From Raillietiella orientalis (lineage: Eukaryota), in assembly GCA_036172245.1 (NCBI GenBank), contig JAYWIR010000091.1, positions 186,001 through 250,000 of the forward strand: DNA of 64,000 nucleotides, written 5' to 3'. Positions 1 through 64,000 of this stretch are shown here, piece after piece. A model generated the notes under the pieces. The model was not told where the DNA came from, searched no databases, and saw nothing but the letters and a program-made list of their open reading frames with translations. The translations under genes were made by a program, and so were the position numbers. Each line of letters starts with the position of its first letter. Position 1 is the first letter of the stretch.

Positions 1-757
1 CCGATGTCCGAGATGATCTCGCACACCGTGAAAGGCTCGTCGAGGCTCCTTTTCTCCTCCTCCACGATCGCTGGAGCACCTTTCGGAAGCAGGAGTCGTA
101 AGATATCCCGCTCCGTAGGGGCTCTGGCGTACAGGGGGGAGTAAAATTTCCTAACTATCCCGCGCTTCTAAGCAGGATCCGAGTGCACCCGGCCCGGGTC
201 GTCCAGCAAGCTGGCCCACATGGATTGCCGAGATTGCCTCTCGGCTCCCGCTCGTTACTCCGCTAACCTGCGCATGTCGGTGGTCCTAGCGTGACAACAA
301 GTCAGCAGACAGGCTCGTTCGCTACGGACCCCGGTCCGAAAACCCGGAGGTAGGCGGTGCTGAGGGAACCGGTCACAAAACTCCTGGTCCCACCGCTTGA
401 AACGGTTTGAATCCTAAATTTTCTGCAGCCTAAAGCTCTGTATAAACGTGCGGAGATGTTTCGCCCCGTCTGAAAGCTTTAGCCAGTCCCCTGGAAGTCG
501 CCACGCTTACGAGGGAGGACCCCTGTCGCGGGGGTAAACCCCGAGGAAGATCGGGCGATGGACGGACAGCTCGCAGGGTAACTTGCCGCGCCTGCCCACG
601 CGAGGGCACACGTGCTGATCAAGGAACAAGTAGCCGATGCTGTCCTCCATCCTTGGTTCACTGGCCAACAAATTACAGGTGTGCGCAGCCATGCACACCT
701 CCTTGACCAGGTCATGCTTGTGATTCTGCCCATCTCGTTTCAGGCGAACGTTGAAAT
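1..757 (-). pseudogene. Non-LTR retrotransposon ORF2 fragment (APE C-terminus from FNVRL, linker, start of RT region), A/H-related; host of a B-related insertion
   Basis: Minus strand reads NFNVRLKRDG...NLLASEPRMEDSIGYLFLD...RDRGPPS and further on PKGAPAIVEEEKRSLDEPFT, homologous to other ORF2 copies in the window; broken by stops and frameshifts. Confidence 0.85.
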
Positions 758-1722
758 TTTTTTCCTCGTTCACGCCGGGACGTTGATTGATATAAACGAG
801 CTGGAAACAGTTGTTTCCAGCTTTCGACAATAAAAAGATGCAGCGGAGATTTACGCCTAGCACGCAGGCCAGGAAAACGGAAGAACATGGACGACTGAGG
901 GGTGTCAAAAAAAAAAAAATTGTAAACGGGAGGAGTGGGCCAGGGAACTTTGGTGACGCTCCACAGTCACAGGGAAAGTCAAATGTTTTGGCACCAAAAT
1001 CACTGCGGAGCGTAGAGGAAAAAGGACGCGAGAGGAAAAAAATCAATTGAAAATAAAATGAGGGCGGATCACCCGTTTCGTCGTTCTAAGCGGTTGCTCA
1101 TCCGGCGATGGATACCGGTTAGCTCATCCGTTGTGTCCTCCCATGAGTGTCGACACTCTGCCGCCAATCTGATGAAGTCAAGTTATTTCCTGGTGACATA
1201 ACATCGCCGTCCAGTGTTCTCGAGCACGTCTCGGATTGTGACGACGGCGCGGATGCAACCAACAGTGGAAATCATCGCAGCCATCGAAAGTCCTTGTGGC
1301 CGGAAGAACCGCCGCAGCACTTGTCTAGCGGTGCCCCCCGGTGGCGGGAGACCTTCTGCTAGCCTCCGCTACAGTTCGTGGAGGGCAGCGCCGTCCATAT
1401 CAGGGTGCGGGAACGAATCGTTCGCTTCGCACTGCGCACAGTAGAAAGAAGCCACCCCACCGGAATCCCGTTGTCGCCGCTCGTCGTAGCGCAATCCCCA
1501 GTGCAAGGAGAGCAAAACGTCTTGCTTTTATGCAGGGGGAAACATCGAACCGTACAAACACCAGGGAGGGACTATAAGTTCCTCGGGGGCAACACCAAGA
1601 GCTTCTTCCCACCGAAGTAACCCTTATGGTGTAGTACGAGGAGTGGCGGCATCCGCAATCTCGCTCGTGGCCCATTCGTTAACTGGTTTTGTTCTTCCTG
1701 CAATGATGCAGGAGGAACCTGC
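758..1722 (-). mobile_element. 3' portion of a divergent B-related non-LTR element (ORF2 C-terminus with CCHC finger, 3' UTR, terminus)
   Basis: SCIIAGRTKPVNEWATSEIADAATPR...HWG...DSGGVAS..CAQC; stop at ~1069; terminus (minus) AATCAACGTCCCGGCGTGAACGAGG-AAAAAA then host ATTTCAAC. Confidence 0.85.
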
Positions 1723-2556
1723 AGGGGGTGGCGTGTAAGTCTTCAGTGTAATATTCTTCAGAATAGGGGGCACTCCGGGATAGGTGTCCGCCCTTTGAAT
1801 CCAGGAAGGGCTCCGAGTCTGTTCCTCCCACGCTTGGGGAGGGATCCCCTCGGACGGAGGGTACGCACCTCCCACCCTGGTTGTCTTCAAAGATGAACCC
1901 CGAAAAGAATCTCCTTCCTCATTCTCTCTGGAGGAACACCCTCCTAATAAGGGATGTTCCTGTCCATTTCAATTTCTCCCGAAAAAGCCCGGAAAGGAGC
2001 TGCTTGTAGGAATTTCTTCTCCGGAGGTAACCCGCAGGGGAACCGTTCCTTTATTTATTCTGAAGAGAATCCCAAGGGACGCTTTCGAATTTCAGAAGGG
2101 GTGCTGCAGCTTCCCGCAGGGGAAAAGCTCTCGCTTGCTTCCTTGTGCTCTCTGTGAAGGGGCGATGACACGCAGAAACCAGCCCCCGCAACAGGGGTTC
2201 CGCTTCTTTGAACAACTGGAGAGGTGCCCGTGAGGGCTCCTGCTCCTTCTTGAAAGTGGAGGGCTCCCTCGGTGAAGGGTCCCGCTCCCCTTCGCACGAC
2301 AGGATTGGTAACTCCCCACTCCTGGATTCCTGAGAGGACTTGATGGTCCATACCCATTGTTACGGCCCTCATCGGTAGGCCTCCGGCTTTATCCATTGCC
2401 AGGGATAAAGCCGGAGGACACGCCCGTATGTCTTGGCCAACCTGCGCAATCTTCCAGGAAAAAGTCGGAACCCAAACGACGCAGTGACGACAGTTATCTA
2501 CCGAAGTATTCGAACCCGCGACGCACGATACCACACGCGGAAGCCTAATCCACAAG
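1723..2556 (-). pseudogene. Possible highly degraded ORF1 remnant (zinc-knuckle-like region and low-complexity tail)
   Basis: LWIRLPRVVSCVAGSNTSVDNCRHC...QVGQDIRACP loosely resembles the LW...CxxC..GH...C..C...GH...CP pattern of other ORF1s here. Confidence 0.35.
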
Positions 2557-2559
2557 GCC

Positions 2560-4865
2560 TCTGATGTGGGCCACAGTCTTAATCAGCTCGGAACAGACAT
2601 ACGGTTTTCCAGGGCGAAGCATAGAAGCAAACCTTTTCCACGCTACCACATGGTTAAAGTTCCAACAAAGGAGGGTCTTAATATGCAAACCGAATTGTGG
2701 TGCGTCCGTTAGTGGGAGACAAGATGGACGGCTGGGGGTGGGAGCCCTTGCGGTCGCAATCGACTTGCGTAAATCATTCGACAGCGTCGACCAGAATCCC
2801 CTGCTGGAGCTTCTGAATTGCCTGGGCTTCCCGTCCCCTTTCTTGGCCTACCTGCGCTCCAGTAGGCGTGACGGGCTTATTAAAGTGATTTCCAGCGGGC
2901 ATACCGTGCACGGTGTACCGTTGCGACGCGGCATACGGCATGGAGACAGCCTGAGCCCTTGCTCTTAAGCACCTATTATTGTTTAGAGCCGAGAGCGTAC
3001 AGGGAGACTCTGACGCACCTGCCGCGCGATTATCTCGGTACGCCTGCGGTTTTGGCATACGCGGACGATTTGCTGCGGCTACTCCCTATGTCCACCCCGC
3101 CTTCGGCGGTGGAGGAGTTCTCCGACCTGTTGAGTCGAGGGAAAGAATTAACGATGAACAGGGCGAAGTCGTCCGTAATGCCAAGCGGATCGGCGTATGC
3201 ACGGCAACAGGACTGGGTCCCTTTGGGGATCCCCACGGTGAGGTAATTGAAAAACATTGTTGTGCTGTTCGGGGATTATTCCTCTGCGGAGGCGTCGTCC
3301 GCCTGCCTTTAGAAGGTTGAGGCGGCGATCGGTCCGTTTCACGACGGCAGGTTCTTCCTTCAGGAACGGACCACGGCGTAGAAAGCGTTTGCAGCCCCCC
3401 TTCTTCGCCCCTTGCTTTTTGATTCCTCCTTGTTAGGGGAGTTAAAGAAGTGAACGAAGCACTTCCTGAGGATCGCAACTTGGGGAAGAGGGAGGCCCGA
3501 GTACGTCCTGTGGACTTGTGTGCTTCGCGTCGTGATGGTGATATGAGCCTGCTGACGCTGGAGCGGCTAAAGCTTCAGCTCAATTCCGGATATTTGACTC
3601 TATGGCAAAGAACTGGTGCACCCCTTGGTGCGTCCCTGCACGTCTCCTTGTCGAGCTGGCCTCCGCTACGCGGAACTGCCTTCTACTTTGTACTCCGAAG
3701 AACCATCTGCCACTGCGGCATTCAGCTCCGCAGGGAGGCCAAACTCGTGAAGAAAAACACGGGATCGATCTTTGTACGAACGCGAAAGGCTCTGCCTGAC
3801 TGCAGGAAGCCCTTCGCAGGTTAGCGATGACTCAGGAGCAGATCACACAACACAAGCGAATAGCTCTGTTGGGGCCGCACGACCACCGCACGCTCCAAGA
3901 AATCGTCGTGGATCCCCGGAGGAGAGCGTGGCTACAAAAAACCTCCCTTGCTGCGGTACTGCCTACTTTTTGAGAACATCTAAGCAGCGACATCGCGGCA
4001 CAATGGGAGGCTACTCTCAAGATCGTCAACAGGGTATAGAAGATCGGGGAATGGAGAACGGGCGAACTGATCAACGCTGCGACCCCGAGTTTCACATCGC
4101 ACGGACTTTTGTGCTGGGGTGAGCTACTGGATGTTCCAGAGGAACCTCTTGAGTGGCACCCGATGCTCATGGACTCGCACACCCTCCCCATGAACGGGCA
4201 AGCGTCGTAACCGCTGGTGTTGCATTGGGGCCTCCCCTGTATTTCTGCCGACAGCACTGTACGCGGGGGGGTGTCAACCCCAATTGTGTCAGGTGCGGGA
4301 AGAGGAAATACCTCCTCCACCAGTTAGTGGATTGTGTTGCCCTCCGTCCCTTGTGGGAACGCCTTGCCACGACCCCTGGTATCCCTGATGGTAACCCGAG
4401 AGACGCTTTGCGCTTCCTCTTCGTCCATGACGCCCTGCCTCCAGCAGCCTCTCTTGCAACCCTGTGCTGCCTACACGGTATCGTCATAGCATCGAACAAA
4501 ATGATGGGAGGATTCAGTGACAGGAATGACATCGCTTATTGCGCCTGCTTCGTGAGTCTGGCGACGCGATTGCCCCATCTGACATCCGCCATGCAGCAAC
4601 AGTTTCGCGTTATCCTCAAGAGGATGACGGACTCTCCCAGCAAACAGTGATCTCTTCCAGCTGTCTCCCCGGTTTTTGTTTATTATTGGTTTTCATTTGT
4701 TTTAAGTACCCTTCCCCTCTCCTGCCGCGATCAACCGCCACCGTTTGCGCACCGGGAGCCCGGAAGGCTGGAAGTTTGTAGCGCGTGTCTGGAATACTGG
4801 TCCAGTCACAGTTTGTAGAGTTTTCTAGGGAACAACATGCGCCTGTGTACAACCGAGTTTCAATT
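2560..4865 (+). mobile_element. 5'-truncated non-LTR element H' (A-related ORF2: RT to C-terminal zinc finger, 3' UTR), degraded
   Basis: EQTYGFPGRSI, DLRKSFDSVD, GIRHGDSLSP, AYADDL (~3055), CVRCGKRKYLLHQLVDC, stop 4650; degenerate 3' terminal motif ~4831-4860. Confidence 0.88.
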
Positions 4866-5431
4866 GAGATTGCAAACGGTGACGCCTCTCAGGAATTCGC
4901 GAAGTTGTTCTTTTGTACCTGAGAGTTGCCACGCTCTGGAAGGCGGACCCTTATCGCGTGGGCGCATTTCGAATATCTACCGGAAATGGTCAGACAGCTG
5001 CGACGCAACTTTCCCTCGCTTTCCGACTCGTAGGCGCAGGTCGATGTCGACGAGGACGTGATCGATGCTGCTGACCGTTTCCGGAAGATATCCTGACAAT
5101 TTGCGGGTGCGCGTGGCAGGGTACAACTCTTTAACCGTCCGCTCCTGTGCGCGAGGATTATCCGATAGCAGGCCAAGATTGAAGTCTCCCGCTATCAGCA
5201 AAGAACTGCACACGTTCGCCCCCACCAGCCAGTCGCTCTTCAGAGTTTTCAGGAACGCCTCACGATTCTGGTATCTGGCAGGACCGCTGAGAGCGTACAC
5301 GTTTGCTAAGTCGAGGTCGATCGTGTGGGACCATCTGCGAAACAGATGGCCGACTCGAGCGGCTTCGTCGAAGCGCACGCCTTTCACGTCAGCGTCGAAC
5401 GCCGGCTTCATGGAATACGCAAAAAAAACAG
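4866..5431 (-). pseudogene. APE endonuclease fragment of a C-like element; host for H' (at 4866) and D1 (at ~5432)
   Basis: ORF 4977..5519: KPAFDADVKGVRFD...NVYA...LIAGDFNLGLL...SSIDHVLVD...LSDHFR. Confidence 0.9.
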
Positions 5432-7581
5432 GTTTTTCACAAGGGTGAGCCGGGGCTTTTATTATTAAAATTTTCGCAATAACAAAAATTTCATAATAAA
5501 GTCTTATATTTTTATTCAATTGTTTTTCTTTTTAGGACATTTAGAAATTCACGGTTCCTCTGTGGCACTTGTTCTTACCGACCCGGAGGCCGATATGGTC
5601 GATCGCACTGAAGCAAAGAAAAAAAAAACAAAAATAAAAGAAAAAAAGAAAAACTCCTGGAGGACAATGTTTTTGGGGAAGCGGAGGGAGGGAACGAATC
5701 ACGGTACGCTGTGAGAAGGCCTTTGCATCCGGTCACGGATGCAGACGAGTGCTGTCAAATAGTTCTGAAGTCAACGCCAACGGCAGGCCTTCTCCAAAGA
5801 GATAGCTGCCCAGTGGATGACATTCCGACTTTTCCTATCTACCCTTGACGCGGTCCACTTGTCGAGGATCCCGCGTATGCAACAGAGCACTGCTAGCCAC
5901 CCGGAAGCTGGCAAGGCGTCCTGCGCTAGGAGGCGTTGAAATAAAGTTTTCGTGTCGCCGACCGGAATGTTCAGGAGCGACGAAAAGTCGGTCCCACATC
6001 TCCCGGAGAGCGACACACTCTAGAATCAGGTGAGGGAAGGTTTCTTGTTCCCCGCACTCTGTACACTGGGCATACACACTTTCCGATGTCCAGTGACACA
6101 GGCGTGCTCTGCTTAAAAGTGCCCAATGGAGCAGAAACAACGCCGTCCCCTGCCACTGCAGGGGAAGGGTGCCGCTGTCCCAAGACGCTGGCTGCCACTT
6201 CACCTCCTCCGGAGGTATACCGAGCAGCGCGCTTCAGCGTAAAAGTCCGTTCATCGGGACACTCGGGGTACTAGCGTCCGCTAGTTCCCTCGGCGTCCAC
6301 GCCTTCAGTGATTTTTTCCTGCCTCCGATGAGGCAGAACACTTCCCACGATGCCTGTTGGTTGCTATCCCGAACTTCCCTGAGGAAGGGCAGCACTGAAG
6401 CAAGGGGGGTGAAGGAAGCTTACAGAATTTTCCGTGGGTTGGAAACGATCTTTTGGAGTGGCTGACCAGCGTGCCTCCCTCTGCGGAGGCAGGAGAAGTC
6501 CTCATTGCTGATGCCATTGATCTTCACCCATGCGGATACGGACAACTGAAGCAGGTAGTCCAGTCCGCTGGGATGCAGGAGATCCAAGAGTTGTCTCTCA
6601 TCAGAGCAATCAAATCCCGCAGCTGATATCCGCATTGGTTCAGGCTGCGTTCGTGGACTACTAGGATTGTGGTCAATCCGAAGCAGCCGGTTGCCCTGTG
6701 AGCGAGGAGTCTTGAAGGTGCACACCAGGGTGCGATGCAATACATTGTTAAAAATGCAAGTTTTCTAAATAACATCTGTCGCTACATGAGCTCCAACGTC
6801 AGGAGACCAAGTCCACCGTCCCTGCGTGGAGCGCACAAGTCTTTGAGCCGGACGCAACGCCTCCGGTTGCCTTAGAGGGCTTTCCGTATAAGGCCCCTAG
6901 TCCGTGTCCGAATTTATTACGGAGTAGGGCACACAAAAAGTAGGGGCGAAGGAGGGGGGGCGCGAAAGCGTTTCACACGGCGTCCCGTTCCTGCAAGTAA
7001 AACTTGCCGTCCCGGAACGGACCCATCGCCAATTGCACCTTTTGGGGACAGATCAGGCTTCTGCAGAGCAGAAGTCCTCCGAGGGAACGCTAAGGTACTT
7101 GATATACCCGCCCGTATGGATCCCCAAGCGAATCCAGTCCGACCGTCCAGCCCGCGTCGAATCCGTTAATAGTAACAACGACTTCGTCCTTGTTTCCTCG
7201 ATGCCTGTCACGCGGTGCAGCAACCCGAAGAAATCCTTGAGCGCCGATGCCGGTCTCGACCAGGGAAGCAGGAGCAGAAGGTCTTCGGCATAAGCCGACA
7301 CGGCAGGCGTGCCGGGGCACGAGCTCGGAAAGGTTGCCAAAGTCTCACTGTATGCAATCAGCAAGAACTCAAAGTAGATGCTGAAGAGCAGGAGGGTGCG
7401 GCTGTCAACCTGCCTAATGCCGCGACGAACCGGCACGCCAAACACGTGGCTGCGCTGAAATTGATATTCATAAAAGCGAAGCGCCAGCAGGAGCGAAGGT
7501 AGGACAGGGAGACGGCCGGCAATCCCAAGCGTGACAGAAGCTTCAAAAGCACTTCCTGGTCGACGCAGTCGAAAGCCTACG
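5432..7581 (-). mobile_element. Family D copy 1: 3' half from RT KAFD to the 3' terminus
   Basis: KAFDCVDQEVLL, GIRQVDS, AYAEDL, CTECGEQETFPHLILEC; terminus AATAAAAGCCCCGGCTCACCCTTGTG-AAAAA; colinear with 33851-36003. Confidence 0.9.
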
Positions 7582-10280
7582 CCTCCCGAGCGGGATTTCT
7601 CACGAATCCTGCTTCCGAAAGGCGCTTATGCGATCAAGGAAGAGGAAAAAAAGTCACTCGACGAGTCTTTCACGATGGGCGAGATCATCTCGGCCATCGG
7701 AAAGCTCAAGATGCGAAAGGCTCCAGAGAGGACGGCCTGTCCGCGGAGTTTTATCAAACTTTCACGGCTGAGCCAACTCCCTGGTACATCAACTCACCTT
7801 GCTGATACGCGAGACAGGTGACGTTCCCGCCTCGTGTCGTTCGGCAAAGGTGCGGCTTCTCCCTAAGGGAGGAGATCTGAGGAGCATGAACAACTGGCGT
7901 CCCATCACAATAGTGAATGCGGATGCCAAGTTGATAGCTAAGGTTTGGGGTTAGCGTTTGGGACGGGTTGCAAACGCCTTCATCAGCCCGGAACAGACGT
8001 ATGTTGTTCCGGGGCGAAGCATGGAGGCGAACCTGTTCCACGCTTCCACCTGGCTAGAGCTCCAACACGAAAGGGCTTGATGCGCACCGGGAATTCCGGT
8101 GAGTCCGTCAGTCATGCGACGGATGGTCGGATGGGGGAGGGAGCAATTGCGGTCGCTGTCGACTTGCGTAAAGCATTCGCCAGCGTCGACCAGAATCTCC
8201 TGCTGGAGCTTTTGGAACGCTTGGGATTCCCGGCCTCATTATTGGCCTATCTGCGCTCTAGCTGGCGCGATGCGCTAATCAACGTTACTTTCAGCGGGCA
8301 TACTGTTCACGGCGTGCCGGTGCAACGTGGGATCCGGCAAGGAGACAGCCTGAGACCCTTGCTCTTGAGTACCTACTTTGAGTTGGTACTGAAAGCGTAC
8401 AGGGAAACTCTGGCGCACCTGCCACATGAATGCGCCGGAACGCCTGCGGTTTAAGCATATGCGGACGACCTACTGCTACTGCTCCCTATGTCCACCCCGG
8501 CTTCGGCGGTCGAGAAGTTCTTCGACCTGCTGAATCGAGGAACCGGGCTTACGGTGAACATGGCGAAGTCGTCCGTGATGCCAGTTGGTGCGGCGTGGGC
8601 AGGGCAGCAGGACTGGGTCCGTTTGGGGATCCCCACGGTGAGGTACTTCAAGTACCTTGGTGTGCCGTTGTGGGACTACTCCCCTGCGGAAGCGTGGTCC
8701 GGCTGCCTTCAAAAAGTAGAGACGGCTATCGGCCCGTTCCGAGGCGGCAGGTTTTTCCTGCCTGAACGGGCCGCGGTTTGGAACATGTTCGAGGCTTCTC
8801 TCCTCCGTTCCCTGCTTTTTGTTTGCCCCTCCACAGAGAGGATCAAAAAGCGGACGAAGGACCTCCTCCGTATCGCCCTTTGGGGCAACAAGAGGTCCCG
8901 AGTCCGCTTGAAGGAGTTGTGCGCTCCGCGTCGGGACGGTGGTCTCGGCCTCCTGACATTGGAGCGGCTGGAACTGCAGCTCCAGTTCCGGATTTTGGCA
9001 CTTGTGCCGGAGTTGTGGTGCACCTGTTGGTGCGTCACTGCACGTCTCCTCCTTCAGCAAGCCACCTGCAATCCGGGACTTACGTCGTTTCTTGCACTCC
9101 ATCGAAGCCGCATCAACCGAATTAGGCTTCAGCTACGGAGGGTGGCTGCGCTGGCAAGGAAAAATCAAGGATGGAGCACCTGTCTCCCCGCGAACGGTTG
9201 TGCCTGGTTGCAGGAAACCGTTCGTTCGTGGGGACAGTTCGGCATGCAAACCTCCCATCAGGAACGAAGGTTCCTGTTTGGGTGTTACAGAAGTTGCACG
9301 CTCCGTGAGATCCTGGAGGATCCTAAGTAGAGAGCGGGGTCAGGAGGAACTTCCCTCGCTGCTGCGCTGGACTTCCTAGTGGAACAACAGGACAGCGATG
9401 TTGAGGCGAAGTGGGAGGTTACAATATAAATCTCCGGGAAGGAGAAGAAGCAGAGAGAGTGGAAGACGGGCCAGCTAACTGATGCAGCGACCCCGAGTAC
9501 GCCTCCTAATGGACATCTGCGCTGGGTAGCGCTGCTGGATGTTCCGATTGAACATCTGAAGGGGCCCCCGTTTCTTATGAACACTTCCATCCTCCCCCTA
9601 AAATGGTAAGAGTCGGCATTCCTGTTGCAGGACTGGGGACTCCTCTGCAACGCCCGTCGACACCACTGGACCTGGGGAGCGGTGGATCCCAATTGTGTAA
9701 GGTGCGGGGAACGGGATTCCCTCCCCCACCTCCTAGTGGATTGTGTTGCCCTTCGGCCCCTTTGGTTCCGCTTTGCCGCGGCCATCGGTATCCCTTGCAG
9801 CAACCCCAGGGACGCACTAAAAGCCTTCTTCGTTGCCGACGCCCTGCGGCCAGCGTCCTCGATAGCAGCCTTGTGCTGCTTTCGTGGGATCGTCGCCGCC
9901 TGGAGCACGGCGACGGGAGGACCTAGCGATATTGACGCCATCTAGGGCGCCTCCCAATTCCTGAGGAGGGCGTCGCGATGGCGCCACCTGGATGTTCATT
10001 ACAAACAAGAGCTTGCCAGCATCCTGAGAGGGATGATGCGTCCCCAGCAGCAACAGTGATCTCTTCCCGTTCCCTCCCACCCTTTGTTTTTTTTTTTTGT
10101 TTAGTTTTATTGTTTTTCTTCTTTCCCCTGCTGCCTTGGAGGACCGTACCGGTCTGGAAACCGGTAAATTGGCAGGCACCGTGGTTCTTAGCTTCTCGCT
10201 GGAGCATTGCCACAGCCATTAATAATTTGTTTACAAAGTTTATTTTTTTAATAAACGACCCGGAGAAATCCGGGTGAAAA
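7582..10280 (+). mobile_element. Family A copy 0: 5'-truncated (ORF2 RT to 3' end), antisense in the KAFD codons of D1
   Basis: NWRPITIVNAD, DLRKAFASVD, GIRQGDSL, AYADDL, CVRCGERDSLPHLLVDC; flanked by TCGAAAGCCTACG (7569-7581) and TCGAAAGCTTTACG (10281-10294). Confidence 0.9.
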
Positions 10281-10294
10281 TCGAAAGCTTTACG

Positions 10295-11734
10295 TTAGCT
10301 AGAGCGGACGTGTTTCCTCGGTGCTTCTCGTGCCAAGAACCGTCCCTAGGTGTAGGCTTCGTGTGTGGTGGTGGTCGATCAGGCAGCAATGCCTGACACG
10401 ACCACCAGTGCGTGTCAGCGGGCGGTGGCAACGTCGCCTCCTGAAGAAATGGAGTGCCAGGTGGCGGCGGCAACGACGCCTCTAGAGAAGGTGGAGTGCC
10501 AGAAGGCGGCAGCAACGTTGCCTCCAGTGGAGAAGGAGGTGGAAGCGTCCGCCCCCACAAACCCGGTCCCCGCTCCAACGGGAGCGTGGAGCGCCGTCGT
10601 GTCGGAGCCATCGCCTGCAGCCGCGGCGGAACTATCTGCCTATGTCGAAGAGGGGTATAACCGATCACCATTCTACAAGGTATTAAATTTTGTATTCTTC
10701 TGAGTATGCGCGCGCCTTTTAGAAGGGGATGCGCGCTCTCGATGTTAAAGAGGAGCAGCTATGCGCTGTGACCATTCGTAGATAGGGGCAGGACGTAGAG
10801 GTGATCTGCAAACATGCAGATCTGGCCCAACGTCTGCTTACAACCCCCGTGGTAATGGGGACACGCAGACTCATTCCTGTTACGGCGGACCACAGTATGG
10901 TGGTCCACCTTTTAGGAGTTACCGCGCGGGTGCGGAAAGAAGAGTTACGCGCCGCGTTGGGAAAAGAAGGCACGGTCCATGCAATATGGAACAATCCTAG
11001 TCCTTTCGAGGACTATACCACAGTTTAGTGCGGCCTTACGGCTACCGTTGTAACCGTTCGGGAGGGCTCTACCTTTCCCCACAAATTGGTAGTCGGCGGA
11101 GAAAGCGTCGACCTCTGGTACGTGGGGAAGCCCAAATACTGTGGCTTCTGCAACACGTCGGGACACCTCAAAAGGAGGTGCCCCAACGTACAGTGCCTAA
11201 TATGCGGGACAATGGGCCACACGAAGGAAGTGTGTCCACAATCCGCTGTGGGCGTGTATTCCGCGAGGAACCTAAAAAAACGCACGCGGCTGCTACAGAA
11301 AAAACTGCCGTTGAAGGCTGCCGCTCAAGCTGTGCCACCCACTCCCGTGGTCCAGGCCTCAGCCGACACTCCGGCAACGAATGCCGAAAAGATCGACAAA
11401 ATCGGTCAGGTGTCGGAATGGCTAGAAGTCACAGCGAAAAAGAAAAAAAAGTCGATGAAAGAACGACGAATGGAGAACAAGCTCGCCTACCAAAATAAAA
11501 AACAGCAGGTTAGCGAGAATATAAAAGAATGCAGGCTCGTCGTGGAACGCGCCCCGCCGAACACCGCAAGGTAGAAATCGCTGCTACCGACGAGCAACCC
11601 ACTGTTGAAAATGTCAACAGCGTGGGTAGCAAACCGGCGGAAGCGTTCGTCATCGAGACCGTGATCGATGACGCCGCCTTCGAGCGTGCGGCGGAGGATC
11701 CGCCTGCATCGTTGCAGCCAGCCCCCTCCAAGGC
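10295..11734 (+). mobile_element. Family A copy 1: 5' end and ORF1 (ATG 10389), 3' part lost
   Basis: Starts TTAGCTAGAGCGGACGTG; ORF1 with CGFCNTSGHLKRRC and CLICGTMGHTKEVC knuckles; colinear with 31835-33850. Confidence 0.9.
10420..10540 (+). repeat. 39-bp (13-aa) coding tandem repeat in family A ORF1 N-terminus; ~3 copies here, ~4 at 33580-33725
   Basis: AVATSPPEEMECQ / VAAATTPLEKVECQ / KAAATLPPVEKEV. Confidence 0.85.
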
Positions 11735-13329
11735 CATTTGGAGGACTTTTTTTCCTTCACCCCTTAAAGGGTAGTAGGAAAGCGCTTTCTTGTGTGTGGT
11801 GTTTTGTGTACATCGTAAGTGTCCAATGGCCACGACGCCAGAGGACACCGCGATGGAGGTGGGAGTGGGGGAGGCTAGTTCGCCCCACAGAATACTGGAG
11901 CAGAGGCAGCCGCCCCGGAATCATCCCCGGCCACGCCGAGGACATGGAGCGCCATGGTGGCCGCGCCCAGCGCAGAAGCCATGGCGGAGATGGCCGCATA
12001 CAAGGCCTCCGGGTACAAGCCATCGCTTGTCTACCAGGTAGGCAACTTGTTCGACGGCCGGACAGCGCACGCCTTCAGCAAAGCGTTGAAGGACGCGAAT
12101 GTTACAGAGAAGGATCTGGACGGCCTCTCCGTCCTCAGCGGCGGGCAGCGGGTCGAGGTGGTCTGCAAAGATGTCACCTTGGCTCACCGCCTAATCCATG
12201 CGCCGCTGAACGTAGACGGCCGCAAGATCCTGCCAGTATCCATGGACCGCTTCGTGGTGGTCCACATGACTGGCATCACCAGCCGCATGACGCGGTCAGC
12301 GGTTGGTGAGGAATTGAGAAAGTACGGTGAGGTGCACGCACTGTGGCCGAAACCCTCCATTTTCGACGGCTTCGATAGCCATTTTGGTGGGCAGGCTGCA
12401 GCGCGGGTCACCGTACGGGAGAATTGTGGGCTTCCCCACAAACTACAGGTGGCGCAAGAAAACGTCGACCTGTGGTATGTAGGAAAGCCCCGGTATTGCG
12501 GGCATTGTGATACCGTGGGACACCTACGTAAAAGGTGTCCCAATATACAATGCCATTTGTGCGGGAGCGGGGCCACGTTCGGCGCGTGTGTCCCAAACGC
12601 CCCCCCCCGGTTCCCCCTGCCGCGAAAAAAGCGCAGGAGAAACGTGCTTCAAAGGTCTCTAGACCTAAAGTAGAAAAGGGCCAGCACAAGCTGCCAACAC
12701 CTCAACCTCCGGAGCGTAAGCCGGAGGATAAACCTTCTGAAACGGTGGAAGGCGAAGAGGGATGGCAGCTTGTAGAGGCCAGAAAGCCGAGGAAACTCCC
12801 ACCCGCGGAGAGCAAAGAGCGCAAGACGGCCGGTAAGCCGAAGAAACCCGGTCCGCGCTCGAAAACTTTGCGCGAGTGCACGGTAGCACTGCAACGAATC
12901 GTCGTTCCCGAGATTGCCACCCGGAGCGTCGATCCTCCCCTTGCCGTTTCCGCTGCGCCCGAGGCTCGCGACAGCGAACCCTCTGTTTACACAGAGGGTG
13001 AGCCGCGCGACATAGCGGCGGTCGAAGCCGCGGACGCCGCGTTCGCGCAGGCGGCGGAGGAGCTCGCGGTCACGCTGGCCGAGCGTGAGAACCCCTCGCG
13101 CAAGGCCGTGCGAAGGCCGGCTTTGGCGAAGAAGGCCCCCAAAGGTGAGTTAGACCTGGGGGCTGGAAGCACATCCTCCTACTCGGAGGCACCCCCCAGG
13201 AAGTCGGAACGCAAGTCCCAGAAGCCCAGGAGGCGCCTCCCCTCCACCAGCGAGGAGGAGAAGACGGAAGCCGTCGCCAGCGTGGGAAATTCGGAGGAGG
13301 AATTCCCACGCTCGGAAGCCGTCGATCCG

Positions 13330-13495
13330 GCCACCCCCATGGAGGAGGGTGAACAGGGGGGTGAAGTCCCTCCTGCAGGCGCCGACCCTGAAAAGCCCGC
13401 CCCCATGGAGGAGGGCGAACAGGTAGGCGCGACTCCACCTGCGGGTGATCCGGCCGACGCGCCGGCACCGATGGAGGAGGGGGACCAGGTGCCTT
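13330..13495 (+). repeat. ~66-bp coding repeat (PMEEGEQ..., 3 copies) in family C ORF1 C-terminus
   Basis: PATPMEEGEQGG / KPAPMEEGEQVG / APAPMEEGDQV; related copies at ~44340-44495 (minus). Confidence 0.8.
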
Positions 13496-14048
13496 CAGCA
13501 CCTGACCCCCCTGCTCCACCTAGCGTCCCGCCCCAGCAGGTGGCGGACGCCGCACTGCCATCTTCCCAGGAGTAACACCTGGGCTCGCCAGTCGCCGTCG
13601 GATTCGCGCGGCCTGTTAAAATGTCAACGGGCTGCGCGACAACGGTAACAGGCGAGATACAGCCGACACCCTGCGGGAGTTCGACCTGGCCCTGTTGCAG
13701 GAGATCCACGTGATCACCGCGGCAGACGTCCAGGAGATCGAGACGATCGCGGGGGGTCGGCTGTACTGGCAACGCGGCATCCGCACCACCTGCGGGGTCG
13801 CGTTCTTCGTGAAGCCGGCCATCGACGCTGCCGTGAAGGGCGTGCGCTTCGATGGCGACGGTCGGGTCGGTCAGCTGACTCTCGGCTGGTCCGACTTGAT
13901 CGATCTGATCGTCACGAATGTGTACGCCTTAACCAATCAAAAGGGATACAGCAACCGTACCCGGCTGCTTGAATCCCTGAAGCGCGACTGGCTGGCGAAC
14001 ACGAGCGTGCGGAAAGCTCACCTGATACCGGGAGATTTCAATCGAGTG

Positions 14049-14056
14049 CGGACGTG
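14049..14056 (+). promoter_or_regulatory. CGGACGTG 5'-terminal motif (DPE-like putative internal Pol II promoter element); representative copy
   Basis: Also at 10305-10312 (+) and, on minus, ~29020 (TGGACGTG), ~33833, ~37854, ~43767, ~46146, ~55577; matches DPE consensus RGWYV. Confidence 0.65.
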
Positions 14057-14121
14057 TTTTTCTTCGCTCTCGTCTCCGTGCTTTCATCCGCTTCATCTTG
14101 GCGTCGTACATTTTGACGACG

Positions 14122-16038
14122 ATGTCGACCCAACTTGAAGCTACTGAAGTTGGAGGAACAGCATCCGGATATGCAATCGCGGAACCGACGGCCGCCTCCA
14201 CTTCGTCTTTCTCGCCAATGCAGAGGAGTTTTGCTGACGTTGCTGCCACAGCAGCCGTCAAAGGGAAACCACTCGACGAGTCGGAGTTGCGGGCATACGT
14301 AGCCCAAGGCTATAGACCTGCTCTCCGATATAAGGTGAGTGGTTTTCTTTCTGCGCGCGACGGGAATGAGTTCAACGATGAACGGACCCGTGATGACGTG
14401 CGGGAGGAGGACCCTCTCGCCATTATGCCCGTAAAAGACATGGGCTATTTCAAAGTGCGTTGCAAAGACGCTGCACTTGTGCAACGCTTGCTGCGCACAC
14501 CGTTGTCGATCCGTGGCCAGAAGGTCTTCCCGACCGCCATGGACGACTCATTTGTGGCGGAGATTTTCGACATCGTGTCGGAAATCTCCGATATTGATAT
14601 TCGGAACGCTTTGCGAAATTCGCCACGGTCCATGCGCTGTGGAGGGTGCGTAGCAACCTCAAGGACTTCCCGTCCATACACAGCGGAGTCGCTGGAGTCC
14701 CGCTTACAATGCCTGATCGCCGTCGGCTGCACAGCAAATTACAGATGAAAGACACGGTCGTTCACCTGTGGTTCGTGGGCAAAGAAAGAACGTGCGAGCA
14801 ATGCTGGAAGGAGGGGCATTGTATGGATGAATGTCTCTCTGGAAAAAGCCGTTATTGCAAACTATCCGGGCACCAATTGTAAAATTGCCCGGATCTTTTG
14901 CAAAAAAAGGCAGCCGCGGAGCTCCATCTTAAAAAACAAAGCGCGGATAAAAAGAAAAAATTTGCGAAAAACCTGGAGACCCCACGGCAGAAATTCCTCA
15001 AAAACGCGAGGCGGAATATCGCCACAAAGTAGCAGGAAACCTCGCACGCGAAGCCCTGCGCGCCCCCTCTCGCGGCAGGTAAGCCGCAAAAGAAAGAGTG
15101 CGGAGAATCCGGGGCAATGGTAAGTCTCCCAAGGCGCAATAGCTGTCCTTCCCAAGCACGCCCGGCTCTTTCAGAGTTCGAGCAACCGGCGGGGACGTCA
15201 ATGGACAACGGCGGTAAGGACACTTCCAGTACCGTTAGATCCAATCCTTCACCTCCTGCAGTGACTGAGAAGCGCAAATCGGGTAAGAAGGGTTGTGCAG
15301 TGTCGACTTCGAAAGTCGGCAAAAAAGAATCCGCGTCGCGATCCAACACCGCGAAAGCGGAGAAAAATCTCACGCTGTCGCAGTCGGAGAGCAAGCTCTC
15401 GACTGGCGCGGATGCCATGCCAACGAAGGGATTAAAAGCCCTTCCGAAAGCAGCGTCCATGACGAGCGTGTCGGAGCCATCGAAAGTGCTCCCGTTTAAA
15501 GACACGGATGGCTTGAAAGATGGCAATGGAGCAGAATCTCCATATACGGCGCCACGCGAAGTGAGGAACCGTAATGAAGTAAAGAAGACTTCAGCAAAGC
15601 TCCCTCGTGCAACTGCGCGTGAGCACGCTGAGAACGCGCGCGCCGGGAAAGCAGCCGTCACCAAAAGCGATGGAGACGTAAAAATACAACAGGACAGCTG
15701 TCAATCCAGCAGAACCTGTCACTACTTCCCGGAAGGCCGAAACTCGATCGAACATGCGTCTGTCGAATTCCGAAATGGATTCCGTCCCGATCACCGAGAC
15801 GAGGACAACTCGTTCGAAAGCGTGTGCGCGCCGATCAAAAGTAGGCAGCCAGGCAACGCGAGCCGCGAAGCCACGCGAAGTCTCCACGAAACCCGACGGG
15901 GTTAAGCCTGGCGTGGATGCATTACATGCATGCAGCACGACAGAGGACGGTGGCGAACGTCCCCTCCAGCCAGTCGTGCAGCTCGCCGTCTGCTTGCCGG
16001 ATAAAGCGAGCAAAAAGCCGCCGCCTTCCCAGCAGTAA
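14122..16038 (+). pseudogene. B1 ORF1 (gag-like, two CCHC knuckles, long low-complexity tail), frameshifted
   Basis: MSTQLEATEVGG...CEQCWKEGHCMDEC...YCKLSGHQL...PVVQLAVCLPDKASKKPPPSQQ* spread over several frames. Confidence 0.9.
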
Positions 16039-19000
16039 TGCGGGGAATGGCGTCTTCTCGTCGTCTGTCCGTAACGTGTTGAAACGTGAACGGACTACAG
16101 AACGATGAGAAGAGACGATTAGTAGCCAACGCCCTGCGCCCCTTCGACCTCGCGCTCCTGCAGGAGATTCACGTAATCTCCGACGAGCAGAGAGCCGAAA
16201 TCGAGGAGCGCGCAGGCGAAACGCTACATTGGCGGTGCGACGGCGCACACACGTGCGGCGTCGCGTTCCTCGTAAGAGGAAAAATGGCGGAAGCGGTGCG
16301 TAGTGTTCGTTTCTATGACGACGGACGGATAGGCCAGCTTGTCATAAAGTGGTCCGATTCCATCGATCTCGTCGTTACGAACGTCTACGCGCCGAGTGGA
16401 TCTCGCTACCTCGGAGAAAGAGTAGCTTTCTTTGGTGAGGTGCAGAGTTACTGGCTCAAAAACTTTGGTTTCCAAGTGGCGCACCTCGTTGCTGGGGACT
16501 TCAACGTCCGCCTGCTCTCCGACGATTGGAGCCGCCCGAAAGAGCGCGCGCTGCCCATCGAGATGTGCGCGTCCGTGCACGCCGCCAACTTGATGGTCAG
16601 CAAACCTGGAATGGAAAGATCGCTCGATCACGTTTTCCTCGATGAAAACCTGCATTCGCGTGTGGGAGGAGAGTTAGATTGTTGACTAGGCTTTCTGACC
16701 ACCACAGGTTGGAGTTTGAGATCCTTCCGCCAGGCAGGGTACCTCAGTTGCAAAACTGAAGGATGCAGGCGGATTGGCTTAGCCAACCGGTGGCTGCGGA
16801 GCATCTACGTGGATACCTCCGAGGCTTTGCCATTCAAGAACTTGCGGACTGGGACGATCTCAAAAGATCTGTCCGCGAGTTCTGCTGCCAATTCCCCTTG
16901 CACCGGCTTCCACGCGGTTTTGGAGAGGGTGTGGCCAACAGTAGAGACTTTCTGCAGGCCCGCACGTGTTCGAGACGCGCCTATGTCGGGCGTCTGGCAG
17001 AGTACAAGGCGAGGTCCGAGCACCAGGTCTGGCAGTCCGGAGCAGCATGCCTGTTGGACGACAAGGGCCAGGAATGTTCGGCCCCAGCCGAAGTACGCCG
17101 CATTGTGAGACGCTATCACTCCTCTCTGTACGCGGAATCCCCGACGAAGGATATTCTTTCTGAGATACTCCTGTCTCAGGATGCTCGTGTTGTCGGCGAA
17201 GAGGAACGCGAACGTCTCGACGAGCCCTTCACGGCGGATGAATTTTCGTGCGCAATCGTTCGGCTGAAGAGACGAAAGGCGCCAGGCGAGGATGGGCTCC
17301 CTGCAGAGTTTTATCAGTGCTTTGCAGTGGAGCTCATTCCCTTGTTGCTGAAACTCGCGACGCTGATGAGTGAATCCGGGAATGTCCCTGATTCCTCCCG
17401 CTCAGCGAAGGTGCGTCTCATGCCGAAAGGCGTAGACTTGCGTCAACTTAACAACTGGCGTCCGATCACCTTGTTGAACTCGGACCTCAAGTTGTTTTCC
17501 AAGCTGTGGGTCGAGCGGTTAGGAAGTTTCGCGGAATCTGTGGTGAGCCCGCAACAAACCTGCGCGGTTCCGGGACGATCCCTGGAGGCGAACGTCATTT
17601 TCGCGCGTACATGGATGCAGCTGCAGGAAGTTGTGGCGCAGCAAAGCCAGGCTGCTGCGAAAGTCACTGCCGCAGGCAAGAAGAACAGGCGCCGACGGCA
17701 GGAGGGAACGCCAGGTGCCTTGTCGGTGGCAGTCGATCTCCTGAAGGCGTTCGACTGCGTAAACCAGAAGCTGCTTTTGGAGCTTATGGAACGCCTTAAG
17801 TTCCCGGTGCAACTCCTGCTGTATTTGCGCGCGAGCTGGCGCCACGCGCTAACCTGCATTACTTTCAGCGGCTGCCGCGTGTATGGTATTCCCGTTCGTA
17901 GCGGCATCCGTCAGGGCGACAGCTTAAGCCCGTTGCTCTTCAGCATCTTCTTTGGGTTGGCGCTAAGAGCATACAGGCTGATGCTGTCTTACTTGCCAAG
18001 CTCCTGCCCGGGAACGCCTGCCGTGGCCGCGTACACTAATAACCTGCTTCTTCTGCTCCCCATGTCCACCCCGGCGTCCAGTGTCGAGGATTTCTTCGAC
18101 CTGATTCGTCGGGGAGCGGGCGTGAGCGTGAACAGAGAGAAGAGCGTGAACGTTCCTGTGGGTACGTCGTCGGAGGGGCACTCCGACTGCATCCGCCTGG
18201 GGATCCCTACTGGCGGGTACTTTGAGTACCTTGGCGTTCCGTTGGGCTTTCGGCGCAGCCGAAGCGTGGGCGGACTGTCTTCAGAAAGCAGAGTTGGCCA
18301 TCAGCCCGTTCTTTAACGGCAAGTTTACCTTGAAAGAACGGGCGACTATTTGGAACACCATCGTGGCCCCCCTCCTCCGTCCCCTGTTCTTTGTTTTGGA
18401 CCCCCCCTATGCGGCAAAACAGCGGGCTAAGCGCCTGCTCAGGAACGCTCACTGGGGTCCAGCGAGATCCAGGATCCGCCTTAAAGATTTCTTAGCTCCG
18501 CGTCTGGATGCTGGTTTGGGTATCTTGACAATGGAGCGAATCGGACTGCAGGTGCAGTTCCGACTGCTGGCACTGTGTGCCCAGCAATGGACATCCCCCC
18601 TGTGTGTGCAAGCCCGCATTCTCCTGCGGAGATGCGCCGGCAGCGGAGGATTTCTCTCGCTTTTGCCGGGTACTCAATACAGGAAGCGGGGTTTCGGGTT
18701 TCCATTGCGGCAGTTGACCGCACTTCTGGAAGCACACCCTTGGATGTCCTGCCGCCCAATGAACTTTGAAGCTTGGCGGCAGGAGTCTGTTGAATCCTGG
18801 GCGGCGTTCCAAGGAATACGCCCTGAAGATCTTCGCCCCCTGCGCCAATTTTTTCCACGATCCTTGGAAGAAGTACTGCAGGACGAGGTGAAGTTTTCTA
18901 CCCTTGCTGCCACGCCTCTTGCCGCAGCGCTGTCTGCCCTCAGGGCAAAAAACGACAGTTACCAACCGGCGAGGTGGGAGGTTTCCTGCACGATAGCGGG

Positions 19001-19628
19001 AAGAACCAAACTCCTTGGCACCTGGAAGACAAGTGAGTTGGCGGACGCCGCCACTCTTCGTGTTACTGCAAAGGGACTCCTCCGGTGGACAGAAGAACTT
19101 GCTGTCACCCCCGAAGAACTTGTAGTCCCTCCACAGTGTATGGACAGTTCGCTGCTCCCCCTTGCTTGGAAACAAGCCGTTCTGCTTTTCGTTCACTGGG
19201 GTTTTCAGTGCAACGAGCGTTGGCATCGTGACTCCGGGGGACTTGCGTCTGAGAATTGCGTTCGGTGCGGATCGACGGAGTCGATTCCGCACCTACTTCT
19301 GGACTGCGGTGTCCTACAAGGACTGTTGCGTAGGCTGGCAACAGCACGAATGCATCCCGTGGACACCGCAAGAGACTTGCTGCGACGATTCTTCACGCCG
19401 AGCGGGCTTTCACTAAGCGCAAGGATTGCAACCATCGGTTGCATACGCGCGATAGTTTCCGTCCGCCAGGCGTTGGTAATCAACGGACGGCACCAAGAGG
19501 TAATCAGCAAAGCATCCTTCTACATGGGAGCATCCGCTAGATGGCCTCATTTGACAGAGGAGACAAAGAGTAATCTCGCCGCAATACACCGCCGGTTGAC
19601 ACACCCTCATCAGCGGACAACCCGGTGA
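16038..19628 (+). pseudogene. B1 ORF2 (APE endonuclease - RT - CCHC), few disablements; YADD altered to YTNN
   Basis: ORFs 16086..16685, 16763..18316, 18222..19628: QEIH, NVYAP, GDFN, LDH, KAPGEDGLP, NWRPITLLNSD, DLLKAFD, QGDSLSP, CVRCGSTESIPHLLLDC. Confidence 0.95.
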
Positions 19629-19911
19629 TCATTGCTCTACCCTCCATAAACTAAATATGTATTTTCTTTTTACACCCGCATCCCCATAGGCTCCGGAACA
19701 TGTTAGGTGCTCATCGTATAAATCCCCGTGAGTACGGAGCCTAACCAAAAACCCGTTACCCTTCGCTCCAGTTTTTGATTTTTGTTTGTTTCCCCTCATT
19801 CCTCCCGCGCTGCGAGCGGTTTGTTTACCAGGCCTGCGTGCCGGTAATTTTTCTATGTTCTCTGTCGTTCTGTTGGTTAAGGACATTGTCCCTGACCAGT
19901 TTATTATTATT

Positions 19912-19941
19912 AATAAACGCCCCGGCGTGACCGGGTGATAA
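19912..19941 (+). terminator. 3'-terminal AATAAA plus CCCGG..CCGGG stem-loop; representative copy
   Basis: Recurs at the end of every 3'-intact element, in several lineages with otherwise dissimilar 3' UTRs. Confidence 0.75.
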
Positions 19942-22900
19942 ATTTCAATGTCCGCCTGCTAACAGGTGAGCCGGAAACACATGTGAACGCGATGAACGGG
20001 TTGTGCGCCACGATGCGTGAGCGCAACTTGTTCGCGTGTGAGAGAGGAATGGTCCGCAGCATCGACCACGTCTTCCTGGACGCTGACCTGTGTTCACGAG
20101 TCGGCAAACGGGGGAGGGTTGCGTCGACGTTGTCGTTCCATTCCCGGTTAATTTTCGAGATGCGGCCTCGCGACAAAGGACCGCCATCCAGGGATTGGCG
20201 TCTGCCGGGGGACTGGACGCGACTCTCAGGTGCGAAGGAAAACCTTCGCGAATACCTGAGAGGCGTCACGCTCCGGAATCTCCAGGACTGGGACCTTTTT
20301 AAAGAATCGGTCCGCGAGTTCTGTGAGAAGTTCCCCCTGGATCGCCTGCCCCCCGGATTCAACAAGGGTGCTCGCAACCATTGGGCCTATTTACAGGCTG
20401 GTAGGTACGCGAGAACCTTTAATGTTCGTCGCCTGGCCGAGTACCGCGCCGGGGCCGAACGCCAAGCCTGGCAATCCGGGTCGGCCAGCTTGCTGGACGA
20501 CCAAGGCCGGGAATGTTCGTCCCCGGCGTCGGTACGGCATCTCGTGCGGAGTTTCTATTCCTCCCTTTACGCCAGGGAGCCCCCGGATCGAAACGCCTCT
20601 CGGCGCTTGCTTCCGGATGGCGCCCCGGCAATAGGGGAGGAGGAGATGAAAAGCCTCGAGGAGCCTTTTACCACCGGCGAAATTCTCGCCGGTATCAAAA
20701 GGCTCAAGAGGCGTTAAGCTCTAGGGGAAGACGGCTTGCCCGCGGAGTTCTTTCAGAGCTTCGCGGAAGAGCTGGCACCCCTGCTGCTTAAGTTGATCAG
20801 GCTGATCCGAGACGAAGGCGATGTTCCCGCCTCGTTTCGGTCAGCCTGAGTGAGGCTCCTTTTGAAAGGGGGAGACCTCAGGGATTTAAAGAACTGGCGT
20901 CCGATCACGATCGTGAATACGGACGGCAAGTTGATAGCAGGGCTATGGGCTTCGCGTCTGGGGCAGGTGGCAGAATCGGTAATTAGCCCGGAGCAGACTA
21001 ATGCTGTTCCCGGGCGAAGTATGGATGCCAACCTCTTCTTCGCAAGCACATGGGTGCACTTGCAGGGAAGAGAAAAGAAAGGGATAGGGAAAGTCGGCAA
21101 CCCCACATTGGGGCCGCAAGCCGGGCTGGGAAGGGACCCCCGGGCGGGGAAGGGGGCCCTAGCGCTCGCAGTCGATCTCCACAAGGCGTTCGACTTTGTA
21201 GACAAGGAACTCCTCTTGGAGCTCCTGGGTCGCATGGGCTTTCCACCCTCCCTGATTTCCTACCTGCGCTCTTGCTGGCGGAATGCGATAATTACGGTCT
21301 CTTTCAGCGGTCACAAGGTGCATGACGTGCCGGTGCGGCGGGGCATTAAGCAGGGAGATAGCCTCAGCCCCCTGCTATTCAGCACCTACTTTGATTTGGT
21401 GCTGAGAGCGTACAGGGTGACTCTAGCCCCATTGCCGAGCTCGTGCCCCAGCACGCCCGCCGTTACAGCGTACGCCGACGATCTTCTGCTCTTGTTGCCA
21501 ATGTCCACCCCGGCAAAGGCGGTCGGAGACTTCTTCGATCTGCTCAGTCGCAGGAACTGACTGCAGGTTAACAAGGCGATGTCGTCGGTTGTGCCAATAG
21601 GAGCGGCGTTGGCAGGGCAGCAGGACTGGGTCCGTGATGGGATCCCCACGGCGAGGTGCTTCAAGTACCTTGGTGTGCCGTTGGGGGACTACTCCCCTGC
21701 GGAAGCGTGGTCCAGCTGCCTCCAAAAAGTCGAGACGGCGATCGGCCCGTTCCTGGAAAGCAAGTTTCACTTGCCGGAACGGGCCGCGGTTTGGAACGCC
21801 TTCGCGGCCCCCATCCTCCGCCCTTTGCTTTTTGTTTGCCCCTTCACCGTGGAATCCAAGAAGAGGACGAAGGACCTCCTCCGTATCGCCCTTTGGGGCA
21901 AGGGGAGGCCCCGAGTCTCACTGAAGGACTTGTGCGCTGCGCGTTGGGACGGCGGTCTTATCCTCCTGACGCTGGAGCGCGTGGAGAAGCAGCTGCGGTG
22001 GCGAACCCTCGCCATCGAAGCGAAGATGTGGAGCACCCCTTGGTGCACTCCGGCCCGCCTTCTGGCCAGGCATGTGTCCCGGTGCGATGGACTCGCGTCT
22101 TTTTTTTCTGAGCCGTGGCCCGAAGATGCAAAGATGCGGCCTACTGCTCGGGCGCATGGCAACATTGGCCAAGGAGAACAGCTGGATGGTTTGCTGCCCA
22201 GCCAACTCCCCCGCCTGGCTGGAGGAGAATATTGGAACGTGGGCAGTAGTTAACCAGAGAAGCCACGAGACGTGGAATCGTCTCCCATGCAGCCCCTACG
22301 CCCGCTGCACGCTGCGAAATCTCCTGGAGAGTCCAGCAAGATGCACGTGGGCAGAGACGACCTGCCTAGCTACGGCGCTGCCCTTCCTCAGGAGGCACTT
22401 CACAGCAGACGGACGCCAAGGTGGCAAGTCTCCTGCTGCATCGAGGGACGCGAAAAATTGATCAGCGGCTGGACAACAGGAGAACTAGCCGACGCCACGA
22501 CCCAGAGCGTCCAGCCGCGAGGATTATTAAGATGGGACGAGCTGCTCGCTATCCCCAGGGATGAGCTGAAGTGGCCCCCGGTGATGAAAGAATCCAGGAT
22601 CCTGCCCCTTAAGTGGCAAGAGTCGGCGTTGCTTCTGTTGCACTGGGGTCTACCCTGCAACGCGCGCCGCTTCCACTGCACGAGGGGAGCTGTGGATCCC
22701 GCGTGTGCCAGGTGCGGGGAGCGGGAGTCGCTTCCCCACCTTATTGTGGATTGTGCTGCCCTCCGACCCCTTTGGGAACGGTTTGGGACGACCCTCGGGC
22801 TACCTACAGGCAGCACACCCAGAGACGTTCTTCGGCCCCTCTTCGTGAAGGACGCACTGCAGCCAGCCGCAGCCATCGCAGCCTTGTGCTGCATCCGAGG

Positions 22901-23283
22901 TATCGTGGCGGCATGGAGCGACGCCAACAACGAAGGAGTGGGTCCACAGGGGAAAGATGTCATCCCGTATGCCCAACGCTTCTTGCGGAGAGCTGCCGGA
23001 TGGCCCCAACTGGGGAATATGCAGACTGACCTCGAGGGCTTCGTTCGACGAATGGGCCCTCCCCACAGCGACCAGTGATCCCTTCCCTGCCCTCCAACTT
23101 CTTTTTGTTTGTTTCTTGTTATTTTTCTCTTTGTCTTATCCCCATCTGCCTTCCCTGTCGGAGAGTGCGACGCCGGGCTGCGTTCCGTTGTCCCGACAGG
23201 TCGCGTGTTTACGGCCGTGGTGGGGCCTCGTACCACGCATATAGAGTTTACAAATAAACGCCCCGGGCGTACCCGGGTGACAA

Positions 23284-23517
23284 CGCCGAATCCCCATTGC
23301 AGACGTTTCACAGGGAACTTTTTGCAGAACTCCCGGACCGAGTCCTTAAATAGATCCCAATACGCGAGTCTCTGGAGGCTGACGCCTCGCAGGAATTCGC
23401 GAAGATGGTCTTTCGCTCCTGACAGGCGCGTCCAGTCCCCTGTCATACGCCAATCATTGGATGGCGGTCCCTTGTCGCGAGGAGGCATTTCGAATAATAA
23501 CCGGAAATGGTCCGTCA
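23284..23517 (-). pseudogene. Short inverted family C ORF2 linker fragment (TDHFR to GFG), host of the C1 3' end
   Basis: Minus strand reads MPPRDKGPPSNDWR...VREFCKKFPVKRLQWGFG. Confidence 0.85.
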
Positions 23518-26299
23518 GCCGGGAACGTTCGTCCCCGTCTGCGGTACGGAATCTCGTGCGGTGTTTTTATTCCTCCCTTTACGCCAAAACACCACACGAA
23601 CAAGACGCCTCGCGACGAATGCTCATGAGTGGTACCGTGGGGATAGGGGAGGAGGAGAGAGAAAGCCTCGATGAGCCTTTCACGACAGGTGAAATTCTCG
23701 CCGTTAACAAAAGGCTCAAGAGGCGTAAGGCGCCAGGGGAGGACGGCTTGCCCGCAGAGTTCTTTCAGAGTTTCGCGGAAGGGCTGGCACCCCTGCTGCT
23801 TCAGCTGACAAGGCTGATCGGAGACGAAGGCCATGTTCCAGCCTCGTTTCGGTCAGCCAGAGTGAGGCTCCTTTCGAAAGGGGAAGACTTTAGAAATTTG
23901 AACGACTGGCGTCCGATCACGATTGTGAACACGGACGCCAAGTTGATTGCCGGGCTGTGGGCTTCGCGATTGGGGCAGGTGTCCAATTCCATAATTAGCC
24001 CGGAGCAGAGTTACGCTGTTGCCGGGCGAAGTATGGAGGACAACCTCTTTTTCGCGAGCACGTAGATGCACGCGCAGCGGAGTAATAAAGAAGGGAAAGG
24101 AAAAATTTTCAACCTTACTTAAGGGCTGCCAGTGGGACAGGGTAGAATCCCTCATGCGGGAAAGGGGGCCTTAGCGATCGCAGTCGACCTCCATAAGGCA
24201 TTCGACTGTGTTGACCAGGAACTCCTATTGGAGCTCCTGGTTCGCATGGGCTTCCCACCCTCCTTGATTACCTACCTGAGCTTTTGCTGGCGGAACGCGA
24301 TAATCTCAATTACTTTCAGTGGAAAAAAGGTGTTAGGCGTGCCAGTGCGGCGGGGCATAAGGCAGGGAGACAGCTTCAGCCCCCTGCTTTTTAGCACCTA
24401 CGCTGAGCTGGTGCTGAGAGCGTACAGGGTGACTTTGGCCCCCTTGCCGAGCTCCTGCCCCGGCACGCCAGCTGTAGCGGCGTATGCCGACGATCTTCTG
24501 CTCCTCTTACCTATTTCCACCCCGGCGAAGGCAGTCGGAGATTTCTTCGAACTGCTTAGCCGTGGGGCGGGATTACAGGTTAACAGGTCGAAGTCGTCAG
24601 GGTTGCCAGTTGGAACGACGTGGGCAGGGCAGCAGGACTGGGTCCGTCTTGGGATCCCCACATTGAGGTGCATCAAGTACCTCGGTGTGCCGTTAGAGGA
24701 CTTCTCCCTTGCGGAAGCGTCGTCCAGCTGCCTCCAAAAAGTCGAGACGGCGATCGGCCCGTTCCTGGAAGGCAAGTTTCACTTGCCGGAACGGGCCGCG
24801 GTTTGGAACGCCTTCGTGGCCCCCATTCTCCGCCCCTTGCTTTTTGTTTGCCCCGCCCCCGTGGAATCAAAAAAGCGGACGAAGGACCTCCTCCGCATAG
24901 CTCTTCGGGGCAAGGGGAGGCGCCGAGTCCCACTGAAGGACTTGTGCGCTCCGCGTCGGGACGGCGGTCTTGGCCTCCTGACACTGGAGCGCGTGGAGAA
25001 GCAGCTGCGGTGGCGAACCCTCGCCATCACAACGAAGATGTGGAGCACCCCTTAATGCACCTTGGCCCGCCTCCTGGCCAGCCGTGTGTCCCGGTGCGAT
25101 GGACTCGCGTCGTTTCTTCTGAGCCGTGGCCGGAAGATGCGAAGATGCGGCCTACTGCTCGGGCGCATGGCAACATTGGCCAAGGAGAACAGCTGGATGG
25201 TTTGCTGCCCCGCCAACTCCCCCGCCTGGCTGGAGGAGAATATTGGAACGTGGGCAGCAGTTAACCAGAGAAGCCACGAGACGTGGAATCGTCTCCCATG
25301 CAGCCCCTACGCCCGCTGCACGCTGCGGAATTTCCTGGAGAGTCCAGGAAGATGCGCGTGTGCAGAGACGACCTGCCTAGCTACGGCGCTCCTCTTCCTG
25401 AGAAGGGCACTTCACAGCAGCCGAACGCCAATGTGGCAAGTCTCCTGCTGCATCCAGGGACGCGAGAAGTTGATCAGCGTCTGGACAACAGGAAAACTGG
25501 CAGACGCCACGACACCGAGCGTCCAGCCGCGAGGTCTAAGAAGATGGGGCGAGCTGCTGGCCATCCCTATGGATGTGCTGAAGTGGCCTCCGTTTCTTCA
25601 GGAATCCAGGATGCTGCTCCTTAAGTGGAAAGACTCGGCGTTGCTGTTGTTGCATTGGGGGTTACCCTGTAATGCACGCCGCTCTCACTGGACTAGAGGA
25701 GTTGTGGATCCTGCTTGTGTCAGGTGCGGAGAAAGGTAATCGCTCTCCCACCTTATTGTGGACTGTGCTGCCCTTCGTCCCCTTTGGGAACGATTTGGGA
25801 CGATCCTCGGTCTTCCTACGGGCAGTTCCCCTACAGACGTTCTTCGGCCCCTCTTCGTGAAGGACGCCCTGCATCCAGTCGCAGCCCTTGCAGGCTTGTG
25901 CTGCGTCCGAAGCATCGTGGCGGCATGGAACGACACCAACAAGGAAGGAGTGGGTCAACCCGTGAGGGATGTCGTCCCATATGCCCAACGCTTCTCTTGG
26001 AGAGCTGCTGAATAACCCCAACTGGGGAATGCACAGATGGACCTCAAGGGCTTCCTTCAACGGATGGGCCCTCCTCTCAGCGAACAGTGATCCCTTCCCT
26101 GCCCCCCAACCTCATTTGTTTGCTTGCCTTCTTGTTTTCATTTTTGTTTTTCCCCATCCCCTTTCGCTGCCGGGGAGTGCCACGCCGGGCTGCGTCCCGG
26201 CGTCCCGGTAGGTCCCGTGGGTAAGGCCGTGAGCGGGGCCTGGTACCGCGATTGTAGAGTTTTTTATAAATAAACGCCCCGGGAGTACCCGGGTGGCAA
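23518..26299 (+). mobile_element. Family C copy 3, 5'-truncated (RT to 3' end)
   Basis: KAPGEDGLP, DLHKAFD, AYADD (~24480); colinear with ~20510-23283; terminus AATAAACGCCCCGGGAGTACCCGGGTG-GCAA. Confidence 0.92.
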
Positions 26300-29033
26300 C
26301 GCCGAATCCCCCGGGCAGACGTTGCACAGGGAACTGTTCGCAGAACTCCCGGACCGAGTCCTTAAATAGGACCCAATTTGCGAGACTCTAGAGGCTGACG
26401 CCTCGCAGGAATTCGCGTAGATGTTCTTTCGCTCCTGACAGGCGCGTCCAGTCCCCTGAAATACACCAATCCCTGGATGGGGGTCTCTTGTCGCGAGGGC
26501 GCATCTTGAATAATAACCGGGAATGTTCCGACAGCGCCGATCCAAGTGTCCCTCGTTTTCCGACCCGTGTGCACAGGTCTTCGTCGAGGAAGACGTGGTC
26601 CACGCTGCTGACCATCCCGCATATTTCTGTCAACAAGTTGCGCGCGCGCATGGCGGCGCACAACTCGTTGATCGCGTTACCCTGTGCTCCATGCTGATCT
26701 GAGAGCAGACGGTCGTTGAAATGCCTTGCTATCAGATGCGCCTTTCGCACGTCCGCGTCCACCATCCATTCGCGCTTCAAGGTTTCCAGAAAGCGTTGCG
26801 CTGCTGGTATCCCTGTTTACAGCTAGGAGCGTACACATTGGTGACGATGAGTTCGATTGAATCGAACCATCTGAGAATCAGTTGGCCGATCCGTCCGTCG
26901 TCCCCAAAGCGCACGCCCTTTACGGCCGCGTTAATGGCTGGCTTTAGAAAGAACGCGACCCCACAAGTGTTGCGGGCGCCGCATCGCCAGTACAACCGCC
27001 CTCTTGCGACCGTTTCGTTCTCCTGGGAGTCTTTTGCGGTGATCACGTGGATCTCCTGCAAAAGCACCAGGTCGAAATCTCGCAAGGTGGCGTCTGTATC
27101 TCGTCTGTTTCCGTCGTCGCGCAGCCCATTAACATTCCAACTGGCCGCGCGGATCCGACGGAGACATGCGAGTCCAGGTGTTATTCCTAAGAACCTGGCG
27201 GTGGTGCTCCCGCCACCTTTTGGGGCGGGTCGCTGGACGGGGTTGGCGTCTTGCTAACCAACTCCCCATCCTTCTTTCGTGCCGACGTCTCCGGCTGCCC
27301 GTGCGAAGGGGGTGTTGTTCGTACCTGTTGGCCCACATCCATTGGTGCGGGTGTTTCAGGTTCGGCGGTTTCAGAGGCCATTTCTGACCCCTGGTTACCC
27401 TCCTCCATTGGAGTCGCCTCCTCGTGGGCTTCCGCACGTGAGTGATGCTCGACTTGGGCTCCCACACTGCCATCCACTGGTTCTTCCACCAATGCATCCC
27501 CCTCGCGCGGAGGCGGAATGCACCTTCGGGGTTTCTGGGATTTTCGCCCCGCTTTCCTTGGTGGTGCTTCCGCAGAGAACGATGCACTTCCGGCCTCCCG
27601 GTCCGACTCACCTGCGGAAGCCTCTTTAGCCGCTGCATGCCTACGCAACCCCTTTCGCAAAAGTTTCTCGCGTTCGGCAAGCGTTGCCGCAAGCTCCTCG
27701 GCGGCCTTCTCGGAAGCTGAGTCCTTGGTTTCGGCGATTTGGTCGTCCGGCTGACCCTCTTCGCAAGCAGGGGTTGGGTTTTCGCGCGCATCCGTCGCGG
27801 CGGGAAAATCGATCGAAGCCGTATCGCCTCCGGTGGTGTCGGCGGGAACGTCAATGCGCTCCAGCGTAACCGTGCATTCTCGGAGAGTTTTTACACCCGA
27901 CACGGATTGATCTTTTGTTCCGGCCGCCGTCTTCTCTCCTTTCTTCGGTACATGCTTGTCTATTTTCTCTTTTTTGGCTTTGACTAGCTGCCAGCCCTGT
28001 TCTCCCTCTGCGGTTTCAAGAAGATTTTTCTCCGATGCCGCGCTTGGAGCTTGGGTTATTGGAAGCTTTTCTCGGCCAGTTTCACGGTTTTCCAATTTTT
28101 CGTTCCCCGCGCGTTTCCCTTGCGCCTTTTTGGCGGCCGAGGAAATTGGGGTGGGGCGTTTAGGGTACACGCAACGGACGTGTCCCTTCTCCCCGCACAA
28201 GTAGGATACGATGTTTGGACACCTCTTTCGGATGTGTCCGACCGCATCGCAGTAGCCGCTATACCGTGGCTTGCCCGCATATTAGAGGTCTACCGGTTCT
28301 CCCGCGACCTCAAGTTTGTGGAGTAGCTTCGCTTCGTTTTTTAGGGTTACGCGTGCCGCGGCGAGGCCCCCGAAGTGGCGTCCGTAGCCCTCAAAGATTG
28401 TGGGCTTCGGCCACAGCGCGTGTACGTCCCCGTACTTACTTAATTCTGCTTTTACGGCAGTGCGCGTCATGCGCTTGGATATTCCTGTCAAGTGGACCAC
28501 TACCGAGTGGTCCATTGACACCGGGAAGATCTTACGGCAGTCCATGATCAGCGGGGTATTTATAAGGCGATCGGCCAGGCTAATGGTCTTGCACACCAGC
28601 TCAACCCGCTGCGCCCCGCTGAGCACGCACAGACCTTCCAGATCTTCCTCAAGGACATTAGCATTTTGAAGCGCTCTGCTGAAAGAGCGCGCCAAGTTCC
28701 CTTTAAACAAAGGGCCTACCATGCATACAAGGGATGGCTCGTATTAAGAGGCCCGATAGGCGGCTTCCTCGGCCATGGCCTCCGCACTGGGGGCGACGAC
28801 CATTTCACTCCAAGTCTTCGCCGGCTGCGAAGACGTTTCAGGGACTATTGCCCACATAGCTGTAGGTCTTGTAGTAGGACTTGCCTTCCCCACAACTACA
28901 TCTATCGCGGTGTCCTCTGGCACGGCTGCCAACGGACACCGACGACCCACTCTTTACACCTGACTACACTGAAAACTCCGGCTGCTTCCCAGACAAGCGC
29001 TGGCGGAGCGACCAAAAAACACGTCCACTCACA
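26300..29033 (-). mobile_element. Family C copy C': 5' end, ORF1 and APE up to the GFG site
   Basis: 5' TGTGAGTGGACGTG; ORF1 PEDTA...WSEMVVAPSAEAMAE...; APE QEIH, NVYAP, VDH; ends LPGGFG. Confidence 0.9.
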
Positions 29034-29046
29034 CCAGGTTTCGGCG

Positions 29047-30379
29047 ATTCCACCCGGATACGCCGGGACGTTTATTGAGAAACATTTCAACGGTCAATAC
29101 AAAACGTGGTACAAGGCCCCACTGACGGCCACGCAATACCGGAACTGCCGGGACACCGGGACGCAGCCCGGTGTGGCTCTCCTCGGCAGTGGAGGGGGAT
29201 GAGGGAGAAAACAAAAATAAAATAAAAGAGAAAAAAAAAATACAAAAAAAAGTTTGGAGGGCCGGGAAGAAATCACAGAAGACTGCTGGGAGCGCCCATC
29301 CTTTGCAGGATGCCTACTAGTTCCATTTTCAGTTTTCCTAGATTCTGCCATCGGGTAGTTCTCTGCAGGAAGCGAGAAGCATACTCGATGACGTCCCTCA
29401 CGATGCAGCCTTCATCTTCGGCATCACTCCCGGCCGCCACAATACCACGAATGCAGCAAAGTGCTGCCAGGGCTGCGGCTGGACTGAGGGCGTCCCGCAC
29501 GAAGACATGACTGAAGACACATCCAACATTTCCACCATCCGGTATCCGAAGGGCTATTTTCAGACGATCCCAAAGAATCTGGACGGCAGGACATTCATCT
29601 AAGAGGTGGGGGAGCGACTTCCGCTCTCCACACCTGGCAAACGCAGAATTTACTCCTTCCCGCGTCCAGTGGAGGCGACCAGCGTTGCAGGGTAGACCCC
29701 AATGCAGCCACACAAGCGCCGATTCTTGCCACTTCAGGGGAAGAATCCTGGATCCAAGTAGAACCGGGGGCCACTTCAGGTCATCCCATCGAATCCCGAG
29801 CAGCTCGCCCCATCTCCTTAATCCACGCGGCTGGAGACTAGGGGTCGTTGCATCTGTCAACTCTCCCATGGTCCAGCCGCTCATCATCTTCTCTCTGCCT
29901 GCGATAGGCAGCAGACTTGCCACCTTGGCTTCCGGCTTTCGTGAAGCGCCCTTTGGAGGAAGGGCATTGCCGTAACAAGAAGTGTGCCTTCCGCCCATGT
30001 GCAACTCGGTGGAAATTCAAGAATTCCACGGAGAGTTCGGCGGGCTTAAAAGCCGACTCGCAGGCAGTTCATCCGTCCTTGCACCTCTGGTTCTGCTTGG
30101 CCCAGGTGCCAGCAGTCTCTTCCAGTCAAACGGAAAAGGTGGCAGGACCACAAACCATCCAGTTATTCTCCTTTGCCAGGGTTGCCATGCGGCCGAGCAG
30201 TAGACCGCATCTTCGAAGCTTCCGGCCAGGGCACAGAAGAAACGATGCGAGTCCTTCGCAACGGGACACACGCCGGGCCAGGAGGCGGGCCGCAATGCAC
30301 CAAGCGGTGCTCCACATCTGCGCTGCGATGGCGTGGGTCCGCCATAGCAGCTGGATTTCCACGCGCTCCAGCGTCAGGA
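29047..30379 (-). mobile_element. Family C copy 5, 3' part, head-to-tail with C'
   Basis: LTLERVE...HWGLPCN...ARCGERKSLPHLLDEC; terminus AATAAACGTCCCGGCGTATCCGGGTG-GAAT; closely similar to ~47775-49107. Confidence 0.9.
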
Positions 30380-31834
30380 TGCAGGCTTGCGCATTCTCGA
30401 CTTAAACAGCATCGAACTGCAAGTGCAGTTTTGCATGCTGCGGCTCTGTGCCAAGCTGTGGTTTACGCCGTTGTGCTTACCCGAACGCCTTATATAGAGG
30501 CGCTGCACGGGAAGAGAGAGATTGCTTTCGTTGCTACCCGAATTTCGGCACACCAGAATAGGGTTTGGCTTCCCGCTGAGGCAGCTGTCCTCACTGCTGG
30601 AAGCCCAAAGCTGGATCTCCTGCCGCCCCATGAACATTAATGCATGGCGGCAGGAATCTTTTTCATCGTGGGCAGCTTCCGAAGGAACGCGCCTGGAAGA
30701 TCTTCGACGCCTGCGACTTCTCTTCAGTCATCAAATGGACGAAGTCATGCAGGACAAGAAGTTGTCGCATCGTCTGGCCGCCACACCACTCGCCGCAGCG
30801 CTGTCTGCCCTCAGGGCAAGCAACGACGGTTGCCTACCGGCGGAATGGGAGTTCTCCTGCAAAATAGCGGGAGTCAGTAAGCTTCTTGGCATCTGGAGGA
30901 CAAAGGAGCTGGTGCAAGCCCTCACCCCTCGGAATCGGGCAAAGGGCCTGCTTCGGTGGAGCGAACATTTAAGTGTGCCCCCCGGAGAGATAGTGGTTCC
31001 CCTCGTTTGTTTGGACAGCTCCGTGTTCCCCCTTAAGTGGAAACAAGATGTGCTGCTCTTTTTACATTGTGCATTTCACTGTAATAGGCAGCGAAGCATC
31101 GTTTCCGCGGGAGCTGCTTTGCCAAACTGTTTAAGGTACGTAGAGATCGAGTCTTTTCCGCACCTTTTGCTGGACTGCGGTGACCTCCGGGAACTGTGGC
31201 GAAGGCTCACTTCGGCCATCATGCCACAAGGAGGCACTGCCATTGATGTGCTGCGGAGCTTCTTCAGCAGAAATGGACTTTTGGTTGGCGCGATTGTCGC
31301 AACCATGTGTTGCGTTCTCGCCATCGTGAAGGCCCGCTACACCCTGGAGTTGTCATCGCAGCGAAGGGAGGCTCACCTGCTTGCAGATCAATTCATGGAG
31401 AAGGCTTCAAGGTGGTCTCATCTTCGTGACAAGGTGAATGAGGACATCACCGGCATACATCGCCGGTTTACACACCTTTGAGAACGGCGTAATCCGGTGA
31501 TCCCTGCGACCTCTCGCCCACCCATACCCCGTCCCCGTTCGCTCGGTAAAATTTCCGGTGCCCATGCTTTTATCACCGTGTCTTCCAGAGCGATCCCAAA
31601 GACCGTTATCCCGTCCTCCTTATTCATTGTTTTTATTTTATTTTGGTTTCTTTGTGTTTTCCGCCCCCCCACACCGTTCAAGAAACTGTTACTCCGGCCT
31701 GCGTGCCAGCAATATTCTCTTCATTCTTGTTAAGTTGTCGGTTGGAAGTTTGGTTCCCAACTGGTTTATATTGTATAATTGCTTTTTTTGGTTATGTTAT
31801 ATGGAATAAACGCCCCGGCGTGACCAGGTGAGAA
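30377..31834 (+). mobile_element. Family I (B-related) 3' part
   Basis: ORF 30522..31481 GFPLRQL...LAATPLAAAL...NCLRYVEIESFPHLLLDC; terminus AATAAACGCCCCGGCGTGACCAGGTG-AGAA. Confidence 0.9.
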
Positions 31835-33850
31835 ATCTCCTGCGCTTGTTCTGCAGAGACCACATGGATCTCCTGCCGCAGCGCAACGTCGAACGATCCT
31901 AGAATGGAGGCCATGTCTCGTCTCCTGCCGGCGTCTGTCATGCCGTTCACGTTCCAAACGGCGATGCGCAGACGACGGCGGGAGGAGATTCCCGGCATTA
32001 CTGCCGGGAAGACGACGGTGTGGGGGAACCCGCCTCTTCCGAGGCGGGTGAGATGACCATTAGGGTTTCAGCCTCCTCAGGCACCTTGGGTACCTTTCCG
32101 GCTCCAATCCCCTCCATCTCCTCCGTGTCAGTGCGTGGTGGTCTCTCTTGTGACGATTCCCGGGATTCTCCCACGCTCATGGCACCCTCGCAGTCGGAAG
32201 TGCTCTCCACGACTTCGACCTGGAGAGGGGATTTCCAGTGTTTGCTGGACTTCCTTCCAGCCTTCCGGCGGGGTGCCGCGGAGATGGAAACTTGGTTTCC
32301 GGTCTGCGCTTCGGGGTCGGAAGTTACCGACTCCTCGGTGGAGGCCGAACGCCTCACTGCCTGTTTGCCAGCCTTGGAGGGGTCTGGCTGCAACGCTGCA
32401 GGCAGCTTCTCCGCCGCACGCTCGAAGGCGGCGTCATCGATCACGGTCTCGATGACGGACTCTTCCGCCGGTTCCATCCCCACGCTGTTGACATTTTCAA
32501 CAGTGGGTTGCTCGTCGGTAGCAGCGATTTCTACCTTGCGGCGTTCGGCGGGGACGCGTTCCAGGACGACGCTGCATTCTTTTAAATTCTCGCTAACCTG
32601 CTGTTTTTTATTTTGGTAGGCGAGCTTTTTTTCGATTCGTCGTTCTTTCTTCGACTTTTTTTTTTTTTTCGCTGACTTCTTGCCACTCCAACACCTGACC
32701 GCTTTTGTCAATCTTTTCGGCATTCGTTGCCGGGGTGTCGGCTGAGGCCTGGACCACGAGAGTGGGTGGCACAGCTTGAGCGGCAGCCTTCGCCGTCAGT
32801 TTTTTCTGAAGCAGCCGCGCGCGTTTTTTTAGGTTCCTCGCGGAAACCACGCGCACAGCGGATTGTGGACACACTTCCTTCGTGTGGCCCATTGTCCTGC
32901 ATACCAGGCACTGTACGTCGGGGTACCTCCTTTTGACGTGTCCCGACGTGTTGCAGAAGCCACAGTATTTGGGCTTCCCCACGTATCAGAGGTCGACGCT
33001 TTCTCCAACGACCACCAGTTTGTGGGGAAGTGTAGAGCTTTCCCGAACGGTTACACGGGCAGCCGTGAGTCCGCACTGAGCTATGGTATAGTCCTGGAAA
33101 GGACTAGGCTTGGTCCATACTGCATGGACCGTGCCTTCTTTTTTCAACGCGGCGCTTAACTGTTCTTTCCGCATCCGCGCGGTAACTCCTAAAAGGTGGA
33201 CCACCATACTGTGGTCCGCCGTAACGGGAAGAAGCCTGCGTGTCCCCATTACCACGGGGGTTTTAAGCAGACGTTGGGCCAGATCTGTATGTTTGCAGAT
33301 CACCTCTACGTACTGCCCCCCGCTACGAATGGTCATAGCGCAGAGCTCCTCTTCTTTAACATCGAGAGCGCGCATCCCCTTCGAAAATGCGCGCGCACAC
33401 TCAGCAGAATACAAATTTCCTACCTTGTAGAATAGTGATGGGTTATACGCCTCTTCCACATAGGCAGATAATTCTGCCGCGGCTGCAGGCGATGGCGCCG
33501 ACACGACGGCGCTCCACGCCCGCGCTGCAGCAGGGACCGGTTTTGTGGGGGCGGACGCCCTCACCTCCTTCGCCACTCAAGGCGACGTTGCCGCCGCCTC
33601 CTGGCACTCCACCTTCTCTAGAGGCGACGTTGCCGCCGCCACGTGGCACTCCACCTTCTCTAGAGGCGACGTTGCCGCCGCCACGTGGCACTCCATTTCT
33701 TCAGGAGGCGACGTTGCCACTGCCCTCTGACACGTAGTGGTGGTCGTGTCAGGCATTGCTGCCTGATCGACCACCTCAACACACGAAGCCTACACCTAGG
33801 GACGGTTCCCGGCACGAGGAGCACCGAGGAAACACGTCCGCTCTAGCCGA
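31835..33850 (-). mobile_element. Family A copy 2: 5' end, ORF1 (33756-31998) and APE start
   Basis: 5' TCGGCTAGAGCGGACGTG; CGFCNTSGH knuckle; TAATG then MPGISSRRRLRIAVWNVNG...QEIH. Confidence 0.92.
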
Positions 33851-36003
33851 CGTAAAGCTTTCGACTGCGTCGAACAGGAGCTCCTTCTTTAGCTAATGGA
33901 ACGCTTGGGATTTCCGCCCGTCTTCCTGGGCTACCTGCGTTCTTGCTGGCGCTTCGCGTTCATCAATATTAATTTTAGCGGCCGGCACGTGTTCGACGTG
34001 CCGCTTCGTCGTGGCATCCGGCAGGGTGACAGCCTCAGGCCCCTGCTCTTCAGCATCTACTTTGAATTGGTGCTGAGAGCATACAGGGAGACTTTGGCAA
34101 CCCTGCCGAGCTCGTGTCCCGGCACGCCAGCCGTTTCGGCCTATGCCGACGATCTTGTGCTCCTGCTTCCCGGGTCCACCCCGGCATCGGCGCTCGAGGA
34201 TTTCTGCGTGTTGCTATACCGTGGGATAGGCCTCCAGGTGAACAGGACGAAGTAGTCGTTGCTTTTCACCGACTCGACGAGGGCCAGACGATCGGAATGG
34301 ATCCGCATGGGGATCCCCACGTGCAGGTGCATCAAGTACCTTGGCGTTCCGTTGGGGGACTTCTGCTCTGCAGAAGCCTGGTCCGACCGTCTACAAAAGG
34401 TGGAGCTGGCGATCGGCCCGTTCCGGGACGGCAAGTTCCACTTGCAGGAACAAGCCACGGTATGGAACGCTTTCGCGGCCCCTCTCCTTCGCCCCCTACT
34501 TTCTGTGTGCCCTACCCTTTATCGAATTAGGACACGAGCTAGGGGCCTTATACGGAAAGCCCTCTGGGGCAACCGTAAGCCTCGCGTCCGGCTCAAAGAC
34601 TTGTGCGCTTCACGCATGGACGGTGGACTTGGTCTCCTGACGTTGGAGCGCATGGAGCGACAGCTCCAATTTAGAAAACTTGCCCTTGTGTCAAAGTTTT
34701 GGACAGCACCCTGGTGTGCTCCAGCAAGACTCCTTGCTCACAGGGCAACCGGCTGCTTCGGATTGACTTCAATCCTGGTAGCCAACGAACGCAGGCTGAA
34801 CCATTGTGGTTATCAGCTGCGGGATTTGGTTGATCTGATGAGAGACAACCCTTGGATCTCCTGCATCCCAGCGGACTGGACTACCTGGCTTCAGGAATCC
34901 GTATCCGCATGGGCGAAGATCAATGGCACAAGCAATGAGGTCTTCTCCTAGCTCCGCAGAGGGAGGCACGCTGGTCAGCCACTCCAGGAGATCGTTTCCA
35001 TCCCACGGAAACTTCTGTAAGCTTCCTTCACCCCCCTTGCCCCTGTGCTGCCTTCCCTCAGGGAAGTTCGGGACAGCCACCAACAGGCATCGTGGGAAGT
35101 GTCCTGCCTAATCGGAGGCACTAAAAAATCACGGAAGGCGTGGACGCCGAGGGAACTAGAGGACGCTAGTACCCCGAGTGTCCCGCAGAACGGACTTTTA
35201 CGCTAAGGCGCGCTGCTCAGTACACCCCCGGAGGAGGTGAAGTGGCCCCCAGCGTCATGCGACAACGGCACCCTTCCCCTGCAGTGGCAGGAGACGGCGT
35301 TGCTTCTGCTTCACTGGGGACTTTTAAGCAGAGCACGCCTGTCTCTTCGGACATCAAGGAATGTGGATGCTAGTTGTGCAGAGTGCGGAAAAAGGGAGAG
35401 CTTCCCTTACTTGATTCTGGAGTGTGTTGCCCTCCACGAAATTTGGGAGACACTCTCGTCGATCCTCAACATTCCGGAGGGTCAACTGAAAAATCTATTC
35501 AGACGCCTTCTAACGCGAGACGGCTTGCCAGCCTCCGGGAGCGTAGCACTGCTTTGCTGCATACGCGGTATCCTGGAGAAGTGGACCGCGTCTAGGAGAG
35601 GAAGGACCAGCCGGAATGCCATCCACTGGGCAGCGATCTCCTTGGAGAAAGTGTGCCGTTGGCGCTGACTTCAAAATCATTTGCCAGCACTTGTTGGCAT
35701 CCGAAACCGGATGCAAAGGCCGCTTCACGGCGCACCGTGATCCCCCCCTCCCTCCCCCTTTCCAAAAAACTTTGACTTCAGGACGTTTTTCTTTTTTTGT
35801 TTTTGTTTTCTTCAATTTTTCCCGTCCCGGCGACAGTGAAAGACCTTATCGACCTCCGGGTCGGTAAGGACAAGTGCTACTGAACTTCTGAACTAAACCT
35901 CTGACGTCGTAAAAAAAAAAATCTTATCAACATATACTTTGTTACAAAATCCTGTAATTTCAAAATTTTAGCAATAAAAGCCTTGTCTTACCAGGGTGAA
36001 AAA
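33851..36003 (+). mobile_element. Family D copy 2: 3' half from RT KAFD to terminus
   Basis: RKAFDCVEQELL, GIRQGDSL, AYADDL, CAECGKRESFPYLILEC; terminus AATAAAAGCCTTGTCTTACCAGGGTG-AAAAA. Confidence 0.92.
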
Positions 36004-37867
36004 CCCCGTCGGGTTTCGTGGAGAATTCGCGTGGCTTTGCGGCTCGCGATGCCTGGCTGCCTACTTTTGATCGGCGCGCACACGCTTTCGAACAAGTTGT
36101 CCTCGTCTCGGTGATCGGAACGGAATCCATTTCGGAATCCGACAGGCGCATGTTCGATCGGGATTCGGCCTTCCGGGAAGTAGTGACAGGTTCCGCTGGA
36201 CTTACAGCTGTCCTGTTGTCTTTTTCCGCCTCCAGAGCAACGCTTTTGGTGACGGCTGCTTTCCCGGCGCGCGAGTTTTCAGCGTGCTCACGCGCAGTTG
36301 CACGAGGGACCTTTGCTGAAGTCTTGTTTACTTCATTACGGTTCCTCACTTCGCGTGGCGAAGTAAATGGAAATTGTCCTCCATTACCATCATTGAAGCC
36401 ATCCGCGTCTATAAACGGGAGCAGTTTCGATGGCTCCGAAACGCTCGTCATGGACGCTGCCTTCGGAACTGCTTTTAATTCCTTCGTTGGCATGGAATCC
36501 GCGTCAGTCGAGACCTTGCTCTCCGACTGCGACGGCGTGAGATTTTTCTCCGCTTTTGCGGTGTTGGATCAAGACGCGGATTTTTTTTGCCGACTTTCGA
36601 AGTCGACACGGCTCAACCCTTCTTACCCGATTTGGGCTTCTCAGCCACTGCAGGAGGTGAAGGAATGGATCTGACGGTACTGGAAGTGTCCTTACCGCCG
36701 TTGTCCATTGACATCCCCGCCGGTTGCTCGAACTCCGAAAGAGTGGGACGTGCTTGGGAAGGACAGCTATTGCGCCTAGGGGGACTTACTATTGCCCCGG
36801 ATTCCCCGCACCCTTTCTTTTGCGGCTCCCCTGCCGCGAGAGGGGGCGCGCAGGGCTTCGCTTGCGATTTTTCCGGCTGCTTTGGGGCGACGTTCCGCCT
36901 TGCGTGTTTTCGGAATTTCTGCCGTGGGGTCTCCAGGTTTTTCGCAGATTTTTTCTTTTTATGCGAGCTTTGTTTTTAAAGATGGAGCTCCGCGGCTGCC
37001 TTTTTTCGCAAAAGATCCGGGCAATTTTTCAATTGATGCCCGGATAGTTTGCAATAACGGCATTTTCCAGAGGGGCATTTATCCAAACAATGCCCCTCCT
37101 TCCAGCATTGCTCGCACGTTCTTACTTTGCCCACGAACCACAGGTGGACGACCGTGTCTTTCATCTGTAGTTTGGTGGGCAGCAGACGGCAGTCCGGCAT
37201 TGTAAGCCGGACTCCAGCGACTCCGCTGTGTATGGACCGGAAGTCCTTGCGGTTGCTACGCACCCTCCACAGCGCATGGACCGTGGCGAATTTCGCCAAC
37301 GCGTTCCGAATATCAATATCGGAGATTTCCGACTCAATGTCGAAAATCTCCACCACAAATGAGTCGTCCATGGCGGCCGGGAAGACCTTCTGGCTACGGA
37401 TCGACAACCGGGTGCGCAGCAAGCGTTGCGCAAGTGCAGCGTCTTTGCAACGCACCTTGAAATAGCCCATGTCTTTTACGGGAATAATGGCGAGAAGGTC
37501 CTCCTCCCGCTCGCCAACACGGGTCAGTTCATCGTTGAACTGATTCCCGTCGCGCGCAGAAAGAAAACCACTCACCTTATATCGGAGAGCAGGTCTATAG
37601 CCTTGGGCTACGTATGCCCGCAACTCCGACTCGTCGAGTGGTTTCCCTTTGACGGCGGCTGTGGCAGCAACGTCAGCAAAACTCCTCTCCATTGGCGAGA
37701 AAGACGAAGTGGGGGCGGTCGTCGGTTCCGCGATTGCAGATCCGGATGCTGTTCCTCCAACTTCAGTAGCTTCAAGTTAAGTCGACATCGTCGTCAAAAT
37801 GTACGACGCCAAGATGGAGCGGATGAAAGAACGAAGACGAGAGCGAAGAACAACACGTCCGCACTCG
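36004..37867 (-). mobile_element. Family B copy 3: 5' end and most of ORF1, cut by D2
   Basis: 5' CGAGTGCGGACGTG; ORF 36976..37692 with CEQCWKEGHCLDKC and CRYCKLSGHQLKNC. Confidence 0.93.
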
Positions 37868-37875
37868 ATTGAAAT

Positions 37876-40800
37876 TTATCACCAGGTCACGCCCGGCCTT
37901 TTATTAATAATAATAAACTGGTCAGGGACAATGTCCCCAACCAAGAGAACGACAGAGAACATAGAAAAATGACCGGCACGCAGGCCTGGTAAACAAACCG
38001 CTCGCAGCGTGGGGGGAATGAGGGGAAACAAACAAAAATCAAAAACTGGAGCGAAGGGTAACGGGTTTTTGGTTAGGCTCCGTACTCACGGGGATTTATA
38101 CGATGAGCACCTAAAATGTTCCGGAGCCTATAGGGACGCGGGTGTAAAAAGAAAATACAAATTTAGTATATGGAGGGTAGGGCAATGATCAACGGGCTGG
38201 CCGCTGCTGAGGGTGTGTAAACCGGCGGTGTATTGCGGCGATTTTCCGTTTTGTCTCCTCTGTCAAATGAGGCCATCTAGCGGATGCTCTAATGTAGAAG
38301 GATGCTTTGCTGATTACCTCTTAATGCTGTCCGTTGATTACCAGCGCCTGGCGGACGGAAACTATCGCGCGTATGCAACCGATGGTTGCAATCCTTGCGC
38401 TTAGTGAAAGCCCGCTCGGCGTTAAGAATCGTCGCAGCAAGTCTCTTGCGGTGTCCACGGGATGCAATAGTGCTGTTGCCAGCCTCCGCAACAGTCCTTG
38501 TAGGACACCGCAGTCCAGAAGTAGGTGCGGAATCGACTCCGTCGATCCGCACCGAACGCAGTTCGGAGACGCAAGTCCCCCGGAGTCACGATGCCAACGC
38601 TCGTTGCACTGAAAACCCCATTGAAAGAAAAGCAGCACGTCTTGTTTCCAAGCAAGGGAGAGCAGCGAACTGTCAATACACTGTGGAGGGACTACAAGTT
38701 CTTCGGGGGTGACAGCAAATTCTTCTGCCCACCGGAGGAGTCCCTTTGCAGTAACACGAGGAGTGGCGGCGTCCGCCAACTCACTCGTCTTCCAGGCGCC
38801 AAGGATTTTGGTTTTTCCCGCTATCGTGCAGGAAACCTCCCACCTCGCCGGTTGGTAACTGTCGTTTCTTGCCCTGAGGGCAGACAGCGCTGCGGCAAGA
38901 GGCGTGGCAGCCAGGGTAGAAAACTTCACCTCGTTTTGCAGTACTTCTTCCAAGGATCGTGGAAAAAATTGACGCAGGGAGCGAAGATCTTCAGAGCGTA
39001 TTCCTGGAACGCCGCCCAGGATTCAACAGACTTCTGCCTCCAAGTTTTAAAGTTCATTGGGCGGCAGGAGATCCACGAGTGAGCTTCCAGAAGTGCGGTC
39101 AACTGCCGCAATGGAAACCCGAAACCCCGCTTCCTGTATTGAGTGCCCGGCAAAAGCGAGAGAAATCCTCCGCTGCCGGCGCATCTCCGCAGTAGAATGC
39201 GGGCTGGCACACACAGGAGGGACGTCCATAGCTGGGCACACAGTGCCAGCAGTCGGAACTGCACTTGCAGTCCGATTCGCTCCAATGTCAAGATACCCAA
39301 ACCAGCATCCCGACGCGGAGCTAACAAATCTTTAAGGCGGATCCTGGATCTCGCCGGACCCCAGATAGCGTTCCTGCGCAGGCGTTTATCCCGCTGTTTT
39401 GCCGCATAGGGGGGGTCCAAAACAAAAAACAGGGGACGGAGGAGGGGGGCAACAAAGGTGTTCCAAATAGTCGCCCGTTCCTGCAAGGTAAACTTGCCGT
39501 TAAAGAACGGGCTGATGGCTAACTCAGCTTTCTGAAGACAGTCCGCCCACGCTTCCGCTGCGCCGAAAGCGCCCAACGGAACGCCAAGGTACTTAAAGTA
39601 CCCGCCCGTGGGGATTCCCAGGCGGATCCAGTCGGACTGCCCCTCCCACGACGTACCCACAGGAACTACCACGCTCTTCTCTCTGTGCACGCTCACGCCC
39701 GCTCCCCGACGTATCAGGTCGAAGAAATCCTCGACACTGGACGGCGGGGTGGACATGGGGAGCAGAAGAAGCAGGTCATCAGCGTAGGCGGCCAAGGCAG
39801 GCGTTCCCGGGCAGGAGCTTGGCAAGTGAGACAGCGTCAGCCTGTATGCTCTTAGCACCAACTCAAAGAAGATGCTGAAGAGCAACGGGCTTAAGCTGTC
39901 GCCCTGTCGGATGTCCCTACGACCGGGAATACCATACACGCGGCAGCCGCTAATAGTGATGCAAGTTAGCGCGTGGCGCCAGCACGCGCGCAAATACAGC
40001 AGGAGTTGCGCCTGGGACCCAGGGCGTTCCATAAGCTCCAAAAGCAGCTTCTGGTTTACGCAGTCGAACAACTTGTGGAGATCGACCGCGACCGCCAAGG
40101 CACCTGGCGTTCCCTCCTGCCGTCGGCGCCTGTTCTTTTTGCCTGCGGCAGTGACTTTCGCAGCAGCCTGGCTTTGCTGCGCCACAACTTTCTGCAGCTG
40201 CATCCATGTACGCGCGAAAAGGATGTTCGCCTCCATGGATCGTCCCGGAACCGCGTAGGTTTGTTCCGGGCTCACCACAGATTCCGCGATACTTCCTAAC
40301 CGCGCGACCCACAGCTTGGAAAACAACTTGACGTCCGAGTTCACCAAGGTGATCGGACGCCAGTTGTTAAGTTGGCGCAAGTCTCCGCCTTTCGGCAGGA
40401 GACGCACCTTCGCTGAGCGGAAGGAATCGAGGACATTCCCGGATTCACTCATCAGCGTCGCGAGTTTCAGCATCAAGGGAATGAGCTCCACTGCAAAGCA
40501 CTGATAAAACTCTGCAGGGAGCCCATCCTCGCCTGGTGCCTTTCGTCTCTTCAGCCCAGCGATGGCGGACAAAAATTCATCCGCCGTGAAGGGCTCGTTG
40601 AGACGTTCGCGTTCCTCCTCGCCGACAACACGAGCATCCTGAGACAGGAGTATCTCAGAAAGAATATCCTGCGTCGGGGATTCCGCGTAGAGCGAGAAGT
40701 AGTAGCGTCTCACAATGCGGCGTACTTCCGCTGGGGCCGAACATTCCTGGCCCTTGTCGTCCAACAGGCATGCTGCTCCGGACTGCCAGACCTGGCGCTC

Positions 40801-43780
40801 GGCCCTCGCCTTGTACTCTGCGAGACGCCCGACATCCGCGCGTCTCGAAAACGTGCGGGCCTGCAGAAAGTCTCTACTGTTGGCCACACCCTCTCCAAAA
40901 CCGCGTGGAAGCCGGTGCAAGGGGAATTGGCAGCAGAACTCGCGGACAGATCTTTTGAGATCGTCCCAGTGCGCAAGTTCTTGAATGGCAAAGCCTCGGA
41001 GGTATCCACGTAGATGCTCCGCAGCCACCGGTTGGCTAAGCCAATCCGTCTGCATCCTTCAGTTTTGCAACGGAGGTACCCTGCCTGGCGGAAGGATCTC
41101 AAACTCCAACCTGTGGTGGTCAGAAAGCCTAGTCAACAATCTGCCTCTCCTCCCCACACGCGAATGCAGGTTTTCATCGAGGAAAACGTGATCGAGCGAT
41201 CTTTCCATTCCAGGTTCGCTGACCATCAAGTTGGCGGCGTGCACGGACGCGCACATCTTGATGGGCAGCGCGCGCTCCCTCGGGCGGCTCCAATCGTCGG
41301 AGAGCAGTCGGACGTTGAAGTCCCCAGCGACGAGGTGCCCCACTTGGAAACCGGAGTTGTTGAGCCAGTGGCTCTGCACCTCACCAAAGAAGGCTACTCT
41401 TTCTTGGAATTAGCGAGAGCCACTCGGCGCGTAGACGTTCGTAACGACGAGATCGATGGACTCGGACCACTTGATGACAAGCTGGCCTTTCCGTCCGTCG
41501 TCATCGAAACGAATACTACGCACCGCTTCCGCCATTTTTCCTCTTACGAGGAAGGCGAAGCCGCACGTGTGTGCGCCGTCGCACCGCCAATGTAGCGTTC
41601 CGCCTGCGCGCTCCTCGATTTCGACTCTCTGCTCATCGGAGATTACGTGAATCTCCTGCAGGAGCGCGCGGTCGAAGGGGTGCAGGGCGTTGGCTACTAA
41701 TCGCCTCTTCTCATCGTTCTGTAGTCCGTTCACGTTCCAACACGTTACGGACAGACGACGAGAAGACGGGATTCCCCGCATTACTGCTGGGAAGGTGGCG
41801 GCTTTTTGCTCGCTTTTTCCGGCGAGCAGACGGCGAGCAGCACGACTGGCTGGAGGGCACGGTCGCCACCGTCCTCTGTCGTGCTGCAAGCATGTAATGC
41901 CTCCACGCCAGGCTTAACCCCGTCATGTTTCGTGGAGACTTCGCGTGGCCTCGCGGCTAGCGTTGCCTAGCTGCCTACTTTTGATCGGCGCGCACACGCT
42001 TTCGAACGAGTTGTCCTCGTCTCGGTGATCGGAACGGCATCCATTTCGGAGTCCGACCGGCGCATGTTCGATCGGGTTTCCGCCTTCCACGAAGTAGTGA
42101 CAGGTTCTGCTGGATTGACAGCTGTCCTGTTGTCTTTTTCCGTCTCCAGAGCATCGCTTTTGGTGACGGCTGCTTTCCCGGCGAGCGCGTTTTCAGCGTG
42201 CTCACGCGCAGTTGCACGAGGGACCTTTGCTGAAGTCTTCTTTACTTCATTACGTTTCCTCACTTCGCGTGATGCCGTAAATGGAGATTGTGCTCCATTG
42301 CCATCTTTCAAGCCATCCGTGTCTTTAAACGGGAGCAGTTTCGATGGCTCCGACACGCTCGTCATGGACGCTGCCTTCGGAAGGGCTTTCAATCCCTTCG
42401 TTGGCATGACATCCGCGCTAGTCGAGAGCTTGCTCTCCGACTGCGACGGCGTGAGATTTTTTTCCGCTTTCGCGGAGTTGGATCGCGACGGGGATTTTTT
42501 TTTGCCGACTTTCAAAGTCGACACGGCACAACCCTTCTTACTCGATTTGGGCTTCTCAGCCACTGCAGGAGGTGAAGGAATGGATCTGACTGTACTGGAA
42601 GTGTCCTTACCGCCGTTTTCCATTGACGTCTTCGCCGGTTGTTCGAACTCCGAAAGAGCCGGGCGTGCTTGGGAAGGACAGCTATTGCGCCTAGGGGGAC
42701 TTACCATTGCCCCGGATTCACCGCACCCTTTCTTTTGCGGCTCCCCTGCCGCGAGAGGGGGGCGCAGGGCTTCGCGTGCGAGGTTTCCTGCTGCTTTGGG
42801 GCGACATTCCGCTTCGCGTTTTTACCGAATTTCTGCCGTGGGGTCTCCAGGTTTTTCGCAGATTTTTTCTTTTTATCCGCGCTTTGTTTTTTAAAATGTA
42901 GCTCCGCGGCTGCTTTTTTTCGCAAAAGATCCGGGCAATTTTTCAATTGGTGCCCGGATAGTTTGCAATAACGGCATTTTCCAGAGGGGCATTTATCCAA
43001 ACAATGCCCCTCCTTCCCGCATTGCTCGCACGTTCTTACTTTGCCCAGGAACCACAGGTGAACAACCGTGTCTTTCACCTGTAGTTTGGTGGGCAGCAGA
43101 CGGCGGTCAGGCATTGTAAGCCGGACTCCAGCGACTCCGCTGTGTATGGACGGGAAGTCCTTGAGGTTCGTTCGCACCAACCACAGCGCATGGACCGTGG
43201 CGAATTTCGCTAACGCGTTCAGAATATCAATATCGGAGACTTCCGACTCGAAGTCGGAAATCTCCGCCACAAATGAGTCGTCCATGGCGGTCGGGAAGAC
43301 CTTCTGTCCACGGATCGACAACGGGGTGCGCAGCAAGCGTTGCACAAGTGCAGCGTCTTTGCAACGCACCTTAAAATAGCCCATGTCTTTTACGGGAATA
43401 ATGGCGAGAAGGTCCTCCTCTTGCACGCCAACACGGGTCACTTCATCGTTAACTGATTTCCGTCGCGCGCAGAAAGAAAACCACTCACCTTATATCGGAG
43501 AGCAGGTCTATAGCTTTGGGCTACGTATGCCCGCAACTCCGACTCGTCAAGTGGTGTCCCTTTGACGGCTGCTGTGGCAGCAACGTCAGCAAAACTCCTC
43601 TCCATTGGCGAGAAAGACGAAGTGGAGTCGGCCGTAGGTTCCGCGATTGCAGATCCGGATGCTGTTCCTCCAACTTCAGTAGCTTCAAGTTGGGTCGACA
43701 TCGTCGTAAAAATGTACGACGCCAAGATGTAGCGGATGAAAGCACGGAGACGAGAGCGAAGAAAAACACGTCCGCACTCG
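37876..43780 (-). mobile_element. Family B copy 2, full length (~5.9 kb), flanked by ATTTCAAT on both sides
   Basis: ATTGAAAT at 43781-43788 and 37868-37875; ORF1 43701-41781, ORF2 41781-38189. Confidence 0.96.
38926..41055 (-). pseudogene. Longest open RT reading frame in the window (709 aa, part of B2 ORF2)
   Basis: KAPGEDGLP, NWRPITLVNSD, QGDSLSP, AYADD, KYLGV; APE upstream broken by stops, frameshift downstream. Confidence 0.95.
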
Positions 43781-46164
43781 ATTGAAATCTCCCGCTATCA
43801 GGTGATTTTTTCGCACATTGGTATCTGCCAGCCAGTCGCGCTTCAGGGTTTCCAGCAGCCTGGTGCGGTCGCGGTAACCCTGTTTGCCGCTGGGGCCATA
43901 CACGTTTGTGACGATTAGGTCGTTCGAGTCGGACCAGCTGAGAATCAGCTGACCGATCCGACCGTCGTCATCAAACCGCACGCCCTTTACGGCAGCGTCG
44001 ATGGCCGGCTTCACGAAAAACGCGACCCCGCAGGTGTTGCGGGGGCGGCATCGCCAATACAGCCGACCCCCCGCGAACTTCTCGATCTCCTAGGCGTCTG
44101 CCGCGGTGATCACGTGGATCTCCTGCAGCAGCGCCAGGTCGAGCTGACGCAGGGTGTCGGCCGTATGTCGCCTGTTGCCGTCGTCGCGCATCCCGTTGAC
44201 GTTCCAACAGGCCGCGCGAATCCGACGGCGACTGGCGAGCCCAGGTGTTAGTCCTGGGAAAACGGCGATGCGGCGTCCGCCACCTGCTGGGGCGGGACAC
44301 TAGGTGGAGGGGGAGGGGAGACAGGTACTGAAGGCACCTGTTCCTCCTCCTGCATCGGTGCCGGCGCGTCGGGCGGATCACCTGCAGGTGGAGTCGCGCC
44401 TACCTGTTCGCCTTCCTCCATGGGTTCGGGCTGCTCAGGTTTCGCGACTGCAGGGAGGACTTAACCCCCCTGCTCTCTCTCCTCCATGGGGGTGGCCGAC
44501 TCGACGGCTTCCGGGCGTGGGTATTGCCCCTCCGGGATTCCCACGCTGCCGCTTCCTTCCGGTTTCTCCTCCTCGCTGGTGGAGGGGAGGCGCCTCCTGG
44601 GTTTCTGGGACTTGCGTCCCGACTTCCTGGGGGGTGCCTCCGAGGAGGATGATCTGCTTCCGGCCCCCAGGTCGCACTCACCTGCGGGGGCCTTCTTTGT
44701 CGGAGCCGACCTGCGTACGCCCTTGCGCGACGGGGTTTCGAGCTCGGCGAGCGTTGCTGCGAGCTCCTCCGCCGCTTTGTCGAAGGCCGCGTCTTCGCCA
44801 GCGGCGACCGTTGCCGCGGGCTGCCCCGCGACTTTATCGAGCGCGGCGTCCTGGCTGTCGGCGCGCTAGTCTCGCGTCTCACCCTCTAAACGTAGATTGG
44901 GCACGTCCACGCGAGTATTCATCCCGTCTGCATCAGCTGTTCCGTGAACATTGCCGCGGGCGGACTCGGCAGGAACGGCTAAGCGTTCCAGTGCCACCGA
45001 GCATTCGTAGAGCTGCTTTTTTTTGAAAGCGGCGCAACTTTTTTCTTGTTGCCGGCAGTTTTCTTCTCCGACATTTCTTCTGGCATTAATTTCTTTTTTG
45101 TTTCTTTTTTGTCCTGAACCAGCTGCCAACCCTCCTCCATTTCCGCGTTCACATGAGCTATTTGCTCCGACGTCTGTACGGGAGGAAGGGAGGCTGGCAG
45201 TTGGGAACGGCCATTTTCGCTAGGTGGTCTTTCTACCAGCTTTCCACGTTTTCCCTGCGCCTTTTTGGCAGCAGGGGGCACCGGGGTGGGGCGCTTGGGG
45301 CTCACGCGTGAACGTGACCCTTTTTGCCGCATTTGACACACAATGTTAGGGTACCTTTCTCGTAGATGCCCTACTGCATTGCAGTAGCCACAAAATTGGC
45401 GTTTCCCCACGTACCAGAGGTCCACCGCTTCTTGGCAGACCTCCAGCTTGTGGGGAAGCGCACCACTCTCTTTTACTGTGATACGCGCCGCAGCTTGACC
45501 TCCGAAAAGGCTATTGTAGCCTTGGAAAATCGTGGACTTCGGCCACAACGCGTGCACTTCTCCGTGCTTTTGTAGCTGTTTTCGAACCTCTGACCTTGTC
45601 ATACGACTGGAGATCCCAGTGAGATGGACCACCACCGAGCGGTCCATCGTTATCGGCAAGATCTTCCGACCATCAACGATCAGCGGGTCGGTGATCAGAT
45701 GTCGGGCCAAGGTGATATCCTTGCATACCACCTTGACCCGCTGCCCGCCGCTGAGGACGCAGAGGCCGTCGACATCTTTTTCAAAAATATTGGCGTTCTG
45801 CAGCGCCTTCGTAAAGGCTCGTGCAGTTCGCCCATCGAAAAGGTTGCCTACCTTGTAGACGAGCGAGGGATTATACCCCGCTTTCTTGTAGGCTTCCATC
45901 TCGGCCATGGCTTTCACGCTAGGCGCGGCCACCATGGCGCTCCATGACCTCGGCGTCGCCGGGGACGATTCCGGGGCGGATGCCCCTGATCCAGTAGGCT
46001 GTGGGGACGAACAAGCCTCCATCACGCCTACATCCATCGCGGTGTCCTCTGGCAACGCTGCCATCGGACATTGACGATGTGCACGCACAAATCACTCAAT
46101 AAGAAAAAACACTCGCTTTGCCACGCAGGCGGAGCGCAGGAAAAGCACGTCCGCTCTCCACAGC
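43781..46164 (-). mobile_element. Family C copy 2: 5' end, ORF1 (46064-44248) and APE up to GDFN
   Basis: 5' CTGTGGAGAGCGGACGTG; MAALPEDTAMDVG...CGYCNAVGH; APE WNVNG, QEIH, NVYGP, LIAGDFN. Confidence 0.92.
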
Positions 46165-49107
46165 GGGGATTCGGCGAAGGGGCTCGTAACAAACGCGCGT
46201 ATTTGCACGTGCGTCTTCACGAGAGGAACCCCAATGTCCGTCGCCTGGCCGAATACCGCGGCGGAGCCGAGCGACAAGCCTGGCAATCCGAGTCAGACAG
46301 CATGCTGGATGACCTGGGCCGGGAACGTTCGTCCCCGTCTGCGGTACGGAGTCTCGTGCGTTGTTTTTATTCCTCCCTTTACGCCAAAACACCACCCGAA
46401 CAAGACGCCTCGCGGCGATTGCTCATGAGTGGTTCCGTGGCGATAGGGGACGAGGAAAGAGAAAGCCTCAAAGAACCTTTCACGACCGGTGAAATTCTCG
46501 GGGGTATCAAAAGACTCAAGAGCCGTAAAGTGCCAGGGGAGGACGGCTTGCCTGCGGAGTTCTTTCAGAGTTTCGCGGAAGAGCTGGCCCCCCTGGTGCT
46601 CGAGTTGACAAGGCGAATCCGAGACGAAGGCGATGTTCCCGCCTCGTTTCGGTCAGCCAGAGTGAGGCTCCTCCCGAAGGGAGGAGTCCCAAGGAAACTT
46701 TGCAACTGGCGTCCGATCACGATTGTGAACACGGACGCCAAGTTGATTGCCGGGCTGTGGGCGTCGCGATTGGGGCATGTGTCCAATTCCATAATTAGCC
46801 GGGAGCAGACTTACGCTGTTCCCGGGCGAAGTATGGAGGACAACCTCTTCTTCGCGAGCACATGGATGCACGCGCAGCGGAGCAATAAAGAAGGGACAGG
46901 GAAAATTTGCAACCCTACTTTGGAGCCGCCAGTGGGACAGGGTAGGGACCCTCATGCGGGAAAGGGGGCCTTAGCGATCGCAGTCGACCTCCATAAGGCA
47001 TTCGACTGTCTTGACCAGCTACTCCTCTTGGAGCTCCTGGGTAGCATGGGCTTCCCACCCTCCTTGATTACCTACCTGCGCTCTTGCTTGCGGAACGCGA
47101 TAATCTCAATTACTTTCAGTGGACAAAAGGTGTATGGCGTGCCGGTGCTGCGGGGCATAAGGCAGGGCGACAGCCTCAGCCCCCTGCTTTTTAGCAAATG
47201 CGCTGATTTGGTGTTAAAAGCGTACTGGGTGACTTTGGCCCCCTTGCCGAGCTCGTGCCCCGGCACGCCAGCTGTAGCGGCGTATGCCAACGATCTTCTG
47301 CTCCTCTTACCTATGTGCACCCCGGCGAAGGCGGTCGGAGATTTCTTCGACCTGCTTAGCCGTGGGGCCGGATAACAGGTTAACAGGGCGAAGTCTTCAG
47401 TGTTGAAAGTTGGAGCGACGTGGGTAGGGCAGCAGGAATGGGTCCGTCTAGGGATCCCCACAGTGAGGTGCATCAAGTACCTCGATGTGGCGTTGGGGGA
47501 CTTCTCCCCTGGGGAAGCGTGGTCCAGCTGCCTCCAAAAAGTCGAGACGGCGATCGGCCGTTCCTGGAAGGCAAGTTTCACTTGCCAGAACGGGCCGCGG
47601 TTTGGAACGCCTTCGCGCCCCCATCCTCCGCCCCTTGCTTTTTGTTTCCCCTGCCCCCGTGGAATCAAGAAAGCGGACGAAGAACCTCCTCCGCATAGCT
47701 CTTTGGGGCAAGGGGAGGCCCCGAGTCCATTTGAAGGACTTGTGCGCTCCGCGTCGGGACGGCGGTCTTGGCCTCCTGACGCTGGAGTGCGTGGAGAAGC
47801 AGGTGCGGTGGCGAACCCTCGACATCGCAGCGAAGATGTGGAGCACCGCTTGGTGCATTCCGGCCCGCCTCCTGGCCAGGAATGTGTCCCGCTGCGAAGG
47901 GCTCGCATCGTTTCTTCTGTGCCCTGACCGGAAGATTCGAAGATGCGGTCTATTGCTCGGCCGCATGGCAACCCTGGCAAAGGATAACGACTGGAAGGTA
48001 TATGGCCCTGCCAACTCCTCCGCTTGGTTGGAAGAGTCTGCTGGCACCTGAGCAAAGCACAACAAGAGGTGCGAAGTCCGTTTAAACTGCCTGCGAGTCG
48101 GCTTTTACGCCCGCCGCACTCTCCGTGAAATTCTTGAATTTCCACCGAGTTGCACGTGGGCGTAAGGCACACCCCTTGTTAGGGCGATGCCCTTCCTTCA
48201 AAGGGCGCTTCACGAAAGCCGGAAGTCAAGGTGGCGAGTCTGCTGCCGTATCGCAGGGAGAGAGAAGATGATGAGCGTCTGGACCATGGGAGAGTTGACA
48301 GATGCAACGACCCCTAGTCTCCAGCCGCGTGCATTAAGAAGATGGGGCGAGCTGCTCGGCATTCGATTGGATGACCTGAAGTGGCCCCCGGTTCTACTTG
48401 GATCCAGGATTCTTCCCCTGAAGTGGCAAGAATCGGCGCTTCTGTGGCTGCATTGGGGTCTACCCTGCAACGCGCGCCGCTTCCACTGGACGCGGGGAAG
48501 AGTAAATCCTGCGTGTGCCAGGTGTGGGGAGCGGGAGTCGCTCCCCCACCTCTAAGTTGAATGCCCTGCCGTCCAGATTCTTTGGGATCGTCTGAAAACG
48601 GCCCTCCGGATACCGGATGGTGGCAATGTTGGATGTGTCTTCAGTCTTGTCTTCGTGCGGGACGCCCTCAGTCCAGCCGCAGCCCTGGCAGCACTATGCT
48701 GCATTCGTGGTATCGTGGCGGCCTGGAGTGATGCCGAAGATGAAGAGTGCATCGTGAGGGACGTCATCGAGTATGCTTCTCGCTTCCTGCAGAGAGCTAC
48801 CCGATGGCTCCATCTAGGAAAGCTGAAAAGGGAACTAGAAGGCATCCTGCAAAGGATGGGCGCTCCTAGCAGTTTTCTGTGATCCCTTCCCGGCCCTCCA
48901 AATTTTTTTTTGTGGTTTGTTTTTCTCCTTTATTTTATTTTTGTTTTTTCCCCCATCCCCCTCCACTGTCGAGGAGAGCCACACCGGGCTGCGTCCCGGT
49001 GTCCCGGCAGTTCCGGTATTGCGTGGCCGTCAGTGGGGCCTTGTACCACGTTCTGTATTGACCGTTGAAATGTTTTTAATAAACGTCCCGGCGTAACCGG
49101 GTGGCAA
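46165..49107 (+). mobile_element. Family C copy 4: from the GFG site through RT to 3' terminus
   Basis: GFGEGARN...DLHKAFD...AYAND...CARCGERESLPHL; terminus AATAAACGTCCCGGCGTAACCGGGTG-GCAA. Confidence 0.92.
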
Positions 49108-51715
49108 CGCCGAAACCTGGAGGAAGTTGATGGAGGGGAAACTGGTCACAGAACTCTCGGACTGAGCGTTTTATTTTGTCCCAGTCAGCGAGAGTCTGCA
49201 GTTCGCAACTACGCAGGAATGCGCGCAGATGTTGGCGCGCTCCTGCGAGTCGCAACCAGTCCCCCGGCAGGCGCCACGCTTCGGAGGGTGGACCTCTGTC
49301 GCGCGGATGAATGTTGATCACTAGCCGAGGGTGATCGGACAGCTCCGACGCAATTGCTCCTCGAGTCCCCACCCGCGTACACAAGTGGTTATCGAAGAAC
49401 ACGTGGTCGATTCTGCTTCTCGCCCCGGCTTCATCGGCCAACAAGTTGCGTGTGTGCATAGCCGCACACAACTCGTTGACCAATTGTGCTCGTATGTCGG
49501 GCGCTTCCGACAGCAGGCGGACGTTGAAGTCTCCCGCTATCAGATGCGCCCGCCGCACGCCTGCTTCGGCCAGCCAGTCTCGCCGCAGGGTTTCGAAGAA
49601 CGCAGTGCATTCTGCGCGCCGGTGGCTGGTGCAGGGCGCGTACAGGTTCGTGACTACGAGGTCGATCGATTCGGGCCACTTAAGGACTAGTTGTCCGACT
49701 CGACCTTCCTCGTCGAACTGTGCACTGCGCACCGCATTGGCGACGGCCGGCTTCAGCAGGAAAGCCACTCCGCGGAAGTGGTCTCCTCAACCACGCCAAA
49801 GTAGCCTCCCTCGTGTGAGCCTCTCGATTTCCTGGACGTCCTCTGCTCTGAGGGCATGCACCTCTTGAAGAAGTGCCAGATCGAAAGGTCGCAGTGTGTC
49901 GGCCACGCTACGCCTCTTGCTCTCGCTACGCAGCCCGTTGACATTTCAACAGGCTATACGCAGCTGCCGGCAAGAGGCGATTCCACGCATCTTACTAGTG
50001 ATGGTGGTGGCGTGTGTATTGCCGCCTCCTGTTCGGGAGGCGGCTGGTCGTTGTCCATCTGCGGTGGTGGCGTTTCGGCAACGACCGGAACGTCTGCAGC
50101 CGGACTGAGGTCGATAGGAAGGACCGACCGGATGCTGTCGATGGAGGGATCCCGCGACCTCGCGGACATCGCCTCCTCGCTATCCGAGCGCATCTCCTCC
50201 TCCTCAGCCTGAGGGGGAGCGACGCGCATAGGGTTGCGCGACTTCCGGCCCGCCTTCCTCTTCGGAAGGGCGACGGTGGGAGGGTTTCTAGCTTCCGCCT
50301 TGGACCCGGAAGTTTCCGGGCCCTTAACTTCCGCCGGACGTCTGACGGCCTTCTTTGCAGCCTTAGGCGACTGCATTAAGGTGGCCGCGAGTTCCTCCGC
50401 CGCCTTCGCGAAGTTTTTCTCGTCGCTGCTGCTCGCGTGTTTGTCGCAGGATTGCTGCGGCGGTTCGGCGGCGTTCGCGACGGTTGCGGGAGTCGCGTTC
50501 GCCGATCGACGCTCGATCGACGGAACGCGCTCGATTGTAACGCGGCATTCCTTTATGGACTCGCGCGGCGAAATTTTTGGTTTGCCGACCGCGGGTTTTT
50601 TGGGAACGCTCGCGTTCTGATTTGTATTACTATTATTTTATTTGTAGAGTTTTTGTTTTTTTTGTGTTTCCTTTGTTTTTTTTTTCGACACGACTTTCCT
50701 GTTTTCCTCGTCGGCAGTTGGCTCAGAAGTCTCCTTTTGAGGCTCCTGCTCCTTGTGCACGACTTCTTCTGAGGTCGGCTGTTGGTCGCTCGTTCTTTGG
50801 TTTACTGCCTTCTTCCCCTGATTTGTCGAAGGGGCTGAAGACGTTTTCGCGGCGTTTTTCGGGCACACAGCACTAGTGTGGCCCTTCGCGCAGGAGGTTG
50901 GGCATATGGCATCCGGGCATCTCTTTTGAAGATGCCCGAATGTGTTGCACAGCCCACAGTATTTTTTCCTCCTTACGTACCAGAGGTCGACGAGGTCGTC
51001 GTTGACTTCAAGCTTGTGAGGAAGTTCTTTATTTTCGCGGAGAGTTACGCGTGCGTCCACTCGCCCACTGAATGCGCCTCGATAAGTGAAGGCGTTGGGC
51101 TTTGACCACATCGCGTATATCTCCGCGAATTTGTTGATTTCAGTGCGGATGGCTTCATCGGTCATCCGCACCGTTGTACCCCTGAGGTGGATCACCATAG
51201 AGTGATCCACCGTGTGTGGGAGGAGATTCCGCCCTTCGAACGGAACGGGCGTGCAGAGCAATTTGTGTGTGAGCGCTGCATCTTTGCAGATCAGCTCCGC
51301 GAACTGCACGCCGCTCCGAATCGAGAAGCAAAGAATCTCCTCGTCAGAGATTTCCATCCTACGGATGGCGTTTCCAAATTTCCGCGTTGTAAGCGGTGAA
51401 TAAAGATTTCCTACCTTGTAAAGGAGGGCTGGGTTGTAGCCCTCCTTTATGTAGGCCTGCACTTTGGCGGCCACGTCCGGCGGAGCCGCCGCGGCCACCT
51501 TGTTCCACGCCCTCGCCGGGATGGCGGGGGCTGATTTTCTGGTGAAGCATGACCCTACCTCCATAGGTTGGGGAGACGTGGGCCTCACGTTTCCCGTCGC
51601 AGGTACTGCGGCGTCTTTAGGCATTTCTGCCTTCCAACGGCCGCACTTCCAATCCACGCAACAACCTCTCTTGGTTCCGCTCACGGGAGCTGACCAAAAA
51701 CGCGTGCGGCACCGG
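49108..51715 (-). mobile_element. Family G: ORF1 (51624-49992) and APE up to the GFG site
   Basis: CGLCNTFGHLQKRC; APE NLYAP, GDFNVRLL, SRIDH, LSDH; ends LPPGFG; 5' end degenerate and approximate. Confidence 0.88.
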
Positions 51716-51730
51716 CGCAGGTTTGCCGCA

Positions 51731-52413
51731 TTCAACAGTGGGTTGCTTGTCCTTAGCAGCTATTTCTACCTTGCGGCGTTCGGCGGGAACGCGTTCCACG
51801 ACGACGCTGCATTCTTTTAAATTCTCGCTAACCTGCTATTTTTTTTTTGGTAGCCGTGTTTTTCTTCAATTCGTCGTTCTTTCTTCGACTTTTTCTTTTT
51901 CGCTGTGGCTTCTTGCCATTCCGACACCTGACCGCCTTTGCCGATCTTTTCGGCATCCGTTGCCGGGGTGTCGGCTGCGTCCTGGACCACGGGTGTGGGT
52001 GGCACAGCTTGAGCGGCAGCCCTCACAGGCAGGCATTTCTGTAGCAGCCGCGCGCGTTTTTTTAAGTTCCTCGCGGAAACCACGCTCACAGCGGATTGTG
52101 GACACACTTCCTTTGTGTGGCCCATTGTCCCGCATACCTGACACTGTACGTTGGGCACCTCCTTTTGAGGTGTCCTGACGTGTTGCAGAAGCCACAGTAT
52201 TTGGGCTTCTCCACGTACCAGAGGTCGACGCTTTCTCCGCCGACCACCAGTTTGTGGGGAAGGGTAGAGCCTTCCCGAACGGTTACACGGGCAGTTGTGA
52301 GGCCGCACTAAATTGTGGTATAGTCCTCGAAAGGACTAGGCTTGTTCCATACTTCATGGACCGTGCCTTCTTTTCCAAACGCGGCGCGTAACTTTTCTTT
52401 CCGCATCCGCGCG
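51731..52413 (-). mobile_element. Family A copy 3: internal ORF1 fragment with its truncated 5' end joined antisense to the AFD codons of element E
   Basis: Colinear with ~32495-33180; junction CCGCATCCGC-GCG-TTCGACAGC with GCG microhomology. Confidence 0.88.
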
Positions 52414-54468
52414 TTCGACAGCGTAAAGCAGGAACTCCTTCTGGAGCTTCTGGGACGCTTGGTCCTCCCAACGCACCTCATCGCATACTTGCGCTCGTGC
52501 TGGCATTGCTGCGTTTCTTTCAACGGAAGCCACGTGTACGGCGTTCCAATACGGCGGGGTATCAGGCTGGGAGACAGCTTAAGTTCCTTGCTCTTCAGCA
52601 TCTTCTTTGATTTGGTGCTGAGGGCGTCCAGTCTGATGCTTTCCAACCTGTCGAGCTCATGCCCGGGAACTCCTGCCGTGGCCCCCTATGCTTTCGATCT
52701 TATCCTGCTGCTACCCATGTCCACCCCGGCGTCCATGCTGGAAGGCTTCTTCGAGTTCATTCGTCGGGGAGCGCTCGTGACAGTCAGCAGAAGTAAATAA
52801 ACCGTTGTGCCGGTTGGTTCCACGAGGGAGGGGCAGTCTGACTGGATCCGCCTTGTGATTTCCCTACGGGCAGGTGCTTGAAATACCTTGGTGTTCCCTT
52901 GGGCGCCTGCAGTCCAGCAGAGGCGTGGTCGGACTGCCTTCACAAGGCCGCGACTGCTCTGGGCTCGTTCCAAGGCGGCAAATTCCTCCTTTTGGAACGG
53001 ACCTTCCTGTGGAACATTTTCTTTGCCCCCCTCCTCCGTTCCCTTTTTTTTGTTTGTCCCCCTCCCTACTCGGCTAAGCGCCGGGTGCAACGCCTGTTCC
53101 GGAACGCCTTGTGGGGACCGGCGAGGTCCAGGATCCCCCTCAAGGACTTGACGGCTACTCGGCTGGATGCAGGATTGGGCATCCTGACGTTGGAGCGGAT
53201 CGCACTGCTAGTGCAGTTCCGCATGCTGGCACTTTGTGTCCAGCTATGGCCTACTCCCTGGTGTGCCCCAACACGGGTGCTGCTGCGCCGCTGCACGGGT
53301 GGCGACGGATTACGTTCCTTGCACCTGCGCACGGAGCGCGTCCGGAGAGGATTCGGCTTCCCCCTGAAGTAGCTCTCCTCGCTCCTTGGGAAGCATTCGT
53401 GAATCTCCTGCCGGCCGACGAACTTCAACTCCTGGAGGCAGCAAGCCTTAACGTTTTGGGCATCGCAACACGATGTTTCCCGTTTGGAACTCCATTGCCT
53501 GAAACTTTCCCCATACGGTCCAGTGGGGGAGGTGCTGGAAGACCAGGACCAGTGGACACGCCTAGCCGCTACGCCACTCGCCGAAGCACTGTGTGCACTG
53601 ATGGTGCGAGATGAAAGTGACCTGCCAGCTAGGTGGGAGATCACTTGCGAAATCGCAGGCGAAACCCGACTGCTGGGCGGCTGGCGGACTTGCGAAGTGG
53701 CAGACGCTGCCACACCTCGCATTCTCGCGAAAGGGCTTCTTCGGTGGAGTGAGCTTCTCGGGGTGCCCACCGATGAACTTGTGGTTCCTTCTGCGTGTTT
53801 GGACGCGACTCTCTTCCCCCTTCGGTGGAAGCGGGACGCTTTTCTGCTGGTGCATTGGGGTTTGTACTGCAACCAGCGGGCGCACCTGATTTCCGGGGGA
53901 GTTGCGTCCCCGAACTGTGCCAAATGCGGAGCGATGGAATCGCTTTCGCATTTGCTGTTTGAATGCGGTGCCCTTCAGGAGCTGTGGCGGCGGCTGTCTT
54001 CAGCGTTCCTGCACCCCGGACACACCGCACTGGATTGGATGCGCCGCTTCTTCACGCGTGGCGGTCTTTCTCTTGGAGCGGTCGTGGCAATCATCTGCTG
54101 CGTCCGCGCCATTGTCAGGGCCCGCCACGTATTGTAGATGCAAGCGTTCCCAACCTCGGTCCCCAATACTGCAGCCTGCAACCTGCAAATTTCTGCCGGG
54201 TGGCTGCACCTCGGAAAAGAAGTAAAAACGGAGATTGCCGGCATTCACCGCAGGTTTTAAGAAACGGAACGGCGAAACTGCATACCCCTATCCCCACCGT
54301 CCCAAACTATTTATTTATCTATTGTCCCTCCCCCTCCTCCCGTTCCGAACTCTCATTGTCCCCGGCCTGGTGCCGGGAACCATTCTTCCAATCATATGTT
54401 CCCCCTGCCTGGGAACCCAGTTCCCAGATGCCTTTAGTAATAAACGTCTTGGCGCAACCGGGTAACAA
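52411..54468 (+). mobile_element. Family E (B-related) 3' half from RT AFD to terminus
   Basis: AFDSVKQELL, GIRLGDSL, KYLGV, CAKCGAMESLSHLLFEC; terminus AATAAACGTCTTGGCGCAACCGGGTA-ACAA. Confidence 0.9.
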
Positions 54469-55590
54469 ACAACGACGCAGCAACTTTTAGTATCTACGCG
54501 GCGCGGTGCATTTTCGCTCCGCTTCGCGCTTTTCCGTGCCTTGGTGGCAGTTTTCTTTTTGCAGTTGACCTCCTGCTAACGAGGCTCTTGGCTGTAGCCC
54601 TCAACCTTTTCTGCGATTTTCGCCGTGGTCTCGGAACTAGCCTTCGTCTCAGTGGCGGAGGTGACCTCCCGAGCTGCAGCACGAGCTGCCAGCTTCTTTT
54701 GTTTCTTAGCCGCGCGCTTTCTCGCGTTTTTTGCGGACGCAACACAGACTGAATTCTGGGGGCACACGAGACGGGTGTGCCCCGCTTGCTTGCAATGCTG
54801 GCACTGCACGCTCGGTTACATCATTTTGAGGTGTCCACAGCTGCTGCAGCAGCCGCAGAACTTATGTTTTCCCACGTACCACACGTCGACGGCTTCACCG
54901 TTGACAGTGAGTTTGTGAGGAAACTCAGATCGCTCGCGTAGTGTGACTCGCACTGCGCCCAGTCCGCCAAGCAACCCGTCGTAGTCCACGAACGTGGTGG
55001 GCTTACCCCTAAGCGCGTGCACGGTCCCCACTTTTTCAATTTCGTTCCGGACGGCCTCCTTGCTCATCCGGTACGTAATGCTGGTCAGGTGGATAATCAC
55101 CGACCGGAAGAAGCCACCGGCTGCCCATTATTACGGGGTTCGGAGAAGTCTCTGCGCAAGAGTTGCCTCCTTGCAGATAACTTCGACGAATTGTCCTCCG
55201 CTTCTTATGGACATTGCCAGAAGCTCCTTTTTTTTGATTCCGTGAACGCGCATCGCCTGCGAAAAGGCGCGCGCGTACTCGGGAGAATACAATCCGCCTA
55301 CCTTATATAAGAGGGAGGATAGTACCCCTCCTCCAGGTAGGCGCGAATCTCCGCCATAACCGCCGCCGTAGGCGCAGCAACCACGGCGTCACAAGCACTA
55401 GGTAGAACCAGGGGCGCATCAGTGGGGCAGGGGCCCCCACTTCCATCTCCTCCTAAGGCAATGGAATCATCGCCCCCGGAATCTCACCGGTGGTAAGATC
55501 AGGCATTGCTACCTTATCCTCCACCCACACAACACAAAACAGCACCGGAAATGAGACCTCAGGAGCAGCGACAGGACACGTCCGTTCGAA
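54469..55590 (-). mobile_element. Family H (A-related): 5' end and partial ORF1 (ATG 55506)
   Basis: 5' TTCGAACGGACGTG; MPDLTT...; CGCCSSCGH and CQHCKQAGHTRLVC knuckles. Confidence 0.88.
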
Positions 55591-56040
55591 GCTCCAGGCT
55601 CTAGAAGATTGGGACCTTCTTAAGGCCTCAGTCCGAGAGTTCCGCGAGTAGTTCTCACAGGACCGCCTGCCCCCCGAATTTGGTGAGGGCACTTGCAAAC
55701 ATCGGGCCTGTTTACTGGCCCGTTGGTACGAGAGAACCTCAAATGTCCGTCGCCTTCCTGAGAACCGCGCCGGAGCCGAAAGCCAAGCCTGGCAATCCGG
55801 ATAGGCCAGCTTGCTCGACGACCAGGGCCGGGAATGTTCGTCCCTGGCGTCGGTACGGCATCTCTTGAGCTGTTTTTATTCCTCTTTTTACGCCAGGAGC
55901 CCCCGGATCGAGATGCCTCTCGGCGTTTGCTTCCGGTTGGTGTCCACGCAATAGGGGAGGAGGAAATGTGACAAGTCTACGAGCCTTTTACCACCGGCGA
56001 AATTGTCGCCGGTATCAAAAGTCTCAAGAAGCCTAAAGCT
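55591..56040 (+). pseudogene. C-like ORF2 linker fragment, host of H, abutting the satellite
   Basis: LQALEDWDLLKASVREF...DRLPP...LLDDQGRECSS...EPFTTGEIVAGIKSLKKPKA; colinear with ~20270-20720. Confidence 0.88.
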
Positions 56041-59000
56041 CGAATCATATCGAACTCAAGATGTGCATCCATTGCACTTCTGCTCTTCTTCAAGAAGCAT
56101 TGATTTGCGGCATGAGGCAAACTACCGTTATGGATCACCGCACAGCCTTGCAATTTCCAGGTTTCAGAGGTGCAATAAGAAGAGACCGACATTTAATCTC
56201 GGCGAGGCACTTTGTAAGCTGTGTTCTTTTCATGGCAACCTGTCTCGGAATTAGAAAGGGAATGTTTTCCTTCGATCTGATTGATTATGCGGTGCAACTT
56301 TACATCATTAACTGGATTGTAATCAATTTGAAATGAGGTGATTTCACCATTGAACTTTTGCGCTTTTTCACGAAGCATCCATTTGCAGTGAGCTGCAAAT
56401 TCACGGAATGCAGCCGCACATCATTGAAATTTCATGGATTCTGAGAATGACTAAGAGGATTCCTACATTTCAATAGAGTGGGGCTCATTGCACATTGTGT
56501 TGTTTTCATAGCTACCAGTGTTGCAGTTAGAAAGGGTATGTTTTCCTTCGATCTAATTCATGATGACGTAAAAATTTGCATCTTTTGTTTGTATGTAATC
56601 AAATCGAACTCAGGATGTTCATCCATTGCACTTTTGCTCTTCTACAGGAAGCATTCATTTGCGGCGTGAGGCAAACTACCGTTGTGGATCAGCGCACAAC
56701 CTAGCAATTTCCTGGTTTCAGAGGTGGAATAAGAAGGGCCCGATATTTCATCTCGGCGGGGCACTTTGTAAGCTGTGTTCTTTTCATGGCAACCCGTCCC
56801 GGAATAAGTAAGAGAATTTTTTCCTTCGATCTGATTCATTATGTGGTGCAACTTTACATCATTTCCTGGATTGTAATCAATTCGCAGTGGGAAGATTTCA
56901 CCATTGAACTTTTGCGCTTTTTCGCAAAGCATCCATTTGCAGTGAGTGGGAAATTCACTGCATGGAGCCGCACATCATTTTAATTTCATGGTTTAGGAAG
57001 ATGACTAAACGGGTTCCCAGATTTCATTATAATGGAGTACTTTGGACTTACTGTTGTTTTCATGGTATCCAGTGTCGCAAGTAGGTAGGGAGTGTTTTCC
57101 TTCGATCCGATTCAGTATGAGGTCCAAATTTACATTTTTTGCTGCCTTGTAATCATTTCGAAATTAGGTGATTTCACCATTGCACTTTTGCGCTTATTTG
57201 CAAAGCATCCATTTTCAGTGAGTGGCAAATTCACAGAATTGCGCCGCACATCATTCCAAGTTTCTGGTTTCAGACTATGAATAAGAAGATTCCTACATTT
57301 AATTAGGGTGGGGCACTTTTGACACTTCGTTGTTTTCATGGCAACCAGCGTCGGAAGAGGAAACGTAGTGTCTTCCTTCGTTCTGATTTATTTTAAGGTA
57401 CAAATTTACATTTTTTGTTGGTTGGTAATCAATTCGAAATGAGGTGGTTCAATCATTGAACTGTTGCGCTTTTTCACGAAGCATCCATTTGCAGTAAGCT
57501 GAAAATTCCCGGAATGGAGCCGCACATCATTTTAATTACATGTTTTAGGAAAATGATTGAACAAGTTCCTAGATGTCCTTATAATGGGGTACTTTGGACT
57601 CTTTGTTGTTTTCTTGGTAACCAGTGTCGCAACTAGGTAGACAGTGTTTTCCTTCGATCTGATTCTTTATGAGGTCCAAATTTACATGTTTCGCTGGTTT
57701 GTTATCAATTCGAAATAAGGTGAACTCACCATTGCAATTTTGCATTTTTTGACGAAGCACCCATTTGCAGTGAGCTGCAAATTCACGGAATGGAGCCGCA
57801 CATCATTCCAATTTCCTGGTTTCAGTGGATGACTAAGAGGATTCCTACATTTCGTTAGAGTGGGCCACTTTGCACTTTGTGTTGTTTTCATGGCTACCAG
57901 TGTTTGAGTTAGAAAAAGTGTGTTTTCCTTGGATCTGATTCATTATAACGTCCATATTTGCATCTTTTGTTGGTTTGTAATCAATTCCAAAACAAGATCT
58001 TCATCCATTGCGCTTTTGCGCTTGTTCAGGGAGCATCCAATCGCAGCGAGATGCAAACAACCGTTATGGATCACCTCACAACCTTGCAATTTCCTGGTTC
58101 CAGAGGTGGAATAAGAAGAGTGCGACATTTCATCTCGGGGGGGCACCTTAAACGCAGTCTTCTTTTCATGGCAACCCATTTTGGAATTAGAAAGGGAATG
58201 TTTTCTTTCGATCTGATTCATTATGTGATGCAAGCTTACATCATTACCTGGTTTGTGAGCAATTAGAATTAAGGATGATTAAGAAGATTCGTAGATTTCA
58301 TTATAATGGGGCACTTTGCAGTCTGTGTTGTTTTCATGGTAACCAGTGTCGCAATTAGGTAGGGAGTGTTTTCCTTCGATCTGATTCATTATGAGGTCCA
58401 AATTTACATCTTTTGCTGGCTTGTAATCAATTGGAAATGAGGTGATTTCACCGTTGCACTTTTGTATTTTTCCACGAAGCACCCATTTGCAGTGAGCTGA
58501 AAATTCACGGAGTGGAGCTGCACATCATTCCAATTTCCTGGTTTCAGAGGATGACTAAGAGGATTCCTACATTTCATTATGGTGGTCCACTTTTGACTCT
58601 GTGCTGTATTCATGGTAACCAGCGTCGGAATTAGAAAGCGAATGTTTTCCTTCAATCTGATTCATTATGTGGTCAAAATTTACATATTTTGAGGGTTGTA
58701 ATCAATTCCAAATCAGGAGATTTCACCATTGCACTTTTCCGCTTTTTCCCGAAACATCTATTTGCAGTGAGCTGCAAATTCACGGAGTGGAGCCACAGAT
58801 CATTCCATTATTTTGGTTTCAGAGGATGACTAAGAGGATTCCTACATTTCAATAGAGTGGGGCACTTTGCACTTTGTGTTATTTTCATGGCTATCAGTGT
58901 TGGGGTTAAAATTGGTATGTTTGCCTTCGATCTGATTCATTATGTTGTCAAAATTAAAATCTTTTGTGGGTTGTAAATAATTCGAAATCACGAGATATCA

Positions 59001-59560
59001 CCATTGCACTTTTGCTCTTTCTCGCGAAGTATCCATTTGCAGTGAGCTGCAAATTCAGGGAATGGAGCCGCACATCATTCCAATTTCCTGGTTTCAGAGG
59101 ATGACTAAGAGGATTCGCACATTTCATTATGGTGAGGCACTTTTTACTCTGTGCTGTTTTCATGGCAACCAACGTCGGAATTAGAAGGCGAATGTTTTCC
59201 TTCGATCTCATTCATTATGTGGTCAAAATTAACAACTTTTAAGGGTTGAAATCAATTAGAAATCAGGACATTTCAACACTGCACTTTTGCTCCTTCTCGA
59301 GAAGCATTCATTTGCAGTGAGCTGCAATTTCACGGAGTGGAGCCGCATATCATTCCAATTTCTTGGTTTCCGAGGATGACTAAGAGGATTCCTACATTTC
59401 ATTTGAGTGGTTCACTTTTGAATCTGTGCTGTTTTCATGGCAACCAGTGTCGGAATTAGAAAGCGAATGTTTTCCTTCGATCTGATTCACGATGTGGTCA
59501 ACATTTACATCTTTTGTGAGTTGTTTTGTGGGTTGTTATCAATTCGAAATCAGGAGATTT
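56041..59560 (+). repeat. Satellite array, left arm, ~275-278 bp monomers of two subtypes
   Basis: TTCGATCTGA-like anchor at 56271, 56547, 56825, 57101, 57377, 57653, 57929, 58207, 58375 (short unit), 58651, 58926, 59201, 59476. Confidence 0.97.
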
Positions 59561-62500
59561 ATTGTGTGGAGCGAATTTGCTCCACACAATGAATCACATC
59601 GAAGGGGAGAATGCGATTTCTAATTCCGACACTGGTAACCATTAGAACAACACGGACTGCGAAGTGACCAACCCTATTGAAATGTCGGACACATTTTGAA
59701 TATCCTCTGACACCAGGAACTTGTAAGGTTGTGCGGTGATCCATACGGTACTATGCCTCTCACTGCAAATTGATGCTTCTTCAAGAAGCGTTAAAGTGCA
59801 GTGATGAAATCTGCTCATTTCGAATTGATTAAGTAGCATCAGAAGATGTAAATTTGGATCACATAATGTAATCAGATCGAAGGAAAAGATATTCTTTGTA
59901 ATTCCGACCTTGGTTACCATAAAAAAAACACAGACTGCAAAGTGCACCGCCCTAATAAAATGTTGGACTCTTCTTAAATATCCTGTGAAACCAGGAAATT
60001 CTGAGGTTGTGCGGTGATTTATGACGGTACTTTGCTCCTCACTGCAAATGGAGGCTCCTTGAAAAAGGTCAAAGGTGCAATGGTGGAATCTGCTCATTTC
60101 GAATTAATTTCAAACCATACGAAGATGTAAATTTGGACCACAAAATGAATCACACCGAAGGAAAGAATTTTATTTCTAATTCCGACACTGGTAACCAGGA
60201 AAACAACACAGACTACAAAGCGCCCAGCCCAAATTAAATATCGGACTCTTTTTAAATATCCTTTGAACCCTGGAAATTGTAAGGATGTGCTCTGATCTGT
60301 CACGGTACTTTGCCTCTCACTGCAAATGGATGCTTCTTCAAGAAGCGTAAAAGTGCACTGATGAAATCCGTTCAGTTCGAATTGATTAAAAACCATCAGA
60401 ACATGTAAATTTGGACCACTTATGGAAAAAGATGAAAAGAAAAAATTCAGTTTCTAATTGCTGGATTGATTACCATGAAAACAACACAGACTGCAAAGTG
60501 CCCAACGCTAATTAAATGTCGGACACTTCTTAAAAATCCTGTGACACCAGGAAATTGTAAAGTTCTGCGGGATCCATAAGGGTACTTTCCCTCTCAATGC
60601 AAATGTATGCTCCATGAAGAAGGGCAAAACAGCAATGGTAAAAAAAGATGTATTGGAATTGATTACAAAACCCGCAAAAGTTGCAAATTTGGACTTCATA
60701 ATGACGCACATCAAAGGAAAAAATTCCCTTTGTATTTCGGACACTGGTTACCATGGAAACAACACAGACTGCAAAGAGCCCCGCCCTAATGAAATGTCGA
60801 AGTGTTCTTAGATTTCCTGTGAAATCTGGAAATTCTAGGGTTGTGCGGTGATCCATGACGGTACATTGCCTCTGATAGCAAATGGATGCTCCTTGAAGGA
60901 GGGCAAAAGAGCATTGGTGAAAGAATATGTGTTGAAATATATTGCAAAACCCCCAAAAGTTTCAAATCTGCACTCCACAATGAATCAGATAGAAGGAAAA
61001 AATTCCTTTTATAAATCCTAGACTGGTTTTCAAGAAAGCAACACCGACTGCGAAGTGCCCCGCTTTAATCAGATGTCGGACACTTCTTAAACATCCACTG
61101 AAACCAGGAAATTGTGAGGTTGTGCGGTGATCCACGACGGTACTTTGATCTTCACTGCAAATGGATGCTCCTTGAAGAAGGGCTAAAGTGCAATGGTGAA
61201 ATCTGCTTATTTCGCATTGATTAAAACCCATGAGAAGATGTAACTTTGGACCACATCATGAATCAGATCGAAAGAAAAAATTCCATTTCTTAGTCCGACA
61301 CTGGTTACCATGAAAACAACACATTCTCCAAAGCGCCCAGCCCAAATCAAATACCGGACTCTTTGTAAATATCCTGTGCATCCTGGAAATTGTAAGGATG
61401 TGCTATGATCTGTGAAGGTACTTTTCCTCTCACTGCAAATGAATGCTCATTGAAGAAGGACAAAAGACCAAAGGTGAAAGAAGTTGTTCTGGAATTGATT
61501 ACAAAACCCCCAAAAGTTGCAAATTTGGACCACATAAAGAATCACATCGAAAGAAATAATTCCCTTTCTAATTCCAACACTGGTAACCATGAAAACAACA
61601 CGGACTGCAAAGTGTCCAACCCTAATGAAATGTCGGACACATTTTGAACATACTTTGAAACCAGGAAATTGTAAGGTTGTGCGGTTATCCATGACGCCAC
61701 TATGCCTCTCGCTGCAAATGGATGCTACTTGAAGAAGGGCAAAGGTGGAGTGTTGAAATCTGCTAATTTCGCATTGATGATAAACCATCAGAAGATGTAA
61801 ATTTGGAACACATAATCAATCAGATGGAAGGAAAAGATTCTCTTTGTAATTCGGATCTTGGTTACCATGAAAAGAACATAGACTGCAAAGTGCCCCGCCC
61901 CAATGTAATGTCGGACTCTTCTTAGATATCTTGTGGAGCCCGGAAATTGTGAGGTTGTGCGGTGATCCATGACGCTACTTTGCCTCTCGCTGCAAATGGA
62001 TGCTACTTGAAGAACGGCAAAGGTGCAACGATGAAAGAAGATGTATTGGAATTGATAACAAAACCCCCGAAAGGTGCCAAATAAGATCACAAAATTGATC
62101 ACATCGAAGGAAAGAGTTCCCTTTCTAATTCCGACACTGGTAACCATGAAAACCACAGAATCCAAAGTGCCGAACCCTAATGAAATGTCAGACGTTTTAT
62201 AAACAACCTTTGAACCCAGGAAATTGTATGGTTGTGCGGCGACCCATGACGGTACTTTTCCTCTCACTGCAAATGAATGCTCATTGAAGAAGGGCAAAAG
62301 ACCAAAGGTGAAAGAAGTTGTACTGGAATCGATTACAAAACCCTCAAAACTTGGAAATTTCACCAGAAAACGAATCAGATCAAAGAAAAAAATTCAGTTT
62401 CTAATTCCTAGGCTGGTTACCATGAAAACAACACAGACTGCAAAATGCCCAGCCCTAATGAAATGTCCGAGTCTTCTTAAACATCCTCTCAAACCAGGAA

Positions 62501-64000
62501 ATTGTAAGGTTGTGCGGTGATCTATGACGGTACTTTGCCTCTCACTGTAAATGGATGTCAGTTGAAGAAGGGCAAAAGAGCGATGGTGAAAGAAGATGTA
62601 TTGGAATTGATTACAAAACCCCCAAAAGTTGCAAATTATCTCCACATAATGAATCACATCGAAAAAAATAATTCCTTTTCTAATTCCGACACTAGTAACC
62701 ATGAAAACAACACAGACTGAAAAAGTTCCCCGCCCCAAAGAAATGTCGGAATCTTCTGAAATATGCTGTGCAACCAGGAAATTGTAAGGTTGTGCGGTGA
62801 TCCATGACGGTACGTTGCCTGTGACAGCAAACTGATCCTCCTTGAAAAAGCGCAAAAGTGCACTCATGGAATCTGCTCATTTCGAATTAAATGAAAACAA
62901 GCAGAAGATGTAAATTAGGACCACAAAATGAATCACATCGAAGGAAAGAATTCCCTTTTTAATTCCAACACCGGTAACCATGAAAACAACACGGACTGCA
63001 AAGTGCCCAACCCTAATGAAATGTCGGACACATTTTAAACATCCTTTGAAACCAGGAAATTGTAAGGATGTGCGTTTATCCATGACGCTATTATGCCTCT
63101 CGATGAAAGAGGTTGCTACTTGAAGAAGGGCATAGGTGGAGTGTTAAAATCTGCTCATTACGCATTGATGATAAACCATCAGAAGATGCAAATTTGGAAC
63201 ATATAATGAATCAGATCGAAGGAAAAGATTCTCTTTGTAATTCGGACCTTGGTTACCATGAAAAGAACATAGACTGCAAAGTGTCCCGCCCCAATGAAAT
63301 GTTGGACTCTTACTAGATAACCTGTGGAGCCCGGAAATTGCGAGGTTGTGCGGTGATCCATGACAATACTTTGCCTATCGCTGCAAAGGGATGCTACTTG
63401 AAGAAGTGCTAAGGTGCAATGGTGAAATCTTCTCATTTCGAATTGATTAAATTCCATCAGAAGATGTAAATTCGGATCACATAATAAATCAGATCGAAGG
63501 AAAAAATCCTCTTTGTAATTGCGACCCTGGTTACCATGAAAACAACGAAGACTGCAACGTTGCCCGCCTCAATGAAATGTCGGAATCTTCTTAAATATCC
63601 TGTGCAACCAGGAAATTGTAAGCTTGTGCGGTGATCCATGACGGTACCTTGCCTGTGACAGCAAATGGATTTTGCTTGAAGAAGCGCAAAAGTGCACTGA
63701 TGGAATCTGCTCATTTCGAATAAAATGAAAACAAGCAGAAGATGTAAATTAGGACCACAAAATGAATCACATCGAAGGAAAGAATTCCCTTTCTAATTCC
63801 GACACTGGTAACCATGAAAACAACAGACTCCAAAGTGCCTAACCCTAATGAAATGCCGGACTCTCCTTAAACATCCTTTGAAACCAGGAAATTGTAAGGT
63901 TGTGCGGTGATCAACGACGGCACTTTGCTTCTCACTGCAAATGGATGCTGCTTGAAGAAGGCAAAAAGAGCAATGGTGAAAGAAGATGTATTGGAATTGA
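59561..64000 (-). repeat. Satellite array, right arm, inverted, ~278 bp monomers; runs off the window
   Basis: Reverse-complement anchor (C)GAAGG at 59601, 59879, 60157 and onward; recurring GGTTGTGCGGTGATCCATGACGGTAC. Confidence 0.97.

Follow-up and report, generated by a model that had tools for sequence, protein, structure and literature searches.

Downstream core-promoter boxes are known from several LINE retrotransposons. In the Drosophila elements Doc, F, G, I and jockey, a box with the sequence A/G-G-A/T-C-G-T-G/T-C/T is described at about +29 to +36; in flies, the accounts drawn on here give the spacing between DPE and initiator as strict to one nucleotide and state that the DPE needs an initiator. 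The silkworm site-specific LINEs SART1 and TRAS1 are said to hold a DPE, and Pr77 of L1Tc, from Trypanosoma cruzi, is described as a LINE internal promoter with an essential downstream box, CGTG, at +25 to +28. Precedents for an RNA 5′ end derived from the target, or for a promoter outside the element, are provided by R2, SLACS and HeT-A. R2 RNAs are reported to keep up to 36 nt of 28S sequence, which has been postulated to anneal at the new target and so to give uniform 5′ junctions. SLACS of Trypanosoma brucei is reported to be transcribed from +1 of the spliced-leader gene that it interrupts, a start upstream of the element itself. CZAR and CRE are related to SLACS. HeT-A elements form head-to-tail arrays at Drosophila telomeres, in which a copy is transcribed from a promoter in the 3′ end of its upstream neighbor.

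The window analysed here is a 64-kb stretch of DNA from Raillietiella orientalis. Its first 56 kb consists of nested, related endonuclease-type LINE retrotransposons, every family having a fixed insertion site within the coding sequence of other LINE copies. Family A is found at the K-A-F-D codons of three hosts (E1, E2 and E3), family B at the G-D-F-N codons of two hosts and in one tandem, and families D and C at R-G-F-G codons in four places; A, C, D and H are antisense to their hosts. Independent insertions at the same nucleotide, together with target-site duplications, identify these elements as site-specific endonuclease-type LINEs. For the reverse transcriptase of copy B2, only six protein relatives, none of them named, were found at E ≤ 1e-10, and exact scans of metagenome contigs with the B and A 5′-end sequences returned 0 loci each. 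The 5′ boundaries in Table 1 are based on target-site duplications in B1 (ATTTCAAT), C (CGCCGAAACCTGG) and D (CGCCGAATCCCC). The A-family duplication, TCGAAAGC(C/T)(T)TACG, was obtained from the truncated copy X4, with A1 behind it; it, and hence the A2 boundary, comes from the X4/A1 tandem alone, the 3′ ends of A2, F, D and H being unpaired.

Table 1. Positions of LINE 5′ ends, box copies and adjoining target sequences in the window.
Feature	Positions	Strand	Sequence	Remarks
A1 5′ end	10281..10312	+	duplication TCGAAAGCTTTACG, leader TTAGCTAGAG, box CGGACGTG	box at 10305; directly behind 3′ end of X4 (tandem)
X4 3′ end	10250-10280			truncated A-family copy
Host E1 site	7565..7581	+	antisense GCAGTC, then TCGAAAGCCTACG	TCGAAAGCCTACG is the 5′ copy of the X4 duplication
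A2 box	33833-33840	-	CGGACGTG	DPE/MTE-like
A2 leader	33841..33850	-	TCGGCTAGAG	boundary inferred from X4/A1 duplication
A2 target	33851..33864	-	TCGAAAGCTTTACG	antisense of host E2 reverse-transcriptase R-K-A-F codons; corresponds to A-family duplication
A2 initiator-like sequence	33863..33868	-	GCAGTC	host DNA; antisense of D-C codons
B1 5′ end	14035..14056	+	duplication ATTTCAAT, leader CGAGTG, box CGGACGTG	box at 14049; duplication is host endonuclease GDFN codons, sense strand
B1 duplication, 3′ copy	19942-19949		ATTTCAAT	
B2 5′ end	43767..43788	-	ATTTCAAT, CGAGTG, CGGACGTG	box at 43767
B3 5′ end	37854..37875	-	ATTTCAAT, CGAGTG, CGGACGTG	box at 37854; directly behind B2 3′ end (tandem)
C 5′ end	29020..29046	-	duplication CGCCGAAACCTGG, leader TGTGAG, box TGGACGTG	box at 29020; behind upstream copy's 3′ end (tandem)
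D 5′ end	46146..46176	-	target CGCCGAATCCCC, leader GCTGTGGAGAG, box CGGACGTG	box at 46146; target antisense of host R-G-F-G codons
H 5′ end	55577..55612	-	box CGGACGTG, host antisense CCAATCT	box 55577-55584; CCAATCT 55606-55612
F 5′ end	51701..51730	-	decayed box GCACGCG preceded by 23 nt TGCGGCAAACCTGCGCCGGTGCC	box 51701-51707
D2 5′ end	11735..11749	+	CATTTGGAGGACTTT	decayed box 8 nt inside; joined to A1 ORF1, non-target
Other YGGACGTG match	26748	-		internal or antisense coding sequence
Other YGGACGTG match	28175	+		internal or antisense coding sequence
Other YGGACGTG match	44902	-		internal or antisense coding sequence
Other YGGACGTG match	51472	-		internal or antisense coding sequence

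In the window, 12 matches to YGGACGTG were counted where 4.26 would be expected; none of 100 shuffles reached 12. Eight of these matches lie at homologous places, the starts of full-length LINE copies of families A, B, C, D and H. GGACGTG is invariant at all eight of these intact 5′ ends, where it is preceded by C or T, and two further full-length 5′ ends, D2 (GGACTTT) and F (GCACGCG), carry decayed boxes. The initial annotation had assigned the box to all eight clearly intact 5′ ends and placed it 7–12 nt inside them; both statements hold, the eight being part of ten full-length ends, and the leaders, measured from the 5′ boundary to the Y of the box, are 6–11 nt long (A, 10 nt, or 8 nt with an alternative boundary; B and C, 6 nt; D, 11 nt; H, at most 6 nt). 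When the 5′ ends of five family representatives were aligned, 21 of 208 columns were invariant, and the seven columns of GGACGTG formed the only invariant run longer than two; pairwise identity between families in this alignment is 0.37–0.65.

The box is a perfect match (7/7) to the extended DPE, RGWCGTG, of the Drosophila consensus, and it agrees with RGWYVT (+28 to +33) too, CGG (+27 to +29) corresponding to the 3′ part of the MTE. We tentatively propose, as a reading of the sequence with a reasonable chance of being right, that GGACGTG may be a conserved core-promoter box of the DPE/MTE type in a short 5′ leader, and that transcription may start in the flank. Drosophila jockey, Doc, F, G and I, as described, share the downstream box and its place in the 5′ leader with the families studied here, and both groups are endonuclease-type LINEs that have two ORFs, including a CCHC ORF1. 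In the fly LINEs, however, the box is placed at ~+29 to +36 from an initiator formed by the element's own first bases, whereas here it lies 7–12 nt from the boundary, and no initiator of their own at the right spacing to the box, as a complete internal promoter would have, was found in these families. Pr77 is likewise described as starting at its own +1, and its organism and transcription machinery are unrelated. To be inherited the box must itself be transcribed, so that transcription should start no further downstream than the 5′ boundary. Recognition of the box by TFIID in the fly manner would put the start 27 nt upstream of its first G and thus 15–20 nt outside the boundary, where it would fall in target DNA or, if copies stand in tandem, within the preceding copy's tail.

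Two other assignments of a promoter box were rejected. In A, B1, B2, D and F a second CGTG follows the first at a distance of 22–27 nt; were it the real DPE of a boundary start, transcription would begin inside the B and D leaders, and a leader containing the start could not be inherited. An outward-facing DPE promoter was considered for the antisense of the box, CACGTCCG, which gave no RGWYV match by eye.

In A2, the base 27 nt upstream of the first G of the box is the A of GCAGTC (33866), which lies 2 nt beyond the target-site duplication and is accompanied by G at +24; the same distance in H leads to the first A of CCAATCT (55610). The corresponding base is T in B1 and B2, A in gcgtgAcctgg in B3, G in C and C in D, and in A1 it is an A within the upstream tandem copy's 3′ tail. 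Two of eight junctions, or two of four distinct target sites, therefore have initiator-like sequence at the exact DPE spacing, these two (A2 and H) being the junctions from which the idea of a split promoter was derived, and no such sequence was found at 27 nt in B1, B2, B3, C, D or A1. When offsets of 5–60 were scanned, 27 was the only one common to two families. With a background of 0.0175 per position, the chance estimate is P ~0.008 for eight junctions and ~0.003 for five families; a binomial over the four target sites gives P ~0.002, for a hypothesis drawn from these same junctions. GCAGTC is also present at the A-family site of host E1, while one A-family host site, E3, reads GCTGTC; since the A family inserted at E3, the initiator-like sequence is not required for targeting. 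Tandem arrangement, seen at three of the eight intact 5′ ends (A1, B3 and C), recalls HeT-A. Unlike in HeT-A, the 27-nt position here falls at differing places in the upstream tails, which share no common motif at that distance.

These counts confirm the geometry put forward in the initial annotation, with +1 outside the element when set by DPE spacing, as well as its two initiator-like matches and its remark that B and C give no clean initiator at 27 nt, to which D can be added. The split promoter that it derived from them, completed at the correct site, survives in part: A2 and H have the initiator-like sequence at the exact spacing, but B, C, D and the tandems A1, B3 and C do not, so that the arrangement is not general for the guild as stated.

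The six junctions without an initiator at 27 nt favor a different explanation, possible though somewhat doubtful, in which the elements would carry a complete internal promoter. Transcription would then start at or within a few nt of the boundary, the box, at about +8 to +19, would serve as a start-proximal downstream module or as a transcription-factor site that positions the start, instead of as a DPE at +28, and the initiator-like sequences of A and H would be by-products of the codons recognised by the endonuclease. In all three B copies an initiator-like TCAATC spans the junction between duplication and element, 10 nt upstream of the box, in agreement with a start there. In human L1, a YY1 site near +13 to +21 fixes the start site. 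The Drosophila F element is described as carrying an extra box closer to its start, which provides a precedent for a proximal box within a complete internal promoter. On the other hand, the bases at the boundaries differ between families and include no common initiator, the variable leader (6–11 nt) would put the box at a different place in each family, and the 7/7 match to a position-bound motif would be a coincidence.

Two off-target full-length copies bear on the choice between a start at the boundary and a start in the flank. F is joined to ORF1 of A3, which is non-target DNA. The 23 nt that precede its box align with the C tandem junction across tail and duplication, at a score reached by 19 of 2000 shuffles; their outer part resembles the C-family duplication, and the extension reaches 23–26 nt upstream of the box. 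Target-like sequence beyond the usual boundary is consistent with a start in the flank, and an internal promoter would leave it unexplained. In D2, on the other side, non-target DNA meets the element precisely at the family's usual boundary, the first base of D2 lying within about 1 nt of that of D, and no target-like extension is present upstream of the junction, as expected of an internal promoter. Thus F and D2, both off-target, disagree on whether transcription starts in the flank.

An invariant box at the very 5′ end of five families of site-specific elements, with 5′ junctions that are uniform in all three B copies, would also be expected if the box acted on RNA or cDNA, for instance by binding an element protein at the RNA 5′ end or by signaling second-strand synthesis or 5′ joining. 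In R2, protein binding is under the control of the element's 5′ RNA in this way. We consider such a role improbable for the box, which would then be identical to a known promoter motif only by coincidence, and RNAalifold gave no consensus structure. A hairpin around the box, pairing GAGYG with CGCTC, was rejected: 0 pairs were changed on both sides, and 68 of 500 shuffles paired as well.

R2 and other site-specific LINEs are described as relying on read-through and a processed 5′ end, and the dense nests make read-through from hosts or neighboring elements likely here too. That the RNAs come from far upstream, with 5′ ends produced by processing, such as self-cleavage by a ribozyme of the R2 kind, nevertheless appears very unlikely. 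Families A, C, D and H are antisense to their hosts, so the hosts' own transcription cannot supply their RNA. An Rfam search of the whole 64 kb yielded nothing at gathering score, and relaxing the threshold to E 10 for the B2 and A2 5′ regions brought up no ribozyme family, a search in which divergent ribozymes could be missed; an R2-type ribozyme-processed 5′ end was rejected for want of an Rfam match.

Returning to a start in the flank, we infer DPE activity of the box, initiation outside the element, and an advantage for on-target copies. The RNA would then begin with target-derived sequence, which after on-target insertion would be indistinguishable from the target itself and could guide precise 5′ joining, as postulated for R2. 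The codons supplying the start would be read on the antisense strand: D-C in reverse transcriptase for family A and W-D for family H. A fuller version of this model, which we regard as speculative and rather unlikely to hold in all its parts, is that the guild has shed the initiator half of its promoter and kept the TFIID contact (CGG plus GGACGT), with the antisense strand of conserved target codons supplying the start at exact spacing; only on-target copies would be well transcribed, and their RNAs, with 15–20 nt of target, would guide seamless 5′ joining. As in R2, so far as it is described, the RNA of a site-specific LINE would carry target sequence at its 5′ end. R2 differs in using rRNA co-transcription and an HDV-like ribozyme that cuts upstream, in the 28S gene; no ribozyme was found here, the proposed 5′ end being set by initiation. 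SLACS, as reported, is likewise a site-specific retroposon with a start in its target, but it borrows the whole promoter of a transcribed gene, whereas the target here is promoterless coding antisense to which the element would bring the downstream half. A literature search on this arrangement returned no description of a target initiator paired with an element DPE.

Should transcription start at the boundary instead, GGACGTG would be an ordinary conserved LINE promoter box at an unusual distance. If the start does lie in the flank, a core promoter would be divided between a mobile element and its landing site, tying expression to correct integration, and this would explain the exact 5′ junctions of these LINEs without a ribozyme.

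The octamer YGGACGTG occurs 12 times in the window against 4.26 expected, a count reached in 0 of 100 shuffles. Eight of these matches occupy homologous positions at the starts of full-length LINE copies belonging to five families (A, B, C, D and H, see table), and the other four are internal. The eight aligned 5′ regions average 56% identity per column, and their sole invariant block is GGACGTG, hereafter the box. With one representative per family, between-family pairwise identities are 0.37–0.65; out of 208 columns 21 are invariant, and no invariant run but the 7-column box exceeds 2. CpG observed/expected in the LINE nest is 1.01, i.e. CpG is not depleted, so that retention of two CpGs in the box is unremarkable by itself; the remarkable point is its invariance across families.

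Boxes of full-length LINE copies, sequences 27 nt upstream of the first G (that base in brackets), and the adjoining satellite
Feature	Position	Box sequence, if decayed	27 nt upstream	Remark
Box, A1 (family A)	10305+		gtgaa[A]atcga	upstream sequence within tail of X4
Box, A2 (family A)	33833-		cgacgc[A]gtcga	GCAGTC
Box, B1 (family B)	14049+		cacc[T]gata	
Box, B2 (family B)	43767-		cacc[T]gata	
Box, B3 (family B)	37854-		gcgtg[A]cctgg	upstream sequence within tail of B2
Box, family C	29020-		ccgg[G]tgg	
Box, family D	46146-		gccc[C]ttcgc	
Box, family H	55577-		gtccc[A]atctt	CCAATCT
Box, F	51701-51707	GCACGCG		
5′ end, D2	starts 11735	GGACTTT		joined to ORF1 of A1
Satellite array	56069-63981			adjoins LINE nest; G+C ~40%, CpG observed/expected 0.68

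The nest consists of endonuclease-type LINE copies across 1–56040, with a G+C content of 53–63% (2-kb steps); tblastn with the ORFs of copy B2 mapped ~80 fragments on both strands. RVT_1 and Exo_endo_phos (Pfam) are found in many of its open frames, two CCHC knuckles occur in ORF1, and a CX2CX8HX4C motif closes ORF2. Among 8000 scored candidates from a collection of 5.8 billion proteins, the 710-aa reverse-transcriptase frame of B2 (38929–41058, minus) has six relatives with E up to 1e-10, all unnamed, the best at 56% identity. Two exact scans of metagenome contigs gave 0 matches to additional copies of the elements. A tandem pair of ~3 kb units (20506–23519 and 23518–26535; 85% identical), each combining the 3′-terminal 2.8 kb of a D-family copy with ~230 bp of antisense host flank, arose either when element and flank were duplicated together or by two insertions in parallel. 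From 56069 to its end the window is occupied by a 275–278 bp satellite, which switches orientation near 59570 and truncates the host copy of H at ~56041.

Insertion sites lie in codons of host LINEs. Family B enters the G-D-F-N codon region of the host endonuclease in the sense direction: B1 is flanked on both sides by ATTTCAAT (14035–14042 and 19942–19949), B2 shares this 5′ junction, and B3 stands head to tail behind B2, a single ATTTCAAT separating the two. The B 3′ end plus duplication (CCGGGTGATAAATTTCAAT, 19925–19949) is similar to the B target itself (CCGGGAGATTTCAAT, 14020–14042), a likeness that might be a reason for the head-to-tail piling. Family A is found antisense in three host copies, each time in the K-A-F-D codons; in E1 a 5′-truncated copy, X4, sits between TCGAAAGCCTACG and TCGAAAGCTTTACG with A1 immediately after, A2 is inserted in E2, and the truncated A3 in E3. 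Families C and D are antisense in R-G-F-G codons, where the duplications read CGCCGAAACCTGG and CGCCGAATCCCC, and H is antisense near the D-W-D codons of its host, its boundary resolved to within 6 nt of the box. Leaders from boundary to box measure 10 nt in A, 6 in B, 6 in C, 11 in D and at most 6 in H, in agreement with the initial annotation, which had placed the box 7–12 nt inside the 5′ end. Its statement that all intact 5′ ends carry (C/T)GGACGTG holds for 8/8, with decayed boxes in two further full-length ends, F and D2.

A second CGTG lies 22–27 nt downstream of the first in A1, A2, B1, B2, D and F; B3 reads CGTT at this place, and C, H and D2 lack it. As a downstream element for a start at the boundary it was rejected, since the start would fall inside the leader. 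The second most conserved leader stretch, the semi-conserved block GGCAGC(A/G)(A/T)TGCC(T/A)GA, surrounds the likely ORF1 start codon; A, C, D, H and F carry it ~100 nt downstream of their boxes (e.g. 33700–33720, minus).

The same annotation had proposed a split promoter, with an initiator in the target DNA 27 nt upstream of the first G of the box. We scored the initiator by three definitions: at least 5/6 matches to TCAKTY with A+1, YYANWYY, and BBCABW (joint background 0.0175 per position in the nest). At the junctions, the count of 27 nt does land on the A of the annotated motifs in A2 and H, and B and C are indeed devoid of a clean initiator at this spacing. Over offsets 5–60, two families score at offset 27 only, and the three B copies score at offset 10. 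In these copies the duplication/element junction makes an initiator-like TCAATC 10 nt upstream of the box (14040–14045, 43778–43783 and 37865–37870). For a single offset fixed beforehand, the binomial chance of at least two matches comes to 0.008 for eight junctions, 0.003 for five families and, by our own arithmetic, ~0.002 for four distinct target sites, figures to be read with the derivation of offset 27 from these same junctions in mind. Host E1 carries the same GCAGTC as the A2 flank, and E3, also a family A host, reads GCTGTC. In a host relative that aligns with the H flank, the matching place reads GACTGGGAC, which in antisense would supply CCAGTC at matching spacing.

Both F and D2 are joined to non-target DNA. 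F meets ORF1 of A3 at 51730/51731, where A3 homology to A1/A2 stops, and 23 nt precede its box. The outer part of these, with the adjoining GAA (shared with A3 at the joint, and possibly belonging to either sequence), aligns with the C tandem junction across tail and duplication (GAAT-GCGGCAAACCTG vs GAATCGCCG-AAACCTG), at a score reached by 19 of 2000 shuffles. The extension looks like flank sequence brought along on the RNA; it reaches 23–26 nt upstream of the box, near the predicted 27. In D2 the junction falls just 8 nt upstream of GGAC, close to the starting point of D itself, and target-like extension is absent. The 3′ end of D2 (11735–23283) is on the family's usual CGCCGAATCCCC site in an antisense host, and its 5′ end joins A1 ORF1 in the same orientation; this mismatch in the origin of the two flanks suggests deletion or recombination at insertion. 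F speaks for transcription starting in the flank and D2 against it, and both junctions may partly be products of later rearrangement. On balance a flank start is somewhat the likelier, though at less than even odds, and a boundary start is only slightly less probable.

No Rfam family reached threshold anywhere in the window, no ribozyme family came up even at E up to 10 at the 5′ end of either B2 or A2, and RNAalifold returned no consensus structure. A stem drawn by hand about the box, GAGYG/CGCTC, was discarded (0 pairs changed on both sides; matched by 68/500 shuffles). In HeT-A the promoter lies within the upstream copy of a tandem. Among site-specific LINEs, R2 is known to carry target sequence at its RNA 5′ end: its ribozyme cleaves as far as 36 nt upstream, within the 28S gene, and annealing is credited with the uniform junctions. 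For SLACS, transcription is reported from +1 of the target gene. A targeted literature search, which is not proof of absence, found no case in which target and element each supply part of one promoter.

Initiator-like sequence stands at the exact spacing in A2 and H; for the guild as a whole the split promoter is not supported, because three of five families lack the initiator. A LINE inherits only sequence contained in its own RNA, so transcription has to start at or upstream of the boundary, and the box is necessarily a downstream element. CGGACGTG agrees with the Drosophila LINE consensus, with RGWYV(T) and with the CGG of the MTE. The published consensus, A/G-G-A/T-C-G-T-G/T-C/T at ~+29 to +36, is that of Doc, F, G, I and jockey; a review puts RGWYV(T) at +28 to +32(33) and CGG, the last part of the MTE, at +27 to +29, with DPE spacing to A+1 of the initiator strict to one nucleotide. 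A paper on L1Tc lists such a box in the Drosophila elements jockey, Doc, G, I and F and in silkworm SART1 and TRAS1. Box and setting are like those of fly LINE internal promoters, whereas the distance from box to boundary differs here. The box very probably works as a downstream promoter element.
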